Below are positions 1 to 63,227 of a DNA stretch of 63,227 nt, in pieces (within the stretch, counting starts at the first letter, position 1; the number at the start of each line of letters is the position of its first letter). Both the position numbers and the translations under genes were made by a program. The notes below the pieces were generated by a model. It worked only from the letters and a program-made list of their open reading frames with translations, was not told the DNA's origin and did not search any database. The DNA is taken from positions 22,632 through 85,858 of the forward strand of contig DYNZ01000006.1 of NCBI GenBank assembly GCA_020720805.1, written 5' to 3'. This DNA comes from Leptospira biflexa. Its GTDB lineage: Bacteria; Spirochaetota; DYNZ01.

Positions 1-90
1 TGCCGCACAACGTGCGTATCGCTTCTGAACTATACAGTACAAAAGGAAGCGATGCCATGGAGAAAACCAATTTCTTTACGGTTTAGAAAC
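1..90. repeat. Partial copy (right end) of hairpin-bearing interspersed element family F: one 43-bp stem-loop unit (13-55) plus conserved tail ggaagcgatgccatggRgaaaaccaatttctt
   Basis: Near-identical to 15918-16036 (two tandem 43-bp units) and to 33337-33436 in reverse orientation. Lies 8 bp downstream of the flgE stop. Confidence 0.6.
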
Positions 91-1461
91 CTAACGTTTG
101 AGACTCAGCAGATCCTGTAGCATCTGATCTGAGGTTGTGATGGTTCGGGAGTTCGCCTGGAAACCTCTCTGGGTTACAATCATATCCGTGAATGAATCGG
201 ATAGATCAACATTGGACATCTCGAGCATACCCGCGTTAATCTTTCCACGGCCCTGAACACCGGCCGCTCCGATCTGTGCTTCCCCAGAGTTGTTGGAAAC
301 CTGAAAATTATTTTCACCAACCTTATTTAAACCTGCCGGGTTTGTGAATACAGCCATGGCAACCTGACCCAGCAACCTATTTTGACCATTTGAATAGATG
401 CCTGTAATGCGTCCTGAATCATCGATTCGAAAGCTCTCCATATAACCCAGGGGAAATCCGTCCTGCTCGGACATCTTGGTGGTATTTTCCGACGAGTATT
501 GTGTGATGGACTGGTCTACCCTGCCCACCTGTCCCAGGTTCAAACGAATAGTCCGGCGCGCAGGTTCATTAGGCATCTGAAAGCTCAGATTTACGTTGAG
601 ATCTCCGGAATTAATTCTATCAGGAGTTCCGTCATCGCCCGCCGATACCAGCCGTCCATCAGGACTAAACTCCAGGCGGATACGACCGTTGGAGTTGGCC
701 TGGCTTTGACCGGACTGGCTATCCACATCCAGACGAATGTTCTGCGCATTGGCCATCTGCGCCTCTCCTACCCATGCGTTATTGCCCGTTTTCCAGAAAC
801 GCATACTCAACTCCTGCGGATTGCCGAGATCATCGTAAACGTTGATCCGGGCTACCCAGCCATCCTTGCGAACCTGATCCACTGTAGGATTCTGATTTAG
901 GATCGGTGAGCGACTATTGAGGTTGCATAAAAATTGTACATTCTGTGTGCGCTTGGCCGGATCCTTGCCATAAATCGGCAAACGTAAATCCTCTACCTGC
1001 CCCGAAACTGTAACATCCATAGTGCCGTCATTCTGAGGCCGAGCCAAATATCCCTGAACCTTCATACCGTTGGCAGGGTTGACAAGCATACCATCCCGGT
1101 CGATATTGAAGGTTCCCGCTCTGGTAAAAAATTGTTTATCACCGTCCCTGAGAACAAAAAGTCCATCGCCGCTAATAGCCAGATCGGTCTCCTTCCCGGT
1201 TGTCTGAAGACTGCCCTGGGTAAAGATTTTATCAATAGAGGCGATGAGCATACCCAAACCAACCTGTTTGGGATTCACCCCCCCCTTGTTCTGCTGCGGC
1301 GCCGCCGCTCCAGATAACGTCTGGGAAAGAAGATCCTGAAAGGTCACCCTCTCCATCTTAAATCCATAGGTATTGACATTGGAAATATTATTTCCAATGA
1401 CGTCCATTCTGGTCTGGTGATTTTTTAGCCCCGAAACACCGGAGTAAAGTGACCGCATCAT
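91..1461 (-). CDS. flgE: Flagellar hook protein FlgE (456 aa)
   Basis: N-terminal MMRSLYSGVSGL...DVIGNNISNVNTYGFK rod/hook consensus and C-terminal GFQANSRTITTSDQMLQDLLSLKR. Sits downstream of flgD and fliK. Confidence 0.9.
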   Translation of the reverse strand: MMRSLYSGVSGLKNHQTRMDVIGNNISNVNTYGFKMERVTFQDLLSQTLSGAAAPQQNKGGVNPKQVGLGMLIASIDKIFTQGSLQTTGKETDLAISGDGLFVLRDGDKQFFTRAGTFNIDRDGMLVNPANGMKVQGYLARPQNDGTMDVTVSGQVEDLRLPIYGKDPAKRTQNVQFLCNLNSRSPILNQNPTVDQVRKDGWVARINVYDDLGNPQELSMRFWKTGNNAWVGEAQMANAQNIRLDVDSQSGQSQANSNGRIRLEFSPDGRLVSAGDDGTPDRINSGDLNVNLSFQMPNEPARRTIRLNLGQVGRVDQSITQYSSENTTKMSEQDGFPLGYMESFRIDDSGRITGIYSNGQNRLLGQVAMAVFTNPAGLNKVGENNFQVSNNSGEAQIGAAGVQGRGKINAGMLEMSNVDLSDSFTDMIVTQRGFQANSRTITTSDQMLQDLLSLKR

Positions 1462-1536
1462 ACGCTAGCCGCTCCTTTTTATCCTTTTTGGTATGAGAAA
1501 AAAAAACAGAAAATTGTTTTATCCTGAGAAACGAAC

Positions 1537-2004
1537 CTATTTGCCCTTGGATGGATCAAAAACGCGCTTGATATCATCCATTTTAATCTTCCCCTGCTCC
1601 GTTGTGAGAACTGTACCCTGCTCTCCTGTCGCGATCTCCAGAACCCTGCCCTTTATCATTCTCCCGGTTTTTTCTTCCCTGCCTTCAATATGACGGCCAA
1701 GAAGATTCAAACTGGAGAGCGAAAGCTGACTTTTATTGAGACGCTCAAGGTTTTTATTCACCTCTGTCATCTGCTCCAGGGAGGAAAACTGAGCCATCTG
1801 AGCGATAAATTCCTTATCCTCCACCGGCTTTAACGGATCCTGGTGAGTTAATTGAGTAATGAGCAGTTTAATAAATTGATCCTTACCCATATCCTTGCCG
1901 CGCTTATCAAAAACTTTTATACCCAATCTTTCCATCTGCTCTGTTCTTTTCGCCTGACTGGGAAGTTGCTTTGACAGTGGGTCTCCTGCTACTGGTAATG
2001 GCAT
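1537..2004 (-). CDS. flgD: Flagellar hook capping/assembly protein FlgD (155 aa)
   Basis: Motif [19 protein letters not shown] typical of FlgD. Position between fliK and flgE. Confidence 0.8.
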
Positions 2005-2024
2005 CGCTCATTGCTCCTTATTTA

Positions 2025-3512
2025 TTATCCGCGCACATCAATAAGTCTATTTGTGTCAGAAAGAGAACTACTCATTGCTTCGGAAGGCTTGGAATTGTTG
2101 TTGAGTGAAAAATTAGTACTTTTACGGCTCTCCAGCTCATCCTGGTACTCCTGGTAATCCTTAAAATTTCCTGACTGCTGATCCCGGTTCATGATATCAA
2201 AATTTTCGATGGAGATACCTGCGTCGTGCAGCTCCTTTTTCAGTTGGGATAGATGCTGTTGCAACAGCTCTTTCACAGCCTCGCTTTCCACCAGAAAACG
2301 GCCATTCATGATGCCATTGTCATACTGGATCTGAAAACTTAACCGTCCCAGCCATTCCGGTTTGAGGGTCGCTGAAAAATTAAATTTCTGATCGGACAGA
2401 CGGGTTGCATTTGTCTTCTGAACAATTTGATCAATTATGGAGCGAATATCTACCTGGGATTGATTTTTTTCCAAAGCCCGCATCCAGCTACTTTGTCCAG
2501 AAACCGCCTCTTTCGCAGAATAGACTCCATCCAGCCGTGTCATTCTGGTTGCCGCATGTGGATCACTTCCCTGACGCAAACCGCTGCTGTTCTGATCCGA
2601 AACCATGCTGCCCTGGGCTTCCGGTTGCAAATTTTTTACCTGAGAGATTGCCTGCTTATCCTGGGCAAAAGAGCCGCTTCTTTGCAGATCTTCCCGCACA
2701 GGTTGTGCAACTTTTTTTTGAGCCATAAAGTCGCCAAATTGTCCAGCTTGGGCGGCAACCGCGCTCGCCTGACCAGTTGTCTGCTTTAACGTAAAAAACG
2801 ATTGAGATCCGGCAGAAGCAGATTTTAAGCGGACAGCCAGATTGGCAGGTTTATCCAGAATTGTCTGGATTTTCTGCAATAGCCCATCTGGCAAATCCGA
2901 AATGGAGGTTTGGCTCCCCGGACTGGATGGCTTAATAAAATTTGATGTGATTTCTCTTTTTTGAGCCAGGGCATTGCGCAGCGTTTCTAACTTCTCCTGT
3001 AGCGAGTCGGAGAGGGGCTTTTCTGCGGAGTCCAGCTTTTGCAGAAAATCCTTTACTTTTTGCAAAAGCAGCGACTTCTCACCAGAGAAATCTCCTTGCC
3101 CATCCTGCGGTAACTGAATTTGGGAGAGAAATCGGTCGATGGTATCCATCAAATTTGTGGCATCCGATAGCTCTGCGGTTGGATTTTCCCAATCCAGCCC
3201 GGCTGTGTCTGCCTCGCGAACGGGTTGATCCTGATGCGGCAGTGGCTGGGCAGCGCCAGACTCCTCTGAATGCCGTAAGGCACCCTCCTCTGGTTGGGAA
3301 AACCTAGCTTCATCCAGACGGAAATCCGGTGATTTAGCCATGTCATGAAAATCCTGAAAATTCTGTACAGGAGGCGATTGCGGTTCGATATTCTGCTGCA
3401 ATTGCAGTAAGAAATCTCCAGAATGCGACCCTCGGCCATTCGGAAGGATAGCGATTGGATCAAATTTTTCCCGGATGAAACCTGTTTTTTGAAATAAAGA
3501 TGCATCAATCAT
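2025..3512 (-). CDS. fliK: Flagellar hook-length control protein FliK (495 aa)
   Basis: Low-complexity Q/S/P-rich N-terminal region and C-terminal Flg_hook-like domain (LGRLSFQIQYDNGIMNGRFLVESEAVKELLQQHL). Synteny with flgD-flgE. Confidence 0.7.
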   Translation of the reverse strand: MIDASLFQKTGFIREKFDPIAILPNGRGSHSGDFLLQLQQNIEPQSPPVQNFQDFHDMAKSPDFRLDEARFSQPEEGALRHSEESGAAQPLPHQDQPVREADTAGLDWENPTAELSDATNLMDTIDRFLSQIQLPQDGQGDFSGEKSLLLQKVKDFLQKLDSAEKPLSDSLQEKLETLRNALAQKREITSNFIKPSSPGSQTSISDLPDGLLQKIQTILDKPANLAVRLKSASAGSQSFFTLKQTTGQASAVAAQAGQFGDFMAQKKVAQPVREDLQRSGSFAQDKQAISQVKNLQPEAQGSMVSDQNSSGLRQGSDPHAATRMTRLDGVYSAKEAVSGQSSWMRALEKNQSQVDIRSIIDQIVQKTNATRLSDQKFNFSATLKPEWLGRLSFQIQYDNGIMNGRFLVESEAVKELLQQHLSQLKKELHDAGISIENFDIMNRDQQSGNFKDYQEYQDELESRKSTNFSLNNNSKPSEAMSSSLSDTNRLIDVRG

Positions 3513-3550
3513 CGCTAGTTACACAAAAGAGACCTCAAATTAGATGAATA

Positions 3551-3743
3551 CCAATAAGCATCGATGCTTCGATAAACTCAGCACAAGATTTGACCGGTTA
3601 GGCAATGCCATAACCGCGTCCTTATCGACCTTGGTATAAACGGTTGCAGGATACCCTGACAGCATGGCGTTGCCTTGCATCGGGTAATGCCAGGTCGTGG
3701 TAGTACCAACGTCCTTTTGGCACAAAGTCCATTGCAAACAGTA
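3551..3743. repeat. Interspersed repeat family A (long form, 193 bp), flanked by TA/TA
   Basis: Same element at 12094-12193 (deleted form), 15708-16264 (inverted, with F insertion), 49211-49336 (inverted, inside a D element) and variant copies at 25517-25789 and 63101-end. ORF 3540..3737 on it is spurious. Confidence 0.7.
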
Positions 3744-3807
3744 TATCTCTGTTATTATCGATGATTTTTGAAAAAAGATAAGACTATTTTCTTGTTAGAA
3801 AAAAGCG

Positions 3808-4446
3808 TTAGGAGGGTTCGGGCACATATTCTGCCATTTTCTTCATAATCGTACCTGCGCGCTCTGGATTCTCCTGCTGGATCAGATAGATAAGATAACT
3901 GGTAATGGACTGCTTGCCCTCATCTGCCGCCACATAATCCATCCGACGCAAAACATCAATGATAAGAAGATCGTTCCAGCTATTCATAATTTTTACCGCT
4001 CCTTCCGGAGGCATATTTCCGATCTTACCGGCCAGGTCGCTGATGTTTTTCTGATATGATGCGTATTGCTGTTTGTCGCTTTCAAACTTTTTTCGCTCTA
4101 AAACCAGACCCTTCTCAAGCTCGCCCAACTTTTCTTCCTTGCTTTTTAAGGTTTTATCGAGTTCCTTCAATTTGATCTGCTCCAGAGAAAAGGTCTCCTG
4201 ATCTTTAGACAGCTTCTCCTGCGCCTTGCGCAGCTCTTCCCATTTCAACAAAGATGGCTCATCATCTTTAGCGTCAATCGATCTCTGTACCGTGGTAGGC
4301 ATATACTTCTCTCTCTGCTCTTGTAGGTCGATCAATCCGATATAATCAAGCCAGAGAAAACCAGCACTGATTAGAAATATTATTACAATAAGAAGATACA
4401 ATACTCGAATCTTAATCGATCTCATTTTCCTGCCTCCTGCTGGCAA
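3808..4446 (-). CDS. Flagellar-operon membrane-anchored coiled-coil protein, MotE/YlxF/FlbB-like (212 aa)
   Basis: N-terminal TM helix and long coiled coil with an MgtE_N-like C-terminus. It occupies the ylxF/flbB slot between fliJ and fliK. Confidence 0.4.
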   Translation of the reverse strand: MPAGGRKMRSIKIRVLYLLIVIIFLISAGFLWLDYIGLIDLQEQREKYMPTTVQRSIDAKDDEPSLLKWEELRKAQEKLSKDQETFSLEQIKLKELDKTLKSKEEKLGELEKGLVLERKKFESDKQQYASYQKNISDLAGKIGNMPPEGAVKIMNSWNDLLIIDVLRRMDYVAADEGKQSITSYLIYLIQQENPERAGTIMKKMAEYVPEPS

Positions 4447-4466
4447 ACCTATCCAAGAAAAAAAAA

Positions 4467-4943
4467 TTACCGCTTCGTGTCAAAAAGGCTGCCCTTCTCC
4501 TCAAGACTCTCCCTATTGACAGTTTTCCCCTGTAAAAATTTTTGAATCAAAGGAAGCAACTCGCTTCCGCGTCCATTATCCTGCATACCTGGCACATTGA
4601 GTTTCTGCATCTGCTGCAAAAGACTCTGCTGAAAGGTATCCCGATTTTGTTCATAGAAATAGTTCTCTTTATCAGACTGGCCTAACACTGATTGCAAATC
4701 TGGACCGGCCTGCTCCTGGGGCTGCGTTATTGGGGCTCTGTTTTTGCCCTGTGATGCCGTGGTTGTACTGTTTTCAGCGACCCCGGTCAAAGCATCCGAG
4801 ACCTGGCGCAGCTCATCCAAGCGGTTAAAGATCTTGCCTATGCGCTGCTGGATCTCTTCCATGCGGCCAAATGCGGCTGATTTCACCACGGAGGTGCTCT
4901 CCTGAATCCTCATGCGAAGATTTTTTAAGTGAACTGCATCCAT
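4467..4943 (-). CDS. Hypothetical Q-rich protein in flagellar operon (158 aa), FlbA-like position
   Basis: Intact ORF tightly packed between fliJ and the MotE-like gene. No recognisable domain. Confidence 0.3.
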   Translation of the reverse strand: MDAVHLKNLRMRIQESTSVVKSAAFGRMEEIQQRIGKIFNRLDELRQVSDALTGVAENSTTTASQGKNRAPITQPQEQAGPDLQSVLGQSDKENYFYEQNRDTFQQSLLQQMQKLNVPGMQDNGRGSELLPLIQKFLQGKTVNRESLEEKGSLFDTKR

Positions 4944-4965
4944 ACCTTACTCCTCTACCTCTATC

Positions 4966-5415
4966 CTAAAAACCTTCCTGGCTCTGGCGCCACTGGCCGA
5001 GATTCTGATTCAGATCATCATTCTCCTTGGCCTCTTCGCGGCGCGCATCCAGGTTGTATTGCGCCAGAGCCCGATCTTTCAACTTCTCCAGGCTCTTACG
5101 TTCGCGCCCTTTTTCCAATAAACGCTGTCGCTGCTGCTGGATGCGCTGATCCATTTGCGCCAGTCGACCTGCGATATGGCTCTCTTCCCGCTGGCTCAGG
5201 TACTGCAGACGGTATAAATCCTGCTGCAGCTGCAAAGTCGCCAACGCTCCTGTTAACGACTCTTCGACAAGCTGCTGCTGCGCCAGCAGATGATCCAAAT
5301 TGTGCCGGATGCGGGCGCGCTCGGCAAGCAACTGTCCCAGTCGGTTGATCTCCTGCTTCTCTTCCAATCGCCGGAGATGCAAAATTTTTTCCATGCTGAA
5401 TTGAAACGCCCTCAT
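4966..5415 (-). CDS. fliJ: Flagellar export chaperone/stalk protein FliJ (149 aa)
   Basis: Small all-coiled-coil protein immediately downstream of fliI. Confidence 0.7.
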   Translation of the reverse strand: MRAFQFSMEKILHLRRLEEKQEINRLGQLLAERARIRHNLDHLLAQQQLVEESLTGALATLQLQQDLYRLQYLSQREESHIAGRLAQMDQRIQQQRQRLLEKGRERKSLEKLKDRALAQYNLDARREEAKENDDLNQNLGQWRQSQEGF

Positions 5416-5425
5416 CTAAACCCCA

Positions 5426-6811
5426 CTAGAGTCCAAGTCCCCGCAAGGAGAGAGCAGCCCCCTCCGCGCTCTCCTCTTCTACCCGGAAAAGATCCAGGAG
5501 AGACTGCCGAATCTGGGCAGCACTCATGGACTCCTCAACCTCCTGCCGTAAAAATGATTGGATGGAGTCAATATATTCCAAAGCCTCATCAAGCCGATGG
5601 CTGCTGCCGCGCTGGTAGGCGCCCATCAGTACCAAATCCTCGTTCTCCCGGTATTCCGCCAGCAGACTCCGCAACCTGCCAGCCGCCTTTTTTTGCTCGC
5701 TATCTACGACGTCGTTCATACAGCGGCTGATGGAAGCCAGCACATCCACGGAAGGGTAGTGATTTTTCTCGGCAAGCGCGCGCGAAAGTACAATATGACC
5801 ATCCAGAATCCCCCGGGCTGCGTCTGCAATAGGCTCATTCATGTCATCAGCGTCGACCAGCACTGTATAAAATCCGGTGATCGATCCAGTGCGCGCATTA
5901 CCAGCCCTCTCCAGCAGCTTGGGCATCAGAGAAAAAACAGAGGAGGTAAAGCCGCGGGTAGCAGATGCCTCGCCGGCAGATTGGCCAATCTCCCGCTGCC
6001 CCTGGGCAAATCGGGTGACGGAATCCATCAGAAGGTTCACATGCAGCCCCTGATCGCGAAAATATTCAGCGATGGTTGTCGCCACAAAGGCTCCACGCAC
6101 CCGAACCATGGCTGGCTGGTTACCGGTCGCTACGACAACGACGCTGCGCTTTAGGCCTTCGCTACCGAGCTCTTTATAAATAAATTCATTTAATTCACGG
6201 CCGCGCTCGCCGATCAGTGCAATCACGTTGATATCGGCGTCCGTATACCTGGCAATCATACCCAACAGAGTGGATTTCCCTACTCCGGATCCAGAAAATA
6301 TACCAATGCGCTGTCCCCGGCCAACACTGAGCAGCCCATCTATGGAACGAATCCCTGTACTGAGCTGTTCCCGTATCGGTTTTCTATCCAGAGGGTTAAG
6401 GACAGGCCGTTCAACAGGGTACTCCGTATCTGAAAAAATCTGCCCCTTACCGTCAATGGGGTTGCCGATTCCATCCAAAACGCGGCCAAGCATAGCCTCT
6501 CCCACTGTGACGTGCAAAGGCTGTCCCGTTGTACTGACCATAGCGCCGGGTGTGATTCCTGTGATTTCACCATAGGGCATCAAGATGACTTTTTCATCCC
6601 GAAAACCGACAGCTTCACAATACAAATACTGTTTGTCATTTAGGCGGATACGGCAAACATCGCCAATCCCCACGTCTGGCCCCAGGGACTCTATCGTGAG
6701 GCCGGTAACACGGTACACCTTACCGGTAAAACGGACGGTCTTAACCCTATCGACTACCCGTTTGTACTTGCCCAGCACATCGATATTCTCAAATTTTTTT
6801 GTTTCAATCAT
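5426..6811 (-). CDS. fliI: Flagellum-specific ATPase FliI (461 aa)
   Basis: Walker A GSGVGKST and an F1/T3SS-ATPase-like sequence throughout. No fliH immediately upstream. Confidence 0.9.
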   Translation of the reverse strand: MIETKKFENIDVLGKYKRVVDRVKTVRFTGKVYRVTGLTIESLGPDVGIGDVCRIRLNDKQYLYCEAVGFRDEKVILMPYGEITGITPGAMVSTTGQPLHVTVGEAMLGRVLDGIGNPIDGKGQIFSDTEYPVERPVLNPLDRKPIREQLSTGIRSIDGLLSVGRGQRIGIFSGSGVGKSTLLGMIARYTDADINVIALIGERGRELNEFIYKELGSEGLKRSVVVVATGNQPAMVRVRGAFVATTIAEYFRDQGLHVNLLMDSVTRFAQGQREIGQSAGEASATRGFTSSVFSLMPKLLERAGNARTGSITGFYTVLVDADDMNEPIADAARGILDGHIVLSRALAEKNHYPSVDVLASISRCMNDVVDSEQKKAAGRLRSLLAEYRENEDLVLMGAYQRGSSHRLDEALEYIDSIQSFLRQEVEESMSAAQIRQSLLDLFRVEEESAEGAALSLRGLGL

Positions 6812-7119
6812 GCCAGATGCCTGCGCCTACCCTGCTCTCGAAGGAACCTTCCAATTTTGCGATATTATGTCGCATTACGGGATATTTCTCAACCTTTTTT
6901 TCTTGCAAAGCATGATTTTCTTGCGAAAATGGTCTCCCCAAAAGGGAGAAAAGCTGACCATTTCAAAAAAATCTCTTCCCATAACCTAAATCGACAAAAC
7001 CCCAAAAAAGCTGAATCAAAAAAAACGTAACTCTTGACAGATGCCCTCTGACAAGGGTGCTGGGTCTCCTGATAGGATTGATTGCGATATATGTACTTTG
7101 CGCTGCAAGGGGTATTTCT

Positions 7120-7965
7120 ATGAAACAAAGTTCTATACGTCGGTGTATTCCCTGTGTCATGGTTCGCTATCTCCTACTTTCTTTGATGGCCATGGGAGTT
7201 TTGCTCTCCTGCTCCCCTGATAAAGCGGAAAAAGATGCTTTGGACTCCGCTAGATTGACCAGAGAGGAATCGGATGACTCCCAATCCCGCTGGAGATTCC
7301 GGGAGATCAAAACGGAGCAACTGCATGCCATGATGCAAGCAAAGGAGCCCTTTCTCCTCGTAGACTCGCTGCCTCCCATTTTTTTTCAGGTTGACCACCT
7401 TCCAGGAGCTGTCAACATTCCCATCAACAAGCTATCAGCGGCGACATTGCCTGTAGACAAAGGTAAAAAAATTGTTTTTTACGGATTATTTAACGAAAGT
7501 TATTTTCCAAAAATCAACGCCGAAAACGCCATAGACCTTGGCCACACCGAAGTCTTTGTCTATGAACAGGGTATTCGCGAATGGAAAAAAAGGCTGTTAC
7601 CCCTGGAAAAGGGCACCCTCTCCCTTCCCAACCGGACAAATTTTAATGTAATCACCCCCGCCGAGCTGGTCTCTTCAAGAAGCAACTTTACGGTAATCGA
7701 CATTCTGGGCCTGGAATCAAAACTGGGAAAAATCAATGGAGCCATCACGGTGGAAATGATCCATTTCCTCACAGACTATACAAAAATTCCACGCAATAAA
7801 AAGGTGGTTCTCTACTCGCTTAAGGCGCGCATCGAGCGACTGGCCATCCTCTTTCTGATCTCCAAGGGCTACCGGGCTGAAAACCTTCACTACCTCAAAG
7901 GGGGATTGATGTACTGGATAAAATCCGGCTATCCCGTAGATAACACAAAAGGGACAAAACCGTGA
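7120..7965 (+). CDS. Lipoprotein with two rhodanese-homology domains lacking the catalytic Cys (ORF open from 7057; probable start MKQSS at 7120)
   Basis: Lipobox LLSC. Rhodanese-like segments HLPGAVNIPINKL...KKIVFYG and NGAITVEM...KKVVLYS, but no Cys in either CX5R loop position. Confidence 0.5.
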   Translation: MKQSSIRRCIPCVMVRYLLLSLMAMGVLLSCSPDKAEKDALDSARLTREESDDSQSRWRFREIKTEQLHAMMQAKEPFLLVDSLPPIFFQVDHLPGAVNIPINKLSAATLPVDKGKKIVFYGLFNESYFPKINAENAIDLGHTEVFVYEQGIREWKKRLLPLEKGTLSLPNRTNFNVITPAELVSSRSNFTVIDILGLESKLGKINGAITVEMIHFLTDYTKIPRNKKVVLYSLKARIERLAILFLISKGYRAENLHYLKGGLMYWIKSGYPVDNTKGTKP

Positions 7966-7966
7966 T

Positions 7967-10300
7967 ATGTTGGACTCAAGGCAATTTTTCGATAAAAGCA
8001 AAGCGCTATTTAACCGTATATCCCATATCTACGGCTATCCCTATGCTGTTACGATTACAACCAGCCTGGGAGGACTCTTATCCGCGATTCAGATTGCACT
8101 CTTTGTTATTGCGATTGTAGATCTATCCGAATTTGAAACAGGCATTCAACTGCTCACGATTTTTTTAAGTGGCACCCTCATTGTGTATATGGGCGGTCTT
8201 TACCTCCATTTTACCATCTTACAAAAAAAAGGTATCGTTCCCTTCAGCAAAACCTTTCAGACTGTTCAAAATTATATTGCCGGAAGCTCGCTGGCAAAAC
8301 CTGTGGAGTCCAAAGAGGCATACAGGGAGATTGTCTGCAGCCTGAGAAATATGCCCAAAGCAAGCATGATTCCGGCCTTTATCTACCCATCTCTGGTTTT
8401 ATTTCTGCTGGTCATGTATGAACTTCATTTCGGTAAAGCGGAAAACGCCGGTGTGCTGTTTGTCGCGGTACTCTCCTCTATCTTCTCCTATATGCTGATC
8501 GTCTATATCATTACCGAAATTCTGATCAATCAATTGATTCTCGAAATTCAAAAAAACTACCAGCCGGATCAGCCAGAAAAAAAATTTCGTCTGCAAATCC
8601 GTTATTGGGCGCTGCTGCTATTTGTACTTATTAGCGCCGGTCAACTCATGTATATGACTGTTTTCGGGGTCGGCAAATCTGCCAATCTCGCTCAGATTCT
8701 CTTCGTATTTTTAACTTTCATTATCATCTATTCTCTTTTTTCAGTCTATATCTTCAAGCTCAACATCCGTCAGAAACTAAAATCGCTGGTCTATGTTTTT
8801 ACTCTGATTTTTCTGGTGTTAAACGTTTATATATATATCAACTCCTATACCATCGTAAGCCGATCCACCATGATTGGAGACACCATCTCAAAGAAAAATG
8901 AGTACGCCGGACGCATTCATGAGGCAATCCGGGCGATCAGCGATACCTTTAAAGAGATCGACGAAACTGGAGATATCTCCATTCTTGATAATCTTACCAC
9001 CCATTACGATGTTTTCCAGATTAACTATAGCAGGTTGCAACAACTGCCGCCCGATCAAGATTCTCAAGACATAGAAAAATTAGGCACTGCCTTTAAGGCC
9101 TTCTTTCAAACTGGACGCGAACTGAGCATCGCAGTCGCGAACCAGGACTGGCAAAGATCCGCTCTATTTCTAAAAGATTTTGCCGAGGGAAAAAAAGCAG
9201 TCCTATCGCTTATCGAAGCTATTGTTCAGTTTAATCAGAAAACCCTGAAAAACTCAATTCAAAAAATTAACTATCACGCTGTCAACATGCGCACTATGTC
9301 CCTGATTATCACGGTTCTATCCATCGGTTTTGTGCTGCTTGTTTCCGTGATGATTATCATCTCGATTATTGCGCCACTGGATAAAATTTTACATGGGTCA
9401 AAGGCAATTGCCAGACGCGACTTCTCGGTTGTGCTGCCGGTAGATGGATCAGACGAGCTAACAGTCGTTGCCACAGCATTTAACGATATGACATCTGAAA
9501 TCAAAGAGTACACCAACCATCTGGAGCTGATGGTTGAAGAACGAACCATCCAGCTGAAAGATGCATTAGATGCCCTCTGGAGCGAAATGGAGCTTGCCAA
9601 GCGAATCCAGACTGCCCTGCTGCCAGAAAAGCCAATCCTTCCAGGTTATGAGATCAGCGCGATGATACTGCCAGCACGAGAGGTGGCCGGGGATTACTAT
9701 GATCTAATCCATACCGTGGAAAAAGATTGGTTTATCATCGGCGATGTAGCGGGACATGGAATCTCCGCTGGTCTCATTATGATGATGGCGCAGACAACTT
9801 TCCAGACTCTGGTTCATGAGCATCCGGACGCCTCTCCAGACAAAATATTGACATCGATGAACCGAACCCTATTTCGCAACCTGCAACTTCTGCATGAACA
9901 GAGCTTTATGACAGCCTGCGTAATCGTCAAGGATAAAAACCATCGCTTCCTTTTCTCCGGACAGCATCTCGAAATCATGATCTACCGCAAGGAGCGACAT
10001 CGTGTTGAGATAATTGAAACCCAGGGAATCTGGCTTGGTATCATAGAATCGATATCCGAATATCTCAGGATCGGGGAGTTTTATCTGGATAGCGGCGATC
10101 TTTTTCTCCTCTACTCCGATGGCATCATCGAAGGAATGAAAAAATCAGGAGCACCCTTTCGTCAGGAGGATCTACATGAATGCCTGCTCCGTCTATCTTC
10201 GCAATCGACGGAAGAGATTCGGAAGGGCATCCTCGCAGAGATAGATCCTAAATTGCACGAAGATGATGTCACCCTGATGGTCGTAAAAAGGACGGATTAG
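7967..10300 (+). CDS. Membrane sensor PP2C-type Ser/Thr phosphatase (7TM N-terminus, HAMP, SpoIIE/RsbU domain; 777 aa)
   Basis: About 7 N-terminal TM segments, a HAMP-like DELTVVATAFNDMTSEI, and a PP2C core AGDYYDL...IGDVAGHGISAGL...LYSDGIIE. Confidence 0.75.
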   Translation: MLDSRQFFDKSKALFNRISHIYGYPYAVTITTSLGGLLSAIQIALFVIAIVDLSEFETGIQLLTIFLSGTLIVYMGGLYLHFTILQKKGIVPFSKTFQTVQNYIAGSSLAKPVESKEAYREIVCSLRNMPKASMIPAFIYPSLVLFLLVMYELHFGKAENAGVLFVAVLSSIFSYMLIVYIITEILINQLILEIQKNYQPDQPEKKFRLQIRYWALLLFVLISAGQLMYMTVFGVGKSANLAQILFVFLTFIIIYSLFSVYIFKLNIRQKLKSLVYVFTLIFLVLNVYIYINSYTIVSRSTMIGDTISKKNEYAGRIHEAIRAISDTFKEIDETGDISILDNLTTHYDVFQINYSRLQQLPPDQDSQDIEKLGTAFKAFFQTGRELSIAVANQDWQRSALFLKDFAEGKKAVLSLIEAIVQFNQKTLKNSIQKINYHAVNMRTMSLIITVLSIGFVLLVSVMIIISIIAPLDKILHGSKAIARRDFSVVLPVDGSDELTVVATAFNDMTSEIKEYTNHLELMVEERTIQLKDALDALWSEMELAKRIQTALLPEKPILPGYEISAMILPAREVAGDYYDLIHTVEKDWFIIGDVAGHGISAGLIMMMAQTTFQTLVHEHPDASPDKILTSMNRTLFRNLQLLHEQSFMTACVIVKDKNHRFLFSGQHLEIMIYRKERHRVEIIETQGIWLGIIESISEYLRIGEFYLDSGDLFLLYSDGIIEGMKKSGAPFRQEDLHECLLRLSSQSTEEIRKGILAEIDPKLHEDDVTLMVVKRTD

Positions 10301-10318
10301 TCATCCCCCTTTGCGCTT

Positions 10319-11899
10319 TTAATATTTTTGTGCAATAATTTGCGGATTCCAGGTACGGGTAGTACCGCTCTTTTGGAAATGCATTGACTTTTCCACAAAG
10401 TAGAGCGCGGCCCGATCCTCTGGATCGTAGCGCAGAATGCTTTGAAAACTGAGAATAGCCTTGTCAAATTCATGCCTGTAGTACTGGTGCACACCCTCCT
10501 CAAAAAAACCTTTGTTGGCTTTGCGAACTGCGGCGGACTTGAAATCAAGGTGATTAAAAATTTCAAAAACGCTTGTTGTGCGCTCTTTTCCTTTTACAGC
10601 AACAGCGCCGAGACTGCGGAACAGATATTTCTCTCTAAATTTCACCTGAGACAAAATGGCCTGGCTGGCGATAAGCTGAACTCCAAAAATCTTAGTTAAC
10701 CCTTCCAGGCGGCTTGCCAAATTCACCGCGTCGGATATCACCGTCCCCTGCATCCTCTCTGCCTCGCCAATGGTTCCGAACATCAGCTTACCGATATGAA
10801 TCCCTATACCGATCTCTATCGGTCTAAAGCCGGAGTGGCTGCGGTGTTTATTATAAACAAAAATCTCCTTCTGCATGGCAATACCGGCCTGAAGCGCGTC
10901 GTCTGCCCCGTTTGGAAAAAGAGCCATAATTGCGTCGCCCATATAGTTATCCACATAGCCATTATGCTTGCGGATAATTGGACCCATCCGGCTAAGGTAG
11001 GAATTGATAAAATTAAAATTTTCCTGGGGAGACATCGATTCCGAATAACTGGTAAAATCCCGAATATCAGCAAATAGGATGGCCATCTCTTTTTCAATCT
11101 GCTCGCCAAGAGTAACCTCTCGAATGTCATTTTTACTCAAAAATGTAAGCATCTGCTGTAGTACAAATTTAGCCATAGCTTGATTGATAGTAATAAACTC
11201 TTCCGTCATCCGATGATGAGCGGCATCCTTTTCTTTTTGCAAATCAAGAATATGACGAATCGCTTTCGTAGAGATATAAAAAACCATGCCGATGGCGATC
11301 AAGCAGATAAGCAGTGCCACGCCAAGCGCATAAAAAATGCGATATCGGCTCGCCTCCTTGATCGCATCCTGTCCATTTTTTTTGGCCTCTAATTTTTTTC
11401 CTATCTCCGTTAAAAAATGGCGAAGGTTTTCCATAAGCGGAATGGTTCTGCTGGTAAAAATTTCAAGAGCCTTCTCTTTATCAGCCATTTTCATCTTTTC
11501 AATTTCTATTGCGCTCTGATGCAAAGCCAGATGCGGCAATTCAACTTGACTGACCAATGTATATAGATCGGGATGAAGCTCCAAAAAGCTATTGCGGGGC
11601 GTGCTATAAAGATATTTACCCAATTTACATTTCAGACCGCTGGTTTCGATAGCCAGCTTCTCCTTATGCGGGTCATTTACAAATTCAAATAATTGGATAG
11701 ACCATAGCATGTGCGCTGTTTTGATATCCAGAAAGTAGTGAAGAGAGCTATTGAGCTCCTGGCTGGCATAATCCGCTTTATGGATCTCCTGAATCGATTC
11801 ATACATAATCACAGCGGCAAGCAGAGACGCTACCATAGCCAAACCAATCGTGGTCAACAATTTAGCCCGGATACTGAGTCTCGAATGAATGAATGCCAT
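10319..11899 (-). CDS. Membrane-bound class III adenylate/guanylate cyclase with periplasmic sensor and HAMP (526 aa)
   Basis: Two TM helices flank a ~170-aa sensor. Cyclase homology domain ILFADIRDFTSYSE...YMGDAIMALF...GIGIHIGKLMFGTIG. Confidence 0.8.
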   Translation of the reverse strand: MAFIHSRLSIRAKLLTTIGLAMVASLLAAVIMYESIQEIHKADYASQELNSSLHYFLDIKTAHMLWSIQLFEFVNDPHKEKLAIETSGLKCKLGKYLYSTPRNSFLELHPDLYTLVSQVELPHLALHQSAIEIEKMKMADKEKALEIFTSRTIPLMENLRHFLTEIGKKLEAKKNGQDAIKEASRYRIFYALGVALLICLIAIGMVFYISTKAIRHILDLQKEKDAAHHRMTEEFITINQAMAKFVLQQMLTFLSKNDIREVTLGEQIEKEMAILFADIRDFTSYSESMSPQENFNFINSYLSRMGPIIRKHNGYVDNYMGDAIMALFPNGADDALQAGIAMQKEIFVYNKHRSHSGFRPIEIGIGIHIGKLMFGTIGEAERMQGTVISDAVNLASRLEGLTKIFGVQLIASQAILSQVKFREKYLFRSLGAVAVKGKERTTSVFEIFNHLDFKSAAVRKANKGFFEEGVHQYYRHEFDKAILSFQSILRYDPEDRAALYFVEKSMHFQKSGTTRTWNPQIIAQKY

Positions 11900-12093
11900 G
11901 GTAAGCTCCTCTGGATATCAGCATTGTACATCTCTGATAGAGGGCTACATTGATTTTTTTTTAGAAAAAATTCAAAAAAAATGACAAATTTCTGCTTTTT
12001 TTTCAAAAAAACCTCCAATACCGGGCTAATCTCCTTTTTGGCTTGCTTATTGAACCGTTTAGAATAAAACAAGAGGATAACGATTCGATTATA

Positions 12094-12193
12094 CCAATAA
12101 GCATCGAATTTGACCGGTTAGGCAACGCCATAACCGCGTCCTTATCGACCTTGGCATAAACGGTTGCTGGACAAAGTCCATCGCAAACAGTAT
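12094..12193. repeat. Family A repeat, internally deleted copy (100 bp), TA-flanked
   Basis: Matches the ends of 3551-3743 with internal deletions. Spurious ORFs 12003..12275 and 12089..12322 overlap it. Confidence 0.65.
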
Positions 12194-12209
12194 AGGATAC
12201 GGTCTGGAT

Positions 12210-14330
12210 TTGAGTAGGGAGAACTCTGGTTTTATGGATGTGAAGACAACGAACACAAAAAACACCTCTTTCCATATGAAACGAACTTTTCGCAATAAAA
12301 TTGTGCTGCCAATCGCCGCCACATTCCTATTCAGTTTTCTTGCCGCTTATGTGGCCATCTCAAAACTTAGCTTTGACGAGATCCTGCGCACAGCGGAAAA
12401 ATCCCTCCTCAATCAGGTTAGCAAAATCACATCCGAGATCAGCAAGCTCAGCGAAAGGGCGTTGCTGCTTACCCTGCCGATCTCCCAGATTACGGAGATT
12501 GAAAGGGCTTACTTGATTCCAGACGAGACTCGGGGTCGTAATGCCCTGCGTGCAGCGCTGATACCCCATTTTCAGGTTCTCCAAAAGCACTCCAATCTAT
12601 CCCATCTGCGCCTCCATTTTCACAAACCTCCTGCCCGCAGCTTTCTTCGCACCTGGATTGCCCCTGGCAACCCCGCGGAAGGGGGGGGATGATCTTTCCT
12701 CATTCCGTAGTACCCTGCTCTCTGTTTACCAAAACAGACAACCCCTGACAACGGTAGAGATTGGTTATAATGGTATGTTCTTCCGAGGGATAATGCCCAT
12801 CATTAAAGAAAACCGTTACCTTGGTTCTATGGAGATGTATTTTAAACCATCCGATCTTTTTTCGTTCGTTGAACAAGGCAGCCAACTCTCCATTTTTATT
12901 ACAAAAGAGTTTTCTGGCATTATCGATTCCGCTCGCTTTGCCAAGGACAATCTCCAAAAGCGCGGCTCCTATCTGCTTTTGGCAGGTACAGTAACCACTG
13001 CACCTGAATATCTCCAGGAAAAGCTGCTCGATAACGGCAGAGAAAAGATCTCCATACATAGAGAGGGGCATTATCTGGTAGCGACATTTCCCATTAAAAA
13101 CCACAAAAAAGAGACGGTCGCAATTTTCGCTCTATCCAAAAATATCGAATCCTCTCTGGCAGAAATCCGCAAGACAGAATGGACCTTGGCCGCGCTATTC
13201 CTGGTTTCGCTGGGTCTGGTTTTTGCCGTGATTTTTTTTGTCGTGCGCGTGGCATCAGGCCCTCTGCTCACGGCAAAAACAACTATACAGGAGATGGCCA
13301 AGGGAGAGGGAGATCTCCGCAAAAGACTGTAGGTCTCCTCCTCGGATGAGTTCGGCAAATTGGCCTACTGGTTAAATGCCTTTATCGAGGTTCTATCTGG
13401 AATCATCACGCAGATCAAGGAGTCCAGCCAACAGAGTTCTCATATCTCCAAACAGCTTGAGGCTCTTGCCGAAAAAGTTACCCAATCCTCACAAAACCAG
13501 GCCTCCTCATCCGAGGAGTCATCGGCCTCCATTGAAGAGATCACCTCCTCGATCGAAGAGGTATTGAACTCTTTATCCATGCAGACTCAAAATGCCCAGG
13601 GGAATAAAGAGGATGTGATGCATTTAAACGAAATGGGCAATGCCATCAATACAGCCATGAAGGAGCTACTGGCGCTGGTTCAGGACTCGTCGCAGCGGGC
13701 ATCAGTGGGAGGCGAGACAGTCATCGCGGTAACCCACACTCTATGGATGAGATGAAAAACCACGCCAGCCAGATTAGCCAGTTTGTGAACAGTATAACCG
13801 ATATCTCCGATCAGACCAACCTGCTCGCCCTGAATGCTGCCATTGAAGCTGCCCGCGCCGGCGACAGCGGCAAAGGCTTTGCCGTGGTTACTGATGAAAT
13901 CGGCAAACTTTCTGAAAAAACAGTTTTATCGGTGAAGGAGATTACCAAGCTTATAGAAAAAACCACTGATTCTGTCCAGGAAGCGTTTACCCGCTCCGAG
14001 ACCGCCGCCACGGAGATGATATCGATTATTACCTCCGTCGATAAAATGAAAACATTTATTGCAAACGTGGTCACATCTGTGGAAGAACAGACAAGAATGG
14101 CAAATTTGATTAGAGAGAGAGCCGCAAACGTTACACGCATGGCTGCCGACATTGAGCGCAGCATTCGCGAGCAAAAGCTCAGCATCGAAGAGGTCAACAG
14201 CGTTATGTCAGGACTGGCAACTGAGGCTCAAGATATTTCTCAGCAATCAGAACATATTCGCTCTATGATCGATCGCCTCAATGAGGTCAGCGCCAGCCTC
14301 CATTCTCTGGTAGGAAAGTTTCTCACCTAA
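12210..14330 (+). pseudogene. Methyl-accepting chemotaxis protein (Cache-type sensor, HAMP, MCP signalling domain) disrupted by 3 lesions
   Basis: Four ORF pieces. LHFHKPPARSFLRTW / GGDDLSSFR Cache motif split at a G8 tract (12681-12688; G7 would be in frame). In-frame TAG at 13330-13332 inside HAMP (GEGDLRKRL*VSSSDEFGKLAYWLNAF). 1-nt frameshift near 13741 inside the conserved signalling domain ([26 protein letters not shown]). Confidence 0.6.
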
Positions 14331-14333
14331 ACA

Positions 14334-14924
14334 TCAATTTTTCAATCTCTTGTCGAGCCAATGCGTCAGGGCGAAGCCCCCCAGACCGACTGCTACAATG
14401 ACAGCAACAACTAGCCCTGCTGGAATTGCCAGCGCGTCAGCAAAGGTATATCGACCGTAATCTCCGGATTTGTAAAATGGTTCAATCCAAGGAAAGATAT
14501 AGGTAAAAATAAGAACCCCGATAAAAAAGCCGCCAACAAAGGCAAGCCCGTCCAATTTTCCCGTAGCGCAGGCCACGGCAGAAGTGGTAGCACACTGGTT
14601 GGAGATCACCCAGCCTAAGCCCATAAAAATTCCGCCGACGATATGGGAGCCAATATAGGTTTTATTGATCCAAACTTTATCCATATCCACAAAACCTATC
14701 TGGGCAAGGAGATACAGTCCAACAAGGGCTACCAGAACAGCGGAAAACATAAAACGAAATATGGCAAAATCATATCCATACCATTGACCAGCGAGACGGC
14801 GCGATGAGGCAAAGCCAACCCGCTCAAGCAAAAACCCAAAACTAAAACCAAGCAGGATAGCCATTAGAGCGTTAGCCGCATCTGGCCACATATAAATTTT
14901 TGCAAATGGAGCCATCACAGCCAC
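14334..14924 (-). CDS. YeeE/YedE-family (DUF395) membrane protein, half-size paralogue (196 aa)
   Basis: Polytopic membrane protein with the conserved Cys-containing loop (SNQCATTSAVACATGKL). Overlaps the upstream paralogue by 10 nt. Confidence 0.6.
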   Translation of the reverse strand: MAVMAPFAKIYMWPDAANALMAILLGFSFGFLLERVGFASSRRLAGQWYGYDFAIFRFMFSAVLVALVGLYLLAQIGFVDMDKVWINKTYIGSHIVGGIFMGLGWVISNQCATTSAVACATGKLDGLAFVGGFFIGVLIFTYIFPWIEPFYKSGDYGRYTFADALAIPAGLVVAVIVAVGLGGFALTHWLDKRLKN

Positions 14925-15502
14925 TCCTTTCTAAAAAAGAACGCCAGCGCGTAGACTGTCATGAATACCATAGCCATAAAAATCCAGCTACCTACCGACA
15001 TCGTCGCTGTACCGCACAAAATCTGACCAGCCGTACATCCCCGTCCTATTCGTGTTCCGATCGCATAAACAACGCCGCCAAGAATAGCCAGGGCAATTCT
15101 GCGGCGATTTGTCGTGTTTGGTCCTTTTATAATTTCCACAAAAAATCGTTTACTGAAATATCCGCTGACAAATCCGCCAAGTACAACACCGATAAGCATA
15201 AAAACAAGATAATCGTCCAGAATAAACGACCCATCCCCAAAAAAATTTTCTAAATAGCCATTTTGCTGACCGGCAAGGCGGCCATCTTTTAATCCTGCTT
15301 CCGAAAAAACAGACGCGACAGAATCAGCAAAAAAAAGAGAGAGACGCGTATAAGCTCCGGAACCGCCAATCCCCCTCCCCGCAAAAACAAAAGAAGCCAG
15401 CAAAACCAATCCTAGCAGCGAGCCAGCAATGTACGGATTCCAATAAGGCCTGGCATCCTTCGCGTTCGTATATCTCGACATATCAATTTGTTTCATGATC
15501 AC
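14915..15502 (-). CDS. YeeE/YedE-family (DUF395) membrane protein, half-size paralogue (195 aa)
   Basis: GTRIGRGCTAGQILCG motif typical of YeeE/YedE sulfur-compound transporter family. Confidence 0.6.
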   Translation of the reverse strand: MIMKQIDMSRYTNAKDARPYWNPYIAGSLLGLVLLASFVFAGRGIGGSGAYTRLSLFFADSVASVFSEAGLKDGRLAGQQNGYLENFFGDGSFILDDYLVFMLIGVVLGGFVSGYFSKRFFVEIIKGPNTTNRRRIALAILGGVVYAIGTRIGRGCTAGQILCGTATMSVGSWIFMAMVFMTVYALAFFFRKEWL

Positions 15503-15707
15503 CTCGTTTCAGCGACAAATTAAAAAAAAACGCCTATTTCAGATTACGAATTATCGGCCAGACGGTCAAGATAAATATAATGTTAATAAACATTTATTTA
15601 TAAAATGCAATATTTTTTGTAAAAATATTTTCGCTTTTCATTAATTCTTAAAAACCGAAAGTAGTCTCATCCGGAAACTTACATAAAAACAGGAACCATG
15701 ACACCTA

Positions 15708-16264
15708 TACTGTTTGCAATGGACTTTGTGCCAAAAGGAGGTTGGCATACTATAAAGAAAGTGCTTTTCGCACTTTCTGGTGCTTCGACCTTGCTCAGCA
15801 CTAGCTTCGTTATCCTTGCTGCCGAATTTTCATTGAAATTTGGCATGTCCCCGCAAAACCTTTCCAAGGCTTTTGCGGGGACAGACATGGTTTCCCGGGG
15901 CGATGCCGCGCAGCGTGCGTATCGCTTCCGAATTATAAAATACAAAAAGGAAGCGATGCTGCGTATCGCTTCCGAATTATAAAATACAAAAAGGAAGCGA
16001 TGCCATGGGGAAAACCAATTTCTTTTCGGTATAATACCACGACCTGGCATTACCCGACGCAAGGCAACGCCATGCAGTCAGGGTATCCTGCAACTGTCAA
16101 TGCGATGTGCACGGATGCACGAGTGTCGCGGGTGACAGGAAGTCACAGGAGCGACCGACGTCCACGGATGGAAAAGAGCTGACACTAGGTCGATAAGAAC
16201 GCGGTTATGGCATTGCCCAACCGGTCACTTGTGCTGAGTTTATCGAAGCATCGATGCTTATTGG
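15708..16264. repeat. Composite repeat: family A copy (inverted, long form) carrying a ~290-bp family F insertion (approx 15746-16036) with hairpins and two tandem 43-bp stem-loop units (15918-15960, 15961-16003)
   Basis: Ends match the reverse complement of 3551-3743 with TA flanks. Internal perfect hairpins agaaagtgc/gcactttct (9 bp) and gtccccgcaaaa/ttttgcggggac (12 bp). ORFs 15679..16062, 15698..15982 and 16000..16182 are spurious. Confidence 0.7.
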
Positions 16265-16480
16265 TATATCTTCCCGAAAAGAGACAGCTCTTCCCCAAAG
16301 CTGCACCTTCATTTGGATTTTTTCAATTAAACTAAGATTCCAAATCGATGCCTACAGAAAACTGAATTCTTTTGAATAGAACTACCCACGCCGATTTTTC
16401 TTCGTTTACAAATTTGAGAACAGCAGACAAATCGTCCTAGGCGACAACATCAAGAAAGCTATACCAGGGTAAAGACAGAT

Positions 16481-16903
16481 ATGAACCAGGCAATTGAATG
16501 GAATGAAAAATATGAGACCAATATTGAGACAATAGACCAGCAGCACAAAAACCTGTTTCGAATCATCAACAACCTTTTTGACGCCGTCCGCAACCATAAA
16601 AACCGGTCTGAATTAACACCAATAGCCAGAGAGTTGCTTGAGTACACAGAATACCACTTTTCCTACGAAGAGAAGCACTTTCACCTTTTTTCTTTCAGCA
16701 AAACCGCTGAGCACGAGGTGGACCACCGGCTCTTTACTCAAAAGGTCAAAGAGTTCAGCGATGAGATCGCCCAGGATAAACTCTCCTCCGCAATGCCGAT
16801 GCTGGATTTTCTCATCAACTGGCTTGTTGACCATATAATACTCAAGGATAAACGGTATGTTCCGCTATTCTTGCAGAAAAAGCAGGAAATTGAAGCGAAG
16901 TAG
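16481..16903 (+). CDS. Bacteriohemerythrin (140 aa)
   Basis: WNEKYETNIETIDQQHKNLF...H...HF..EE..F...H...DHI hemerythrin HHE cation-binding pattern. Confidence 0.8.
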   Translation: MNQAIEWNEKYETNIETIDQQHKNLFRIINNLFDAVRNHKNRSELTPIARELLEYTEYHFSYEEKHFHLFSFSKTAEHEVDHRLFTQKVKEFSDEIAQDKLSSAMPMLDFLINWLVDHIILKDKRYVPLFLQKKQEIEAK

Positions 16904-16912
16904 CCCGGCGAA

Positions 16913-19900
16913 TTGGCTAATATGTCTGCCACGAAAGCAAAAGAAATCCTTTTCAGGATTTTCATCCTTACTTTTTCATCCCTTTTATTCGCAACAGCGC
17001 TCCAGGCTCAATCGGAGTGGGACAATCCAAAAACAGAGGGGAAAACTCTTTCCGCTCAACAGCGCTTAAACCTTCAGCAAAAGTTCCAGAGCTCCTACTT
17101 TTTCTCCCGCCAAGAGTTTTTCGGCCATGAACGCCACAAAAAAATTCCTATCCGCATCTGGCCTTTTTGGGAGAAGGAAGACCATGCCGGCTACTACAGC
17201 CATACAATTTTCTGGCCCCTTTACCAGTTCGAACAAAACAGGGCGTTACTGAACGAGGGATTGCCCAATGCCAAGTGGCAAATCCTGCTGCTCTGGAGCG
17301 GGAAACAGACGCCATTCTGGCGCTCCCTCAATCTCTTCCCGTTTTATTATTTCTGGAAGGAAAGTGCCCTTAGCGGAACTCAGTCACACGATCTCTTGCA
17401 AACAGAACAGCTATTGCTTCTCCCTTTTTATTACCAAAAAGAGAGGTTCAAATCCGCTCCCCAGGAGTTATACTGCGACGAAAGTGCTTCCAGCACCTTG
17501 CAAAGCAGATCTGATCTCCAAGGACAAAACCAAAATGCCGAATTTTTGCCATACCGACTACAAGATGTAGGAGGTGCAGCATTTGCCATGGATGGCAAAA
17601 ATGCTGCCTTGTCAAAACCGGCTCGACCCACTCCGTGTAAATCGGGCAACGAATCTCCTTTTGGTACAAGCCAGCGCAGCCGAATCAGTCACTACTGGAA
17701 TGTACTTTTCCTGGTTGAACGCGAGCGGGATTTCACGAATCATTCGTACAGCACCACTTTACTCTATCATCTGGTGCACTGGTCCTCGCATCCTCTGGGT
17801 CAAACCCATTACGCGCTCCCTTTTTACTATTACCAGCGCCAGCAATTATCTCAGGACGCAGGCCAACGCTTCCTCTGGATTCTGCCATGGATAACCTATA
17901 CCAACAGCTTTGACCAAAAACCCAACCATTCATGGGAATCCAACCATTTCAACCTGATGTTTCTCTACCAATTTTCCCACAGGCGGGAAAAAGATACGAC
18001 GACAGCGAAAAAGCACTCCCTCCTTTTTCATCTGCTCAGCTATGGTTTCCAGCAAAGCCCTACATCTTCCTATTGGAACCTAATGTTTTTGCCCTTGTTC
18101 TATTACAGCCAGGAGAGCGTAAAAAAATCTCCGTTAACCGAAAAGAACCACTCTCTCTTTCTATTTCCGCTGCTCTACAGCGAATACCAGAGCTTCGCCG
18201 ACGGCAAGCGTCCCGTCTGCTCTCCCTCTTACTTTAACCTTCTCTTCCTTTTAGAACATGAAAAATATTGTTATGTTAACAGAGATAGTAACAACGAAAA
18301 AAAAGAGTGGCACTACCTGTTCCGCCTTGGCTATGCAACTTCAAATCGTGATTCGGGCGAATATTATTTCTTGCCATTGTTTTATCATGAGTATAGTCGC
18401 TGGACCACAGGCCGCAGCAGCACTGCTACCTTTGTTTTCCCCTTTTACCTCAGCAATGAGGTCTCCTATGCAGGCGCTCCGGATCTCCAGGCCGCATCTG
18501 GCAAGCGCAGCGAATGGTTAGGGACTCTCTTTAGTAGGATCAGCCAGAACGGTGCAGCAGAATCAAAATATTTCTCTATTCTTCCTCTAATGCATAGATG
18601 GGTGTCACAGGGGGGCGATCATACCCGAAATGTTTTTTTTCCCATCCTGTGGCATCGCAGCCGCAACAGCGGAAACGATCTCGATCTAACTGTTTTCCCC
18701 TTTTTCTGGCTCTATCTGCACCCGCAAAGTAAATATATTAATATATTTCCGCTCTTTCATCTTTCCCAGCATAAAAGAGCCCTGCTCCAGGACTCCGAAT
18801 TGGTCGAAAGACGGGCATCCGCATTTTTTCTGCTCTGGTATCAATATCGCCGATCGATCATCAGGAAAGACAGCCAGGGAAGGCTGCGTGAAGATATCCA
18901 AAGCAAGCAGACGGATATTCTCTACCCCTTGATCTCGTTCCAGGACAACGACGACGAGCGCCACGTGCGTGTATTTCCGCTGTACTGGTTTACCTATTCC
19001 AAGGTAGATCAAAGCCGGTTGCATTTTATCCCTCCATTTTACATGGAGTACCAGGATCGCTCCGAGCGCTACCTCTCGCTTTTCCCTTTTTATGGCAGTT
19101 ACGAGCTGTACGGCCGAAAAAAAATGACATCACTGTTCGGCCCTCTCCACTTCCGAGAAGAGAACTACGAAGATCGGAAAGCGACGGTTTCTCTCTTTTG
19201 GCCGTTTATCTCCGTGACAAAAGAGTTTGAAAATATTGCAGCTCTGGGTCAAAACCCTCTGTCCGCGCCAATCAATCAGAAAAATATCTCTTTCTCGATA
19301 TTTCCGTTGGTATTCTGGAGAATCGAAAAAGATTGGCACAGGAAAATTATTTTTCCCATATACTGGTCTATCGGGGACGATAACCAGACTGCCTCCAACG
19401 CCAGCCAGTTTTATGGAATCCTTCCCCCTATCTATTGGAGCTACCAGGAGGGCAATTATAAGCTGCGCTCCTTTATCTTCCCTTTATGGATTGGCGTACG
19501 CGACTATCGTATCAATTCAGAAGAAAATATCTCCAATCACTACTTACTGTCCGGATTGGCGGCATTCAGAAATCGCACCAGAGGCAGGGAAAATACACTT
19601 CGTGAAAACTGGTTTTTTCCGATTTGGTACTATTATCACAAAAACCCTCCTGATGCAGCCACAGACAGCCAGGTTCAAGAAAGATCGTGGAATCTACTTC
19701 TACTAGTAGACTATAATAGCCAAATTGCAACCCAGAGGAGTACAAGCCACTCCAGATTGGAAAAAAATTTTTGGATCTATCCTCTGTTCTCTCATTATTC
19801 TCAAATGAATAAAAACCTCCATGAAAGTCGATGGAGATACCACTCTCGCGAACGCAGCATGTTGCTACCTGTGTACTATTGGCGCGATGTTCGCTCTATC

Positions 19901-21001
19901 CTGCCAAACTCCTATCATGAGGATAAAATCAGAATCTTTACGCCTGTTATCTGGTGGATGAATACTCTCCAGGAAACCGTCACCTGGAAAACCGTCCCGG
20001 ATCTTTTGGGAACTCCTGAAAAAACACCCCGTGAGGTAAATGCGCTCCAGAATGATTTTACTGTCCACTTATGGCCTCTCTTTTTTTATCGAAGCGAGCA
20101 GCAAAGCGATAAAGATTGTCGGGGGGCGGAGTGCCCTCTTGTGCGAAGATCCGATCTCCAGGAGTACGGCACCTTATGGCCCTTTATTCGACGCAAGACC
20201 TTTACCAGTTACGATACCAACCATTATAGCTCGGCAACCTGGGCGCTCTTTCCTATCAGCGGCTGGACCAATGAGTACAACTACGCAAATGTCCTGAATG
20301 GTAAATACACAAGAGAGTGGTATATTTTACGTCTAGTTATGCAGGGAGAGCACCTAATGTCCGAGGGCAATGCAGACCATAGAATGGATTGGCTCTACCC
20401 CTTTGGCAATTTGCGCTATAAAACAACAGGAACATCCAGAGAGTACTCCTTTGATCCATTATGGCCTCTTGTCCACTACAGCATCCGTCATAAATGGCAC
20501 CAGGAAGATCCTGAAGAGCTCTTAAAAAACAGCAATTACAGGCTCTACCTCCTTCCCCTAGTTTGGTCAGAACAGCTACATAGTGGAGAAGAGCTACTGG
20601 AAAGTACACATTGGCTCTTTCCCCTCTTTTACAAAGATTTTCAACGTGAAAGAAATGCATTGACCATAATCTCGCTTCCTTGGCAATATTTTGCCAATGC
20701 TACGGAGAAGGAGTGGTTTTTCCTAGGGCCAGTCATGATGTATGAAGAAAGCATTGACAAACCTGGAAAAGAAAATGTCAGCGATCTCCGCTTCTTGTGG
20801 TCGGTGTTCCGTTATTACCATAAATGGACGCCAGGTAGCCGCGATATTTACTCTAACCACCTGTTTTTAATCTACAATTACGAACGGGAAAAATCAGAAA
20901 AACTGGATTACACCTATTTTTCTCTGCTAAAATTTGTTTACATCTACGAGAGGGAACAGGATAAAACAACCAACCGACTATTCTACTTTATCAAATGGTG
21001 A
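16913..21001 (+). CDS. Giant secreted aromatic-repeat protein (1362 aa), unknown function
   Basis: Signal peptide (…FATALQA-QSEW). Dozens of ~25-30-aa repeats with core ΦΦ(F/L/Y)P(L/F/I)(F/Y/W)(Y/W), e.g. LFPFYYFW, FLPLFYYS, FFPIWYYY, LFPLFYKDF. Very rich in W/F/Y/H. Confidence 0.8.
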   Translation: MANMSATKAKEILFRIFILTFSSLLFATALQAQSEWDNPKTEGKTLSAQQRLNLQQKFQSSYFFSRQEFFGHERHKKIPIRIWPFWEKEDHAGYYSHTIFWPLYQFEQNRALLNEGLPNAKWQILLLWSGKQTPFWRSLNLFPFYYFWKESALSGTQSHDLLQTEQLLLLPFYYQKERFKSAPQELYCDESASSTLQSRSDLQGQNQNAEFLPYRLQDVGGAAFAMDGKNAALSKPARPTPCKSGNESPFGTSQRSRISHYWNVLFLVERERDFTNHSYSTTLLYHLVHWSSHPLGQTHYALPFYYYQRQQLSQDAGQRFLWILPWITYTNSFDQKPNHSWESNHFNLMFLYQFSHRREKDTTTAKKHSLLFHLLSYGFQQSPTSSYWNLMFLPLFYYSQESVKKSPLTEKNHSLFLFPLLYSEYQSFADGKRPVCSPSYFNLLFLLEHEKYCYVNRDSNNEKKEWHYLFRLGYATSNRDSGEYYFLPLFYHEYSRWTTGRSSTATFVFPFYLSNEVSYAGAPDLQAASGKRSEWLGTLFSRISQNGAAESKYFSILPLMHRWVSQGGDHTRNVFFPILWHRSRNSGNDLDLTVFPFFWLYLHPQSKYINIFPLFHLSQHKRALLQDSELVERRASAFFLLWYQYRRSIIRKDSQGRLREDIQSKQTDILYPLISFQDNDDERHVRVFPLYWFTYSKVDQSRLHFIPPFYMEYQDRSERYLSLFPFYGSYELYGRKKMTSLFGPLHFREENYEDRKATVSLFWPFISVTKEFENIAALGQNPLSAPINQKNISFSIFPLVFWRIEKDWHRKIIFPIYWSIGDDNQTASNASQFYGILPPIYWSYQEGNYKLRSFIFPLWIGVRDYRINSEENISNHYLLSGLAAFRNRTRGRENTLRENWFFPIWYYYHKNPPDAATDSQVQERSWNLLLLVDYNSQIATQRSTSHSRLEKNFWIYPLFSHYSQMNKNLHESRWRYHSRERSMLLPVYYWRDVRSILPNSYHEDKIRIFTPVIWWMNTLQETVTWKTVPDLLGTPEKTPREVNALQNDFTVHLWPLFFYRSEQQSDKDCRGAECPLVRRSDLQEYGTLWPFIRRKTFTSYDTNHYSSATWALFPISGWTNEYNYANVLNGKYTREWYILRLVMQGEHLMSEGNADHRMDWLYPFGNLRYKTTGTSREYSFDPLWPLVHYSIRHKWHQEDPEELLKNSNYRLYLLPLVWSEQLHSGEELLESTHWLFPLFYKDFQRERNALTIISLPWQYFANATEKEWFFLGPVMMYEESIDKPGKENVSDLRFLWSVFRYYHKWTPGSRDIYSNHLFLIYNYEREKSEKLDYTYFSLLKFVYIYEREQDKTTNRLFYFIKW

Positions 21002-21006
21002 TACCT

Positions 21007-21525
21007 ATGGAACAAATGCCCTTTTCCCTGGTTGGAATCGCACCAGAATGGATCGCCGTAATCCTATTTTTCTTGGTTCTGGTTTTCATCGCTTTTTTTT
21101 ACCGAAAAGGAACCCTTGATAAACTTGAAGGACTGAAGGGCGAATCCATCTTGGCAGAGGAAGAGCCAGTACGTGTTGAACAAACAGGAGGACCGCGAAC
21201 TACAATCTTTCCCCGCTGTAAAATACGCCTTACCACGCATCGCCTGATTATAGCGCAAAAAGTTCCTCTCCGCAAACATCTATATGTGCTCCGGGCAGTA
21301 ATTTTGCTTTACCAGGGGGAAAACAGAACAGAACTGGGAAGTACGCTGCGATCAGGTTATCTTCAATTAGCCTTGAGGCCAAAGGAGTTAACAATCCAGG
21401 AGATCGCTTCGTCCCTAAAAGTAAACATTGCCATACCATCGTCAGCGCTCACCATTCAGGCAGGACTCTCCTTTTCCCTGCAAACTGAAGAGGCAACCAA
21501 GGCATTTCGGAACCTTATCGCGTAA
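21007..21525 (+). CDS. Small N-terminally membrane-anchored protein, possibly bacterial PH (bPH)-like (ORF open from 20995)
   Basis: One TM helix (IAVILFFLVLVFIAFF) followed by a ~140-aa soluble domain. Starts 6 nt after the giant gene stop. Confidence 0.3.
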   Translation: MEQMPFSLVGIAPEWIAVILFFLVLVFIAFFYRKGTLDKLEGLKGESILAEEEPVRVEQTGGPRTTIFPRCKIRLTTHRLIIAQKVPLRKHLYVLRAVILLYQGENRTELGSTLRSGYLQLALRPKELTIQEIASSLKVNIAIPSSALTIQAGLSFSLQTEEATKAFRNLIA

Positions 21526-21542
21526 CGAATGGTCTTAAATAT

Positions 21543-22253
21543 TTGTGGAAAATGGTTTACTCTTACAGCAGACACGAGAGATCATTGCTGACACAATTGT
21601 TTTTGTTAAGGAGCGTTATGAAAACTGCAATAAGTCCCGTTTTACCTTATCTACTCTCCAGCTTGACTATCCTTATCTCCTGTCAAAATACCCTGCCCTC
21701 ATGGGTAACGCTGGGTGAAGCACCGGCAAGGGTAGCTATTCTCAGGCCTGATGACGTCATCAAAAAAATGAAAATCCGCAAAGGAGAGATCATAGCAGAT
21801 ATTGGTGCAGGTAGCGGTCTCTTCTCCCGCCCTCTGGCGCTGGCAACGGGAGCAACTGGCAAAGTTTACGCATACGATATCAACAAAGATTTAGTTGATT
21901 TTATGAACCGTGATGCCGCTGCCAGAAAAATTGACAACATGGTAGCAGTAAGCATTGACGCAACAAACCCCAACTTCCAGGGGAATCGATTTGATACTGT
22001 GTTTCTTGCAGATACCTATCACCATATAGATAACAGAAGCGATTATTTCCAGAAACTGCGAGCTCATATAACACCGCAAGGTAGGGTTGTAATTCTTGAT
22101 TTTCACAAACAGCAAGCCCCGTTCGGTCCTCCCCTAAGCCATAAACTGGAAAAAAAAGTTGTAATTGAAGAGATGAAAAAGGCAGGATATCAACTTGCGC
22201 TAAGCGATGATTTTATCCAGTATCACTACTACCTTGAATTTCGATTAAAATAA
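21543..22253 (+). CDS. Class I SAM-dependent methyltransferase (probable start MKTAIS at 21618, with signal/lipoprotein-like N-terminus)
   Basis: Motif I IADIGAGSGLFS and an acidic motif II VYAYDIN. Confidence 0.6.
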   Translation: MWKMVYSYSRHERSLLTQLFLLRSVMKTAISPVLPYLLSSLTILISCQNTLPSWVTLGEAPARVAILRPDDVIKKMKIRKGEIIADIGAGSGLFSRPLALATGATGKVYAYDINKDLVDFMNRDAAARKIDNMVAVSIDATNPNFQGNRFDTVFLADTYHHIDNRSDYFQKLRAHITPQGRVVILDFHKQQAPFGPPLSHKLEKKVVIEEMKKAGYQLALSDDFIQYHYYLEFRLK

Positions 22254-23435
22254 TTTTTTAACAACCGGGTCGCTGTCGCGAAGGATACGACGTAACCTGC
22301 CGCGATACCCTTCGGATGCATTCACAAAAAATCCGCCAACGACATAGCCACCGTCATCCACATTCTCCTGCACCCAGGTCACTTTGACGGTAAAGAGAAA
22401 GGGCTCCTTAACTTGTTCCGCAATAACCGATAACGTAACGACATCATTAAGCTCCAGCTTTTCTGCGGCAACAAAGCTGATACCATTAATAGAGATATCA
22501 CGACTTTGCGAGGGCTTCTCCTCTCCCTGCCGCTTGTAACGGACATCCCAGGAGACCGGCATCCGGATCTCCCTGCGCTTATCCTCTGATTGGGAAATAA
22601 TCATATTTTTGCCAGACTTCTTGGCGATATACAGATTTTTATCGGCGCGCTCTAACAGCTCAACAGTATCCAGAGCGTCCTCAGGAAAGCTGGCCACACC
22701 TCCGCTCAGGGACAAGCGGGTCTTTTCCAGGTGCAGTCCATGGAACTCTTCCCGGATTTTATTTGCAGCAGAACAGGCCTTGCCGCTGGTTGCATCTGGC
22801 AATATGAGAAGGAACTCCTCCTCGCCAATGCGGCAGATGGTATCCTCGCTGCGAATATTATCCAAAAAAACATCTGCCAGACTTTTTAGCACCTGATCGC
22901 CACGCGGATGTCCATAGGTGTCATTTAAAAACTTAAAATTATCAATATCAAAGAGAATGATGGCAAAAGGTCTGCGGTAGCGGCGAGATATCTTCCACTC
23001 TCGCTCCAGGCGATCATTGCAGTATCGTCGGTTAAATAGGCCTGTCAGCTCGTCTACCAGCATCAGGTTTTCCTTATCCTGATAAACGGAAAACTCTATA
23101 ATCTTGGGATTGCTGAGTTGCGGATTCATGTTTGTTAGATAATCAAACATAGCAACCCGAAAGCCCGGATTCCGACCGAGAGCCTCCGTCATCGCGTTCT
23201 GATGCTCTATAGTCTCAAAAAAAATATCTTCGGCACGCTCTTCTGCCAGGTCAAGCCCTGCCAGCAGATGAAACAACTGTGAAAAAACCTGCTTTCCAAA
23301 ACGCTGGCTTAGATCCTGAAAGCAGATCCAAGAGTTTTGATGAGCGTCGCAATGCACATCCAATAGTCGAAGAATTTCTCTTTCTACCTCAGGCTTCTGA
23401 AGCTGGACATTCTCATGAATATACATATACGCCAC
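22245..23435 (-). CDS. Degenerate GGDEF (GEEEF) domain fused to C-terminal PilZ domain; N-terminal ~120 aa unknown (396 aa)
   Basis: GGDEF-fold signatures DELTGLFNRRY and FAIILFDIDNFKFLNDTYGHPRGD, but the active-site motif reads RIGEEEF (second Gly replaced). PilZ motifs RREIR and DISINGISF. Confidence 0.7.
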   Translation of the reverse strand: MAYMYIHENVQLQKPEVEREILRLLDVHCDAHQNSWICFQDLSQRFGKQVFSQLFHLLAGLDLAEERAEDIFFETIEHQNAMTEALGRNPGFRVAMFDYLTNMNPQLSNPKIIEFSVYQDKENLMLVDELTGLFNRRYCNDRLEREWKISRRYRRPFAIILFDIDNFKFLNDTYGHPRGDQVLKSLADVFLDNIRSEDTICRIGEEEFLLILPDATSGKACSAANKIREEFHGLHLEKTRLSLSGGVASFPEDALDTVELLERADKNLYIAKKSGKNMIISQSEDKRREIRMPVSWDVRYKRQGEEKPSQSRDISINGISFVAAEKLELNDVVTLSVIAEQVKEPFLFTVKVTWVQENVDDGGYVVGGFFVNASEGYRGRLRRILRDSDPVVKKLF

Positions 23436-23555
23436 ATCTTATTTCTAAACTGCTTCATCGGCAGTTCGTATGGAATTTATATTTACTTACAACCTATGAC
23501 GTATATTTAGGAAAATTTTTAGTAAAAAATGCACAAAAAGCAATTTTTTTTAAAT

Positions 23556-23891
23556 TTAGATTGAAAGTACCTTCATATCACTTTGCAGCCACTCGGATAA
23601 GGGTTTTCCTAAGTAGCGAACCGTAATACCAAGAGATTTGAATAGATCCGATACTCCATAGGAGTCTGCACAAGCCTTACATGCCTCGACAATGACACCG
23701 CTTGTGATCATGGCCTTGATCTGTTCCTGAAGATCGCTATTTTCACTAAGCAGGCGGGCAGACGCACCCCAGATTACCAGCCGGATTTCATCCCACCACT
23801 GGTACTTTTGTGCATTTGTCGTGTACATAAATACCATTTTCTGAGCAACCTCCTGGTCGCCGCTGGTCCATAATACCACCAGATGATTCAT
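23556..23891 (-). CDS. DsrE/DsrF/TusD-like small protein (111 aa)
   Basis: Size, fold-like pattern and conserved Cys (EACKACADSYG) resemble the DsrE family. Confidence 0.4.
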   Translation of the reverse strand: MNHLVVLWTSGDQEVAQKMVFMYTTNAQKYQWWDEIRLVIWGASARLLSENSDLQEQIKAMITSGVIVEACKACADSYGVSDLFKSLGITVRYLGKPLSEWLQSDMKVLSI

Positions 23892-24114
23892 TGTAGCCTC
23901 CTATGCAACGGTATACCTCTGCATCCTTATGAAAGGTTGAATCTCAATTATCCAATCTTTTTTTGAAAAAATTAGAAAAACCATTGCGATACAGCACCAA
24001 ATTCTGATTTGGAAATTTTTTCCATGTTTCATTTTTTCATTTGCCAAATAATGATCTTTTGTCGAACTTGTTTCTAAAGAATGGTTAAATTTATTGAGGT
24101 TCCACTAAGGCGCA

Positions 24115-24730
24115 TGAAGAAACAAGGGATGCCAGAAAAATTCTGATTGTTGACGATGACCCTGCCTCCCAACTAATGCTGGAACGTGCCCTGCAATCGC
24201 AGGGATGGAAGGTTACCATAGCCGGAAATGGCCAACAGGCTCTCCAAATTCTCAATGACCAAAAAAATGAATTTTTTCTTCTCATCATTGATATCAAAAT
24301 GCCTGTCATGAATGGCCTGGATTTCCTGCAGCAGGCTCATAAAAAATATCCTATTCTTGAATTTTTAATCCTGACTGCGGATGCCTCCGTTGATACGGTG
24401 CAGGAGGCTTTTAAGTATGGAGCCACAAAATTCTATACCAAACCCCTCTCGAATAGCGAACTGGAGTTTATCACACGCAAAGCAAACCAACTCTATTCCA
24501 TACGCGAACAGAGCCTACTCTTTTTACAGCGCTACACCCAAAAGGAGATACAGGATCTCGCAATCAAGGAAAACCAGCTACTGACAGAGGTACTTACCCA
24601 GGAGTTTATCAAGTTAGAAAACCAATATACCGAGCTTCTGCAATTTGTGCGGAAAAACCAATCCAAACTGGAGGTGCCTCCGGCTATTCGAGTTCTATTG
24701 GATAATGGCACAGACTACCAGGAGCTCTAA
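24115..24730 (+). CDS. CheY-like receiver domain protein with ~75-aa coiled-coil C-terminal extension; start region frameshifted at an A5 tract (ORF track start 24176)
   Basis: The receiver begins RKILIVDDDP upstream of the first in-frame ATG. ATG at 24115 (MKKQGMPEK) is in the -1 frame and would join with A6 instead of A5 at 24135-24139. Phospho-acceptor LLIIDIKMP and conserved FYTKP present. Confidence 0.6.
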
Positions 24731-24735
24731 AGCGT

Positions 24736-25332
24736 CTATGCCGGTAGAATGAGTTCACTCCAGGCTGATCGATTCCCCAATTGCTCCTGCAATAGTGAAT
24801 AGTAAAAAAAGGCGTTCAAGACCAACGAGTGATGAATCTCTCCCCGACGTATCATATCAGGAATCTCCCGCAGAGGAACCAGAAGAGTACGGATATCTTC
24901 ATTTTCATCGAGATTTAGCTTTCCCGTAGCCTGAACAGGGTACTGTAGAAATGAGTGACAGCGGTTATTATGGGTGGCCGGATTAGGCTGAACCATACCA
25001 AGGGGAATAGCTCGCCCCCCCTCATATCCAGTCTCCTCCAATAGCTCCCGTTGCGCCGCAGTTAAAGGATCTTCGCCAGGCTCTGACAGCCCACCCGGAA
25101 TCTCAAGAGTGAAAGCACGCTCACCCATCCGAAATTGCTGGATCAACACAACATCGAAATCTTTTGTGACAGGGATGATATTGACCCATTCAGGATTCTC
25201 TAAAATAAAAAAGTTATGTGTCTTATTGCGTCCTTTCAGGGTTGCCCTGATCCGCACAACATCAAAAATACGGCATGAGAATACGCTCTCTTCATCTTCA
25301 ATGAGCCATGGTTCCAATTTTTCCGGTTGCAA
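24736..25332 (-). CDS. NUDIX hydrolase (198 aa)
   Basis: Nudix box GGLSEPGEDPLTAAQRELLEETGYEG. Confidence 0.8.
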   Translation of the reverse strand: MQPEKLEPWLIEDEESVFSCRIFDVVRIRATLKGRNKTHNFFILENPEWVNIIPVTKDFDVVLIQQFRMGERAFTLEIPGGLSEPGEDPLTAAQRELLEETGYEGGRAIPLGMVQPNPATHNNRCHSFLQYPVQATGKLNLDENEDIRTLLVPLREIPDMIRRGEIHHSLVLNAFFYYSLLQEQLGNRSAWSELILPA

Positions 25333-25516
25333 TGGGGATTCCTTTCCTGCAGATCATAACAGTATGTGAAAACAACTCCATACATGTCTGTCAAACGAGA
25401 TGATGACCATACTCCTGACAATCCAGAATCCCTTCAAAAATGCCTACTGTTTTTTTATCCCACCCCAAAAAAGTAGCTTGAAAGAGTGAATCCATTCTGA
25501 AGAAACTCCTACTAGA

Positions 25517-25789
25517 CTGATAAGAATCGATGCTTCGATATACTCGAAACACTTTGGTTCTCGGGTTTTATACTGGCTAAAGGGTGCGTCGACATCGCTG
25601 GCATTGCCTTGCGATATCCGAAAACCAAAATGCCTTTAGTATAAACTTGGATGGTGAGCCTGCGATGCATCGAGCTTGTCGAGAAGTCGAACTACAGCAT
25701 AAGATTTACTTCGATAGACTCAGTACAAGTGAACGGTTGGGCAATGCCATAATCGCGTCCTTTTGGTACAAAGTTCATGGCAGACGGTA
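25517..25789. repeat. Family A repeat (subfamily 2) with a nested family D MITE insertion at 25541-25642 (TA duplicated)
   Basis: The A left end ...atcgatgcttcgaTA is interrupted by tactcgaaac...cctttagta, then TAaac... continues. Same D element at 47903-48003, 62780-62880 and split at 49141-49377. ORF 25584..25805 is spurious. Confidence 0.7.
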
Positions 25790-25855
25790 TTCATTCGATA
25801 TATAATGAAAATTGACCGAAAACGCACATTTTCATTGCCGTAGGAAGGTGGAATT

Positions 25856-27862
25856 TTGACGAACTGGGGAAGCACAGCTAACTTAAGATATATGGAGCTA
25901 ACAGAAAAAAAATACTATATCTATTATACACCCGTTTGCTTTTTACCAAGCCTGATCCCTTTTACTACAGAATTCCAGTACCAACTGGTGGAATTGAATT
26001 CGGATAATTTTGAAACCTGTCTTGGCAAATCGGACGACTTTATCGCCTTATACCTTATTGATGAAATTTTTTTCCAGACGCACCAATTAAAATTAGAGGA
26101 GATATTCCGCTACAGAGATACTCCGTTTCAGGGAATCCTCTATTTTTATAAAGATGAATTTCGCCCATCAAACTTTCGCTACAGCGATAATATACTGCAA
26201 AGCTTTCCCCTTCCGTTGACGGAAAAAAAGGGGGGGGTCTTTCTTCAGGTTCTGAAAAAAAGCATGCAGATCATGGAAGGAGAGTTTGACGCTCTTGTTA
26301 CACAGCGACAGCTTCTCCAAAGATCGCATCAGCTCAATGAGGTTGCCAAAATCGGAATTGCTCTCTCTACGGAACGAAACCACGATAAACTTCTTGCGCT
26401 CATTTTGAATAAAGCCAAGGATTTATCAACCTCTGACTCAGGTTCACTCTATCTGGTGGAAAAAAGTCCTAAAAGTAAAAGCAAGCGGCTCCGTTTCAAG
26501 CTCTCTTCGATGAACCTGAATGCCACTGAATTTACAATTCCCATTGACCAGAACAGTATTGCTGGCTATGTCGCCTTAACAGGAAAGATTGTAAACCTGG
26601 CGGACGCTTATTATCCACCGCAGGATTCCGGTTTCAAAATAAATAAAAGCTTTGATCAGGAGACTGGCTACCGCACCAAATCCATGATCGTTGTTCCCAT
26701 GAAAAACCAGAAAGATGAGGTGATCGGCGTCCTGCAATTGATCAACCGAAAGCCAAGCCGTTCTCTTCGCCTGGAAAACCCTGAACAAATAGAAAGAGTT
26801 GTCATCCCTTTTGATGATATCTCCATCGAGCTTGTCACAAGTCTTGCAGGCCAGGCCGCTGTCTCTATTGAAAATAATATTTTATACCAGGATATCCACA
26901 ACCTGTTCGAGGGATTTGTAACCGCAGCGGTAACAGCCATCGAATCCCGGGACCCTACCACGTCAGGACACTCGTCACGAGTCGCTACATTAACCGTAGG
27001 ATTAGCCGAAACCCTTGATAAAATTAAAAGTGGCCCCTATGCAAAAACCTCATTTACTAGCGATCAAATCCGGGAAATTCGCTATGCTAGTTTGCTGCAT
27101 GACTTTGGCAAAGTCGGCGTTAGAGAAAAGGTTCTGGTAAAGGCCAAAAAACTCTATCCTTATGATTTGCAAACTATTGATGAGAGGTTTGCCTTTATCA
27201 AAAGGACCCTGCAATATGAATTCAGTCAAAAAAAACTTGATTACCTGTTAGCAAAAAACCGTCAGGCGACTTTGGAAGAGCTTGGATTCTTTGATCGCGA
27301 GCTAGAAGCCGCCATGAAGGAGATGGATGATTATCTTAAGCTTATCCTCGAAGCGAATGAGCCAACAGTGCTTGAGTCTGGCTCCTTCGAAAAAATTCTT
27401 TCAATCGCGAAAATGACATATCTCGATATCAATCAAACACCTCGGCATCTTCTTCTTGACCCGGAAACAACCGTGTTATCGATCCGAAAAGGCTCTCTGA
27501 GCCAGGACGAGCGATTGGAGATTGAATCCCATGTGACCCATACCTTCAAATTTTTATCGCAAATACCATGGACCTCAGAGCTGCGCCAGATACCGGAAAT
27601 TGCCTATGCGCACCATGAAAAACTGGACGGATCCGGATATCCAAATGGCCTGCAAAGTCAGCAGATTCCGACCCAATCCAAAATCATGACCATAACCGAT
27701 ATTTTTGACGCCCTTACCTCCCGCGACCGTCCCTACAAGCGCGCAGTTCCTTTCGACAAAGCGCTCGACATCCTCAGCTACGAAGTCAAAGATCAACTTG
27801 TTGACAAAGATCTTTTTCAAATCTTTGTTGACGCTAAAATCTTTGACCTGGTAAGAAGCTAA
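25856..27862 (+). CDS. HD-GYP c-di-GMP phosphodiesterase with GAF domain and divergent N-terminal domain (668 aa)
   Basis: HD...HDFGK...HHEKLDGSGYPNGL. GAF-like central region. Contains an in-frame A7G8 homopolymer (26223-26237). Confidence 0.8.
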   Translation: MTNWGSTANLRYMELTEKKYYIYYTPVCFLPSLIPFTTEFQYQLVELNSDNFETCLGKSDDFIALYLIDEIFFQTHQLKLEEIFRYRDTPFQGILYFYKDEFRPSNFRYSDNILQSFPLPLTEKKGGVFLQVLKKSMQIMEGEFDALVTQRQLLQRSHQLNEVAKIGIALSTERNHDKLLALILNKAKDLSTSDSGSLYLVEKSPKSKSKRLRFKLSSMNLNATEFTIPIDQNSIAGYVALTGKIVNLADAYYPPQDSGFKINKSFDQETGYRTKSMIVVPMKNQKDEVIGVLQLINRKPSRSLRLENPEQIERVVIPFDDISIELVTSLAGQAAVSIENNILYQDIHNLFEGFVTAAVTAIESRDPTTSGHSSRVATLTVGLAETLDKIKSGPYAKTSFTSDQIREIRYASLLHDFGKVGVREKVLVKAKKLYPYDLQTIDERFAFIKRTLQYEFSQKKLDYLLAKNRQATLEELGFFDRELEAAMKEMDDYLKLILEANEPTVLESGSFEKILSIAKMTYLDINQTPRHLLLDPETTVLSIRKGSLSQDERLEIESHVTHTFKFLSQIPWTSELRQIPEIAYAHHEKLDGSGYPNGLQSQQIPTQSKIMTITDIFDALTSRDRPYKRAVPFDKALDILSYEVKDQLVDKDLFQIFVDAKIFDLVRS

Positions 27863-27953
27863 TTAAGTTTGACCGTTTGTTGCTTGACGTATTCCCCTTG
27901 CCCCCAAAAATAGGAATAAGATTACTATCAGACCCCTCGGAATCGCAAACATT

Positions 27954-30425
27954 ATGACCAAAAAAAAAGATACCAAATCCACGGAGACAACCCCAGCTCT
28001 CTTCGAAGGAAAAATTGAACTTATCATGATCGAAGAGGAGATGCGCAACGCATACCTCGATTATGCAATGAGCGTTATTATAGGTAGAGCTCTTCCAGAT
28101 GTTCGTGATGGTTTAAAACCTGTGCACAGACGTGTTCTCCATGCCATGAACCTGCGTGCCTGGCGCTCGGATCGGCCTTATGTTAAATCAGCCAAAATTG
28201 TCGGAGAGGTTATTGGTAACTTTCATCCCCATGGCGATACTGCAGTTTATGATACTCTTGTTAGGATGGCTCAGGACTTTTCTCTACGCATTCCTCTTGT
28301 GGATGGCCAGGGAAACTTTGGTTCTGTGGACGGAGATCGGGCAGCCGCCTACCGTTATACGGAAGCAAGGCTTACGAGGGTCGCCGAGGAGATGCTGCGC
28401 GACATAGACAAGGAGACGGTAAAATTTGTCGGTAATTTTGACGACACCAGGACAGAGCCGGTGGTGCTACCGGCAGCATTCCCTAATTTACTTGTAAATG
28501 GCTCATCTGGCATCGCTGTGGGCATGGCCACCAATATTCCACCCCATAATCTCGGTGAAGTTATTGACGCTGTCAATCTGTTGATTGAAAATCCAGAGGC
28601 CACAGTTAAGGATATCATGAAAAAAATTCCCAGCCCGGATTTTCCAACGGGAGGGGTCATCGTTGGCAAGGATAGCCTAAAGGCGGCATACGAGACAGGA
28701 CGCGGTTCTCTCACCATTCGCGCTACCTATGAAATCGAAGAGATCAAACGAGAGAAGCGCGCAATTATCATAAGCGAAATTCCTTACCAGGTAAACAAGG
28801 CTAACCTGATTACAAAAATTGCAGAGCTGGTACGGAATAAGCAGGTAGAAGGCATCTCAGATCTGCGCGACGAATCAGATCGTTCCGGTATGCGCATCGT
28901 AATCGAACTAAAAAAAGATGCTAACGATCAAATCATCCTCAATACCCTGTTCAAACATACCCAGATGCAGATTTCATACAATATCATCCTGCTGGCTCTG
29001 GTCAATTCGCAACCCAAGGTTATGAGCATCAAAGAGATCCTCCAGCACTACATTGCTCACCGCTATGAAGTAGTTGTGCGCCGCACACAGTATGACCTAC
29101 GCAAGGCTGAGGAACGGGAACATATTCTGCTTGGATTAAAGATTGCCCTCGACAATATTGATGAAGTGATCAAAATTATTCGCTCATCCAAAACAGTTGA
29201 CGAAGCTAGACAACGCCTGATGCAAACTTTTTCTCTCAGCGAAATACAGGCTACAGCTATTCTGGAAATGCGCCTGCAAAAACTGACAAGCCTCGAAGTT
29301 CAGAAAATTATAGAGGAGCTGGAACAGATCAGGAAATTGATCGCGCAACTCAAGGAAATTTTGGGCAGTGATAGCAAAATTTATGGCATTATCTCATCTG
29401 AGCTGGTGGAAGTAAAGAAACACTTTGCCAATAAAAGAAGAACTGCCATTGACATCGCAGAATCAACCTCTTTTGACGTTGAAGATCTCATTGCCGATGA
29501 AGATATGGTAGTTTCGATCAGCAATGATGGTTTTATTCGCAGATTGCCTGTTGAAATCTATAAAAAGCAGAACCGGGGCGGAAAAGGGGTACTCGGAGCC
29601 AGCACGAAACGGGATGACTTCATCAACCTTTTGACTGTTGCCTCAATGCACGACAACCTGATGCTTTTTTCCAATAAAGGAAAAACCTTTGTTCTAAAAA
29701 CGTATGAGATTCCTCTGGCGACAAAAACCTCTCGCGGAAAATCCTTACGGGGGATTCTAAATCTGACCCAGGATGAATTTATAACAGCGATTACCTGGTT
29801 TGACGACTTCGTGGAAAATTACTATATTTGCATGGTCACAAAAACCGGCATCCTAAAAAAGAGTGACATTGCAGATTTTCAAAATGCAAAAAAAGGCGGT
29901 ATCATTGCCATCAATCTGAAAAAAAATGATGAATTGATCGACGCGCGTATTATAAGTAAAGATGCCGATGTAGTCATCGCCTCTTCCGAAGGTAATCTGC
30001 TGCGAACCAATCTCTCCAAAATGCGCTCTCAGGGCAGACAGGCTGCCGGAATCATCGGAATGCGTCTGGAAGAGAGTGACGCGATCATCGGCATGGAAGT
30101 GATTGCTGATGGTCATGAACTTTTTATCATCTCTGAAAAAGGATATGGCAAAAGGATGAAATTCTCCCTGTTCACCAACAAGGGACGGGGAGGCAAAGGC
30201 ATGACATTTGTCAAAATCACCGATAAAAACGGAAAGGCCTTTGCCATTCGCGCGGTTCGTCCCGAGGACGATATCGTCATTGTTACCCAGAAAGGTCAAT
30301 CCATACGCATCGCCGCCGAAGCTGTGAGTTCTCTGGGCAGATCGACGATGGGGGTAAAAATCCTCACGCTGCAGGATGATGACAGCATTGGAAATCTGGC
30401 AGTTGTTCCAGACCAAAAACTATAA
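27954..30425 (+). CDS. gyrA: DNA gyrase subunit A (823 aa)
   Basis: YAMSVIIGRALPDVRDGLKPVHRRVL, active-site region and GyrA-box QNRGGKG in the C-terminal domain. Confidence 0.8.
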   Translation: MTKKKDTKSTETTPALFEGKIELIMIEEEMRNAYLDYAMSVIIGRALPDVRDGLKPVHRRVLHAMNLRAWRSDRPYVKSAKIVGEVIGNFHPHGDTAVYDTLVRMAQDFSLRIPLVDGQGNFGSVDGDRAAAYRYTEARLTRVAEEMLRDIDKETVKFVGNFDDTRTEPVVLPAAFPNLLVNGSSGIAVGMATNIPPHNLGEVIDAVNLLIENPEATVKDIMKKIPSPDFPTGGVIVGKDSLKAAYETGRGSLTIRATYEIEEIKREKRAIIISEIPYQVNKANLITKIAELVRNKQVEGISDLRDESDRSGMRIVIELKKDANDQIILNTLFKHTQMQISYNIILLALVNSQPKVMSIKEILQHYIAHRYEVVVRRTQYDLRKAEEREHILLGLKIALDNIDEVIKIIRSSKTVDEARQRLMQTFSLSEIQATAILEMRLQKLTSLEVQKIIEELEQIRKLIAQLKEILGSDSKIYGIISSELVEVKKHFANKRRTAIDIAESTSFDVEDLIADEDMVVSISNDGFIRRLPVEIYKKQNRGGKGVLGASTKRDDFINLLTVASMHDNLMLFSNKGKTFVLKTYEIPLATKTSRGKSLRGILNLTQDEFITAITWFDDFVENYYICMVTKTGILKKSDIADFQNAKKGGIIAINLKKNDELIDARIISKDADVVIASSEGNLLRTNLSKMRSQGRQAAGIIGMRLEESDAIIGMEVIADGHELFIISEKGYGKRMKFSLFTNKGRGGKGMTFVKITDKNGKAFAIRAVRPEDDIVIVTQKGQSIRIAAEAVSSLGRSTMGVKILTLQDDDSIGNLAVVPDQKL

Positions 30426-30518
30426 GTTGGCAAAAACATGACTTCATATCCGATGAGTTTGGTTCGATAATAATAACAAGACCCAGCAGGGACTAGAATC
30501 GAATGAGATCGGGTTTTC

Positions 30519-32210
30519 ATGAAGTATATCCAGTCCAATTATAACTTAACTCTTGAGCATCCAGTGCAAAAACTGGAGGATCATTCCATTCTTCTACTGG
30601 ATCCAAAAAATGTCGTCAGAAGAGGCTCCCCTGTTGCCGCAGTTGTAGAAGATCCGCCCGTGGCAGACGGGTCTATCCTTCCTTACCAGACCTTTTACCA
30701 TGATGATAATATTGAATTCGACGAAGAGAGCCGCACCTGGAAAAGCCGGAGTTACGGTTTTCTCTATGTCCCGAACGGAAATCGCCTCAGTCTGATGGTA
30801 CCCGTATTAACCAATCCGCAAAAAACCAAGGCATATCTCTATCTCTATCCAATCCAGCATATCCCCCCATCCATCGAAGAAATCCGTACAGTGGCTTACC
30901 AGTTAGGGATAAAGCAGTTACTTAGCAACGAAGAGATCTTGGCTCAGATAGATAAAAGCGACTGGCCCCAGGCGGAACGGGAAAAAAAACCAGTCCGCAT
31001 ACAATTTGCCCAGGGGATAGAATCACAAGATGGATGGAAGAAATACTACATTCTGAAAGTAGATGCACAGATTAAGAGCGGCCAGCTAAACGATGATGGC
31101 AGCATTGACTTTAAGGAAAGAAATTTTATAACGGAAGCCAAAAAGGGAACTCCTATTTTTGAGGAAATACCAGAGCGCCAGGTTGTCAATGGAATCGATA
31201 TCTTCAGCAAGATAATCAAGGGAAGACTCTTAAAGCATAAGGAATATAAAATTGGAAAAAATATTATTCCAAGCCAGGACAATCCCCTTCTCCATATCGC
31301 TTCTATTGACGGCAGAATTTTCTTTCATAATCCTTACGTGGATGTCAATGAGACGGTGTACATCCCATCAGACGTCGATTACTCTACCGGTAATATCGAA
31401 TTCCAAGGAAGTCTCGAAATCAAAGGAAGCGTCCTGGCTGGTTTCAAGGTTTCCGGAGGCGCAGACATTCTTATCCATGAAAATATTGACGAAGGAAATG
31501 TTGAATGCAAGGGATCGCTAGCGGTTCAGGGCGGGATTAACGGCAGCGAAAAATCCATAGTGCGGGTTGAAGGCGATATTAGCGCAAAATATATCCAAAA
31601 TGCCAGGATTCTCTGTGAAGGCAATGTAGTTGTAGAAGACGCTATTATCAATTCCGATATCTTTTGCCGCGGGAAGATAACAGTTAGCTCCGATAAAGGC
31701 GGGAAAATTATTGGCGGAAAGGTAATCGGGAAACTGGGAATAACAGCTAACATTGTTGGAAACACACTCGGTAACGATACATTTCTCGGAGCGCGTATGG
31801 ATCCCGATATTTTTGAAAAATACAGCTTCCACATGAAACGCCTCAAAGAGCTTCTGGAGGATAAAAAAGCGATTACAGAAGAGATCTTCCACTCCTTTGG
31901 AGCTGATTTCATGAAAGATCCCAAAAAAATCCTGGCGACACTGCCAACTCCCCGAAAAAAACAGGTTTTAACCCTGCTGAACGATCTACAACAGATAAAC
32001 CAGCAGATTCGAACAAACCAGCAGGGAGCAGAAGATCTTAAGGAGATTTTAAAAACACCATCCGACGTAAAAATCGAGATTCGCAAAGAGCTCTTTCCCC
32101 CGACGAAAATCCAGCTCAAGGGTTCAATTCTTGCTGTTGATAAAAAAACAAACAGAGTCAAATATTATATACCAGAAAACGAAGGCGAAATCAAAGCATT
32201 TTATCTATGA
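30519..32210 (+). CDS. DUF342/FapA-like beta-helical protein (563 aa)
   Basis: C-terminal region of repeated G-x-hydrophobic beta-helix-like turns (IEFQGSLEIKGSVLAGFKVSGGADILI...VEGDISAKYI...). Overlaps the next gene by 4 nt. Confidence 0.4.
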   Translation: MKYIQSNYNLTLEHPVQKLEDHSILLLDPKNVVRRGSPVAAVVEDPPVADGSILPYQTFYHDDNIEFDEESRTWKSRSYGFLYVPNGNRLSLMVPVLTNPQKTKAYLYLYPIQHIPPSIEEIRTVAYQLGIKQLLSNEEILAQIDKSDWPQAEREKKPVRIQFAQGIESQDGWKKYYILKVDAQIKSGQLNDDGSIDFKERNFITEAKKGTPIFEEIPERQVVNGIDIFSKIIKGRLLKHKEYKIGKNIIPSQDNPLLHIASIDGRIFFHNPYVDVNETVYIPSDVDYSTGNIEFQGSLEIKGSVLAGFKVSGGADILIHENIDEGNVECKGSLAVQGGINGSEKSIVRVEGDISAKYIQNARILCEGNVVVEDAIINSDIFCRGKITVSSDKGGKIIGGKVIGKLGITANIVGNTLGNDTFLGARMDPDIFEKYSFHMKRLKELLEDKKAITEEIFHSFGADFMKDPKKILATLPTPRKKQVLTLLNDLQQINQQIRTNQQGAEDLKEILKTPSDVKIEIRKELFPPTKIQLKGSILAVDKKTNRVKYYIPENEGEIKAFYL

Positions 32211-32881
32211 AACAAATGGAAACCGGCAACTCAAAAAAAAAAATATTTCCATATCAGGCATGGGTTTTTGATCTGGATGGAACCATCCTTGATTCTGCGA
32301 ATGATATAGCCCGAGCAGTCAACATTGTGCGGCAGCAGCACCATCTACCCATCCTGCCATTACGCGTAATTCAGGAGCATATTGGACGGGGTGTCCGTTA
32401 CTTGATGGAAAAGTCAATACCTGAATGCACTGTCGACGTTCTCATACTTATCGAAGAATTCAAAGAGGCCTATTCTGCGCACCTGGTGGAAGAGACAACG
32501 GTCTATCCAGGAGCCATGGAGCTGTTGCATCTACTCAAAAAACGTAAGAAACAAATTTTCCTGCTATCGAACAAACCAGAGTTGTTCTGTAGAAAGCTGT
32601 TAGCACATTTTGAAATCGATACCCTTTTCACTGAAATATTCGGCGGTGATACATTTGCGCAGCGCAAACCAGAACCGGATGGTCTTCTCCATATTATGAA
32701 CCAGCACAAATTCAAGGCAGAAGATATCGTGATGGTTGGAGACACACATATGGATGGACAGGCAGCGGAAAAAGCCGGGACCCACTTTTTACTTGTCCAT
32801 AACCCTGACATAGCGCAGCTCTATCCAACATCGTTTGAAACGATATATGATCTCTTTACCGCTGCAGAATCTATGGAATAA
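32207..32881 (+). CDS. HAD-superfamily phosphatase (Gph-like; 224 aa)
   Basis: Motif I VFDLDGTILDS, motif III LSNKP, motif IV GDTHMDGQAA. Confidence 0.7.
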   Translation: MKQMETGNSKKKIFPYQAWVFDLDGTILDSANDIARAVNIVRQQHHLPILPLRVIQEHIGRGVRYLMEKSIPECTVDVLILIEEFKEAYSAHLVEETTVYPGAMELLHLLKKRKKQIFLLSNKPELFCRKLLAHFEIDTLFTEIFGGDTFAQRKPEPDGLLHIMNQHKFKAEDIVMVGDTHMDGQAAEKAGTHFLLVHNPDIAQLYPTSFETIYDLFTAAESME

Positions 32882-32901
32882 CCTATAGTAAACTCTTCCG
32901 G

Positions 32902-33312
32902 TTAATGTCCAGGCTGGCAGATCTCTGTCAGTACCCCATTGCTGCTCTTCGGATGAACAAAGGCAATCTTCGTACCATGAGCACCGTCGCGCGGCACTTC
33001 ATCGATTAGCCGCGCCCCTTGTGCTTTTAATTGGGCTAAGGCCGCACTAACATCATGAACCTCGTAGGCTATATGGTGAATCCCCGGGCCATTTTTTTCC
33101 AAAAATTTTGCCACAGGTGATTCCGGTGAGGTTGGTTCGAGAAGCTCTATCTTAGACTCTCCAATAGCAAGCATAGCGACTTTCACCTTTTGATCCGCCA
33201 CCACCTCCGTGCCTAGATATTGCATACCCAGAGCATCCCGATAAAAAGGTAATGTGGCCTCCAGTGATTGCACAGCCACTCCAATATGGTTGATTTTTTC
33301 CAGCATCTGCAT
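32902..33312 (-). CDS. Methylmalonyl-CoA epimerase (VOC/glyoxalase fold; 136 aa)
   Basis: INHIGVAV...YRDALGM...GIHHIAYEV pattern. Context with MCM and MeaB. Confidence 0.7.
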   Translation of the reverse strand: MQMLEKINHIGVAVQSLEATLPFYRDALGMQYLGTEVVADQKVKVAMLAIGESKIELLEPTSPESPVAKFLEKNGPGIHHIAYEVHDVSAALAQLKAQGARLIDEVPRDGAHGTKIAFVHPKSSNGVLTEICQPGH

Positions 33313-33336
33313 TCCTTTTCTAAACCGAAACGAACT

Positions 33337-33436
33337 CGGATGCGATACACACGCTACGCGGCATCGCTTCCTTTATGATTTTTCAATTTGGTAGCGATAC
33401 AAAGACGCATCGCTTCCTTTATGATTTTTTAATTCA
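33337..33436. repeat. Family F hairpin units (about 2.5 copies, reverse orientation) between epimerase and meaB
   Basis: gcatcgcttcctttatgattttt...ggtagcgatac is the reverse complement of the 43-bp unit at 15918-16003. Confidence 0.6.
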
Positions 33437-33441
33437 AAGAA

Positions 33442-34446
33442 TTAGTGGTCATGCTTCTGGGAAAGCTCCAACTCCCGGTCGCGAAATGCCTCAAGAAGCT
33501 GTCGGGCAGCAACAACCGGCGAGGTGTGCCCCGCTTCCACTGTCGATTCGAGCATCGGAAAAATCTCTTTCACATGCCTGTTTTCCAGGAACATACTCTT
33601 CAGATCCTCCAGCAGCAGCGACCACATCCAATCCACAGCCTGACGTCTGCGTGTATCAGCAAATTCTCCACTTGCTTGCATCGTATCGCGAAACCTCTCG
33701 ATCTCCTTCCAGATAGCGTCAAGCCCCTCATTACGTAGGGCGCTAGCTGTCATAACAGGAACCATCCAATTTTTACTACGAGGCCGCAATATATGCAGGG
33801 CATTTTCATATTGCCCTTTAGCAAGATCGGTTTTTGCTTTATCGATATCCGCTTTATTGATAATAACAGCGTCTGCCAGTTCCATCACCCCTTTTTTTAT
33901 CCCCTGCAATTCGTCGCCAGCGGTGGCCAATTGCAACAGCATAAAAAAATCGACCATAGATGCGACAGTGGTTTCCGATTGCCCTACGCCAACAGTCTCG
34001 ACAATGATAATATCATAACCGGCCGCCTCGCAGAGATACATTGTCTCACGGGTACGTCTTGCAATACCACCTAACGTATCTCCTGCCGGCGATGGCCGAA
34101 TAAAGGCTTTAGGGTCGCGTGCCAGCTCCTCCATCCTCGTTTTATCTCCCAGAATACTGCCACCGCTAATCTGGGAAGAGGGATCGACAGCAAGCACCGC
34201 AACCTTATGACCAAGCCCTGTCAGATAGGTTCCAAAGGCCTCGATAAAGGTGCTTTTACCAACTCCGGGAACGCCGGTTATTCCGATTCGAAAGGAATTG
34301 CCGGTGTATGGAAGCAGCTCATCCAGCAGCGCGGACGCTTGAACTGCGTGCTCTGCGCGCCGGCTTTCAATCAAAGTAATTCCTTTGCCCAGAGCCCGGA
34401 TGTTTCCCTCACGAATCTGCGCAGCAAGGGTTCCCTTCAACTCCAT
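33442..34446 (-). CDS. meaB: Methylmalonyl-CoA mutase-associated GTPase MeaB/ArgK (334 aa)
   Basis: GITGVPGVGKSTFIEAFG P-loop and LAVDPSS motif. Adjacent to MCM. Confidence 0.85.
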   Translation of the reverse strand: MELKGTLAAQIREGNIRALGKGITLIESRRAEHAVQASALLDELLPYTGNSFRIGITGVPGVGKSTFIEAFGTYLTGLGHKVAVLAVDPSSQISGGSILGDKTRMEELARDPKAFIRPSPAGDTLGGIARRTRETMYLCEAAGYDIIIVETVGVGQSETTVASMVDFFMLLQLATAGDELQGIKKGVMELADAVIINKADIDKAKTDLAKGQYENALHILRPRSKNWMVPVMTASALRNEGLDAIWKEIERFRDTMQASGEFADTRRRQAVDWMWSLLLEDLKSMFLENRHVKEIFPMLESTVEAGHTSPVVAARQLLEAFRDRELELSQKHDH

Positions 34447-34449
34447 AAC

Positions 34450-36603
34450 TTATTTCTTTGCGGATTTGCGCTCCAGGATTGCTTGCAGAGTCTCCCGCGC
34501 GGAAGCGGTGATCGGCGTACCTGGTCCAAAAATCCTTGCTGCCCCGGCAGCAAAAAGAGCATCATAATCTTGACGCGGAATGACTCCGCCGCAAACAACA
34601 CAAATATCATCAGAGCCAAGTTTCTTCAATTCACTGATCAATTGAGGAACCAGGGTTTTATGCCCTGCAGCCAAACTGGAAACGCCGATCACATGGACGT
34701 CGTTTTCCACCGCAACCTTAGCCGTCTCCTCTGGTGTTTGAAACAGAGGACCCATATCGACATCAAATCCTGCATCAGCGTAAGCTGTGGCAACAACCTT
34801 CGCTCCGCGGTCATGACCATCCTGGCCCATTTTCGCGATAAGTATACGCGGACGGCGTCCCTCCTCCGCGACAAAAGCATTAATTTCATTTTGAAGATCA
34901 GCAAAATCCTTGCTTTCTTCAAAAACTTTTCCATATACACCATGAACCAACCGGATCTCTGCTTTATGACGTCCGAAAACTTTTTCCATAGCGTCGGAAA
35001 TCTCGCCGACGGTAGCGCGCTTGCGAGCGGCAGACACGCACACCTCCAACAAATTACCCTCGCCGCTGGAGGCAACTTTGGTAATTGCATCCAGGGCTGC
35101 CTGGCATTCAGCCTCATTCCGTTCTTTACGCAGTTTCTGCAAACGCTTGATTTGAGCCTCACGTACTGCCGTATTATCAATATCAAGAACCTCGATAGGG
35201 GTTTCCTTTGCCAATTTGTACTTATTTACGCCAACAATGACATCCGCGCCGATATCGATGCGTGCCTGCTTGCGGGCTGCTGACTCTTCGATTTTTAACT
35301 TTGGCATACCGGATTCTATTGCCTTGGTCATTCCGCCCAAAGAGTTAACTTCCGCGATCAACTCGCGCGCCTGTTGTATCAACGAGTGTGTCAGACTTTC
35401 TATATAGTAAGAGCCGCCCAAAGGATCCACTACCTTTGTGATGCCGCTCTCTTCCTGAATGACCAATTGTGTATTGCGCGCGATTCGGGCGGAGTGATCC
35501 GTGGGCAGTGCAATAGCTTCGTCTAACGCATTTGTATGGAGAGACTGTGTCCCCCCTAAAACCGCGGCCATTGCCTCGATGGTGGTACGAATCACGTTAT
35601 TGTAAGGATCCTGCTCTGTTAAGCTCCAACCAGATGTCTGGCAGTGAGTTCGCAGAGCCAGGGACATAGGATTTTTCGGTTGAAATGGCGCCATTAGTTC
35701 AGCCCATAAAAACCGGGCCGCGCGCAATTTGGCAATCTCCATAAAAAAATTCATGCCAATGGCAAAGAAAAAGGATAACCGAGGGGCAAAATCATCCACT
35801 TTGAGCCCTTTAGCAAGAGCAGCCTTAACATATTCAATGCCATCCGCTAGGGTAAAAGCCAGCTCCTGCACGTTATTGGCGCCAGCCTCCTGGATATGAT
35901 AGCCGCTAATGGAGATTGAATTAAATTTTGGCATATATTTACTGGTGTACTCAATGATATCCGCGATGATGAGCATCGATGGCGCAGGTGGATAGATATA
36001 AGTATTGCGCACCATAAACTCTTTCAGGATATCATTTTGAATCGTTCCGGAGAGTTTACTTAGGGGAACCCCCTGCTCTTCGGCTGCGACAATGTACAGA
36101 GCCATAATGGGGAGCACAGCTCCGTTCATCGTCATGGAAACGGAGACATCCGCCAGTGGTATCTCATGAAAAAGGATCTCCATATCCAAGATGGAATCAA
36201 TGGCAACGCCAGCCTTACCCACATCGCCAACCACGCGCGGGTGATCCGAGTCGTAACCGCGGTGTGTGGCCAGGTCAAAAGCTACAGATAGCCCCTGCTG
36301 ACCAGCGGCCAGATTACGTTTATAAAAAGCGTTGGACTCCTCCGCTGTGGAAAAGCCGGCATACTGTCTAACAGTCCAAGGGCGACCAGCGTACATGGTC
36401 GCCTTTGGTCCGCGCAGATAGGGCGGAAAGCCAGGCAGGGTGTTGATATTTTCCAGTTTTTCCAGGTCTTCCAGGGTATAAAGTGGCTTTACCTGAATAC
36501 CTTCGGGCGTATCCCAAAGTAATGAAGAGCTATCTTTTTTCTTAATCTCTTCAGCTGATAAAGCTTCCCAGTTCTGAAGACTCTTTTTTTCAAAGGAACT
36601 CAT
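34450..36603 (-). CDS. Methylmalonyl-CoA mutase, fused catalytic + B12-binding domains (717 aa)
   Basis: TIM-barrel MCM region followed by a C-terminal B12-binding domain ([14 protein letters not shown], DxHxxG-type). Confidence 0.85.
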
Positions 36604-36688
36604 TGATCTCTACATCCTTTTTTTGAAGATTTGTATTTCCCATTATGACAAAGCAGAGCCCGGCACAAACACCGGGCTCACCTAGTTG

Positions 36689-39592
36689 TTAAGAGGCAAG
36701 TACAGCTTTGAGATACTCGTCAGTCCGCTCCCGTCGCGCTTTTTCCACAACTGTTGGATCCACCTCCTCAAATTTTTCATCCGGTGTGATCTTAAACAGC
36801 GTCTGTCCCTTCTGTACAATATTTCCCTCACCCCCCTCGATAACAATCTTATCAATTGTACCGGAGAATTGGGCTGTAACTGTGTTAAACATCTTCATAA
36901 CTTCGATGATAAATAGAGGCTGGCCTTTTACAAAATGCATCCCCTCATGGACAAAGGTAGGCATTCCTGGCGCTTCCTGGGAATAGTACATACCGCCAAA
37001 AGGAGCCACGATTTCGTCTGCCTTGGTAGAGGGAGGCGGTACCAACACCTTTTTCATTTTTGCCTGGAGATCCGGCTCTGTCAGATAATCCGGTATGGTA
37101 ACCTCCAGGTTCTCCTCAACCTTCATATCCCAGAATTTGGTACACGCCCCAACAAGGAAAAGCATTCCCAGCATCTCCATTCCAGCCTCATAGCCAAAGT
37201 GAGCGGAACGAACCTGATCCCAGGTTTCCTGGTCAAACCCCTCATGTGCTCTCTCTTTTTGCAGTTTTTCGTTAACGAGGAAATAATCTTCAGGCTTGAG
37301 GCCAAAGCGATTCCGAAGTTCTGCATAGAACTCTATACCAGCCGAAAGCAGATCGCGATCATGATCCCAGATCATATCCGCGGCCGGATTGCTCTCATCG
37401 TAGCACATATTCAGGTATTCGTAGGTTTCTGCTAGGATCACCACAGGATTGCGCAGCCAGACAATTTTTCCGTTTTCGAAGCGGAAATTTTTTGTATTCA
37501 AAGAGAGCCATCCGGAGAGCAGATGGGGATCGTTCAGTAATATCTCCATCGGTCTGGTAAGCAGAGTACCCTTTCGATCGAGAAGTTCGCTCATGTTTTT
37601 CTGTTCTTTTGCCGCCACGTCCGGCTGATCCGCGAAAGCAGCGGCAATACTTTTAGCATAACTCTTTTTCATCTGAAAAAAGGAGTACTCCACATTGATC
37701 TGGTTCGCCTCCTCTTTCAAGGTTCCCACAAGGGTCAGATAAGGGACGACAAAGCGGGTTGTCGGTTTGGCCATGACATTTCGGCCGATGAACCAGCTCA
37801 CAAGACCATAATGAAAATGTAAATTGGTAGCCAGATTCGTGCCGCGCAGCGTAGTACTGCGAATTACCTTGGAAAGGTAGGCGTAGCTGTCAAAGCGATC
37901 CTCTCCCTTGGTTAAAAGAAGGGCAATGTTCGAATCATAAGCTCCGGCAACATTGTAGCGCATGAAAAGACCTGTGTCCGGGTTGACCATACTGATGCCC
38001 TGATCGTCCCGAATCTCGCCTTCGATGGGAGCTGACCAGTGACGAATCACACCGCCCGCATGAGGGGAAAGGGAGTGGTCTGTCGCGTTTAGACGAGCCT
38101 CAACAGAGGCAGGGAATCTGGTAAAACGCTCGGGCTTGGGAAGACGTTTGCCATGGCGCGCCAGCAGAGCCATTGCCTCAACAAGAGACTCCACAACAAA
38201 AAAATCTTTGGAATCCTTTGGATTGGTAAATTTCAGCGAATAGCAGAGCTCAGTGACACGGTGCTCCACCTGAATCCGTGTGTTGACCTCCATAAAATAG
38301 TGTCTGTCGCGGTCAACGATGCACTCAAATGTAGAGGCGCTATTCAGGCCAACAGCCTGACCAAAACGCACCGACTCCTCCTCCATCCGCTTTAATACCT
38401 TAAGATCGCTCTCCAGAGCAACAGCCTCTGCATTTTTTCCGCTCTTTTTTGCCTTTTCGATGGCGCTCTGCAGCCCTTCCTGTGTTACAGAGACCTCAAG
38501 GAGTTTCTGTTCGTGCATCTGCAAAGAGCAGTCGCGGCCGCCTAGGGATATGCACCACTCTCCATTGCCAAGAAGCTGGATCTCATTATGGCGAGTCTGT
38601 TCAATATTCAACTCGATCAAAACGTTTTTGTTGTCGCCGACGCCAATGGCCTTCACCTCATTGAGAACCTCGCGAACCATGGCCGGCGCCTGGGCAGCGG
38701 CCTGGCGGATCTGATCCTCCGTGGGATTTTTTTCAGCTAGTAATGAGGCGCCAAGAATTCTCTGCCCTTTACCGCCGCCGCCGCCAATGGCTTTAAGCCG
38801 GAAACGGTTACCGGGATATTTCCGGAATAGTCCGCTGACCTCAAACTCCACCTGTTTTCCCAGCTCTTCGATAGAAATCAGGTCGATGCCTTTGGCGTAG
38901 GAGGCCATCAAAATATGGTCAGCAAGGATCTCTAACGGAAGGCTGGCGTCCTGCAGAACTTTGGCATCGCAGTTGAGCCCCTCTGTTTTAACCAGCGCAA
39001 GAAGCTTCTCCCTATCAGGATATTTCTTTACTAAAGTTCTGGCTGTAACATTATCGATTCCGGGAGTAACGCTGACATCTACGGATAGCGCTGTACGCTT
39101 GGCCTCGTCCTTTTTTCCAGCCCGAGCCTGGATCTCGGCGCGGGGGCCGATAAAGGTCAAACCAGCCATTTCAATAGCGCGAACAAACTCCTCATCTTCC
39201 GCCATAAAACCATATCCTGCAAAGATGGAATCGTATCCATTATCTTTGGCGATCTGGATGATCTGCTGCATCCGGTCCACCCGCTCCTCTTTGGAGGCAC
39301 CGCTGTAATCTGGCACCCTGTGAACCCTGGTGCTATCAGTCAGGGTGCGCAGTTCAGGAGCCAGAGCGTTGGGATAGACGATGGAATCCTTTTCGGATAA
39401 TAAAATACCAAAATGGGATATTCCCATCTCTGTGTAAACATCCATGGCTTCCTTACGAATTGGACCGCGGCAGACAATCAGCGGCTTTAGATCTTCACAG
39501 GAAAATGAGCGAGCCCACTCCGATGAGGATTGGCTCAAACGGCGGTCACGATGGATCAGGGGATTATGCTTATAAAGGTCATTGCTGGACAT
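36689..39592 (-). CDS. Biotin-dependent carboxylase alpha subunit: expanded biotin carboxylase + central domain + C-terminal BCCP (967 aa)
   Basis: BC motifs KAIGGGGGKGQRIL, FMEVNTRIQVEHRVTE, EARLNATD...GGVI and a biotinylation site EVMKMFN. Large insertions relative to canonical BC. Confidence 0.7.
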   Translation of the reverse strand: MSSNDLYKHNPLIHRDRRLSQSSSEWARSFSCEDLKPLIVCRGPIRKEAMDVYTEMGISHFGILLSEKDSIVYPNALAPELRTLTDSTRVHRVPDYSGASKEERVDRMQQIIQIAKDNGYDSIFAGYGFMAEDEEFVRAIEMAGLTFIGPRAEIQARAGKKDEAKRTALSVDVSVTPGIDNVTARTLVKKYPDREKLLALVKTEGLNCDAKVLQDASLPLEILADHILMASYAKGIDLISIEELGKQVEFEVSGLFRKYPGNRFRLKAIGGGGGKGQRILGASLLAEKNPTEDQIRQAAAQAPAMVREVLNEVKAIGVGDNKNVLIELNIEQTRHNEIQLLGNGEWCISLGGRDCSLQMHEQKLLEVSVTQEGLQSAIEKAKKSGKNAEAVALESDLKVLKRMEEESVRFGQAVGLNSASTFECIVDRDRHYFMEVNTRIQVEHRVTELCYSLKFTNPKDSKDFFVVESLVEAMALLARHGKRLPKPERFTRFPASVEARLNATDHSLSPHAGGVIRHWSAPIEGEIRDDQGISMVNPDTGLFMRYNVAGAYDSNIALLLTKGEDRFDSYAYLSKVIRSTTLRGTNLATNLHFHYGLVSWFIGRNVMAKPTTRFVVPYLTLVGTLKEEANQINVEYSFFQMKKSYAKSIAAAFADQPDVAAKEQKNMSELLDRKGTLLTRPMEILLNDPHLLSGWLSLNTKNFRFENGKIVWLRNPVVILAETYEYLNMCYDESNPAADMIWDHDRDLLSAGIEFYAELRNRFGLKPEDYFLVNEKLQKERAHEGFDQETWDQVRSAHFGYEAGMEMLGMLFLVGACTKFWDMKVEENLEVTIPDYLTEPDLQAKMKKVLVPPPSTKADEIVAPFGGMYYSQEAPGMPTFVHEGMHFVKGQPLFIIEVMKMFNTVTAQFSGTIDKIVIEGGEGNIVQKGQTLFKITPDEKFEEVDPTVVEKARRERTDEYLKAVLAS

Positions 39593-39641
39593 GAATCTAT
39601 TTCTCCATTTGATTTAGTTTTTGCTGTCAGAAAACAATCTC

Positions 39642-41447
39642 TTAATGAAACTCTCGTTGTACGGATTGCATCGTACTCGCTTTATAATGTCTGAGCAGAA
39701 AGTGCATATTTTCGCCAAGAACCTTGCGAAGATCCGTTGGCATAACCAGAGAGGAGATAGATCCCAGAGATAGACCCTCTTTTGGATTCATCAGCTCTTT
39801 TTCGTAACGCTGGTTGAGAGCGGTCTCTTCCAGTTTCAGCCATTCCGCAGCCGCTTTCTCCGCGTCCTTTTTCGCCTCGCCTGGAGCCATCCCCGCATTT
39901 ACCCTCTCCTGGGTTCCCTGTTTTACCTTATCCGCGGCCATACCGCGCACCTTTTTCAGCTCATCTTTATATACAAACTCCTTACCAGCGGGTCCCATAA
40001 CAGCCAGACGAGTTGTCGGCAATGCCAGAACAAGGTCAGCGCCGGTTGGGTAGTTATTAAAGGAGGCGTAGGCTCCGCCAAAGGCATTACGGATGATTAA
40101 CAGGATACGCGGTGTGCGAATATCTACGATCGAATCCAGCATGGCACGGCCAGCCTGCACGATACCGCGCGACTCCTGTTCGCGGCCAGGCAGGAAGCCT
40201 GTTGTATCTTCCATGAAGATCATGGGAATATTGTAAATGTTGCAAAACCGGTTAAAACGGGCAATCTTATAGGCAGAATCCACAGAGATCTGACCAGAAG
40301 AGACAGCGCTGTTGTTAGCGACAAATCCGACCACATGTCCACCCAGCCGGCCAAATGCGGTAATCGCTTCGCGCGCGCGGTCTGGCTGCACCTCAAAATA
40401 GTCGCCATGGTCGCAGATCTGCTGAATCATGATGGATACATCAAAGGGAGTGTTAAACCCTGTCGGAGAGTTGAAGGCCTTTTTCAACAAGGTATTGATC
40501 TCCCAGGTTTTTCTATCCAGAGGGTCGCTGGTCTCCTGAAAAGGAGACATAGAGTGGTTGTTATCGGGCAGGTAGCTCAATAGGCGTACCGTGGTGCGCA
40601 GTGCGGCCACCTCATCATCCACCGTAATATCTGCTACTCCGGATTGGCCGTGAACCTTAAGTCCGCCCAGTTCCTCAGGGGTAACGTCCTCCCCTAGAAC
40701 AGATTTTACAACGCCCGGACCAGTCAGTCCAAAAAAGGTATCCCTGGGTTGGATGACAAAGCTTCCCTGTCTCGGCAAGTATGATCCGCCGCCAGCGTTA
40801 AAACCAAACATCATCATTACAGAAGGAACAACACCGCTGATCTTGCGCAGAGCTGTAAAAGCCTCGGCGTAACCATCGAGTCCACCTACACCTGCAGGCA
40901 CAAAGGCGCCCGCAGAGTCGTTCATACCAATAACAGGAATGCCTTTTTCCCCGGCCATTTGAAATAACAGAGCCAGTTTACGGCCGTTGGTCGCGTCAAT
41001 AGAACCAGCGCGCACAGTAAAATCGTGACCGTACAGAGCAACATCACGACCATTGATATTCAGGATGCCGGTGACTAACGACGCACCATCAAGATTTTTC
41101 CCCCAGTTCTGAAAAAGAATATTGGGCTGGTGGTTCGTCAGAACGCGAATCCTCTCCCATACTGTCATACGCTTTTTATAATGCTGTTTTTCAATCTGGG
41201 CAATACTGACTGATTTGATTGGTCGTTCTATCAGATCGTGCCCCTCCTTCATTGCCTCTTCGTATCCGCCCTTTTTTCCAGGAATTTCACCAGGTATGGT
41301 AAATTCTACGGTTTTTTGCGGAGCAAATGGATTTCGCAGTGAGAGTTTTAAGGTTTTCTGGGTCATGTAAGCCATCCTTCCCGTTAACAATTTGATTTTA
41401 AAGATTTCTTGTATATATACAGTTTCCTGTCTTCTCTTCATGAACAC
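39642..41447 (-). CDS. Acyl-CoA carboxylase carboxyltransferase subunit (12S/PccB-like; 601 aa)
   Basis: Carboxyl_trans domain [26 protein letters not shown]...[10 protein letters not shown]...FNAGGGSY. Confidence 0.8.
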
Positions 41448-41450
41448 ACA

Positions 41451-41514
41451 GATACCAGCGCTTATGGTTATCCCATATCGATGCCGTTACACGATAGCAC
41501 TCATCGCTGGTATC
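41451..41514. promoter_or_regulatory. Nested perfect inverted repeat (gataccagcg...cgctggtatc, inner tatcg...cgata) in the leader of the carboxyltransferase gene
   Basis: 10-bp arms at 41451-41460 and 41505-41514 with an inner 5-bp palindrome. Not followed by a U-tract on the transcribed (minus) strand. Confidence 0.3.
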
Positions 41515-41602
41515 AAAAAAAATGTTATAATAATGGATTTGTTAGAGAAAGTCCGGATCTCAAGTGGAAAAGTCAAGTAAAAAACTAACTTCCAGATCCG
41601 CT

Positions 41603-41878
41603 TCAACGGGAACTGATTTTATCCAGTCCAAGAATTTTTTTTAGAGATCCTTCTAAATGGAAAGCGGTGTACCCGCGCGGCATATAGCCGGTCTGGGCAA
41701 AGAGGTCAAAATCCTGCAACTGTTCTATTAAAATCTCGATCTCTTTCGTGAATGCCTTATAATGATCTGGATTGGCAATCAACGTTTCGATATGAACCAG
41801 GAGATAATCTGGTAAATCTTTCTCTGTCCGGGCTGATCGGGTTGCCTCTGCCAATTTTTCAAATAGCGCGCTACTCAT
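41603..41878 (-). CDS. Hypothetical small protein (91 aa)
   Basis: Intact ORF upstream of the carboxylase cluster. No recognisable motif. Confidence 0.35.
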   Translation of the reverse strand: MSSALFEKLAEATRSARTEKDLPDYLLVHIETLIANPDHYKAFTKEIEILIEQLQDFDLFAQTGYMPRGYTAFHLEGSLKKILGLDKISSR

Positions 41879-42179
41879 ACATTTACCATCCTATTCTTCG
41901 TTTGCCGAACTCATGAAGAGGTGAACCATCCATGTCAACCAGGAATCCTTTCAAAACCAGTAATTATTCCTTACCTTTGCGAAACTGCGTAATATACGAA
42001 TTTATTCTCAGCCTCATTTTTTTAAGGATGAATGAATGGTCCAAAATACAAATTATACTGGCAGACAAAGGAATCATCATAGATATTTTCATTGCCTTTT
42101 TGCCCCTTCCCTGCCAGAAAGCCAGTTATCCCTATCTTCGGATATCGATTGAGAGATAAAATCAGGAACAGCAGACAGC

Positions 42180-45023
42180 ATGATCGAGACACAAAACGAA
42201 TTTCTTGCAGTCATCTCCAAACTACAAAAACTTCTCATGGGTGAAGTATATTTCCATCCCATTCAGACGCAAATGGTCGCTACGGATGCCAGCATCTACA
42301 GCGTAAAACCTGTTGCTGTAATCTATCCTGCCTGCCATGAAGACGTTATTGCAGCCCTCGCGTTTGCCAGGCATCACAGGCTATCCGTCCATGCCCGCGG
42401 CGCTGGCAGCGGACTCTGCGGTTCAGCCATAGGCACCGGGATTATTCTTGATTTTTCGCGTTTTATGAATCGGCTACTCAATCTTGACATGGAAGGCCAG
42501 AGGTTTACCTGCGAACCTGGCTATCGATTTGGCGAGCTGGAAAAGGAGCTTGCCGCCCGAGGCCTCTTCTTTCCTCCGGATCCTTCCAGCGGCGAGTACG
42601 CCACATTCGGCGGTATGATGGGCACAAATGCCAGCGGCGCCCACTCCGTGAAATATGGAAATGTGGCTGATTATGTCGTGGACGCAAAATTTGCCCTGGC
42701 TGACGGATCAAGCTATCGTCTTTCAGAGTTGGCCGCTCTGGAGGAGTCATCTCTTCTCGAGCCCTTCCGGGAGTTATTTCAGCTCTACCAGGAGAACCGA
42801 CTCCAGATCCATTCCGCTTACCCTCCCATTCGCTATAATGTAGCTGGCTACAACCTCCGCGATATGGTGGTAGACAACCGCCTGCACCTACACAGACTTT
42901 TGACCGGCTCAGAGGGAACGTTGGCCATTATCACCGAAATTACCTTCGCGCTCCGGCCAAAGCCTCTCTACGATAGCCTGGTCGTAGCTTATTATCAAGA
43001 TATTGCCTCATCGGCTCGCGCGGTTCAGGAGATGATGCCATTACAGCCTGCGGGTATAGAGATCATGGACAAATCTCTGCTGGAACTGGCGCGACAAAGC
43101 GACCCCCTTCTCGCAGAAAAGATCCCGGCAGGAGTTGACAACGTTTTGCTTATAGAATTTGACTCCTTTCACGCCGAGGAGGCCGCTGAGGCAGCGAAGA
43201 AGGCGCAGCAGCTTTGCAACGCACTAGAGTCCTTTGTCGCCATCGAGAAAGAAGAGAAAGAAAAATTCTGGGCCGTGCGTAAGGCAGCGGTTCCTATCCT
43301 GTACAAGCTTAAGGGCGAGAAAAAAATTCTGGCTCTGATCGAGGATGCAGCTGTGCCTGTCGCGCAACTGGTCTCCTATTTTGCGGGAACCTACGCCCTG
43401 CTGCAGCGCCATAACGTCTCGTTTGTAGTGTATGGTCATATCGCCAAGGGTCTGATGCATACCCGACCGCTCTTAAACCTCAAAAATCAGCAGGATGTTT
43501 TTTTATTAAAGGTTATCGCTGATGAGTTTTTCGAACTGGTCTACAGCCTAGGTGGTGTTGTCTCCGGCGAGCATGGGGATGGCCGGATACGATCAGCTTA
43601 TATAGAGAAGCAGTACAAAAATATCTATCACCTTTTCCAACGAGTCAAGAAGATTCTGGATCCTGACCATACCCTGAACCCGGAGATCAAAAGCGGCCAA
43701 GATCAGGATCTGATCTGGCACAATCTCCGCTACGGCACTGAGTACCACTCCGAGGTGTGGTCGCAGCCTGCTCTGCTCTGGCCTGAGGGGCTGGATCTGG
43801 CTATCGAGACCTGTCACGGCTGCTCCAAATGCACCACGGTCACAACTGCTACGCGCATGTGCCCGATCTACAAATTCACCCGCAAGGAGGAGGCCAGCCC
43901 CAAGGCCAAGGCCAATCTGTTGCGGGCTCTGATTAGCGGTCAGATCGACTCCCAGGAGCTCTACAGAAAAACCCTACAGAACGTAATGGATCATTGCGTC
44001 AACTGCGGAAGCTGCTACCAGGAGTGCCCCTCCAATGTGAATATTCCCAAAATGGCTCTAGAAGCCCGCAGCCTCTACCGCCGTAGATTCGGAACTCCCC
44101 TGGCTTACCGCTTTTTGACCGGAGCAGAGCTAGCCGGCAGGAACACCAGAAAGTTCTCATTCCTATTGGCCTTTTTCATGAAAAGCAGCCTGATCCGCAA
44201 AGCAGCGGAAAAAATCAGCACTGTCAGCGTCTATAGGGAGTTTCCGCTCATGCCGGCCAGCTCCCTTCAGGATCGCATAATGAAAAAAGGGGCAACACAG
44301 AAAAGGCTGCACCAGAAAAAGGTACTCTATTTTGCCGGGTGCTACGCTTCGTACATCAGACCAGAGATTGGAGAAGCAGCCCTACGCTTACTTAACTACC
44401 TTCAGGTTGAGGTGATAACGCCGGAACAACATTGCTGCGGGCTGCCGATGCTCTCCAAAGGGATGAGCCGCGAGGCGAATGAAAAAATTCACCAGAATCA
44501 GATGCAATGGCAAGGTCTGTTGTCCGAGGTCGATGCAGTGGTGGTCACCTGCTCCTCCTGCGGCCTCTCCCTGACCAGGGAGTGGCAATACCTGGAGGAT
44601 TCCCCATTTACCAGAGCAGTCCAGGAGAAGAGCATCCATATCTCCCATTTTATCAACAACCTTGGAAATGCAGCCCTCGCCACATTGCGCAAGCCGATAG
44701 AGCAAAAACTTGCCTACCATATGCCCTGCCATTTGAAAGTTCAACCCCACTCAGGTAGCTCCCTGAGGATGTTGACCTCAATTGGTGGTTTGCAGGTTGA
44801 CAATCTGGATAGCCATTGCTGCGGTATGGCCGGCAGCTGGGGGATGAGCAGAGACAACTACGAGCTAAGCCGGAACATCGGATCCGACTTGGCTAAGAAA
44901 ATTTCTGCCAGCGAGGCGTCTGTCGCTATCACCGATTGTCCAACCTGTAGAATGCAGATCGAGCATCTCAGCGACAAACCGGTACGTCATCCAGTGGAGA
45001 TCCTGGCGGAACTCAGCCAGTAG
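42180..45023 (+). CDS. Fused FAD-linked oxidase (GlcD-like) / 4Fe-4S dicluster / CCG-domain (GlcF-like) oxidoreductase, putative 2-hydroxyacid (lactate/glycolate) dehydrogenase (947 aa)
   Basis: N-terminal FAD_binding_4 region. CHGCSKCTTV...CP and CVNCGSCYQECP ferredoxin motifs. Two C-terminal Cys-rich CCG-like repeats. Confidence 0.7.
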   Translation: MIETQNEFLAVISKLQKLLMGEVYFHPIQTQMVATDASIYSVKPVAVIYPACHEDVIAALAFARHHRLSVHARGAGSGLCGSAIGTGIILDFSRFMNRLLNLDMEGQRFTCEPGYRFGELEKELAARGLFFPPDPSSGEYATFGGMMGTNASGAHSVKYGNVADYVVDAKFALADGSSYRLSELAALEESSLLEPFRELFQLYQENRLQIHSAYPPIRYNVAGYNLRDMVVDNRLHLHRLLTGSEGTLAIITEITFALRPKPLYDSLVVAYYQDIASSARAVQEMMPLQPAGIEIMDKSLLELARQSDPLLAEKIPAGVDNVLLIEFDSFHAEEAAEAAKKAQQLCNALESFVAIEKEEKEKFWAVRKAAVPILYKLKGEKKILALIEDAAVPVAQLVSYFAGTYALLQRHNVSFVVYGHIAKGLMHTRPLLNLKNQQDVFLLKVIADEFFELVYSLGGVVSGEHGDGRIRSAYIEKQYKNIYHLFQRVKKILDPDHTLNPEIKSGQDQDLIWHNLRYGTEYHSEVWSQPALLWPEGLDLAIETCHGCSKCTTVTTATRMCPIYKFTRKEEASPKAKANLLRALISGQIDSQELYRKTLQNVMDHCVNCGSCYQECPSNVNIPKMALEARSLYRRRFGTPLAYRFLTGAELAGRNTRKFSFLLAFFMKSSLIRKAAEKISTVSVYREFPLMPASSLQDRIMKKGATQKRLHQKKVLYFAGCYASYIRPEIGEAALRLLNYLQVEVITPEQHCCGLPMLSKGMSREANEKIHQNQMQWQGLLSEVDAVVVTCSSCGLSLTREWQYLEDSPFTRAVQEKSIHISHFINNLGNAALATLRKPIEQKLAYHMPCHLKVQPHSGSSLRMLTSIGGLQVDNLDSHCCGMAGSWGMSRDNYELSRNIGSDLAKKISASEASVAITDCPTCRMQIEHLSDKPVRHPVEILAELSQ

Positions 45024-45067
45024 AAACACCGCAGAAAAGTTAATTTTACGAAAAAAAGGAGAACGCC

Positions 45068-46696
45068 ATGGAAGCAAAACGGAAATCAGCGGCAAATATC
45101 TTTGTAGAGCAGCAGGCAAGCGACGAAGACAATTTCGTATCAGAACCAGCCATGGAGGAGATCCAGGAGCCATTGCGTATGGATCGAATTGCCGCGCCAG
45201 CAGCCGCACCAACGCCAAAGGGCAAGGCCCCCAATATGCAGCTATTGTCCCAGATCAAATCTTCGGAGGAGCTGCAACTGGAAAAGGAGCCGGTCCGTCT
45301 GCGCGAGACAGGGCGCTGGTTTTGGCGCAAGATCATTGTTCCACCGAACGCCTATGTTGTGCACACCCGCTTCAACCAGAAAGAGCCCATTACAATCGGC
45401 ATGGGACTTTCGTTTCGCTACAACCCTTTCAAGGACTCTTATCTTGTGATCCCTGGAGCCATGCAGACCATCGGCGTTGTGGCCACCTGCATCACCAAAG
45501 AGAAGCAGGGTATCAACATTCTTGCCTATGTCCAATGGCAGATCGAGGATTTCTCGATCGCCTACCGCAAACTCGACTTTTCAGACAGCCGCGACCCGCT
45601 GGGTATTGTCAATGCCCAATTACGGGAACAGGCCGAGGCAGCTATCAAGGATAAAATTGCCACAATGAGCGTTGAAGAGGTTCTCACGGACAAAGAGCCA
45701 GTCATCGAAGAGCTGACTGCACGCCTGAAACTGGTAACAGAAGGAAGGCAAAAAGGAGATCAAACCGCGCAAGAAGGACTGGGCATCAAAATTGTTACGG
45801 TCCAGATCCGCGAGGCAATTGTCAGCTCTGCCTCACTATGGGAAAATCTGCAAAAGCCTTTCCGCTATGAAAAGGAGAAAAGCGCCCGAATTAGCTACCT
45901 TAACACCCAGCGCGAAATCCATGAAAAGGAGTTAGAGACCAAGCTGGTTAATGAACAGGGACGGACACAAACGGAGTTTGAAATCGCCAGGTTGCGCCAG
46001 AGCAAGGAGACAGAAACCCATGAGCTGCGACTGCGCCAGGAGAGTATTCGTTTTTCCCGGGAGCAGGAGGATCAGCGCCAGCGTTTGGAGCAACAGGAGC
46101 AATCTGAGCTGGCAGGCATGGAATCAAGGGAGCGCATCCGCATCCGTGAAAACCAGTTTCATATCGATGAAGAGAAGCGGAGAATCAACCAGGATTTCCA
46201 GAGCCAGATCAACACCCTGCAGGAGGAGACCCGGATGAAGGAGATTCAACTGGAGCTGGAGGGTCAATTGTTACGCCAGCGCCTCGAATTGGAAAAATTG
46301 CGCGCACAGGTAGCTCAGTTAGAGCAGCAGAATCTGGACCAGATGGAGGCAATGCGTCTCGAGGCGCGACTGCACCGCACCGAGCAGGAGAACCAGGCAG
46401 ATCTCGCATGGCAGAGCCGCCAGCAGGAGCAGGAGTTTATCAGCCAGAAAAACGCGGCACACATTGAAGAGTTACGTCAGCAGATTAAAAACAGAATCGG
46501 TGAAAATGACATCCTGGCTCAACTGGTGGCCAGGCTGCCGGAGATCGCCCAGGCCATGCCGGAGATCAAGGATTTGCGCATTGTGCAGACAGGAGCGCAA
46601 CCCGATTTCGCGGAGTCGCTGATCTCCTTTGTAACCAAGATCCTGGCCATGGCAAAGGGCGTGGATTTTGGCAGGGAGAACCCCAGCGCCGACTGA
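45068..46696 (+). CDS. Flotillin-like SPFH/band-7 protein with long Q/E-rich coiled coil (542 aa)
   Basis: SPFH core (VVHTRFNQKEP...IEDFSIAYRKL) and ~300 aa of coiled coil. Confidence 0.7.
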   Translation: MEAKRKSAANIFVEQQASDEDNFVSEPAMEEIQEPLRMDRIAAPAAAPTPKGKAPNMQLLSQIKSSEELQLEKEPVRLRETGRWFWRKIIVPPNAYVVHTRFNQKEPITIGMGLSFRYNPFKDSYLVIPGAMQTIGVVATCITKEKQGINILAYVQWQIEDFSIAYRKLDFSDSRDPLGIVNAQLREQAEAAIKDKIATMSVEEVLTDKEPVIEELTARLKLVTEGRQKGDQTAQEGLGIKIVTVQIREAIVSSASLWENLQKPFRYEKEKSARISYLNTQREIHEKELETKLVNEQGRTQTEFEIARLRQSKETETHELRLRQESIRFSREQEDQRQRLEQQEQSELAGMESRERIRIRENQFHIDEEKRRINQDFQSQINTLQEETRMKEIQLELEGQLLRQRLELEKLRAQVAQLEQQNLDQMEAMRLEARLHRTEQENQADLAWQSRQQEQEFISQKNAAHIEELRQQIKNRIGENDILAQLVARLPEIAQAMPEIKDLRIVQTGAQPDFAESLISFVTKILAMAKGVDFGRENPSAD

Positions 46697-46737
46697 TCCA
46701 GGACATCCTGCGCCGCCAATGGCCGTGCAGGACATCC

Positions 46738-47829
46738 TTAGATCCGGGCCGGGCGATCCTTGTCCCTGACCTTTGTAATATCAAAAAAAGGACTTTTTTT
46801 GCTGCCCCAGAACACCCCTGTCATATACTTTCCGTCAATGGGTATGCGGTAACTGAAAAAATAGGGCTGTTTGCGATAGTGGCGGATCTGGGGCACAGTC
46901 ACATTTCCAACCCCCATAAAAAAACGAAAGCCCTTCTGGTAGAGATAGGCAAACTTATCATTGTTGTAGGTATCTTCGCCATAGGCCCAGATATAGAGGT
47001 CGGTTTTCCCAACCAGAGAGGCTATCCTCTCCTCCCACAGATCGGTATCCCGTTTGAAGGTGGCATACGATACCTTTTGCGAAAAGATGTGCACATAGCT
47101 ATGCGAGGCAAAACGGTATTTCATCGATTTCAGCTTGTCAATAATCGGCTGAGCCAGAGCCTTCTCCTCATCCGCGATCCCCTTCTTCTGCGTCCTGTAA
47201 CCAAGCACACCATCAAAACCAGTTAGGGCAATCATCGCGCGTGCCCCTTTCCAGGAAAAATCAGGATGAAGGGCGATAAACTTCTCGAGCTGCGAAACAA
47301 TGTTGTTGTGGCCAATCTGTGTTGTGCCGTCAGGCTGAATCTCCTCTGAGGCGATCACCCCCTTGTCCAAAACCAGGCGGGATACAGTTCCATTTTTAAT
47401 ATGCGCTTTATAATAGTTGAGGTCGTCTACAGACATTACAAAAGGCTTCTTTCCCTTTGGCAGGCGCAGGCTCTGCTTGTGAATCCCCTTACCGTCGCTC
47501 TTGTAGGTGTCATAGATATCCACCAGGATATAATTACGCTGGTACAAACTCTCCAGAACGCGCTGAAACTCGCCAAGGGTGACAAACCAGAGCTGGATGT
47601 AGTTGTAGTGGCGGTTGGCACGGTTAAAAAAGGAGTCCTTCTTGTGGATAATCAGGGGGTGAAAAAAGATATGTTCCACATCCCCCTGAAACTCAACGGT
47701 CTCCTGCACCATCGGGTCAGGTTGCTTGCTAACGGAGGCCTCCTGGGGCTTTTGGCAGGACAGGGCAAAAAAAAGCGGAAGCAGAACTGACAGACGAAAC
47801 ATTCGGTACAGGGTTTTAGAATTGGTCAT
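46738..47829 (-). CDS. Lipoprotein, possibly polysaccharide-deacetylase-like (363 aa)
   Basis: Lipobox LSC-Q. MSVDDLNYY and HSYVH motifs weakly reminiscent of the deacetylase/DUF2334 fold. Confidence 0.3.
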   Translation of the reverse strand: MTNSKTLYRMFRLSVLLPLFFALSCQKPQEASVSKQPDPMVQETVEFQGDVEHIFFHPLIIHKKDSFFNRANRHYNYIQLWFVTLGEFQRVLESLYQRNYILVDIYDTYKSDGKGIHKQSLRLPKGKKPFVMSVDDLNYYKAHIKNGTVSRLVLDKGVIASEEIQPDGTTQIGHNNIVSQLEKFIALHPDFSWKGARAMIALTGFDGVLGYRTQKKGIADEEKALAQPIIDKLKSMKYRFASHSYVHIFSQKVSYATFKRDTDLWEERIASLVGKTDLYIWAYGEDTYNNDKFAYLYQKGFRFFMGVGNVTVPQIRHYRKQPYFFSYRIPIDGKYMTGVFWGSKKSPFFDITKVRDKDRPARI

Positions 47830-47902
47830 AGTTGAAGTGATCTTTCTTGCATAGCGCGTGGTAAAATTTTAAGAGGTAAATAAAATTCAAAAAGCCATCT
47901 TA

Positions 47903-48003
47903 TACTAAAGGCATTTTGGTTTTCGGATATCGCAAGGCAATGCCAGCGATGTCGACGCACCCTTTAGCCAGAATAAAACCCGAGAACCAAAGTGTTTCGA
48001 GTA
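47903..48003. repeat. Family D MITE (101 bp, inverted orientation), TA-flanked
   Basis: Reverse complement of 62780-62880. Imperfect terminal inverted repeats tactcgaaacactttggttctcgg / tactaaaggcattttggttttcgg. ORF 47900..48088 is spurious. Confidence 0.7.
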
Positions 48004-48316
48004 TATTTTGCACCCATTGGTAACACACGAAAGGGAACCAGGCTCTTGAAAACAGGATAACGATCCAAAAACTTCTTCTATTTGTCAATACTATTCATAT
48101 TTGAGATATCGAAAAACCCATCTCAAGATTCTTCCCGTGAAAAACGGTTTGGAAAATCTCCTCTGCTAGAATTTTCTCAAGGAAAAGGAGGAGATAGTTG
48201 GGTAATTCCGAGTTTGTAAGCAGGAATAGCATTATCCTTTTTCAATTATAACTTGAGGAAGGCAAGGTTTTCATCATTCTTATTGATAGGTTTAAGAGTT
48301 CCAAAGAGTTTTTATC

Positions 48317-48553
48317 ATGACCGTCTTAATGGAAGAGCGCGTTAACAACCTGGAAGTCATTCTCGGTCATTTCTTTGCCAGCACTGGTACATCCATAAAC
48401 CGCCTGGAGCGGGAAATGGTGAACTTCAAGAATGAAATGCTGAATTTCAAGGGCGAAATGGTGGATTTCAAGAATGATATGAAAGATTTCAAGTGTGAAA
48501 TCAATAAAAAAATTCGGAAGGCTTCATGTCGAAGTACTGGTAGAAGGGTTTAG
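48317..48553 (+). CDS. Small coiled-coil protein with FK-x-EM heptad-like repeats (78 aa)
   Basis: EREMVNFKNEMLNFKGEMVDFKNDMKDFKCEI repeats. Divergently oriented to a related coiled-coil gene. Confidence 0.35.
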   Translation: MTVLMEERVNNLEVILGHFFASTGTSINRLEREMVNFKNEMLNFKGEMVDFKNDMKDFKCEINKKIRKASCRSTGRRV

Positions 48554-48609
48554 TACCACCGGTAATCAAGATCAATCCAGCAAAACTGTGGCGCAGACTA
48601 AAAAATATC

Positions 48610-48987
48610 TCAGGTAAATTTCAACACAGAGATTACAATCGCCGCTGTAGTTACCGTCAGTCCAAAGCTCCAGCGCATAAAAGAATCCATGCGCTTTTCC
48701 AGATTTTCGATTCTACGTTCAACCTGCTCAAAACGCTTATCCACCTGCTCAAAGCGACCATTCATATATCCAAGCAGCTCTTCAAAACGCTTGTCAATTC
48801 GATCAAAGCCCTGCATCATCAGCTCGCGCTGGTGCTTGAGCTCTTCCTCCACGCGGACCATGCGTTCGCGCAGTTCGATCTCATACACCACCGGTGGTTT
48901 GCCGAGACTCTGCTCTGCCAGCATCTGAACCAGATTCCCTTTGATGAAATTTTTGACTTCTTCTAAATCCGCTGCTGATAAAGCCAT
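48610..48987 (-). CDS. DUF1640-like coiled-coil protein with C-terminal TM anchor (125 aa)
   Basis: Repeats DKRFEELL.., RFEQVDKRFEQVERRIENLEKRMD and a terminal hydrophobic helix GLTVTTAAIVISVL. Preceded by the 57-bp promoter-like repeat and an AAGGA Shine-Dalgarno. Confidence 0.5.
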   Translation of the reverse strand: MALSAADLEEVKNFIKGNLVQMLAEQSLGKPPVVYEIELRERMVRVEEELKHQRELMMQGFDRIDKRFEELLGYMNGRFEQVDKRFEQVERRIENLEKRMDSFMRWSFGLTVTTAAIVISVLKFT

Positions 48988-49010
48988 CGTTTTTATCCTT
49001 GCGAGGTTCT

Positions 49011-49067
49011 ATATTTTAATAATATGACATTACCTGCCGTAAAAGCAAGTAAAAATTCCAGTCTCTA
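49011..49067 (-). promoter_or_regulatory. 57-bp perfect direct repeat copy 1; sigma70-like promoter on the minus strand (-35 TTGCTT at 49043-49048, 18-bp spacer, -10 TATTAT at 49019-49024) driving the DUF1640-like gene
   Basis: Identical 57-mer at 50019-50075. Promoter hexamers read on the reverse complement. Gene start 24 nt downstream. Confidence 0.4.
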
Positions 49068-49140
49068 CATCTGCCAGCCGCTCCCGGACAAATGCGACAT
49101 AATGCAGTGTCTTTCGCTGCCTTTCCCTCCCGGACGGGAT

Positions 49141-49377
49141 TACGAAAGGCATTTTGGTTTTCGGATATCGCAAGGCAATGCCAGCGATGGCGACGCACCC
49201 TTTAACCAGTATTTACTGTTTGCAATGGACTTTGTCCCGCAACCGTTAATGCCAAGGTCGATAAGGACGCGGTTATGGCATTGCCCAACCGGTCAAATCT
49301 TGTGCTGAGTTTATCGAAGCATCGATGCTTATTGGTATAAAACCCGAGAACCAAAGTGTTTCGAGTATATATGCTAC
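49141..49377. repeat. Composite repeat: family D MITE split by a nested family A insertion (A at 49211-49336, inverted; TA duplicated at 49209-49210 and 49337-49338)
   Basis: D halves 49141-49208 and 49339-49377 are contiguous in intact copies (gggtttta|tactgg). ORFs 49024..49308 and 49202..49552 are spurious. Confidence 0.7.
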
Positions 49378-49436
49378 AATTGAAACGGGGCTGAAAAGTG
49401 CCAGTATGAAATAACCTAAAAATTGATACCAAACTC

Positions 49437-49730
49437 TTATAAATTTCTCTCTTTCCAGTATCCTGGAAAGCGAAAGAGATGGGAAATGGCAATAATATAA
49501 ACAATGTCACTTTCCACAGTATAAATAATGCCAAATGGAAATTTTTTAACAATTTTCCTTCGGAATTTTTTATCTAAGGCCTCGCTAGATTTTGGAAACA
49601 TTTTAATTGATTGAATCGCCTCCTCTATATCACTTAAAAAATCGAGTCCTAATCCGGATGCCTGCTCTTCATAGTAATCAATTGACTCAAACAGCTCATC
49701 ACGTGCTTCAGGCACAAAAACTGCTTTCAT
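49437..49730 (-). CDS. ParE/RelE-family type II toxin (97 aa)
   Basis: FPFGIIYTVESDIVYIIAISHLFRFPGYW C-terminal signature. 4-nt overlap with the upstream antitoxin gene. Confidence 0.65.
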   Translation of the reverse strand: MKAVFVPEARDELFESIDYYEEQASGLGLDFLSDIEEAIQSIKMFPKSSEALDKKFRRKIVKKFPFGIIYTVESDIVYIIAISHLFRFPGYWKERNL

Positions 49731-49954
49731 TTTTTTAATTTTAATTTTGCCTTTTCCAATATATCAGTATCTGAATATCCTTTTTTGCCTGAAGCTTGAA
49801 ATTTCTCCCACCTATCTTTCGTTTCCTGAAGCCAGATGCCATCAAAGTTCTCAAAAATACTTTGCGAAACATTGTGGAGCAAATTATGAAGCAATTTGGC
49901 TTGTTCCTGATTTGAAAGCTGGGTAATCTCTTTTTCTATCTCTTTTAATTGCAC
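49727..49954 (-). CDS. Antitoxin, 'addiction module component' (Unstab_antitox-like; 75 aa; GTG start with AGGAG Shine-Dalgarno)
   Basis: IWLQETKDRWEKFQASGKKGYSDTDILEKAK resembles the PF09720 family. Operon with the ParE-like toxin. Confidence 0.55.
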   Translation of the reverse strand: MQLKEIEKEITQLSNQEQAKLLHNLLHNVSQSIFENFDGIWLQETKDRWEKFQASGKKGYSDTDILEKAKLKLKK

Positions 49955-50018
49955 AGCCCGGACTCCTGAATTATTAACAGATGCAGAATAACAGTACTCA
50001 TTTTACCTGAATCCTCTG

Positions 50019-50075
50019 ATATTTTAATAATATGACATTACCTGCCGTAAAAGCAAGTAAAAATTCCAGTCTCTA
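50019..50075 (-). promoter_or_regulatory. 57-bp perfect direct repeat copy 2; same promoter-like module (-10 at 50027-50032, -35 at 50051-50056) upstream of the toxin-antitoxin operon
   Basis: Identical to 49011-49067. ORF 50038..50268 across it is spurious. Confidence 0.4.
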
Positions 50076-50720
50076 TTAAGGGGCATTCGTAACATCTGAA
50101 AAATGTATATTCCCCATCTCCGCATAGTTTAGAAATTATGACGCTAATTTTACCATTTTTGGAAAAAAATCCATCCGAACAATTGCAATGATACCAGTAT
50201 TCAACCTTCCCTGCTGTCCTGCCAGCCGCCCTCGAAACAATGCGACATAATGCGGCCATTTCCGTCACCTCACAGCCTGACGGCTAATGCGACATAACGT
50301 GACGGCTTTATAGTCCTTATCAAATCTGCTAGCCGACTACCAAATTATCCGACTAACAGCACATTTACGAATCGACTTCCTGACACTGCCATAATGCGCT
50401 ATAATGCAACCTCTTTCGCTACAAACCGATTGGCGCAGAGGGTAAATTTGCCCCCATGATATTGAGTCTGGCCAATTCCCCGCAACAATGATTTAAAACA
50501 GCAAAGCCCTGCATGCAGCAAGGCTTCGATAAAATTGGTTGGGATTACTCTTTTCCCGTATAATATCACCGGACCTCCGTGCCAGATACTGCAAGATCCG
50601 TCTATAAAACAAATTATGGATCCAAAAAGTTTAATAAATTATTTTTCTATAACCACATCACCTTTTTATGTATTAATGATATTTGTGTTTTCAAACTGCA
50701 TCTCTTCCTTTTAGCAGATA

Positions 50721-51224
50721 TCATTCAAAAGTAATATTAAATAGTTTAAAAGATCCTTTATATTCGACTATCGCTTTAAAAATTTCTGAAGTAGAAATTT
50801 CGTTATCATCCTTTTTAAAGGTAATTGGTATATCTCTATAAATTTTAATTTCGCCATAATGGAGCACTTTTTTAGGTTGTCCAATTTTAACAAATTCATA
50901 ATTTGCAAATTTACGAAGAGCTCGCCTTGGTCCTTTTATCATATCTGGAATCATCAAACCCCAATAGTCAATACCACTAATTCCAGATTTTTTTTCTGGC
51001 AAATGAGGATACACTAACTTAATAAATTCTTTTTTTGTAATCATTTTCTGGCGAAATAAAGGTTCATCATTTTTTTTAATTGCTGTTGTAATTGAGTTTA
51101 CTAATTTTTCTAACGATTTCTCACCATTTGCAAATTCAATTGTTTTTTCCGAGCAAGAGAAAAAAAATAAAAATAAAAAAAATAATAAAAATTTGTATAT
51201 ATACATAATATCAGTCCCTCTCAA
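50721..51224 (-). CDS. Small lipoprotein of unknown function (167 aa)
   Basis: Signal peptide + lipobox FFSC. Last gene of the TonB-dependent receptor locus. Confidence 0.5.
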   Translation of the reverse strand: MRGTDIMYIYKFLLFFLFLFFFSCSEKTIEFANGEKSLEKLVNSITTAIKKNDEPLFRQKMITKKEFIKLVYPHLPEKKSGISGIDYWGLMIPDMIKGPRRALRKFANYEFVKIGQPKKVLHYGEIKIYRDIPITFKKDDNEISTSEIFKAIVEYKGSFKLFNITFE

Positions 51225-51274
51225 AAAAAAAGAGAGGCAAAAAACCTCTCTCTTTTAATCAATTGCGAAAAAAT

Positions 51275-52702
51275 TTAATTGAGGCTAAAATTTGTCCAGG
51301 TTTCAGCCCAGTTGGTGCCTGCCGGATCGATAGCGCCAACATAGTTGGTTCCTGTCAAATCCATGGAAACACCAGCCCAGTTTGTCATATTGGTAGTCAC
51401 GAATGTAGATACAGTCGCTGTACTAGCAGCTGGTTTGAAATTTGCGGCTCCGCCCTCGCCCCAGTAGGTGGTTGGCGCTGTCAAAGAGGTCATAGCAGCA
51501 GCAAATTCATTGTTAGCTATTTGGTCAAATGTAGTTTCATTATCAATAACAATATTGAGACCTGCAACATCTGTAATTGCTGTACCGCTGGCAGTTACCT
51601 TCTCAAACTTATTGGATAATAATGCACTGACAAAATTACCATTCAACGTGTTATTATCAGTGATTCCATTTAATCCGGTCGATGAAAAAAAAGTAGAACT
51701 TGGTGCTTCAGTAGCTTGTGCAGCATGTTTGATATGTCTATCTGTAAAATTTGCAATCAAGGAATTAACCAAAACAAGCTGTCCATTGGCCTTAACATCA
51801 AAAATTTTTCCACCTGCTTTTGTATCCCCTACAATGGTAAAATTGGAAAAGAATGATTGGGTAGCACGAGACTGATCTGCACCTAAGCCATCATATTCGA
51901 TCATTGCATCAGTATAATTTGAGGAGGCAATGATAAAATGGTGGGCTGAACCACTCCAACCTTCATCCAAGTCAAAGCCGTCATCTTCATTATGTGTTAT
52001 TACGATATGAGAAAGGCTAACGGTACCACCAAATATTTCAATTCCGTCGTCTGATCCACGGTGTGTTTGAACGTATTGGATAGTAGTTCCACTTCCAACG
52101 CCAGCAAGAAATAAACCGTTAAATTCCTTACCAGAAGAAATTTCACGACCTGCAAATTCTATCCGAACATACTTCAATACACCACTGTTATCAGCTTTAG
52201 TTTCGCCACCATAAGGACCAGTATAGATTTCAGTATCAGTTGCAATATTAACACCCGCGCTATTATTTACAGGTGCTTTTCCGTGAATGACAATACCACC
52301 CCAGTCTGAAGATAATCTTGAGCCAGCTGCCTTGTCAGATGTGAAAACAATCGGTTTCGCTGCTGTTCCCTCGGCCATTATTTTACCACCCTGCTTGATA
52401 GCTAAATAAGAAAGGAATTCTGATTTAGCCTTAACAGTGACACCAGGATTGAGTGTAATTGTACAATCAGAGGGAATGTAAACAGCCCCTGATAATGTAA
52501 TTGTTGCATCAGCCGCAACAGTTACATTTTGTCCGGCATATGTACTAGGCGAAAGAGTATCACCATCAACTAAGCTTAGCGAACCACCTGAACATGTCTG
52601 TGTAGTCGTCTCTGTATTACCCTCATCAGTATTGCAAGCGCTAATAAAAAGCATTCCGACAAGAGCGATAGCAGTCATTGTAGCAAATGAAATTTTTTTC
52701 AT
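51275..52702 (-). CDS. Surface lipoprotein, T/S/G-rich, beta-helix-like, partner of the TonB-dependent receptor (475 aa)
   Basis: Lipobox ISAC. Repeated DDG(I/F)(E/D) turns (SDDGIEIFGG, EDDGFDLDEG). Immediately downstream of the receptor gene, as in SusC/SusD-type pairs but not SusD-like in sequence. Confidence 0.5.
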   Translation of the reverse strand: MKKISFATMTAIALVGMLFISACNTDEGNTETTTQTCSGGSLSLVDGDTLSPSTYAGQNVTVAADATITLSGAVYIPSDCTITLNPGVTVKAKSEFLSYLAIKQGGKIMAEGTAAKPIVFTSDKAAGSRLSSDWGGIVIHGKAPVNNSAGVNIATDTEIYTGPYGGETKADNSGVLKYVRIEFAGREISSGKEFNGLFLAGVGSGTTIQYVQTHRGSDDGIEIFGGTVSLSHIVITHNEDDGFDLDEGWSGSAHHFIIASSNYTDAMIEYDGLGADQSRATQSFFSNFTIVGDTKAGGKIFDVKANGQLVLVNSLIANFTDRHIKHAAQATEAPSSTFFSSTGLNGITDNNTLNGNFVSALLSNKFEKVTASGTAITDVAGLNIVIDNETTFDQIANNEFAAAMTSLTAPTTYWGEGGAANFKPAASTATVSTFVTTNMTNWAGVSMDLTGTNYVGAIDPAGTNWAETWTNFSLN

Positions 52703-52745
52703 TTATTTTCTCCTATCAATTTATTTGATTAAAAATCAAACCATT

Positions 52746-55487
52746 TTACAAACTATGAGTATAGCCAAAGGAAACATTGACACCTTTTTTATACTCTTTT
52801 ATCAATTTTTTTTCAGCACCAGTGCCTTGATTTTGCTCTATTTTATCATTTAATATATTTGCAATAGAAATTTTTAATTGGCCTTCTTTGAAAATCTTTT
52901 GAGAGAAGGTAATATCTAATTGATTAAAAGGCTCTTCATAAACATTGTCTAGACCATTTACTCCAACATTGACAATCCTTCGTGCAAAATAATTGTACAA
53001 TAGTGCAAACTCTGAACCAATTGAGTAAATCTTGTACGTTAATCCAAAATTAAAAAGCATTGGAGACTGTCCTTGTAATGACCGACTAGAATCAGTTTCT
53101 GCACTTCCCAGAGAAGGATCCAATTCAATTTCGGAATAGGACCATGTAAAATTTGCCAATACTGACAATGCTTTCAAAGATTCGGCTATAAAAGAAAAAT
53201 CTTTTTTAATCTCTAACTCAAATCCATATACCATAGCCTTCTTTTGGTTCGCAAAAGTAAATGTTGGATCGTCAGCAATGCCAATAGTTGCTTCAATTGG
53301 ATTTTGAATATCTTTAAGAAAGAAACTCAAAGCTAAAATCTCCTCAACCGTTGGAAAAAACTCAAATCGCAGGTCATAGTTCTGAATATCTGCCTTTTCC
53401 AAATTTGGATTACCTTTAATAATAAAGCCCGTTTCTAATTGATCGTAATAGTTATACATGCCCATTTCAACAAATTCCGGTCTATTTATTGTTTTGCTAT
53501 AGCCAAATCTAAGATTTATTTTATCCATCATTGTATAAACAATATTTGCATTGGGCAATATTTCAGTATTTATAATTGATGAGGTATAGAGGGTATCTTT
53601 ATAAAATATGGAATATGCAGAAACTGTTTGCTTCCAATTTTCAACCCTCACACCACCTATTATTCGCAATGACCTTGTGATTAGAAGATCTATTATTCCA
53701 TAACCAGAATAAATATTTAAATCAGCTTCGTAAGAATCCAGCCCAGTTGTTAAATTATCTCCGGTTAATTCACTAATACTTAAATCATTATTGGTAATCA
53801 GCTCTTCTGGTGTACCGGTTGAATTACTTATGCTAGTAATATTTTGGAATAAAATTCGAAACCTACGACCTTCATTTACTCTTTTTTTTGTAATAATATC
53901 ACTTCCAATTCTTATCTTAGAGTTTAATCCATCCCATTGCTTAAATGGAAAAACATACTCTGGTGCAAATTGAAAACTTATTTCTCTATGATCATTATAA
54001 TATTTCTGCATTGGTATACTTGGATCAATGTTTCCTGATGACATATAAAAGAGTGTTGAGACATCGGGCTGCTTTCTTGTTGTAAGAGAATAACCAACAT
54101 TCCAAATAATTGCATTATTTTCTGTAAATAAATCAAAAACATGGTCACCAGTGAATTGATTAAACCACAAATTTGTTTCTTCATATGATGAAATATATTC
54201 GGTTCCGTATTGTTTACCTTCGGAAATCTTGCCTTGCTTTATCTTAGCTGAAGTATCAGATTGATGTGTATAGAATGTGTTATATTTGATTTTGTTTTTG
54301 GGAGAAAAGGCATATGCAAGTGACAATTGTGTAGTTGCAACTGTAGAAAAAGTTGATTGGTCATATGTCAAATCCACTAGTTTGTAATCAGTTCCTTGAT
54401 ATCTAATTTCTTTGGCATCTTTGATTGTTTTTGACGACTCACTCATAGCCACGGAGAATAAGAGACCTAGCGCTTTTCCATTATCATAATTATAAGTATT
54501 ACCAAAGGAAAGATTAAAGCCTCCTCCTGGAATTCCAACTTCAGAGGAAGGAATGTAATCACGCCTAAAACTCTTGGCCATTGCATCTAATTCAGCTAAT
54601 GTATAATTACTATTATTAGCCTTCTTTGAGTCACTAAAAAGATCTGGAATATCACGCTCTCCTGCATCAAAACCAAAAAAACTATAATCACTTCCATGAA
54701 GAGCCAGAAAATCTTTAAATGTAGTTTGACTATTGTAATTCAAACTAAAGCCAACCTTGAAATCATATTCTGTCGGATAATCTCGAGTGTTAAGTTGTAC
54801 TGCCCCAGCTGTGGAGTCCGATGCCATATCAGAAAGATATGATTTGCTAATGATTAAATTATCAAGTAGGCTTACTGGGAAAATATCTAAAGGTACAACT
54901 TTCCTAGATGGTAACGGTGAAGGAACTTGTAATCCATTTACGGAAATTGTAGAATATCGTTCTGACAGTCCTCTGATATATATATACTTCCCTCCAAGAA
55001 TACTTACACCGGTAACCCTCTTTGCCGCATCCGCTGCATTTGAATCTGGTGACTTTTTTATCTGCTCTGCAGAAATAGCATCCTGTGCAACAGCAGCCTT
55101 TTTACGCTGCGAAGTCAACGCAGCAGTTGTGTTGCTTATTCGTCTTCCCTGTACGACAACAGTTTTTCTTGATTGATAGGCCATGGCCACATTTGCTGAT
55201 ACTCTTTTATTATCTAAAACAGCCACATTGACTTCATAAGGTTGATATCCCGCTATTTGAAATTTTACGGTATGGCTGCCCGCAGGAACCTTGGTGATGG
55301 TGTAATTACCATTAAAGTCTGTCACGCCTGCATAGGTTTTGTCTCCATCCTTGATAAAGACAACGACCCCTATCATGGGTTCACCGGAAAGGTTATCGAT
55401 GACGGTTCCATTCACAATACCCTCGGCGGCCAGAGCCAGAGGGAGCAGAACCAGAGTTGCGAGTATAAAAATAATTTTCTTTATCAT
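52746..55487 (-). CDS. TonB-dependent outer-membrane receptor with N-terminal CarboxypepD_reg-like domain (913 aa)
   Basis: Signal peptide, CarbopepD_reg segment GTVIDNLSGEPMIGVVVFIKDG...DFNGNYTI, plug and a long beta-barrel region. Confidence 0.8.
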   Translation of the reverse strand: MIKKIIFILATLVLLPLALAAEGIVNGTVIDNLSGEPMIGVVVFIKDGDKTYAGVTDFNGNYTITKVPAGSHTVKFQIAGYQPYEVNVAVLDNKRVSANVAMAYQSRKTVVVQGRRISNTTAALTSQRKKAAVAQDAISAEQIKKSPDSNAADAAKRVTGVSILGGKYIYIRGLSERYSTISVNGLQVPSPLPSRKVVPLDIFPVSLLDNLIISKSYLSDMASDSTAGAVQLNTRDYPTEYDFKVGFSLNYNSQTTFKDFLALHGSDYSFFGFDAGERDIPDLFSDSKKANNSNYTLAELDAMAKSFRRDYIPSSEVGIPGGGFNLSFGNTYNYDNGKALGLLFSVAMSESSKTIKDAKEIRYQGTDYKLVDLTYDQSTFSTVATTQLSLAYAFSPKNKIKYNTFYTHQSDTSAKIKQGKISEGKQYGTEYISSYEETNLWFNQFTGDHVFDLFTENNAIIWNVGYSLTTRKQPDVSTLFYMSSGNIDPSIPMQKYYNDHREISFQFAPEYVFPFKQWDGLNSKIRIGSDIITKKRVNEGRRFRILFQNITSISNSTGTPEELITNNDLSISELTGDNLTTGLDSYEADLNIYSGYGIIDLLITRSLRIIGGVRVENWKQTVSAYSIFYKDTLYTSSIINTEILPNANIVYTMMDKINLRFGYSKTINRPEFVEMGMYNYYDQLETGFIIKGNPNLEKADIQNYDLRFEFFPTVEEILALSFFLKDIQNPIEATIGIADDPTFTFANQKKAMVYGFELEIKKDFSFIAESLKALSVLANFTWSYSEIELDPSLGSAETDSSRSLQGQSPMLFNFGLTYKIYSIGSEFALLYNYFARRIVNVGVNGLDNVYEEPFNQLDITFSQKIFKEGQLKISIANILNDKIEQNQGTGAEKKLIKEYKKGVNVSFGYTHSL

Positions 55488-55759
55488 GATTTTTATTTAG
55501 CATCCTTTTATGTTTTTTTTGTTACAATTCTGAAAAAAAATTTTAAAAAAGAATAACAGTTTGTTTTTTCGTCAAAAAAATTACTATCTAATCATCATCA
55601 CACAAACAGCTAACAATCGAAAGGAAAGTGCAGGCATAAAAAAAGGTCAGCCTTGAAACCACAGTCTCTCTGCTAACCTTTGTAGCTTACCCGTTCTATG
55701 TCCTGCTCTCTTTATCGTGATTGTCCGCTTTCCTTTTCCAATGAGATCCAGTCGCAGCC

Positions 55760-56503
55760 TTATATCAGCTTAAACTGGACAGGCTGGTAGATCTTGATTT
55801 TAATGGGTTTACCATCGCTGTTGATGCTCGGCTTGAAGGTTTTTCTCATGAACGCCTGTACTGCGTTCTGTTCCAGCCCATAGCCTAAGCGCTTCTTGCC
55901 GACGACGCGCGCACGCAGCACCTGCCCTTTGTCGCTAATAATCAGCTCAAGGGTAATTCGTCCTTCAACACCAGCAGATCTGGCAGCTGGCGAATATTCC
56001 GGTTGGATATGGGGAGCCAGATCCTGCGGTGCCGTGGCCGCCCCAGGGATATACTGCTGGGCGCCGTCGGCAATAGAATCGCCGGCCACCACGTTAGGGT
56101 CATTCAAATCAATTTTTTTATCCTCTTTTTCTTTGACATACTTATTGCCGAAGACCTCATCGACAATGACGATATTCACCTTTTTTCTATAGCGTCTCAG
56201 CGGTCTGAACTCACCAAAATTGACTACCGTGACCTTCATGTTGTCAAACTCCTTGTTCAAGGAGTCGCTGCTTTTCCACTCTATGGCCATCAGCGATTGA
56301 AAAAAGAGAAGAAGAAAAGCGAGAATAAAATGCAAACTGAATCTCTGGAAAATATTTTTTTTCTTCACTTCTTCAAAAGAGTTGTATATCGGCAGCTTTT
56401 CGATTAGCTGCTGGCGTTGTTCGCTGCGCATATCTGTTATCCCAAATTTCCAGAAATTAGATCTTTTTTGCGGTTTTACTATCGGCGTCCACGGCCAGAC
56501 CAA
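55760..56503 (-). CDS. tonB: Energy transducer TonB (probable start at internal Met; 247-aa ORF)
   Basis: TM anchor, Pro-containing spacer and TonB_C domain (GVEGRITLELIISDKGQV...). Confidence 0.7.
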   Translation of the reverse strand: MVWPWTPIVKPQKRSNFWKFGITDMRSEQRQQLIEKLPIYNSFEEVKKKNIFQRFSLHFILAFLLLFFQSLMAIEWKSSDSLNKEFDNMKVTVVNFGEFRPLRRYRKKVNIVIVDEVFGNKYVKEKEDKKIDLNDPNVVAGDSIADGAQQYIPGAATAPQDLAPHIQPEYSPAARSAGVEGRITLELIISDKGQVLRARVVGKKRLGYGLEQNAVQAFMRKTFKPSINSDGKPIKIKIYQPVQFKLI

Positions 56504-56897
56504 CTTTGGAAATCCCTGCCAGCTTTACCTGATCAAGGATCACCAACATCTTCTTATATTGGATGTCGCCCTCGGCGCGCATGATCACTGCCACATCCGG
56601 ATGGATCTGCTTCAATGATTTTAAACGGCCAGGCAGAGCCTCCATATCGGTGACAGGTTTGTCATTCCAATAGAGAACCTCTTTATCCTTTACCTGCTTG
56701 ATGGTAAGGGCAATCTTATGAGGCTCTTGCTTCATCGCCGATGCGTTCACCTTGGGCAGGGATACGGGAACAGTGCGGTATTTTGTAAACTCAGCCGTTA
56801 CCATCAAAATAATGACAAGCACCAGCATGATATCCACCAGCGGGGTGACATTTATACCGCTGATTTCACCATCATTATCTGAAACATTTGCTGCCAT
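56457..56897 (-). CDS. exbD: Biopolymer transport protein ExbD/TolR (146 aa)
   Basis: INVTPLVDIMLVLVIILMV single TM helix and ExbD fold. Confidence 0.8.
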   Translation of the reverse strand: MAANVSDNDGEISGINVTPLVDIMLVLVIILMVTAEFTKYRTVPVSLPKVNASAMKQEPHKIALTIKQVKDKEVLYWNDKPVTDMEALPGRLKSLKQIHPDVAVIMRAEGDIQYKKMLVILDQVKLAGISKVGLAVDADSKTAKKI

Positions 56898-56934
56898 GCA
56901 GAACTCCTAATCTTGTGGATAATGTTGAAATAGC

Positions 56935-57966
56935 TTACTCAGAAGCCATTTTCATGTCAGCCAGATCCTTTTCATTGAGAATCAACTGACCTGTGGTTGT
57001 AGAGTGCGCCTCTTTGGCATATAGTTGTACGCCTGCCAGACCCTCTTTCTCAAAAGCGGCTCTGACCCCGGTCATGATATCGATAATCTCTTCCGCGTTG
57101 GACAGCTTGCTTTTGACCATGGTAGAGAATATGTTGTAGGATATAACGCAGGGGATCGCAACACCAAGACCAAACGCGGTAGCGATCAAAGCCTCGGAAA
57201 TACCCTTCATAACCACAGCCGGACCTGCGTCGCCGACCATCGCCAGATCGCTAAAGGCGCGCATGATTCCCAATACAGTACCAAGCAGTCCAATAAATGG
57301 GGTATTGTTTCCCAGCGTAGATAAAATTACTAGCCAGCGGTTGAGACGGCGACGCTCAGCCTCCATAGCGGCCTGGGCAAACTCGCGCATGGATTGTTCA
57401 CCAAATGGCCAACCTTCGAGGGTCTTTGCAGCGACCCTACCCTCCATACCGTAACGCGGATGGCGGATATGTTTGATTAGATCGTGAGGATTATCCGAAT
57501 TGCGCGCAAGCCCCTCAGTTAACAGGCGAATCAGCTTATCATTTTTTCCCTTATTTTTATAAAATACAAATGCACGTTCAATACTTACCGCAATGGCCAC
57601 CAGAAACAGAAAGATCAAAACCCAAACGGTTGGATCTTCAATCTTAGTCAGATCAAATTTTCCGGCTTCGGCAAGGGCGTTCACCTCAGCGGGCGCGCTG
57701 CCATCTGGTTTTACGTCAGAGGCAATCAGTTGGCCTTTGATATCTTTGCTGTCAGGCGTGGTTCCGGAAAACGCATCCGCTTGGAAACGAAAAAAGATAA
57801 CTGCTGCCAGCAGCAGAAAAAAACTGGTGTACATAAATCTGGTTTTCGAAATTTTTTTCATTGCAATCCTGTTATTTCTCAACGCTGGCGAGGTTTGACC
57901 GCCATGATTTCCCCGTATCATAGATAACTCCTTAAAATCGATAGATAAAAACTTTCTCTTTTTCAA
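56935..57966 (-). CDS. exbB: ExbB/TolQ/MotA-family proton channel with extended N-terminal periplasmic region (343 aa)
   Basis: MotA_ExbB core ...GLLGTVLGIMRAF... Confidence 0.75.
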   Translation of the reverse strand: MKKRKFLSIDFKELSMIRGNHGGQTSPALRNNRIAMKKISKTRFMYTSFFLLLAAVIFFRFQADAFSGTTPDSKDIKGQLIASDVKPDGSAPAEVNALAEAGKFDLTKIEDPTVWVLIFLFLVAIAVSIERAFVFYKNKGKNDKLIRLLTEGLARNSDNPHDLIKHIRHPRYGMEGRVAAKTLEGWPFGEQSMREFAQAAMEAERRRLNRWLVILSTLGNNTPFIGLLGTVLGIMRAFSDLAMVGDAGPAVVMKGISEALIATAFGLGVAIPCVISYNIFSTMVKSKLSNAEEIIDIMTGVRAAFEKEGLAGVQLYAKEAHSTTTGQLILNEKDLADMKMASE

Positions 57967-58167
57967 ATTGATAACATTGGAAGTTTATGCTTTCCCGATG
58001 AAAGCGATTGTTCCCCGCAGCAGCAGGATTTCTTAACAAGAAAGCACACAATTGTTACATATATATGAGCGGTTTCTATTTTTTGCTTTTTTCAGATATT
58101 TTCCAAGGGAGTGAAAACAATAATTTTCCTCTCAAATCATTCTTTCTCACAAAATACTAACATATCT

Positions 58168-58186
58168 CTGTCTTTTTGATGTCGAT
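58168..58186. promoter_or_regulatory. Candidate Pho box (two TGTC half-sites with 11-bp periodicity: CTGTCTTTTTGATGTCGAT) about 100 bp upstream of phoB
   Basis: Resembles the PhoB direct-repeat architecture CTGTCAT-N4-CTGTCAC. Located in the divergent region shared with the exbB-TonB-receptor locus. Confidence 0.3.
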
Positions 58187-58287
58187 ATATTAAAAGTAAT
58201 TGTAATGTATCAGAAAAATCTTAGCTTTAAGATGCGCCGAACGCAAAAAATCTCATTATTTAACTATCATAGAAACAGGATCAAACC

Positions 58288-58995
58288 ATGACAACACTAC
58301 CCATTCTCATCGTTGAAGATGAAGAGGATATCCTGGAGCTGGTCTCCTTTAATTTAATCAACGCGGGTTACAAAATTCAGACTGCCCGCACAGGCGAAGA
58401 GGCGCTCAGCCATATTCGATCCAATAAATACAGCCTGATACTTCTTGATCTAATGCTACCAGGTATTGGCGGACTTGAAATCTGCAAAATCATCAAAGCG
58501 GAAAAAAGCATCCGCAAAACCCCGATTATCATGGTGACAGCCAAAGGTTCGGAAGAGGACATTGTCAAAGGTCTGGAACTTGGCGTTGATGACTATATAA
58601 CCAAGCCCTTCAGCATCAACGTCTTCATGTCCAGAGTGCGGGTTATTCTGCGCCGCTATGAAACTCCGATGATTGATGAGAACACAGTACTGAACGTTCA
58701 TGGGATCACCATCAATCCACAGAAGCATAAGGTAATTATGGACGGAAGTTCCCTGGAGTTGACCTATTCCGAATTCAGCCTTCTCCATTTGATGGCAATG
58801 CGACCTGGTTGGGCTTTTACGCGCAACCAGATCGTGGACGCCCTGCGCGGCCCTGACTACCCGATTACAGACAGATCCGTGGATGTTCTGGTGGTAGGTC
58901 TGCGAAAAAAACTTGGCAACAGGGAAGCGATCATCGAAACTGTCCGCGGGGTTGGCTACCGCATGAAAGATCTAGACGAGGATTATACGGATTGA
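58288..58995 (+). CDS. phoB: OmpR-family response regulator, PhoB by context (235 aa)
   Basis: Receiver (LILLDLMLPG) + winged-helix output. Followed by a histidine kinase, phoU and pstS. Confidence 0.65.
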   Translation: MTTLPILIVEDEEDILELVSFNLINAGYKIQTARTGEEALSHIRSNKYSLILLDLMLPGIGGLEICKIIKAEKSIRKTPIIMVTAKGSEEDIVKGLELGVDDYITKPFSINVFMSRVRVILRRYETPMIDENTVLNVHGITINPQKHKVIMDGSSLELTYSEFSLLHLMAMRPGWAFTRNQIVDALRGPDYPITDRSVDVLVVGLRKKLGNREAIIETVRGVGYRMKDLDEDYTD

Positions 58996-59005
58996 AGGAT
59001 CCTGA

Positions 59006-60826
59006 GTGAGCAGACGCAGTTTTTTTCAAATTATTATCATTCGCAACCTGCTCCTTTTGGCTCTGGTTATACTTTTTTCCCTTTCGATCCTTCACTATAT
59101 CTTTCTTCGTACTGCCTTGGATGCGACCAGACTTCATCTGGCGCGTCACGCAGAACTCATTGAGTCCAATCTTTTCAAATCAGAGACATCTCCTAAGGCT
59201 TTGGATTTAATCTATGACTCACTTTTTACCATAGAAGACAAACGCCTGTACCAAATTTTTTTCTATTCCTCAGATAGACTCATCTGGTCTTCTTTGCATT
59301 ACCAAAATTCAGACAAGATCCTTCTTGAAGAAAGCGGCCGCGATTTACAAGCGCACGAAGAATTGATCCAACTGGAGCAAAAACTTGAATCTCATGCTAT
59401 CCGACGTGATCGTACACAACAAAAAGTTTTCGCATTCGGCAGAAAAATTTTTGTTGATGGCAATTTTTTTTACCTAACGATTCTCTATCCCTACGAGCGC
59501 ATATCCGCCGAGGTTACCCACAGTCTGCTCTTCGCGTTCGGGCTATTGGTCTTTATTTTTCTGGTAATTGGTATCATCTATTTTTTCAACTACCGCTCCT
59601 TTTTCCGAGCCTTCAATCAACTAAAGCACAAAACCAGGGAGATTGCCAGCAGCAGAATCGCTCATTTCTATCCCGACTCGGATTTCCGCGAAATTCAGGA
59701 TCTGGGCAAGGCTATCAATCTCATCTCCCGACGCTCCCAGGAGCAGATGAAAAAAATTGATCATCAAAAAAATGAATACAAAATTTTGCTTGCCAACCTC
59801 CAGGAGGGGGTCATTGCCCTTGATAACGCAGAAAAAATATTGCTAATCAACAAGGCGGCATGCTATATCCTGAATATTGAAGATCAGCGTTATAAAGGTC
59901 AATCGATCACCGAGGTTTCCCGCAACAGCGCATTTATCAAATTTATAAAAAATGCCGAACTCTCGGCTCAGCATTTTTACGAAGAAGATTTCGCGTTAGT
60001 GAGTGTTTCATTAAAGGAAAACGAAGCCAGTCTCTCAGAAAAAAAATTTATTCGTGCCCAGGCCACGAAAATCGAAATTCCCGAAGAAAAAAAAGGGGGA
60101 CTTCTTATTGTATTACACGATTTTACAAAAATTCAAAAGCTGGAAAATATACGCAAGGAGTTCGTGGCCAATGTTTCTCATGAGTTAAAGACCCCGATCA
60201 CGACGATCCTTGGCTTTGTGGAGACCATGCTCAACGGCAACGTCAACGATAGTGGTAATACCCAAAACTTTCTGGAGATTATCCGCAAAAACAGCATCCG
60301 GCTGGATAAAATTATTGATGACCTACTACTGTTAGCCAAACTGGAACAAGAGGGCGACACCACAAAAATCGTCAAAGAGCAAGCAGCAGTCCACGAAATC
60401 CTGGAAGCTGCAGTCAACAACTGTAGCGACAAACTCAAAGCCAACGACTTTACCGTAACCATTGAGTGCAGCTCCGAACTGACAGCTCTTGTCAATCCTA
60501 ACCTTATCGAGCATACCGTGGTGAATCTGATAGACAACGCCATAAAATACAGCCATCCCGGTAAGGAGATCAACATTTATGCGACCAGAGAAAATCAAAA
60601 TATTTCTATCCGCGTCCGCGACTGGGGCGAGGCTCTTCCTGAGGAGAAACTACAAAGACTTTTTGAACGATTTTACAGGCTTGACAAAGCCAGAAGTCGC
60701 AAAATGGGAGGCACCGGTTTAGGTCTGGCAATCGTCAAGCACATCATTCTGGCACATGGAGGTTCTGTGGATGTCAAGAGCGTTGCCGGCGAGGGGACGA
60801 CCTTTACCTTGACCATTCCTGCTTGA
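59006..60826 (+). CDS. phoR: Sensor histidine kinase, PhoR-like, with two TM segments, PAS-like region, HisKA (HELKTP) and HATPase_c (606 aa)
   Basis: H-box VSHELKTPITTI, G-boxes GGTGLGLAIVK. Genomic context. Confidence 0.6.
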   Translation: MSRRSFFQIIIIRNLLLLALVILFSLSILHYIFLRTALDATRLHLARHAELIESNLFKSETSPKALDLIYDSLFTIEDKRLYQIFFYSSDRLIWSSLHYQNSDKILLEESGRDLQAHEELIQLEQKLESHAIRRDRTQQKVFAFGRKIFVDGNFFYLTILYPYERISAEVTHSLLFAFGLLVFIFLVIGIIYFFNYRSFFRAFNQLKHKTREIASSRIAHFYPDSDFREIQDLGKAINLISRRSQEQMKKIDHQKNEYKILLANLQEGVIALDNAEKILLINKAACYILNIEDQRYKGQSITEVSRNSAFIKFIKNAELSAQHFYEEDFALVSVSLKENEASLSEKKFIRAQATKIEIPEEKKGGLLIVLHDFTKIQKLENIRKEFVANVSHELKTPITTILGFVETMLNGNVNDSGNTQNFLEIIRKNSIRLDKIIDDLLLLAKLEQEGDTTKIVKEQAAVHEILEAAVNNCSDKLKANDFTVTIECSSELTALVNPNLIEHTVVNLIDNAIKYSHPGKEINIYATRENQNISIRVRDWGEALPEEKLQRLFERFYRLDKARSRKMGGTGLGLAIVKHIILAHGGSVDVKSVAGEGTTFTLTIPA

Positions 60827-60878
60827 GCCTAGCTTTTTAAAATTGGATATATAAATAAATTAAATATTATAGGAAATC

Positions 60879-61580
60879 ATGATGACAGCATATTACTATC
60901 GCGAATTTGAAAAACTGAAGGAGCATCTGCTCAATATTGGCGGACAGGTAGAGGCCAGCGTTATATCCGCCGTGGAGGCCTTTCTGAAACAGGATGTGGA
61001 TCTGGCCAACGAGGTCATCCAAACCGACCATGCTATCGACCAGCAGGAGGTCGAGTTGGAGGAGGAGTGCTTAAAGGTTCTTGCACTCTACCAGCCTTTA
61101 GCTATGGATCTGCGTTTTGTGGCCTCCGTTTTAAAAATAAATAATGATCTGGAGCGCATCGGCGATATCAGCGTCAACATCGCCCGCAAGGCTCTTTATA
61201 TATCAAGACACCCTCACAAGCTCAAACTTGATTTTGATTACAGCATCATGGCCAAAAAGGCGCAAATCATGCTGCACCAGAGCCTGGATGCTTTTATTCA
61301 CCGTGATGCTGACCTTGCCTACGCTATATGCCAACGCGATCAGGAGGTCAACGACATGAAAAAGAGTTTTAAGAAATTGATCATTGAAGCGATGAAAAAG
61401 CACTGCGACCTCGCCGATGTTCTCATTCGTCACCACGCATTAACTCGCCATCTGGAGCGCATCGCGGATATGGCAACCAACATTGCCGAGGAGGTGATCT
61501 ATATGGTCACAGGGGAAATCAGACGCCATATCCTGGATACAGATTATATGGAGGATCAGGACGGCCAAACCAGTGTATAA
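60879..61580 (+). CDS. phoU: Phosphate signalling complex protein PhoU (233 aa)
   Basis: Two PhoU repeats (E..D..IN....LER.GD). Confidence 0.8.
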   Translation: MMTAYYYREFEKLKEHLLNIGGQVEASVISAVEAFLKQDVDLANEVIQTDHAIDQQEVELEEECLKVLALYQPLAMDLRFVASVLKINNDLERIGDISVNIARKALYISRHPHKLKLDFDYSIMAKKAQIMLHQSLDAFIHRDADLAYAICQRDQEVNDMKKSFKKLIIEAMKKHCDLADVLIRHHALTRHLERIADMATNIAEEVIYMVTGEIRRHILDTDYMEDQDGQTSV

Positions 61581-61727
61581 TTTTTTTTCCGTATTTGCCA
61601 TCAATAACAAAAAACTCATAAAATCCTAACATTAGTGCTTCATAATATGGACAAAGTTCTGTGAAATTATGCACAGAATATATTTGATTATGACTCTATT
61701 TTGTTAATTACCAGGAGAACAAATTTC

Positions 61728-62777
61728 ATGAAATTCAAAGGTCTGCTTGTACTACTACTTGGCGCAGCCTCCCTCACCTTTTTGGGTTGCGGCAAGGATT
61801 CAGGTTCATCAAAAATTATTGGCGCTGGCGCGACATTTCCTTACCCTTTGTACTCCAAGATGTTCTTGGAATATAAAAAAGTAAAAAATGTTGAGGTCAA
61901 CTACCAGGGTATCGGTTCCGGTGGCGGCGTTCGTCAGCTTCAGCAAAAAACCATCAACTTCGGCGCAACGGATGCTTTCCTCGACGAAAAAGAGCTGAAA
62001 GAGTTTGGTAAACCAATCGTCCACATCCCTATGGCTTTGGGTGCTGTCGTTGTTATCTACAACATCCCCGAGCTGAAAGCACAGCTCAACCTCTCCGGAC
62101 AGATCACTGGCCGTATCTTTTTAGGTGACATCAAAAACTGGAATCACCCCGATATCGCCAAATTAAATCCAGGCGTAAAACTTCCAAACAAACCCATCTC
62201 CGTTACCCGCCGCTCTGACGGATCCGGTACAACACATGTTTTTTCGGAATACCTTGCAAAGGTTTGCAAACAGTGGGAGAAAAAAGTGGGCGTTGGCAAA
62301 AGTCTTAGCTGGCCAGTGGGCGTTGGCGGCAAAGGAAACCCTGGCGTTGCAGGGCTTGTCAAACAAACCCCTTTCTCTATCGGTTATGTAGAGGTCGCCT
62401 ACGCCGAGAAAAACAAAATTACTTTCGCGAAAATGCAGAACAAAAAAGGCAAGTTCATTGTACCATCTCTGAAAAGTATCTCTGTCTCAGCCGACATGAA
62501 GCTGCCTGATGACCTACGCGTCTCTCTGGTGGATACTGACGCTGAAGAGGGATATCCTATCACAGCATTTACCTGGATCATTGTTTATCAGGAGATGTCA
62601 GAAAATATCCAGAGCGCGAAAACCGCTAAGGGCGTTGCTGATCTGTTAAATTGGATGATCCATGACGGTCAAAGCATGAACGAAAGTCTGCTTTATGGAA
62701 AACTATCACCGGCTGCGACAGCGCAATCAGAAAAACTGCTGAAAACCTTAACTTACAAAGGTAAGCCACTTCTATAA
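61728..62777 (+). CDS. pstS: Phosphate ABC transporter substrate-binding protein PstS (ORF open from 61701; probable start MKFKGLL)
   Basis: Signal peptide with lipobox LGCG. GAGATFPYPLY and SGTTHVF motifs of PstS. Confidence 0.8.
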   Translation: MKFKGLLVLLLGAASLTFLGCGKDSGSSKIIGAGATFPYPLYSKMFLEYKKVKNVEVNYQGIGSGGGVRQLQQKTINFGATDAFLDEKELKEFGKPIVHIPMALGAVVVIYNIPELKAQLNLSGQITGRIFLGDIKNWNHPDIAKLNPGVKLPNKPISVTRRSDGSGTTHVFSEYLAKVCKQWEKKVGVGKSLSWPVGVGGKGNPGVAGLVKQTPFSIGYVEVAYAEKNKITFAKMQNKKGKFIVPSLKSISVSADMKLPDDLRVSLVDTDAEEGYPITAFTWIIVYQEMSENIQSAKTAKGVADLLNWMIHDGQSMNESLLYGKLSPAATAQSEKLLKTLTYKGKPLL

Positions 62778-62779
62778 TA

Positions 62780-62880
62780 TACTCGAAACACTTTGGTTCT
62801 CGGGTTTTATACTGGCTAAAGGGTGCGTCGACATCGCTGGCATTGCCTTGCGATATCCGAAAACCAAAATGCCTTTAGTA
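62780..62880. repeat. Family D MITE (101 bp), TA-flanked, downstream of pstS
   Basis: Identical family to 25541-25642 and 47903-48003. Confidence 0.7.
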
Positions 62881-63100
62881 TAAAAACGTTATAGATCGAT
62901 ACTCGTGATACTCGCAAATATTTTCCTGACCGGTTACTCTGCCTTTGGCAGTGTAACCGGACTTTTTCATCCTGCCAGGATTCAAACCTAAAAAAAAAAT
63001 TTCCATCTTCTCATTTTTTTAATTTATCCCGCAGCAAGATGACACCTACTCTGCGCTTGAGTGAAGAATGCCCTTAAACTTTTTAAGCAAAAATTCGCAG

Positions 63101-63227
63101 AAGAATATACCAAAAAGTATCGATGCTTCAATGAACTCAGCACAAGATTTACTTCGATAGACTCAGTACAAGTGACCGGTTGGGCAATGCCATAACCGCG
63201 TCCTTTTGGCACAAAGTCCATTGCAAA
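63101..63227. repeat. Family A repeat (subfamily 2 with internal ~23-bp duplication-like insert), truncated by the window end
   Basis: Matches 25660-25789 and the ends of 3551-3743. ORF 63024..63221 is spurious. Confidence 0.6.

What the first reader, a model, noticed from the sequence alone, without database searches (positions are those of the whole stretch)
16913..21001. 1362-aa secreted protein built from dozens of aromatic 'ΦΦ-F/L-P-L/F-F/Y-Y/W' repeats
The protein has a cleavable signal peptide. Essentially its whole length is then a degenerate ~25-30-aa repeat. The invariant core is a Pro flanked by aromatics (LFPFYYFW, FLPLFYYS, VFPFYLSN, FFPIWYYY, LWPLFFYR, LFPLFYKDF...), usually preceded by an 'x-LL-x…W/H' half-repeat. 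Trp/Phe/Tyr/His content is extreme. I cannot match it to a known repeat family (not WD40, Kelch, YD, PQQ, FG-GAP or WG). The periodicity suggests a very large beta-solenoid, beta-propeller series or a giant beta-barrel surface protein. Its size, novelty and placement directly after a hemerythrin make it the most unusual gene in the window.
Basis: seen in the sequence. Interest (0 to 1): 0.75.

Follow-up and report, generated by a model that had tools for sequence, protein, structure and literature searches.

The report
Giant aromatic-proline beta-hairpin envelope protein
This is a real exported protein of about 1,360 residues, built from some 45 short beta-hairpins in which every second turn is an aromatic-Pro-aromatic motif; it belongs to an uncharacterised family with no solved structure, and because small members of that family sit in Mla/MCE lipid-transporter operons it probably acts at the outer membrane, though its function is untested.

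Summary
ORF 16913-21001 (+) is real; ATG 16922 is the likelier start. The 1359-aa product is 100% identical in three assemblies, and the DNA has no repeats that could have collapsed. A hydrophobic-Pro-hydrophobic motif occurs 29-34 times, against 3.7±1.8 in shuffles.

The structural unit is an ~18-aa beta-hairpin, not a 25-30-aa repeat. AlphaFold2 gives 85 strands (median 7 residues). Every Pro motif lies in a turn, and these turns alternate with polar turns. The result is a long antiparallel meander with one aromatic edge and one polar edge.

The protein itself has no Pfam, NCBIfam or PDB match, but it is not an orphan:
- It has 112 distant relatives among 1.84 billion cluster representatives.
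- These include the function-unknown Leptospira 'LA_1737 family'.
- It is colinear with a ~490-aa family (hhalign 97.5%).

One small member models at pLDDT 94 and has no global PDB fold match. Its gene sits directly upstream of mlaE-(mlaF)-mlaD in four phyla.

Giant forms, including this one, are stand-alone: 1 of 57 loci is next to mla genes. The hemerythrin neighbour is not conserved.

Best reading: a Sec-exported, outer-membrane-associated hairpin palisade that binds the membrane interface or lipid. The function is inferred, not shown.

The parts
16913..21001 (+). Giant repeat-protein gene (1362 aa from TTG 16913; more likely 1359 aa from ATG 16922; stop 20999-21001)
   Evidence: ORF list. 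The identical 1359-aa product is called on three assemblies. There are no DNA-level repeats.
16922..17008 (+). N-terminal Sec-type signal peptide (aa 4-32; K-rich n-region, hydrophobic core aa 12-30, ATA/LQA cleavage motifs, no lipobox Cys)
   Evidence: It is the only strongly hydrophobic 19-residue window in the protein. The sequence was read. Assigned by inspection; no dedicated predictor was run.
17069..17365 (+). Conserved N-terminal module (aa 53-151) with the first hairpins (IRIWPFWEKE, TIFWPLYQFE, LNLFPFYYFW)
   Evidence: phmmer: aa 53-151 matches the N-termini of P0086 (iE 5e-19) and P0087 (iE 1e-22). Repeat HMM hits at aa 82, 97 and 138.
17450..17686 (+). Q/S/G-rich non-repeat insert (aa ~180-258), predicted disordered
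   Evidence: pLDDT is about 29-36 and there is no secondary structure in the AF2 model. No motif copies fall between aa 175 and 297.
17150..20998 (+). Beta-hairpin repeat tract (aa 80-1362): about 90 short antiparallel strands, with hydrophobic x-P-x turns alternating with polar turns
   Evidence: 33 motif copies. 85 strands in aa 163-1362, and none of the 32 hydrophobic-P-hydrophobic motifs lies inside a strand: 31 are in non-helical turns and 1 in a helical turn. Turn types alternate. A hydrophobic block of ±4 residues surrounds each Pro.
18893..19501 (+). Conserved core (aa 661-863, includes ...VFPLYWF...FIPPFYMEY...LFPFYGSYELYGR...), the best-conserved and best-modelled part
   Evidence: hhalign against the small-family profile A4: 97.5%, E 8e-12. 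This is the region matched in most of the 112 relatives. pLDDT is 84-90 for aa ~690-770.
20759..20998 (+). Conserved C-terminal cap module (aa 1283-1362: DLRFLWSVFRYY...HLFLIYNYERE...YFSLLKFVYIYERE...NRLFYFIKW-COOH)
   Evidence: It aligns end-to-end with the C-termini of P0086, P0087 and P0108. It also aligns with the last ~70 profile positions of the small family.
16481..16903 (+). Hemerythrin gene 18 nt upstream of the ATG, probably co-transcribed; the association is not conserved in the family
   Evidence: Pfam PF01814. Intergenic sequence. No terminator-like site between the two genes. Absent beside the other giant homologues.
20995..21525 (+). 176-aa single-pass membrane protein whose start overlaps or abuts the stop of the giant gene; no Pfam family; possible operon partner specific to this organism
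   Evidence: ORF list. No Pfam hit.

Best explanation
The gene encodes a Sec-exported cell-envelope protein that folds into one very long antiparallel beta-meander of about 45 hairpins and 90 strands.

**Anatomy.** In each ~18-residue hairpin, one turn is a hydrophobic/aromatic x-Pro-x motif with about four hydrophobic residues on either side. The other turn is polar or charged. All aromatic-Pro turns therefore line up along one edge of the sheet, and all polar turns along the other. The sheet is amphipathic edge-to-edge, not face-to-face.

**Inferred mechanism.** The aromatic-Pro edge is about 4 residues deep, roughly 12-15 Å, comparable to one membrane leaflet. It dips into a membrane interface or grips lipid. 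The polar half stands in the periplasm as a single-layer sheet. The most likely site is the periplasmic side of the outer membrane.

**Evolutionary link.** The protein is an expanded, stand-alone relative of a ~490-aa family of exported proteins and lipoproteins. That family is the first gene of mlaE-mlaF-mlaD (MCE 'needle') phospholipid-transporter operons in several diderm phyla. The small form probably provides the outer-membrane docking or lipid-handling end for those transporters.

**What is shown and what is inferred.**
- Shown: the gene is real; the repeat and its statistics; homology to the two families; the Mla linkage of the small family.
- Predicted by AlphaFold2, not experimentally shown: the all-beta hairpin architecture.
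- Inferred: localisation, membrane or lipid binding by the aromatic edge, and any role of this giant form in lipid or envelope homeostasis.
For: **Gene reality.**

**Motif statistics.**

**AlphaFold2 model of aa 163-1362.**
- 85 strands, 51% strand content, almost no helix.
- None of the 32 hydrophobic-P-hydrophobic motifs lies inside a strand; all are in inter-strand turns.
- Hydrophobic and polar turns alternate.

**Hydrophobicity around each Pro.**
- Hydrophobic fraction is 0.91/0.85 at ±2, about 0.6 at ±3, about 0.55 at ±4 and about 0.2 beyond ±5.
- About 50% of residues beyond ±5 are charged or amide.
- The same profile is seen in giant and small relatives.

**Homology.**
- 13 hits by single-sequence search and 81 by profile search.
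- 112 representatives in 1.84 billion.
- hhalign against the small-family profile: 97.5%, E 8e-12.
- Colinear hmmsearch domains run to the last residue.
- N- and C-terminal modules are shared with other giant members (P0086, P0087), and the C-terminal cap also with the small family.

**Small family.**
- The AF2 model has pLDDT 93.9 and pTM 0.84, with 46 six-residue strands and the same turn alternation.
- 31% of members have a lipobox-like motif.
- The gene lies immediately upstream, on the same strand, of MlaE-(MlaF)-MlaD in Geoalkalibacter (4-nt overlap), Planctomycetota, Kiritimatiellia and NC10.
- The same arrangement holds in 79 of 80 Desulfuromonadales loci; the 80th is cut off.

**Literature.** Long MlaD proteins of the PVC and FCB groups lack the outer-membrane barrel found in Veillonella, and 'as yet unidentified proteins' were suggested (PMC10665443).

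**Distribution.** All named bacterial sources of family members are diderm phyla.
Against: - The window has no MlaE, MlaF or MlaD homologue anywhere in its 63 kb.
- Giant forms are almost never next to mla genes: 0 of 51 Bacteroidota-type loci, 0 of 5 other loci, and one exception, L007. The functional link rests on distant homology to the small family.
- The 1200-aa model has low global confidence (pLDDT 56, pTM 0.37), so its overall shape is unknown.
- I had no access to model coordinates. The 'edge' geometry is deduced from secondary structure plus sequence, not measured in 3D.
- Aromatic hairpin repeats also bind choline, sugars or cell wall in other families.
- No localisation or lipid-binding data exist for any member, and no paper was found on LA_1737.
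Confidence: 0.4

Rival explanations
1. It is an integral outer-membrane beta-barrel protein, either one giant barrel or several barrels. It would be inserted by BAM through a C-terminal beta-signal and act as a pore or export channel.
For: - It has a signal peptide, is all-beta and has no other transmembrane helix.
- The C-terminus ...L-F-Y-F-I-K-W has an aromatic last residue and hydrophobic residues at positions -3, -5 and -7. The same ending is seen in P0086, P0108 and many others.
- A cluster of 10-14-residue strands lies at aa 919-1064.
- There are partial structural matches to LptD, BamA, TonB-dependent receptors and porins.
Against: - Median strand length is 7 residues (6 in the confident small model), and only 16 of 85 strands reach 9 residues. 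That is too short to span an outer membrane.
- Hydrophobicity forms a contiguous ±4-residue block around each Pro with no in/out alternation.
- The aromatic C-terminal residue is not a family trait: 27% of giant members against 19% expected from composition, and 6% of small members.
- About a third of small relatives are lipoproteins.
- No outer-membrane-protein Pfam family matches.
- Matches to barrels have TM-scores ≤0.15 or cover at most a third of the model.
Confidence: 0.2
2. It is a secreted or surface-exposed ligand-binding beta-hairpin repeat protein, such as an adhesin or a cell-wall or glycan binder. It would be analogous to choline-binding/CW_binding repeats or MORN repeats, with the aromatic residues forming binding sites.
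For: - It has extreme aromatic content and ~18-20-aa hairpin periodicity, as in choline-binding repeats.
- The gene stands alone, like many surface proteins.
Against: - No sequence match to CW_binding, MORN, YD or other repeat models.
- No T9SS, T1SS or autotransporter signal in the window protein.
- Small relatives are periplasm-side lipoproteins encoded in mla operons, which points inward, not outward.
- The aromatic residues are flanked by Leu, Ile and Phe rather than by the polar residues typical of sugar-binding sites.
Confidence: 0.15
3. It is an AsmA/TamB-like (repeating beta-groove) bridge. It would be anchored in the inner membrane by its N-terminal hydrophobic segment, span the periplasm and conduct lipids along a hydrophobic groove.
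For: - It is a giant all-beta protein whose single N-terminal hydrophobic segment could be an uncleaved anchor.
- The top Foldseek hits of the 1200-aa model are the lipid-wrapping beta-belt of ApoB100 (E 2e-8).
- One giant homologue follows mlaE-mlaF.
Against: - No AsmA, AsmA_2 or TamB/DUF490 Pfam match.
- TM-scores to ApoB100 are ≤0.15.
- Strands are short and lack the alternating pattern needed for a hydrophobic concave face.
- Small relatives have cleavable or lipoprotein signals.
- The mla adjacency of giant forms is 1 in 57.
Confidence: 0.1

Closest known systems
NCBIfam NF047486 'LA_1737_Cterm' / LA_1737 family protein (Leptospira, function unknown)
   Same: - Giant exported proteins (1500-2240 aa) full of the same hydrophobic-Pro-aromatic hairpins.
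- P0010, which matches NF047486 at 152 bits, is a direct hit of the window protein.
- They share the conserved core (window aa 662-765 against P0010 aa 858-960, iE 7e-16).
- They share a similar C-terminal cap and a similar N-terminal 'W-D-x-L...Y-G-S-E-K' start.
   Different: - The window protein does not match the NF047486 model, even at E ≤ 10.
- It ends ...FYFIKW rather than ...R(V/I)LGI(K/R)L.
- The family is only a locus-tag name. It has no Pfam entry, no structure, and I found no paper on it.
Unnamed ~450-520-aa exported-protein/lipoprotein family encoded upstream of mlaE-mlaF-mlaD (alignment A4; e.g. Geoalkalibacter halelectricus P0211)
   Same: - It has the same hairpin unit, the same hydrophobic/polar turn alternation, the same conserved core and the same C-terminal cap.
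- hhalign gives 97.5% and the HMM match is colinear.
   Different: - It is one third the size (46 strands).
- It is tightly operon-linked to an MCE transporter. The window gene has no mla gene within 63 kb.
- About 31% of its members are lipoproteins; the window protein has no lipobox.
Outer-membrane partners of MCE transporters (PqiC octameric toroid, MlaA)
   Same: This is a functional analogy only. They are outer-membrane-side proteins that receive the periplasm-spanning MCE component (PMC10897342 abstract). The small relatives occupy an operon position consistent with such a role.
   Different: - There is no sequence similarity: no Pfam MlaA or PqiC-type hit.
- The architecture is completely different. 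This is a single-chain beta-hairpin meander, whereas PqiC is a small alpha/beta lipoprotein ring and MlaA is a helical protein.
Single-layer beta-hairpin repeat folds: CPAP/SAS-4 TCP (G-box) domain, MORN repeats, OspA central sheet
   Different: - They cover only 100-170 of 503 residues, at 3-8 Å rmsd.
- There is no sequence relationship.
- None has an aromatic-Pro turn edge, and none approaches 46-90 strands.
Beta-flower fold / Tubby clan (PF21784-PF21786; Durairaj et al. 2023, PMC10584680)
   Same: It is built from short antiparallel hairpin 'petals' with aromatic residues at strand edges. Some members are bacterial lipoproteins thought to sit at membranes or bind lipid.
   Different: - Beta-flowers have 8-12 strands (~100 aa), a [DNEQ]xxG hairpin motif and often a central helix.
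- The window protein and its relatives match none of these Pfam models, and they have 46-90 strands.
Large outer-membrane barrels and lipid-handling beta proteins (LptD, BamA, TamB/AsmA, ApoB100 beta-belt)
   Same: They are all-beta antiparallel meanders, envelope- or lipid-associated, and they give weak structural hits.
   Different: - TM-scores are ≤0.18.
- Strand length and hydrophobic pattern differ.
- There are no family-model hits.

Membership tests
LA_1737 family (NCBIfam NF047486, C-terminal domain model) | Match to the 158-position C-terminal HMM at or above the curated cut-off of 60 bits | tested here: not met
   There is no NCBIfam hit for the window protein, even at E ≤ 10. P0042, P0045 and P0032 score 229-235 bits, P0010 scores 152 and P0012 scores 31.
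LA_1737 family (NCBIfam NF047486, C-terminal domain model) | Detectable homology to proteins that do pass the model | tested here: met
   P0010, P0007 and P0008 are direct hits of the window protein (E 4e-7 to 5e-8 against 5.8 billion sequences). The core aligns with iE 7e-16.
Hydrophobic-Pro-aromatic hairpin superfamily (unnamed; small Mla-operon family A4 plus giant forms) | Profile-level sequence similarity that is colinear over the core and C-terminal cap | tested here: met
   hhalign 97.5%, E 8e-12. Four colinear hmmsearch domains (3-6 of six reported) reach the last residue. phmmer hits to small members occur in the 1.84-billion search, for example P0122 at E 3e-9.
Hydrophobic-Pro-aromatic hairpin superfamily (unnamed; small Mla-operon family A4 plus giant forms) | Hairpin meander with alternating hydrophobic x-P-x turns and polar turns | tested here: met
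   Shown by the AF2 secondary structure and turn analysis for the window protein and for P0211. The hydrophobic profiles are the same.
Small Mla-operon family (A4) specifically | Gene immediately upstream of mlaE-(mlaF)-mlaD on the same strand; size about 450-520 aa | tested here: not met
   No MlaE, MlaF or MlaD homologue exists in the 63-kb window, and the protein is 1359-1362 aa. The small family shows the linkage in 83 of 84 loci.
Integral outer-membrane beta-barrel proteins | Membrane-spanning strands (≥9-10 residues) with alternating lipid-facing hydrophobic residues | tested here: not met
   Median strand length is 7 residues and 16 of 85 strands reach 9. The hydrophobic block around each Pro is contiguous, not alternating. 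Caveat: the model has low global confidence.
Integral outer-membrane beta-barrel proteins | C-terminal beta-signal ending in an aromatic residue | tested here: inconclusive
   The window protein ends L-F-Y-F-I-K-W, which fits the pattern. Across the family, aromatic ends are barely enriched: 27% against 19% expected in giant forms, and 6% in small forms.
Integral outer-membrane beta-barrel proteins | Match to a known outer-membrane-protein sequence family or fold | tested here: not met
   No Pfam or NCBIfam hit. Structural matches to LptD, BamA or porins have TM ≤0.15 or cover at most a third of the model.
AsmA/TamB-like repeating beta-groove lipid bridges | AsmA, AsmA_2 or TamB (DUF490) domain match; continuous hydrophobic groove | tested here: not met
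   No Pfam hit at E ≤ 10. The sequence pattern does not give a hydrophobic face. Groove geometry itself could not be inspected because I had no coordinates.
Described repeat families (WD40, Kelch, PQQ, FG-GAP, YD/RHS, MORN, CW_binding, WG, beta-flower PF21784-6) | Match to the Pfam repeat model | tested here: not met
   The window protein has no Pfam family at E ≤ 10. Seven relatives have none at E ≤ 1, apart from one chance-level DUF hit.
MCE-system outer-membrane lipoproteins (MlaA, PqiC-like) | Sequence or fold match to MlaA (PF04333) or the PqiC/ABC-type transport auxiliary lipoprotein family | tested here: not met
   No Pfam hit for the window protein or its small relatives. PDB fold searches of the small model return no MlaA or PqiC.

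The most novel reading that the evidence does not exclude
These proteins define an unrecognised class of diderm envelope protein. It would be a single-chain 'palisade' of beta-hairpins that embeds one aromatic-proline edge in a single membrane leaflet, possibly closing into a wide shallow ring.

- The ~490-aa form would be the missing outer-membrane partner of barrel-less MlaD/MCE needle transporters in PVC bacteria, Desulfuromonadota and NC10.
- The giant stand-alone forms would be expanded versions that organise or shuttle outer-membrane lipid independently of an adjacent transporter. These include this window's protein, the Leptospira LA_1737 family, the Bacteroidota proteins and even horizontally acquired dictyostelid copies.
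Probability: 0.25. Interest if true: 0.8.

Novelty: new variant of a known kind. Interest (0 to 1): 0.6.

Why it matters
How phospholipids reach and leave the outer membrane is still open. In many phyla the MlaEFD/MCE system has a long periplasmic MlaD but no known outer-membrane partner: no MlaA, and no C-terminal barrel (PMC10665443).

The family that this giant protein belongs to has these properties:
- It has no Pfam entry.
- A member modelled at pLDDT 94 has no global match among solved structures.
- Its small members are operon-locked to exactly those transporters.

If the aromatic-proline edge is a leaflet-inserting device, it would be a new way for a beta protein to sit in a membrane. 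It would also be a candidate for the missing outer-membrane end of MCE transport.

The giant forms occur in Leptospira, where the family is named but uncharacterised, and in Bacteroidota, so they are accessible to genetics.

If the family turns out to be a ligand-binding surface repeat instead, the finding is a new hairpin-repeat family of moderate interest.

Tried and rejected
1. Direct annotation gave nothing: Pfam, NCBIfam and PDB sequence searches of the window protein.
Cluster look-ups of five of ten window proteins returned no names; the other five sequences were not in the collection. Alignments A1 and A4 were too divergent for locus scans.
3. The afdb50 fold library was unavailable.
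4. The assembly-artefact or collapsed-repeat idea is rejected. There are no DNA repeats, the protein is identical in three assemblies, and a 32%-identical homologue has the same length.
5. Hemerythrin as a functional partner is rejected as a family trait. The only other hemerythrins lie ~1.5-2 kb upstream of five closely related Desulfuromonadales small-family loci.
6. The downstream 176-aa membrane protein as a conserved partner: no homologue lies next to any other member I hold.
7. A general Mla linkage of giant forms is rejected: 0 of 51 loci. The L007 case is an exception. No neighbour family recurs beyond one syntenic group.
8. The C-terminal beta-signal as a family feature is not supported statistically.
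9. Beta-flower fold membership is rejected on size, motif and absence of Pfam hits.
10. The literature on LA_1737 returned only unrelated hits. The MCE literature I read does not mention this family.
11. Rfam found no RNA family in the window.
12. The global shape of either model could not be inspected because coordinates are not exposed. Fold searches gave only partial, low-TM matches.

Full report
**1. The observation**

ORF 16913..21001 (+) is present as described. It runs 1362 aa from the TTG. Gene callers on three assemblies start at the ATG at 16922, giving 1359 aa. Those assemblies are NCBI MAG GCA_974334805.1, JGI metagenome 3300000234 and Logan SRR1560848, and all encode a 100% identical protein.

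The DNA has no tandem repeats and no direct repeats longer than 21 nt. The repeat therefore exists only at the protein level, and a collapsed-repeat artefact is excluded.

- Composition is extreme in aromatics: W 3.5x, Y 2.4x, F 1.9x and H 1.55x typical values.
- A hydrophobic-P-hydrophobic-aromatic pattern occurs 29 times, against 3.7±1.8 (maximum 10) in 2000 shuffles.
- A repeat HMM finds 33 copies from aa 82 to aa 1240.
- The only strongly hydrophobic 19-residue segment is aa 12-30. It follows Lys residues and precedes A-T-A / L-Q-A, which fits a Sec type-I signal peptide without a lipobox (by inspection).

**2. Anatomy**

Where the repeat is regular (aa 572-617, 684-730, 794-859), motifs are 16-20 residues apart.

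An AlphaFold2 model was built for aa 163-1362 from a 50-sequence alignment.

- Global confidence is low (pLDDT 56, pTM 0.37), but the model is uniformly beta. It has 85 strands with a median of 7 residues, and only 16 strands reach 9 residues.
- None of the 32 hydrophobic-P-hydrophobic motifs in the modelled part lies in a strand. All are in turns between strands.
- These hydrophobic turns alternate with polar turns such as NDD, DRS, GE and QD along the chain.

Around each Pro the hydrophobic fraction is 0.9 at ±2, about 0.6 at ±3 and ±4, and about 0.2 beyond ±5. Beyond ±5, about half the residues are charged or amide.

The unit is therefore an ~18-aa hairpin with a hydrophobic, aromatic tip about four residues deep and a polar base. 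Stacked as a meander, the hairpins give a sheet with one aromatic edge and one polar edge. They do not give a sheet with one hydrophobic face.

A Q/S-rich insert at aa ~180-258 is predicted to be disordered.

**3. Relatives**

The protein itself has no Pfam, NCBIfam or PDB sequence match. It is not an orphan.

- A single-sequence search found 13 large proteins at ~22% identity.
- A profile search found 81.
- An exhaustive phmmer search found 112 cluster representatives among 1.84 billion, four of them below E 1e-30. The nearest is P0086: 1359 aa, 32% identity, the same ...YFIKW end.

Named members come from Leptospira, Nitrospirota, Proteobacteria and Planctomycetota. Many unnamed ones, such as P0004, lie in Bacteroidota-like gene contexts with T9SS-type neighbours.

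The Leptospira proteins carry NCBI's name 'LA_1737 family protein'. This comes from the NCBIfam model NF047486, which covers only the C-terminal 158 residues.

- The window protein fails that model.
- It shares the conserved core with model-positive proteins (aa 662-765, iE 7e-16 to P0010). It also shares an N-terminal module and a C-terminal cap with P0086, P0087 and P0108.
- I found no paper on LA_1737.

**4. A small sister family with a confident, unmatched fold**

The profile search also recovered proteins of 446-550 aa, many with lipoboxes. A search with their alignment found at least 411 members at E ≤ 1e-8. They occur in Desulfuromonadales, Planctomycetota, Verrucomicrobiota/Kiritimatiellia and NC10, and none has a Pfam domain.

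- hhalign of this family against the window protein gives 97.5% probability and E 8e-12, over family columns 90-298 and window aa 661-863.
- hmmsearch places successive parts of the 500-position profile colinearly along the window protein, right to its last residue.

The giant protein therefore looks like an expanded version of the small one.

AlphaFold2 models the Geoalkalibacter halelectricus member P0211 (503 aa, 138-sequence alignment) at pLDDT 93.9 and pTM 0.84.

- The model has 46 strands of about 6 residues in an unbroken meander.
- Odd-numbered turns are WPL, FPF or LWPF, and even-numbered turns are GS, DG or EN.
- Foldseek gives TM-scores of at most 0.18.
- The 1200-aa window model likewise gives only generic meander hits with TM ≤ 0.15: the ApoB100 beta-belt, EMC1 and LptD.

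**5. Genomic context**

The small-family gene lies immediately upstream, on the same strand, of MlaE, an ABC ATPase and a 314-362-aa MlaD with helical-needle signatures. This holds in four lineages:

- Geoalkalibacter, with a 4-nt overlap
- a Planctomycetota MAG
- a Kiritimatiellia MAG
- an NC10 MAG

The same arrangement holds in 79 of 80 Desulfuromonadales/Geobacteraceae genomes. The 80th locus is cut off.

Grasekamp et al. 2023 (PMC10665443) report three relevant points. Long MlaD forms a trans-envelope bridge. Its outer-membrane barrel is absent in the PVC and FCB groups and in most long MlaDs. Unidentified proteins may be involved. The small family is therefore a candidate outer-membrane-side partner.

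For giant forms the picture differs.

- One Bacteroidota homologue follows mlaE-mlaF (L007).
- None of 51 further Bacteroidota-type loci has an MlaE or MlaD neighbour. Neither do five other loci.
- No neighbour family recurs beyond one syntenic group.
- The window has no Mla homologue in 63 kb.

In the window the gene sits 18 nt after a hemerythrin gene, with no terminator-like site between them. It overlaps or abuts a 176-aa membrane-protein gene. Neither neighbour is found beside the other giant homologues. The only other hemerythrins lie 1.5-2 kb upstream of five closely related Desulfuromonadales small-family loci.

**6. Interpretation**

These points are secure:

- It is a real, conserved, Sec-exported protein.
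- It belongs to a sparse superfamily that is confined, where bacterial sources are named, to diderm phyla.

AlphaFold2 predicts that the protein is made of ~18-aa hairpins with an aromatic-Pro turn edge.

These points are inferred:

- The aromatic edge, roughly one leaflet deep, binds a membrane interface or lipid.
- The protein resides at the periplasmic side of the outer membrane.
- Like its small relatives, it acts in envelope lipid handling.

The rivals are a true transmembrane barrel, a ligand-binding surface repeat and an AsmA-like bridge. Strand length, the edge-type hydrophobic pattern, lipoprotein relatives and the weak generality of the C-terminal aromatic end all argue against a classical barrel. 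The low confidence of the giant model leaves room for it.

**7. Novelty**

- The family is catalogued only under a locus-tag name.
- It has no Pfam entry, no solved structure and, as far as I could find, no literature.
- The confident small-family model has no global match in the PDB.
- The closest comparators are single-layer hairpin-repeat sheets (TCP, MORN, OspA). Conceptually, the small beta-flower lipoproteins are also close (PMC10584680), but the family does not belong with them.

I rate it a new variant of a known kind (beta-hairpin repeat proteins). It would become a new class of membrane-associated protein if the leaflet-inserting palisade and the MCE partnership are confirmed.

Noticed in passing
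Loci L011 (6001-7512), L012, L093, L094 and L013-L092; not in the window: A ~490-aa family with no Pfam entry, of exported proteins and lipoproteins, is always the gene immediately upstream of mlaE-(mlaF)-mlaD(long, helical needle). This holds in Desulfuromonadota, Planctomycetota, Kiritimatiellia and NC10, often with a TPR protein in front. It is made of 23 hydrophobic-Pro hairpins and models at pLDDT 94 with no PDB fold match. It is a candidate for the missing outer-membrane partner of barrel-less MlaD.
   Followed up: partly
window 25520-25643 (-), 47900-48006 (+), 62777-62884 (-), partial copy 49141-49212 (+); second element at about 16187-16270, 3548-3631 and 49255-49339: Two dispersed intergenic repeat elements of ~105 nt and ~85 nt. 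Copies are near-identical and partly palindromic, resembling MITE or REP elements. No Rfam family matches.
   Followed up: partly
window 15706-25666 against L001 8785-18745: Only this ~10-kb block is shared (99.86% identity) with the NCBI MAG contig. It holds the hemerythrin, the giant gene, the 176-aa membrane protein, a methyltransferase, GGDEF-PilZ, DsrE-like, response-regulator and NUDIX genes. Upstream of it that contig carries FeoB, MFS and TPR-Mrr genes instead of the window's Sulf_transp and MCP genes. The upstream synteny break lies a few hundred bases from a copy of the ~85-nt repeat; on the other side the MAG contig simply ends within the ~105-nt repeat. This points to strain rearrangement or an assembly join at repeats.
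   Followed up: partly
window 12210-14330 (+): A methyl-accepting chemotaxis protein appears split into three ORFs: 12210-12692, 12658-13332 (dCache_3) and 13743-14330 (MCPsignal). This may be a frameshifted or decaying gene, or sequencing errors.
   Followed up: no
window ~48000-56000: G+C drops to 34-40%, against 43-52% elsewhere. The region is flanked by copies of the dispersed repeat and may be a horizontally acquired island.
   Followed up: no
Proteins P0053, P0056, P0057, P0059 (Tieghemostelium, Dictyostelium): Dictyostelid amoebae encode 1380-1650-aa homologues with the same hairpin motif, conserved core and C-terminal cap. They have no signal peptide and end in a Cys-rich ...CC(I/V)EC. 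This is probably a bacterial-to-eukaryote transfer, with a lipid-anchor-like end.
   Followed up: no
window 20995-21525 (+): This 176-aa protein has one N-terminal transmembrane helix and no Pfam family. Its start codon overlaps the stop of the giant gene, suggesting translational coupling. No homologue lies next to other family members.
   Followed up: partly
L034, L047, L050, L051, L064 (positions about 3700-4570): Hemerythrin genes also lie 1.5-2 kb upstream of the small-family/mla operon in five closely related Desulfuromonadales MAG loci. This is too few and too closely related to count as an independent association.
   Followed up: no

What the first reader, a model, noticed from the sequence alone, without database searches (positions are those of the whole stretch)
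25517..25789. Reciprocal nested insertions show two active TA-targeting miniature-element families
Family D (~101 bp) has imperfect ~24-bp terminal inverted repeats (tactcgaaacactttggttctcgg / tactaaaggcattttggttttcgg) and is always flanked by TA. Family A (~125-195 bp) is also TA-flanked but has no obvious inverted termini. At 25541-25642 a D element sits inside an A element with the TA of ...cgaTA duplicated. At 49211-49336 an A element sits inside a D element, splitting 'gggtttta|tactgg' with TA duplicated. Each family has therefore transposed into the other. A TA target duplication is the hallmark of IS630/Tc1-mariner-type transposases, so an IS630-like autonomous partner is expected elsewhere in the genome. 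Nine or more copies of these elements occur in 63 kb, typically in intergenic leaders or trailers.
Basis: seen in the sequence. Interest (0 to 1): 0.6.

Follow-up and report, generated by a model that had tools for sequence, protein, structure and literature searches.

The report
Nested TA-duplicating miniature transposons (MITEs)
This stretch of an uncultured spirochaete-like bacterium from a sulfidic cave carries several families of tiny non-coding mobile elements that insert at TA and have landed inside one another, an ordinary kind of bacterial repeat whose driving transposase could not be found in the sequence available.

Summary
At 25541-25641 a 101-bp element (D) sits in a repeat of family A. 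The empty form CTTCGA-TA-AAC, seen in three other A copies, becomes CTTCGA-TA-[D]-TA-AAC. At 49214-49337 an A copy splits a D copy, and GGGTTT-TA-TACTGG becomes GGGTTT-TA-[A]-AA-TACTGG, a TA duplication with one later T>A change.

D has 18/24 terminal inverted repeats (0 of 20,000 shuffles reach this) and TA at 9 of 10 flanks. It is a classic MITE. A has TA at 8 of 12 flanks, but its ends share only TAC/GTA, and it is a mosaic of hairpin blocks.

I add three points.
- A third family, X (284 bp), has ends related to D's.
- The D-end/A-end junction recurs at three loci and D sits at the same TA of A at two loci, so composites spread as units or a hot spot exists.
- Three relatives (GyrA 72-76% identical) carry no D, and the two that retain the NUDIX-GAF spacer have it empty.

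No transposase lies in about 97 kb of this genome, so the IS630 partner stays inferred and "active" is unproven. All data come from short-read metagenome assemblies. Verdict: new members of a known kind, low to moderate interest.

The parts
25515..25538 (+). A copy 3, left arm (GACTGATAAGAATCGATGCTTCGA). A TA at 25513-14 lies just outside it.
   Evidence: It aligns to the A consensus TACCAATAAGCATCGATGCTTCGA.
25539..25540 (.). TA on the left of D. This is the target TA of the A sequence CGA-TA-AAC.
   Evidence: A copies 1, 5 and 6 have a single TA here.
25541..25641 (+). D element, 101 nt. Terminal repeats are TACTCGAAACACTTTGGTTCTCGG and TACTAAAGGCATTTTGGTTTTCGG.
   Evidence: It is 100% identical to the copy at 62780-62880. 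The terminal repeats match at 18/24.
25642..25643 (.). Duplicated TA on the right of D.
25644..25789 (+). A copy 3, right part. It includes a 47-nt extra block and a second CTTCGATAGACTCAGTACAAG unit, and ends ...GACGGTA. The flank is TT, a decayed TA.
   Evidence: alignment A4.
49141..49211 (-). D positions 31-101 of the split D copy. It is an older copy with 3 mismatches. Its outer flank is AT, not TA.
49212..49213 (.). Decayed copy of the duplicated TA. It reads AA on the element strand.
   Evidence: One T>A change relative to the expected TA.
49214..49337 (-). A copy 6 (124 nt, TACCAATAAGC...GCAAACAGTA) inserted in D.
   Evidence: It is 96% identical to A copy 1 over 104 nt.
49338..49367 (-). 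D positions 1-30 of the split D copy. Its inner TA (49338-39) is the target of the A insertion. An outer TA lies at 49368-69.
   Evidence: It is 100% identical to the other D copies.
62780..62880 (+). Intact D copy, two bases after the stop codon of a PstS-like gene, flanked by TA on both sides.
47903..48003 (-). Intact D copy (one mismatch) flanked by TA on both sides. It lies 73 nt upstream of the 363-aa gene at 46738-47829.
3549..3743 (+). A copy 1 (195 nt) in the flagellar operon spacer. It carries the 54-nt palindromic unit M at 3652-3705.
12092..12192 (+). A copy 2 (101 nt). It lacks the 23-nt unit and is flanked by TA on both sides.
15708..16266 (-). A copy 5, flanked by TA on both sides. 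It is expanded by nested X (15748-16031), M (16034-16085) and a 90-nt replaced block (16098-16186).
15748..16031 (+). X element (284 nt), a third MITE family. Its terminal repeats are TACTATAAAGAAAGTGCTTTTCGC and TACCGAAAAGAAATTGGTTTTCCC (18/25). It shares the TGGTTTTC core with the D ends.
   Evidence: D versus X ends give p = 0.003.
63108..63227 (+). A copy 4, cut by the end of the window. It is complete in NCBI contig 77 (locus L023).
1..85 (+). Right end of another X copy, cut by the start of the window.

Best explanation
D (101 bp) and X (284 bp) are miniature inverted-repeat transposable elements. A (about 100-195 bp) is a related kind of TA-flanked non-coding repeat without inverted ends. 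None encodes a protein.

The most likely mechanism is mobilisation in trans by a DDE transposase of the IS630/Tc1-mariner type. Such an enzyme binds the roughly 24-bp ends, cuts the element out, and inserts it into a TA dinucleotide that is duplicated on repair.

Because the elements contain TA sites themselves, they land in one another. An A copy inserted into the TATA at positions 29-32 of a D copy. D inserted into the CGA-TA-AAC site of A. X inserted into an A copy. A composite that keeps two good ends, such as D[A] with both D ends, can then be moved as one unit. This would explain the same junction at several loci.

Shown: insertion with TA duplication, terminal repeats for D and X, multiple dispersed intergenic copies, near-identity of D copies, and absence of D from three relatives.

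Inferred: the identity of the transposase, trans-mobilisation, composite mobilisation, and present-day activity.
For: Filled versus paralogous empty sites with a TA duplication, for D in A and for A in D.

D terminal repeats match at 18/24, with 0 of 20,000 shuffles reaching this. X terminal repeats match at 18/25.

TA is present at 9/10 D flanks and 8/12 A flanks, against a TA frequency of 0.05-0.07.

Seven D copies were seen in about 97 kb: four in the window, L015:1218-1319, L023:15921-16021, and a degenerate outer D end in L023. Identity runs from 100% down to 96% for the full copies and 76% for the degenerate end, which indicates insertions of different ages.

Contigs of three independent assemblies stop inside D, A or X, as expected for high-copy repeats.

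All copies are intergenic, and no ORF with a Pfam domain lies in them.

Two syntenic relatives have NUDIX next to the GAF gene with no element between. No D and no full A copy lies in 22, 13 and 11 kb of three relatives.

A 99-nt X-type element splits an Rpn-like gene in relative L019. Removing 101 nt restores a 299-aa ORF.

ISY100 of the IS630 family needs only 24-bp imperfect ends and duplicates TA, sometimes imperfectly. Its end also begins TA just inside the TA duplication (PMC2170065).

Bacterial MITEs with TA termini and target duplications are common, and RUP is linked to IS630-Spn1 (PMC2229807).
Against: No transposase gene lies in the 63-kb window or in about 34 kb of further sequence from the same genome.

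The D end is not similar to the ISY100 end, and no IS reference library was available.

A has no terminal inverted repeats. It may use another mechanism or be a decayed composite.

A 2-bp TA duplication is typical of IS630 but not exclusive to it.

All sequences are short-read metagenome assemblies. Repeat copies can be homogenised, and at least one contig (NCBI CDCMRS010000051.1) changes partner exactly at D ends.

No empty and filled alleles were seen within the population.
Confidence: 0.65

Rival explanations
1. The elements are MITEs, but they are driven by a DDE transposase of another family that also makes very short TA-containing duplications. Examples would be some IS5 subgroups or an undescribed family, rather than IS630/Tc1-mariner.
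For: The partner was not found. The D end does not resemble the ISY100 end. The same end type (TA|TACTGGAGCCACTTTGGTTTTCGGG) heads a very different GC-rich repeat in a Planctomycetota MAG. This points to a widespread but unidentified end class.
Against: An exact 2-bp TA duplication with ends of about 24 bp is the IS630/Tc1-mariner signature (PMC2170065). IS5-type elements more often give 3-4 bp duplications; this last point is from general knowledge and was not tested here.
Confidence: 0.15
2. Family A, and possibly the small unit M, is not a cut-and-paste DDE element. It would be a hairpin-based repeat moved as single-stranded DNA by a Y1/HUH enzyme, of the REP/RAYT or IS200/IS605 'PATE' type. 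Alternatively it is a decayed composite that only travels inside other elements.
For: A has no inverted ends (6/22, p = 0.49). It is rich in hairpins: z = -3.4 on both strands for copy 2, though copy 6 is not significant at z = -1.64 and -1.15. It is a mosaic of blocks that are present or absent.
Against: TA occurs at both flanks far more often than chance. The insertion into D adds one TA-like dinucleotide, which behaves as a target duplication. Left flanks share nothing beyond TA, so there is no conserved 4-5-nt target as in IS200/IS605. Solo A copies lie in unrelated sites without D ends.
Confidence: 0.12
3. The mosaics arise from recombination or gene conversion between dispersed repeats, or from assembly cross-talk between repeat copies, and not from transposition into one another.
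For: NCBI contig 51 is collinear with the window only from 25645 to 49370, and both break points lie at D ends. Its version of the D[A] nest differs by a 23-nt block and three substitutions. Contigs end in repeats.
Against: The two halves of the split D are exactly complementary (positions 1-30 and 31-101) with one extra dinucleotide. D in A is likewise exact. Recombination does not produce this. The junctions are reproduced in the window, NCBI and JGI assemblies.
Confidence: 0.05
4. The repeats are genes or signals for structured RNAs, such as small RNAs, terminators or attenuators, that were copied around the genome for a function.
For: They lie in leaders and trailers, and some copies fold well.
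Against: There is no Rfam match even at E = 1. None of the 16 predicted pairs shows a compensatory change, and the covariation term is about 0. No consistent promoter-like or terminator-like site lies inside D or A. Orientation relative to neighbouring genes is mixed.
Confidence: 0.03

Closest known systems
RUP (repeat unit of pneumococcus) with IS630-Spn1, Streptococcus pneumoniae
   Same: A non-coding element of about 100 bp (RUP is 107 bp, D is 101 bp) with terminal inverted repeats. It inserts at TA, has many mostly intergenic copies, and tends to land in other mobile elements (PMC2229807).
   Different: RUP ends match a resident IS630-family element. No partner was found for D. There is no sequence similarity. 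The host phylum differs.
Correia / NEMIS elements of Neisseria
   Same: Size class of 100-155 bp, TA at the termini, a TA duplication, inverted ends of about 25 bp, internal-deletion size variants, and no known transposase (PMC2229807).
   Different: Correia carries an IHF site and promoter and RNase III signals. None was detected here. The sequences are unrelated.
ISY100 (IS630/Tc1-mariner family), Synechocystis
   Same: 24-bp imperfect terminal repeats are sufficient in cis. Insertion is almost exclusively into TA, with TA duplication and occasional AA/TT or one-sided variants. The element end starts TA just inside the duplication.
   Different: ISY100 is autonomous, at about 950 bp with a transposase gene. 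Its end sequence is not similar to D (6/22 beyond the first three bases).
Stowaway-type MITEs and nested MITE insertions in plant genomes
   Same: TA-duplicating MITEs cross-mobilised by mariner-like transposases. Frequent self-nesting generates composite families (general knowledge; Feschotte et al. 2005 as cited in PMC2229807).
   Different: These are eukaryotic hosts with much larger copy numbers. Here the host is a bacterium and three or more families are interleaved within 63 kb.
REPIN/RAYT and IS200/IS605-derived palindromic elements
   Same: Short, hairpin-rich extragenic repeats without coding capacity. This resembles family A.
   Different: Those systems make no target duplication and have a conserved short target or tetranucleotide. 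A and D show TA on both sides and a gain of one TA on insertion.

Membership tests
MITE (bacterial miniature inverted-repeat transposable element) | Small size (under about 400 bp) and no coding capacity | tested here: met
   D is 101 nt, A is 101-195 nt and X is 284 nt. ORFs that overlap the elements have no Pfam hit.
MITE (bacterial miniature inverted-repeat transposable element) | Terminal inverted repeats | tested here: met
   Met for D (18/24, 0 of 20,000 shuffles) and X (18/25). Not met for A (6/22 beyond TAC, p = 0.49). A is therefore MITE-like only in its TA flanks.
MITE (bacterial miniature inverted-repeat transposable element) | Target-site duplication shown by filled versus empty sites | tested here: met
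   Paralogous empty sites were used. A copies without D read CGA-TA-AAC, and D copies without A read TTT-TA-TACTGG. The filled sites gain one TA, or AA after one change. Orthologous empty alleles within the species were not available.
MITE (bacterial miniature inverted-repeat transposable element) | Multiple dispersed copies in unrelated sites | tested here: met
   There are 4 D, 6 A and 3 X copies or fragments in 63 kb, and more in 34 kb of flanking contigs.
MITE (bacterial miniature inverted-repeat transposable element) | An autonomous element with matching ends in the same genome | not testable with these tools
   No transposase lies in about 97 kb. The rest of the genome could not be reached. 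Collection scans with the end pattern returned no IS.
IS630/Tc1-mariner-derived element | Insertion into TA with a 2-bp TA duplication | tested here: met
   This agrees with ISY100 behaviour.
IS630/Tc1-mariner-derived element | Ends similar to those of a known IS630-family member | tested here: inconclusive
   Only the ISY100 IRR was available for comparison, and no similarity was found (p = 0.45). No IS reference library was at hand. BLAST of D against plasmids gave only chance hits.
IS630/Tc1-mariner-derived element | A DDE (DD34-35E-type) transposase with N-terminal helix-turn-helix domains that binds the ends | not testable with these tools
   No candidate gene was found, and binding requires an experiment.
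REPIN/RAYT or IS200/IS605 palindromic elements | No target duplication, and a conserved short sequence on one flank only | tested here: not met
   TA lies on both flanks and one TA is gained on insertion. Flanks share nothing beyond TA.
Known structured RNA family (Rfam) | A match to a covariance model, or covariation supporting a fold | tested here: not met
   No Rfam match at gathering score or at E up to 1. None of the 16 predicted pairs shows a compensatory change.

The most novel reading that the evidence does not exclude
The D/X end class (TA|TAC-N8-10-TTGGTTYTC) marks an undescribed transposase lineage. It would be shared by this spirochaete-like lineage, its relatives, and a Planctomycetota MAG. 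The enzyme would tolerate very different ends, including the asymmetric, repeat-less ends of family A. Any two compatible ends brought together by nesting, for example the A left end with the D right end as at L023:15894-16021, would then form a new mobile unit. That would be a bacterial system in which MITE families are continually created by end-shuffling.
Probability: 0.12. Interest if true: 0.55.

Novelty: new member of a known kind. Interest (0 to 1): 0.3.

Why it matters
MITE families have not, to my knowledge, been described for this poorly sampled spirochaete-like lineage. Its nearest GyrA relatives in public data are 72-76% identical.

The elements have three practical consequences.
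- They mark where short-read assemblies of this organism break or mis-join. One public MAG contig changes partner at two D ends.
- They sit in promoter and trailer regions of signalling and flagellar genes.
- They give a relative time-line of insertions: an old D copy was hit by A, and an A copy was hit by a young D.

Biologically this is a well-known phenomenon. The only open points of wider interest are how the repeat-less A family is recognised and which transposase owns the D/X end class.

Tried and rejected
1. Rfam on the whole window at gathering score, and on the element regions at E up to 1. Nothing was found. No tRNA was found as a possible integration target.

2. Search for the autonomous partner.
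- Pfam on 38 window ORFs and the precomputed Pfam of flanking contigs showed no transposase.
- The exact D end in metagenome contigs gave 0 hits, although the JGI contig L002 contains it, so that sample is not in the collection.
- The degenerate pattern in metagenomes gave one chance hit in a gene start.
- Three viral contig scans gave 0 hits.
- BLAST of D against plasmids gave chance hits only.
- A literature string search for the end core returned only primers.

3. Inversion between the inverted D copies at 25541 and 49367, as an explanation for the NCBI contig. Rejected: the NCBI flanks match nothing in the window.

4. A promoter or terminator function for D or A. No consistent sites lie inside D or A, and counts are near shuffle expectation.

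5. An RNA structure for A. No covariation was found.

6. Similarity of the A ends to the D or X ends. Not significant.

7. Testing whether the X-type unit inside the 1362-aa ORF is an insertion, by comparison with homologues. The protein has no homologues.

8. Species-level empty alleles. All public contigs carrying the same proteins come from the same Frasassi population and are identical outside the repeats.

Full report
**What is in the sequence**

Reading 25300-26000 and 49000-49600, a repeat search and BLAST of each unit against the window give a clear census.

Family D is 101 nt, TACTCGAAACACTTTGGTTCTCGGG...TCCGAAAACCAAAATGCCTTTAGTA. The copies are:
- 25541-25641 (+) and 62780-62880 (+), which are identical;
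- 47903-48003 (-), with one mismatch;
- a split copy at 49141-49211 plus 49338-49367 (-).

Family A, oriented TACCAATAAGC...GCAAACAGTA, has these copies:
- 3549-3743 (+);
- 12092-12192 (+);
- 25515-25538 plus 25644-25789 (+);
- 63108 to the window end (+);
- 15708-16266 (-);
- 49214-49337 (-).

Coordinates were fixed by exact string search. The D ends match at 18 of 24 positions, and none of 20,000 shuffles reaches that.

**The two nests**

For D in A, copies 1, 5 and 6 of A read ...GATGCTTCGA-TA-AACTCAG... with one TA. Copy 3 reads ...GATGCTTCGA-TA-[TACTCG...TTTAGTA]-TA-AACT....

For A in D, intact D reads ...CGGGTTT-TA-TACTGG.... The split copy reads ...CGGGTTT-TA-[TACCAAT...AACAGTA]-AA-TACTGG.... 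This is a TA duplication in which the right copy has since changed T>A.

In both cases the two halves of the host element are exactly complementary, with nothing lost. Insertion produces that pattern and recombination does not. Both elements therefore have the same architecture: termini TAC...GTA set inside a duplicated TA.

TA is found at 9 of 10 D flanks and 8 of 12 A flanks. The TA frequency is 0.05-0.07. That gives P between about 1e-11 and 1e-5, depending on the background assumed. The A exceptions are single-base variants (AA, GA, TT, AA). D targets share the context A-TA-AA.

**Family A is different from D**

The two ends of A share nothing beyond TAC/GTA (6 of 22, p = 0.49). They resemble neither the D nor the X ends.

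An alignment of five copies (alignment A4) shows a mosaic:
- a 23-nt unit present 0, 1 or 2 times;
- a 47-nt block in copy 3;
- a 22-nt block present in copies 1, 2 and 6 and absent in copies 3 and 4;
- a 54-nt palindromic unit M (3652-3705, ends matching at 14/23, p = 0.014) in copies 1 and 5.

The short copy folds better than shuffles on both strands (z = -3.4). Copy 6 does not (z = -1.64 and -1.15). None of the 16 predicted pairs shows a compensatory change, and Rfam finds nothing even at E = 1. An RNA function is therefore not supported.

**A third family and a shared end class**

The 284-nt insert X in A copy 5 (15748-16031) has ends TACTATAAAGAAAGTGCTTTTCGC and TACCGAAAAGAAATTGGTTTTCCC (18/25). 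These are significantly related to the D ends (p = 0.003) through a TTGGTTTTC core. Fragments of X lie at 1-85 and 33333-33435.

A 99-nt X-type element lies in the relative L019, where it splits a PF04754 (Rpn-like) gene. Deleting 101 nt (the element plus one TA) restores a 299-aa ORF. This test has only a one-in-three chance expectation, so it is weak support.

A scan of species-representative genomes with the degenerate D end found seven copies of a GC-rich repeat in one Planctomycetota MAG. Each begins TA|TACTGGAGCCACTTTGGTTTTCGGG exactly at the repeat boundary. The pattern itself forces similarity to D. The X end was not used in the pattern, and it also matches (p = 6e-4). I take this as a real end class of unknown ownership that is probably widespread.

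**More of the same genome**

Exact-protein look-ups identify the source as an uncultured organism from Frasassi sulfidic cave biofilms. The records are NCBI GCA_974334805.1, JGI 3300000234 and Logan SRR1560848 (PMC4288042). The best named GyrA relatives are 'Spirochaetota bacterium' MAGs at about 65% identity.

About 34 kb outside the window was recovered. It adds two more full D copies: L015:1218-1319, at 98%, and a second inside the compound site described next.

That compound site is at L023:15861-16026. It reads, in order: a degenerate D left end (33 nt), the first 24 nt of A, TA, a full D (96%), TA, then unrelated DNA.

Together with the variant nest on NCBI contig 51, the D-end/A-end junction ...CTCGG(G/A/T)(T/G)TTTA|TACYAATA(A/G)GC... 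is present at three loci with different outer flanks. D occupies the same TA of A at two loci.

The simplest reading has three parts:
- D[A] composites have been moved as units using the D ends;
- a later D insertion hit one of them;
- a deletion then removed sequence next to the D end.

A strong hot spot, or assembly cross-talk, cannot be excluded without long reads.

**Assemblies**

Contigs from three assemblies stop inside D, A or X. NCBI contig 51 is collinear with the window only from 25645 to 49370. It carries unrelated genes beyond both points: a TetR/ResB side and a Peptidase_C39 side.

Two relatives, L019 and L027, keep NUDIX next to the GAF-HD-GYP gene. The window's order is therefore the ancestral one at the left break. 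The NCBI join is a chimera or a rearrangement at the repeat.

The same relatives have 178-366-nt NUDIX-GAF spacers with no A or D. No D and no full A copy lies in 22, 13 and 11 kb of three relatives. One 41-nt A-left-like stretch (78% identity) lies in an intergenic spacer of L028.

**Mechanism**

The combination seen here is the signature of IS630/Tc1-mariner-type cut-and-paste elements and their MITEs: TA termini, a 2-bp TA duplication and imperfect ends of about 24 bp.
- For ISY100, 24-bp imperfect ends suffice.
- Insertions are almost all into TA, with occasional AA/TT or one-sided variants.
- The ISY100 end begins TA just inside the duplication (PMC2170065).

RUP and Correia are bacterial elements of the same size class. 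RUP is linked to IS630-Spn1 and tends to insert into other mobile elements (PMC2229807). I therefore commit to trans-mobilisation by such a transposase.

The enzyme itself was not found. No transposase domain occurs in any of 38 window ORFs or in the called genes of the flanking contigs. All collection scans failed to retrieve an IS with these ends. No promoter-like or terminator-like feature lies inside D or A.

**Caveats**

All data are short-read metagenome assemblies. The 98-100% identity of D copies may be partly a consensus effect. No within-population empty or filled alleles were available. 'Active' therefore means at most 'recently amplified'.

**Verdict**

It is incomplete in three ways:
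- there are at least three families;
- composites seem to move as units;
- family A is not explained by the inverted-repeat model.

The IS630 partner remains a prediction. This is a new set of members of a well-known kind of element in a little-sampled lineage.

Noticed in passing
window 17471-17666: An X-type mini element (TACTGCGACGAAAGTGCTTCC...GGAGATTCGTTGCCC, reverse TACCAAAAGGAGATTCG; its left end is close to the right end of the L019 mini element, TACTGCGA[A/C]GAAAGTG by eye). It lies inside the 1362-aa ORF 16913-21001 and stays in frame: 196 nt plus 2 equals 66 codons. The host protein has no Pfam domain and no homologue in 5.8 billion proteins, so an empty form could not be checked.
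   Followed up: partly
window 12210-14330: A chemoreceptor-like gene (dCache_3 ... MCPsignal) is broken into four consecutive or overlapping ORFs. It is a probable frameshifted pseudogene or a product of sequence errors. A copy 2 lies just upstream.
   Followed up: no
window 49011-49067 and 50019-50075 (also 49071-49105 and 50219-50253): A 57-nt perfect direct repeat, plus a 35-nt stretch at 86%, brackets the D[A] nest and a ParE toxin/antitoxin pair. The whole 48-56 kb block is low in GC (34-40%).
   Followed up: no
window 25645 and 49370 versus loci L001, L015, L012, L017: Public MAG contig CDCMRS010000051.1 (GCA_974334805.1) is identical to the window only between these two points and continues into unrelated genes on both sides. 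Both switches are at D ends. Its D[A] nest lacks 23 nt of A. Synteny in two relatives supports the window's order at the left switch.
   Followed up: partly
L019:4912-5010: A 99-nt X-type mini element splits a PF04754 (Transposase_31/Rpn-like) gene in the closest relative. Removing 101 nt restores a 299-aa ORF.
   Followed up: yes
L004-L006 and L008-L011 (Planctomycetota MAG EPI_MAG_00172): At least 7 copies of a GC-rich repeat start TA|TACTGGAGCCACTTTGGTTTTCGGG, the D-type end. They contain tandem units of about 68 nt, and most lie at contig ends. The tails of two copies (L005, L008) look like the 5' part of a structured RNA or intron, which was not tested.
   Followed up: partly
window 15916-16003: A perfect tandem duplication of a 44-nt hairpin unit (TGCGTATCGCTTCC...GGAAGCGATGC) inside X. 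Single related units lie at 13-56 and 33352-33400.
   Followed up: no
L028:2660-2710: An A-left-like stretch (TACTGATAAGCAGCGATACTTCGACAGGGCTCAGCACA, 78% over 41 nt) preceded by TA. It lies in the GyrA-FapA spacer of a relative with 72% GyrA identity. Family A may therefore be older or wider than D.
   Followed up: partly

Follow-up and report, generated by a model that had tools for sequence, protein, structure and literature searches.

The locus described here lies in a window of 63,227 nt (the whole stretch of DNA that was analysed), which is chromosomal core with flagellar genes, gyrA, methylmalonyl-CoA mutase and signalling proteins, and whose FliI has its best named relatives, at ~61% identity, among Spirochaetota MAGs. 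Between ~48 and 55 kb the GC content is 32-42%, versus 46-52% elsewhere in the window. Two neighbouring units on the minus strand occupy part of this low-GC patch (Table 1): an operon of antitoxin and ParE-family toxin genes and, downstream of it, a gene encoding a coiled-coil protein of 125 aa whose C-terminal segment is hydrophobic. Ahead of the operon is a 766-nt ORF-free region, the distal end of which is marked by a terminator-like hairpin and in which no pseudogene remnants of local proteins were found. Directly 5' of each unit, and in the case of the operon within the ORF-free region, lies one copy of an identical 57-nt sequence, and it is this pair of sequences that concerns us.

Table 1. 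Positions in the window of the two units, of the DNA they share and of neighbouring features.
Feature	Position	Strand	Basis or remark
125-aa coiled-coil protein gene, C-terminal hydrophobic segment	48610..48987	-	ATG start
57-mer copy 1	49011..49067	-	exact match; 23 nt (48988-49010) 5' of the start (ATG) of the coiled-coil/TM gene, 125 aa
Imperfect inverted repeat TTACTTGCT-N5-GGCAGGTAA in copy 1	49030..49052	-	overlaps putative -35 and spacer
35-nt bipartite block CTGCCAGCCGC-N9-AATGCGACATAATGC, upstream of copy 1	49071..49105	+	3 nt from 57-mer
MITE-like repeats, one nested in the other, between ParE gene and copy 1	49138..49370	.	repeat comparison
ParE-family toxin gene, 97 aa	49437..49730	-	PF05016, E=2e-7, 31.9 bits, cut-off 23
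Antitoxin gene, 75 aa	49727..49954	-	GTG start; divergent PF09720 (Unstab_antitox) member
57-mer copy 2	50019..50075	-	exact match; 64 nt (49955-50018) 5' of the GTG of the antitoxin gene
143-nt segment, only between copy 2 and its 35-nt block	50076..50218	.	alignment of both units
35-nt bipartite block upstream of copy 2	50219..50253	+	143 nt from 57-mer
Terminator-like hairpin and T-run after upstream 167-aa gene	50502..50528	-	terminator scan

The operon is of the antitoxin-first kind, its two ORFs overlapping by 4 nt, and the Pfam match of the toxin exceeds the cut-off; among species representatives, the closest ParE relative is only 43% identical. The antitoxin's own PF09720 match falls below the cut-off (E=4e-3), and a word index returned no homologues of it. 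An exhaustive HMMER search recovered six distant homologues (74-79 aa, 30-39% identity, E 3.5e-5 to 4.3e-4), each of which passes the PF09720 cut-off and aligns end to end, and the 75-aa protein is therefore accepted as a divergent antitoxin of this family. The antitoxin-ParE operon named in a preliminary description of this DNA is thus borne out by the toxin domain, the overlap of the two genes and the distant homologues of the antitoxin. The same description had called the coiled-coil protein DUF1640-like, a label that finds no support in Pfam (E up to 0.01) or NCBIfam, where the only signals are sub-threshold coiled-coil matches, and that should not be propagated. The protein belongs to a large uncharacterised family, with 2599 homologues, the best of them at 53-68% identity. 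Genes of this family recur beside toxin-antitoxin (TA) modules (PhdYefM-PIN) as well as in tandem arrays that include upstream DNA, so the family evidently resides in variable, duplication-prone neighbourhoods. The proteins of the two units are not homologous to each other, as tblastn against the window finds each only itself and their Pfam assignments differ.

The 57-mer, ATATTTTAATAATATGACATTACCTGCCGTAAAAGCAAGTAAAAATTCCAGTCTCTA, occurs exactly twice on the plus strand, at a start-to-start spacing of 1008 nt; the perfect repeat reported in the preliminary description was recovered unchanged by exact matching. Counted from the start codons, the copies occupy -24 to -80 (copy 1) and -65 to -121 (copy 2), leaving 23 and 64 intervening nucleotides and agreeing with the distances of 24 and ~65 nt given earlier. 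Both copies have the orientation of the genes that follow them, lying on the coding strand directly 5' of the start codons, and AAGGA and AGGAG precede the start codons of the 125-aa and antitoxin genes. Even with up to 3 mismatches allowed, the 63-kb window yields no third match, and the repeat arose in none of 100 dinucleotide shuffles, with none expected by chance.

On the gene-distal side of each copy, the two units share a second, shorter stretch. The 35-nt blocks at these positions are identical at 30/35 bases and consist of two exact parts, CTGCCAGCCGC and AATGCGACATAATGC; all 5 mismatches are confined to the 9-nt spacer between them. The related sequence previously seen after each copy is thus real, and its offset from the 57-mer differs between the units (3 versus 143 nt). 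A 15-mer motif of the block is enriched, and two further degenerate copies of it are found at 50286-50300 and 50393-50407. The 143-nt segment next to copy 2 was either inserted there or lost at copy 1; it occurs nowhere else in the window and lacks clear terminal repeats. Past the 35-nt block the similarity is not significant, the tail at 49106-49140 sharing only a 9-mer with the DNA upstream of copy 2, a match that 107 of 500 shuffles equal. Three blocks of this shared DNA, 11, 15 and 57 nt long, are identical, and one 9-nt patch and one 3-versus-143-nt indel make up the differences, as would be expected if recent copying had been followed by two local changes.

Both copies of the 57-mer are also found in independent assemblies, JGI 3300000234 and GCA_974334805.1, which indicates that the repeat is genuine. 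Two contigs of JGI metagenome 3300000234, covering 38610-49356 and 49266-59730, match the window at 100% identity, and the 91 nt that they have in common fall within the MITE separating the units; this overlap supports the adjacency of the units, and the possibility of an assembly artefact was rejected on the same evidence. In GCA_974334805.1, contig 77 matches the window identically over 49209-59730, and contig 51 is identical over 38610-49298 bar two SNPs and then departs into a different flank via a variant MITE copy. One of these SNPs, a T-to-G change on the coding strand at position 49032 of the window, falls within copy 1, and in this assembly the two copies are consequently 56/57 identical to each other. 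Copy 2 is unchanged in the compared loci L003, L004 and L005.

The MITE at this junction is one of many in the window, where two or more MITE-like families of 4-6 copies each populate the intergenic DNA. Copies of one family, X, lie near 3548-3745, 12108-12192, 15706-16268, 25695-25790 and 63105-63227; the other, Y, is 108 nt long with terminal inverted repeats and is found at 25538-25645, 47900-48007 and 62777-62884. Between the ParE gene and copy 1 the two are nested, an X inserted at ~49213-49339 splitting a Y into parts at ~49141-49212 and 49335-49370, and it is at this nested junction that contigs of other assemblies break or switch. One practical use of the finding is as a warning that assemblies break at this MITE-rich junction.

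With nested MITEs beside copy 1, and with many published mobile promoters having turned out to be IS or MITE ends (PMC3488235), the 57-mer and 35-mer might themselves be a piece or an end of some dispersed mobile element, possibly with an outward promoter, whose copies came to lie side by side by chance. X and Y are indeed, like the 57-mer, non-coding intergenic repeats, and they adjoin copy 1. The two families, however, have terminal inverted repeats, nested insertions and 4-6 copies per 63 kb, recurring throughout the sequence as real MITEs do, whereas the 57-mer has no sequence similarity to either, no evident terminal inverted repeats or target-site duplications, and only two copies, 1 kb apart. 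The latter count holds for ~83 kb of this genome (the window and ~20 kb of extra flanks), in which a sensitive short-word search found only the known copies and no partial ones, so that none of the marks of a MITE or IS terminus (dispersed copies, terminal inverted repeats, target-site duplications) was seen there. Outside this genome, an exact scan with a 24-nt core of the 57-mer gave 0 matches in GTDB species representatives, JGI metagenome contigs and IMG/VR, the bipartite 35-mer with free spacer gave 0 in metagenome contigs, and blastn of 48600-50720 against plasmids and phages returned no match. The further copies that the preliminary description had proposed to look for were thus found neither in these ~83 kb nor in public collections, and in the available sequence the repeat is restricted to this locus. 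We consider it very improbable that the 57-mer is the end of a mobile element. No close relatives for conservation tests were found, and the lineage is poorly sampled; comparison of the 57-mer with DNA upstream of homologues of the coiled-coil gene was not significant, as 55-894 of 1000 shuffles reached the score.

What, then, might the repeated sequence do? Promoters of the sigma70 type, which Spirochaetota use, have -35 and -10 hexamers near TTGACA and TATAAT, a spacer of 16-18 nt, and initiation 5-9 nt downstream of the -10 hexamer. On the coding strand, the 57-mer reads TAGAGACTGGAATTTTTAC-TTGCTT-TTACGGCAGGTAATGTCA-TATTAT-TAAAATAT. In copy 1, a T-tract on the minus strand is followed by a putative -35 hexamer, TTGCTT, at 49043-49048, an 18-nt spacer and a putative -10 hexamer, TATTAT, at 49019-49024; in copy 2, the hexamers lie at 50051-50056 and 50027-50032. 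The preliminary description spoke of a near-consensus sigma70 promoter. The term 'near-consensus' overstates the match and should not be carried forward: TTGCTT agrees with the consensus at 3/6 positions and TATTAT at 5/6, for a total of 8/12, a spacer of 18 nt is not optimal, and the site stayed below the threshold of a consensus promoter scan and was not listed by it. A simple sigma70 weight matrix scores the site at 7.3 bits, a value reached or exceeded ~2 times per kb per strand in the window, and the chance that a random 57-mer bears such a site in the right orientation is ~10%. The same scan did list a rival site for the TA operon, TTAAAA-16-TAAAAT at 50027-50000 (9/12, 8.0 bits), which lies mostly in unique DNA. 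Since the site is mediocre and equally good ones are common, the sequence alone is weak evidence.

Geometry nevertheless favours the promoter reading and makes it plausible, as the putative site has the orientation of both genes, lies 5' of both start codons and ends where transcription is predicted to begin. For copy 1, the predicted start is at about 49010-49013, and in both copies the predicted +1 falls within ~2 nt of the gene-proximal edge of identity, so the 57-mer would span roughly -56 to +1 and carry no leader sequence. From these features we infer promoter activity of the 57-mer. The scan found no terminator-like site between the ParE gene and the 125-aa gene, and co-expression of the two units could therefore also come from read-through, in which case the coiled-coil gene may need no promoter of its own. 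A sigma54 reading of the 57-mer (TGGAAT...TTGC) was rejected by inspection, the spacing being GG-N11-GC against a consensus of N10.

The explanation that we favour, and to which we give about an even chance, is that the 57-mer is part of a duplicated, functional promoter segment. A short upstream segment, comprising the 57-mer and the bipartite 35-mer (~95 nt in the compact form seen at copy 1), would have been copied recently within a 1-kb neighbourhood, leaving the antitoxin/ParE operon and the coiled-coil gene with identical DNA from about -56 to +1. Two local events, the change of the 9-nt patch and the 3-versus-143-nt indel, would have followed the copying. The segment is most likely a moderate sigma70-type promoter, made up of the T-rich tract, TTGCTT, the 18-nt spacer and TATTAT, and the two units would be transcribed from the same signals, under the influence of any factor that recognises these. 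Instead of a recent copy, gene conversion still going on between the direct repeats, over a distance of 1 kb, might also keep the two sequences alike. Had the 57-mer changed as much as the 35-mer (86% identity), a 57/57 match would have a probability of only ~1.5e-4. In this view, the perfect match would stem from recent copying or from gene conversion, not from selection on every one of the 57 bases. The recency and the mechanism of the copying are what we infer from this pattern of identity.

Ranking second is the possibility that recombination left the repeat behind as a scar and that it plays no part in regulation. Perhaps a ~1-kb segment, containing a 57-mer, the leader, the antitoxin and ParE genes and their flanks, entered at a pre-existing 57-mer and produced an A-B-A arrangement; or, perhaps, a local duplication was later partly overwritten. 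In either case, the position of the repeats before start codons would be incidental. TA modules are typical mobile cargo, and several points count in favour of such a history: the direct repeats bracket exactly the TA operon and the nested MITE, so that the 'cassette-like duplication' offered as an option in the preliminary description also fits; the low-GC patch is strewn with MITE-like repeats; other assemblies break or switch in the region; the relatives of the coiled-coil gene also adjoin TA modules; and the promoter match is not distinctive. The window, however, contains no integrase, transposase or recombinase and no tRNA or tmRNA (nor any Rfam match at gathering scores, with only noise at E up to 5), and no empty site lacking the TA segment was found among the four recovered contigs, both of those with the coiled-coil gene sharing the same upstream sequence. 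In addition, a random scar does not predict that the proximal edge of identity should coincide with the predicted +1 in both copies. A scar would also need the arrangement of 35-mer and 57-mer in both partners beforehand, and an earlier duplication would still be required. We therefore regard the scar as possible but clearly less probable than the copying of a promoter segment.

A more specific form of acquisition, in which the 57-mers are attC-like sites of an integron-type array carrying a TA cassette, is effectively refuted. The small cassette-like genes, including the TA pair, with repeats between them, recall such an array, and attC sites have a lower size limit near 57 nt. The 57-mer, however, has no RYYYAAC/GTTRRRY core sites and no end-to-end fold (DNA MFE -2.7 to -4.4 kcal/mol, with only a short central 9-bp stem), it sits 5' rather than 3' of the genes, and there is no integrase in the 63 kb. 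With hairpin, core sites and integrase all missing, we give this reading almost no weight. A dif/Xer-like reading of GCGACATAATG was likewise rejected by inspection, as it lacks a second arm.

The preliminary description suggested that the two units are driven by the same promoter-operator module, with possible co-regulation of the coiled-coil protein by the antitoxin. Identical DNA in the same orientation does precede both units; its promoter match is ordinary, and its operator feature is weak. The only operator-like feature is the imperfect inverted repeat of copy 1 (Table 1), present at 50038-50060 in copy 2, with 9-nt arms, 7/9 Watson-Crick pairs and fold z values of -2.0 (RNA) and -2.3 (DNA). 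As a rule, type II TA operons repress themselves through operators that overlap the promoter, and in both copies the inverted repeat overlaps the putative -35 hexamer and the spacer, as might be expected if the 57-mer were a shared promoter-operator bound at both copies by the antitoxin or the TA complex, coupling the coiled-coil protein to the state of the TA module. Against this, the inverted repeat is hardly striking in its pairing or its z of about -2, and the SNP at 49032 in GCA_974334805.1 falls in its right arm in copy 1 and removes one pair. The antitoxin itself is a divergent PF09720 member, the model of which (pLDDT 77, pTM 0.35; modest confidence) has three helices and no strand and thus suggests neither a ribbon-helix-helix, nor an AbrB, nor a Phd-type N-terminus; Foldseek with the model and a profile search against PDB sequences returned nothing usable and no solved relative. 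Co-regulation by the antitoxin is thus unsupported, and we consider a shared operator very unlikely to be the reason for the repeat, if marginally less so than a mobile-element end. One may go further and imagine that the antitoxin, alone or in complex with ParE, represses both its own operon and the coiled-coil gene, that activation of the toxin induces the latter, and that the 57-bp direct repeats allow the TA segment to be excised by recombination. This we view as a long shot, but if it is true, promoter duplication would have turned a TA module into a local regulator of the transcription of a gene outside the TA system.

Among known systems, the auto-regulated type II TA operons parDE and relBE share with the present operon the antitoxin-first order, the 4-nt overlap and a toxin of the ParE family, and their promoter-operators resemble the small inverted repeat over the putative -35 and spacer. 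In contrast to those systems, the antitoxin here is of the PF09720 type, helical and without a recognised DNA-binding fold in its model, and the palindrome is weak. To our knowledge, a second copy of the operator before an unrelated gene is not a feature of auto-regulated type II TA systems. Islands flanked by att or attC sites are alike in having identical direct repeats, tens of bases long, around a small TA module in a low-GC patch, but they differ from the present locus in their recombinase, tRNA target, attC hairpin and core sites or empty-site variant, none of which is found here.

The closest parallel is with putative mobile promoters, which are similar non-coding stretches of 50-100 nt that lie less than 150 nt before non-homologous genes of one genome (PMC3488235). 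Operationally, they have to be 50 nt or longer, 80% or more identical and no further than 150 nt from the start codons of non-homologous CDSs, and more than 4000 families have been catalogued, the majority of which (2771/4074) have two members (PMC3488235; Matus-Garcia, Nijveen & van Passel 2012). One such family has been described in a spirochaete, Treponema brennaborense (PMC3488235). The 57-mer pair agrees with this definition in length and identity (57/57), in position (copies within -24 to -121) and in the lack of homology between the downstream CDSs (tblastn, Pfam), and by the published criteria it counts as a two-member family of putative mobile promoters. Promoter activity is putative for the 57-mer pair, as it is for most members of these families. 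In contrast to them, the two copies are 100% identical, 1 kb apart and placed before adjacent units, which looks like local duplication or conversion rather than dispersal.

Most likely, then, the duplication of the 57-mer is an ordinary instance of a known and common kind of event, and it would become notable only if the toxin-antitoxin proteins act on both copies. For annotation, it is useful that both units probably share their start signals. If the 57-mer is an active promoter, the locus would be a clean natural example of promoter reuse, in which a whole -56 to +1 unit has been copied onto a neighbour without coding or leader sequence, and would add one more case, from a poorly sampled spirochaete lineage, to a phenomenon catalogued in thousands of families.

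The intergenic DNA of the window carries MITE-like repeats. One is element Y, a 108-nt sequence (TATACTAAAGGCATTTTGG...CCAAAGTGTTTCGAGTATAT) that ends in inverted repeats of ~26 nt on either side and whose three intact copies in the window are 99-100% identical. A fourth copy is broken by a member of the second family, element X (TATACTGTTTGCAATGG...GCTTATTGGTATA), the inner part of which differs from copy to copy through deletions and further insertions, and which is much enlarged at 15706-16268. TATA-like sites, including within element Y, appear to be the insertion targets of element X. The window also carries a 44-nt unit enclosing the palindrome GGAAGCGATGC/GCATCGCTTCC, present as an exact tandem pair and as diverged copies at two further intergenic sites.

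Repeats and small features located in the window
Feature	Position	Strand	Remark
Element Y, intact	25538-25645, 47900-48007, 62777-62884		MITE-like
Element Y, split copy	49141-49212 + 49335-49370		MITE-like
Element X	3548-3745, 12108-12192, 15706-16268, 25695-25790, 49213-49339, 63105-63227		second intergenic repeat family
44-nt unit TGCGTATCGCTTCCGAATTATAAAATACAAAAAGGAAGCGATGC	15916-16003; also 13-56; 33333-33400 inverted
13-nt inverted repeat	49970-49982 and 50019-50031
78-aa ORF	48317-48553	+	called as gene in both other assemblies

The split copy of element Y is also where assemblies part. Contig 51 of GCA_974334805.1 parallels the window up to 49298, inside element X. Beyond this point (positions 9465-9700 of locus L001) its version of X is shorter, and the gene that follows is Peptidase_C39-like rather than ParE. 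This divergence at the MITE reflects either a strain rearrangement or a chimeric join; contig 77 of the same assembly agrees with the window and stops inside the same MITE.

The left edge of a low-GC patch (~48000-55500; 32-42% GC vs 46-52% in the flanks) coincides with the intact element Y at 47900-48007. The patch takes in the two small ORFs, the toxin-antitoxin (TA) operon and a 167-aa ORF, together with genes for a beta-helix protein and a TonB-dependent receptor. The 78-aa ORF, convergent with the 125-aa coiled-coil gene, contains three to four tandem 21-nt (7-aa) repeats at 48413-48501, EMVNFKN-like in translation, and returned no family match.

The 15-mer motif adjoining both 57-mers recurs more often than chance would suggest, with five matches at ≤2 mismatches in the window against 0.16 expected. 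Its core, AATGCGACATAAT, is also found on the minus strand at 6862-6876, 50 nt ahead of the fliI start codon (ATG at 6811), where ~0.002 exact 13-nt matches would be expected by chance in the window; together with TTGAGA 17 nt upstream of CATAAT, it makes a good sigma70-type match. One arm of the 13-nt inverted repeat lies in the -10-proximal end of the 57-mer copy preceding the TA operon (copy 2), the other in the antitoxin gene's unique leader. Its arms are 85% complementary and 36 nt apart, and this AT-rich pairing, found at copy 2 only, is possibly a chance product.

At one locus (L008, 8278-10888), homologues of the 125-aa coiled-coil protein form a five-gene tandem array in which the upstream DNA is duplicated too, adjoining CHAT/NB-ARC/TPR genes. 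In another lineage (L010-L013) their immediate neighbours are a PhdYefM-PIN pair and genes of the DUF2442 and DUF4160 families. Variable regions rich in TA and defence genes seem to be the habitat of this coiled-coil family.
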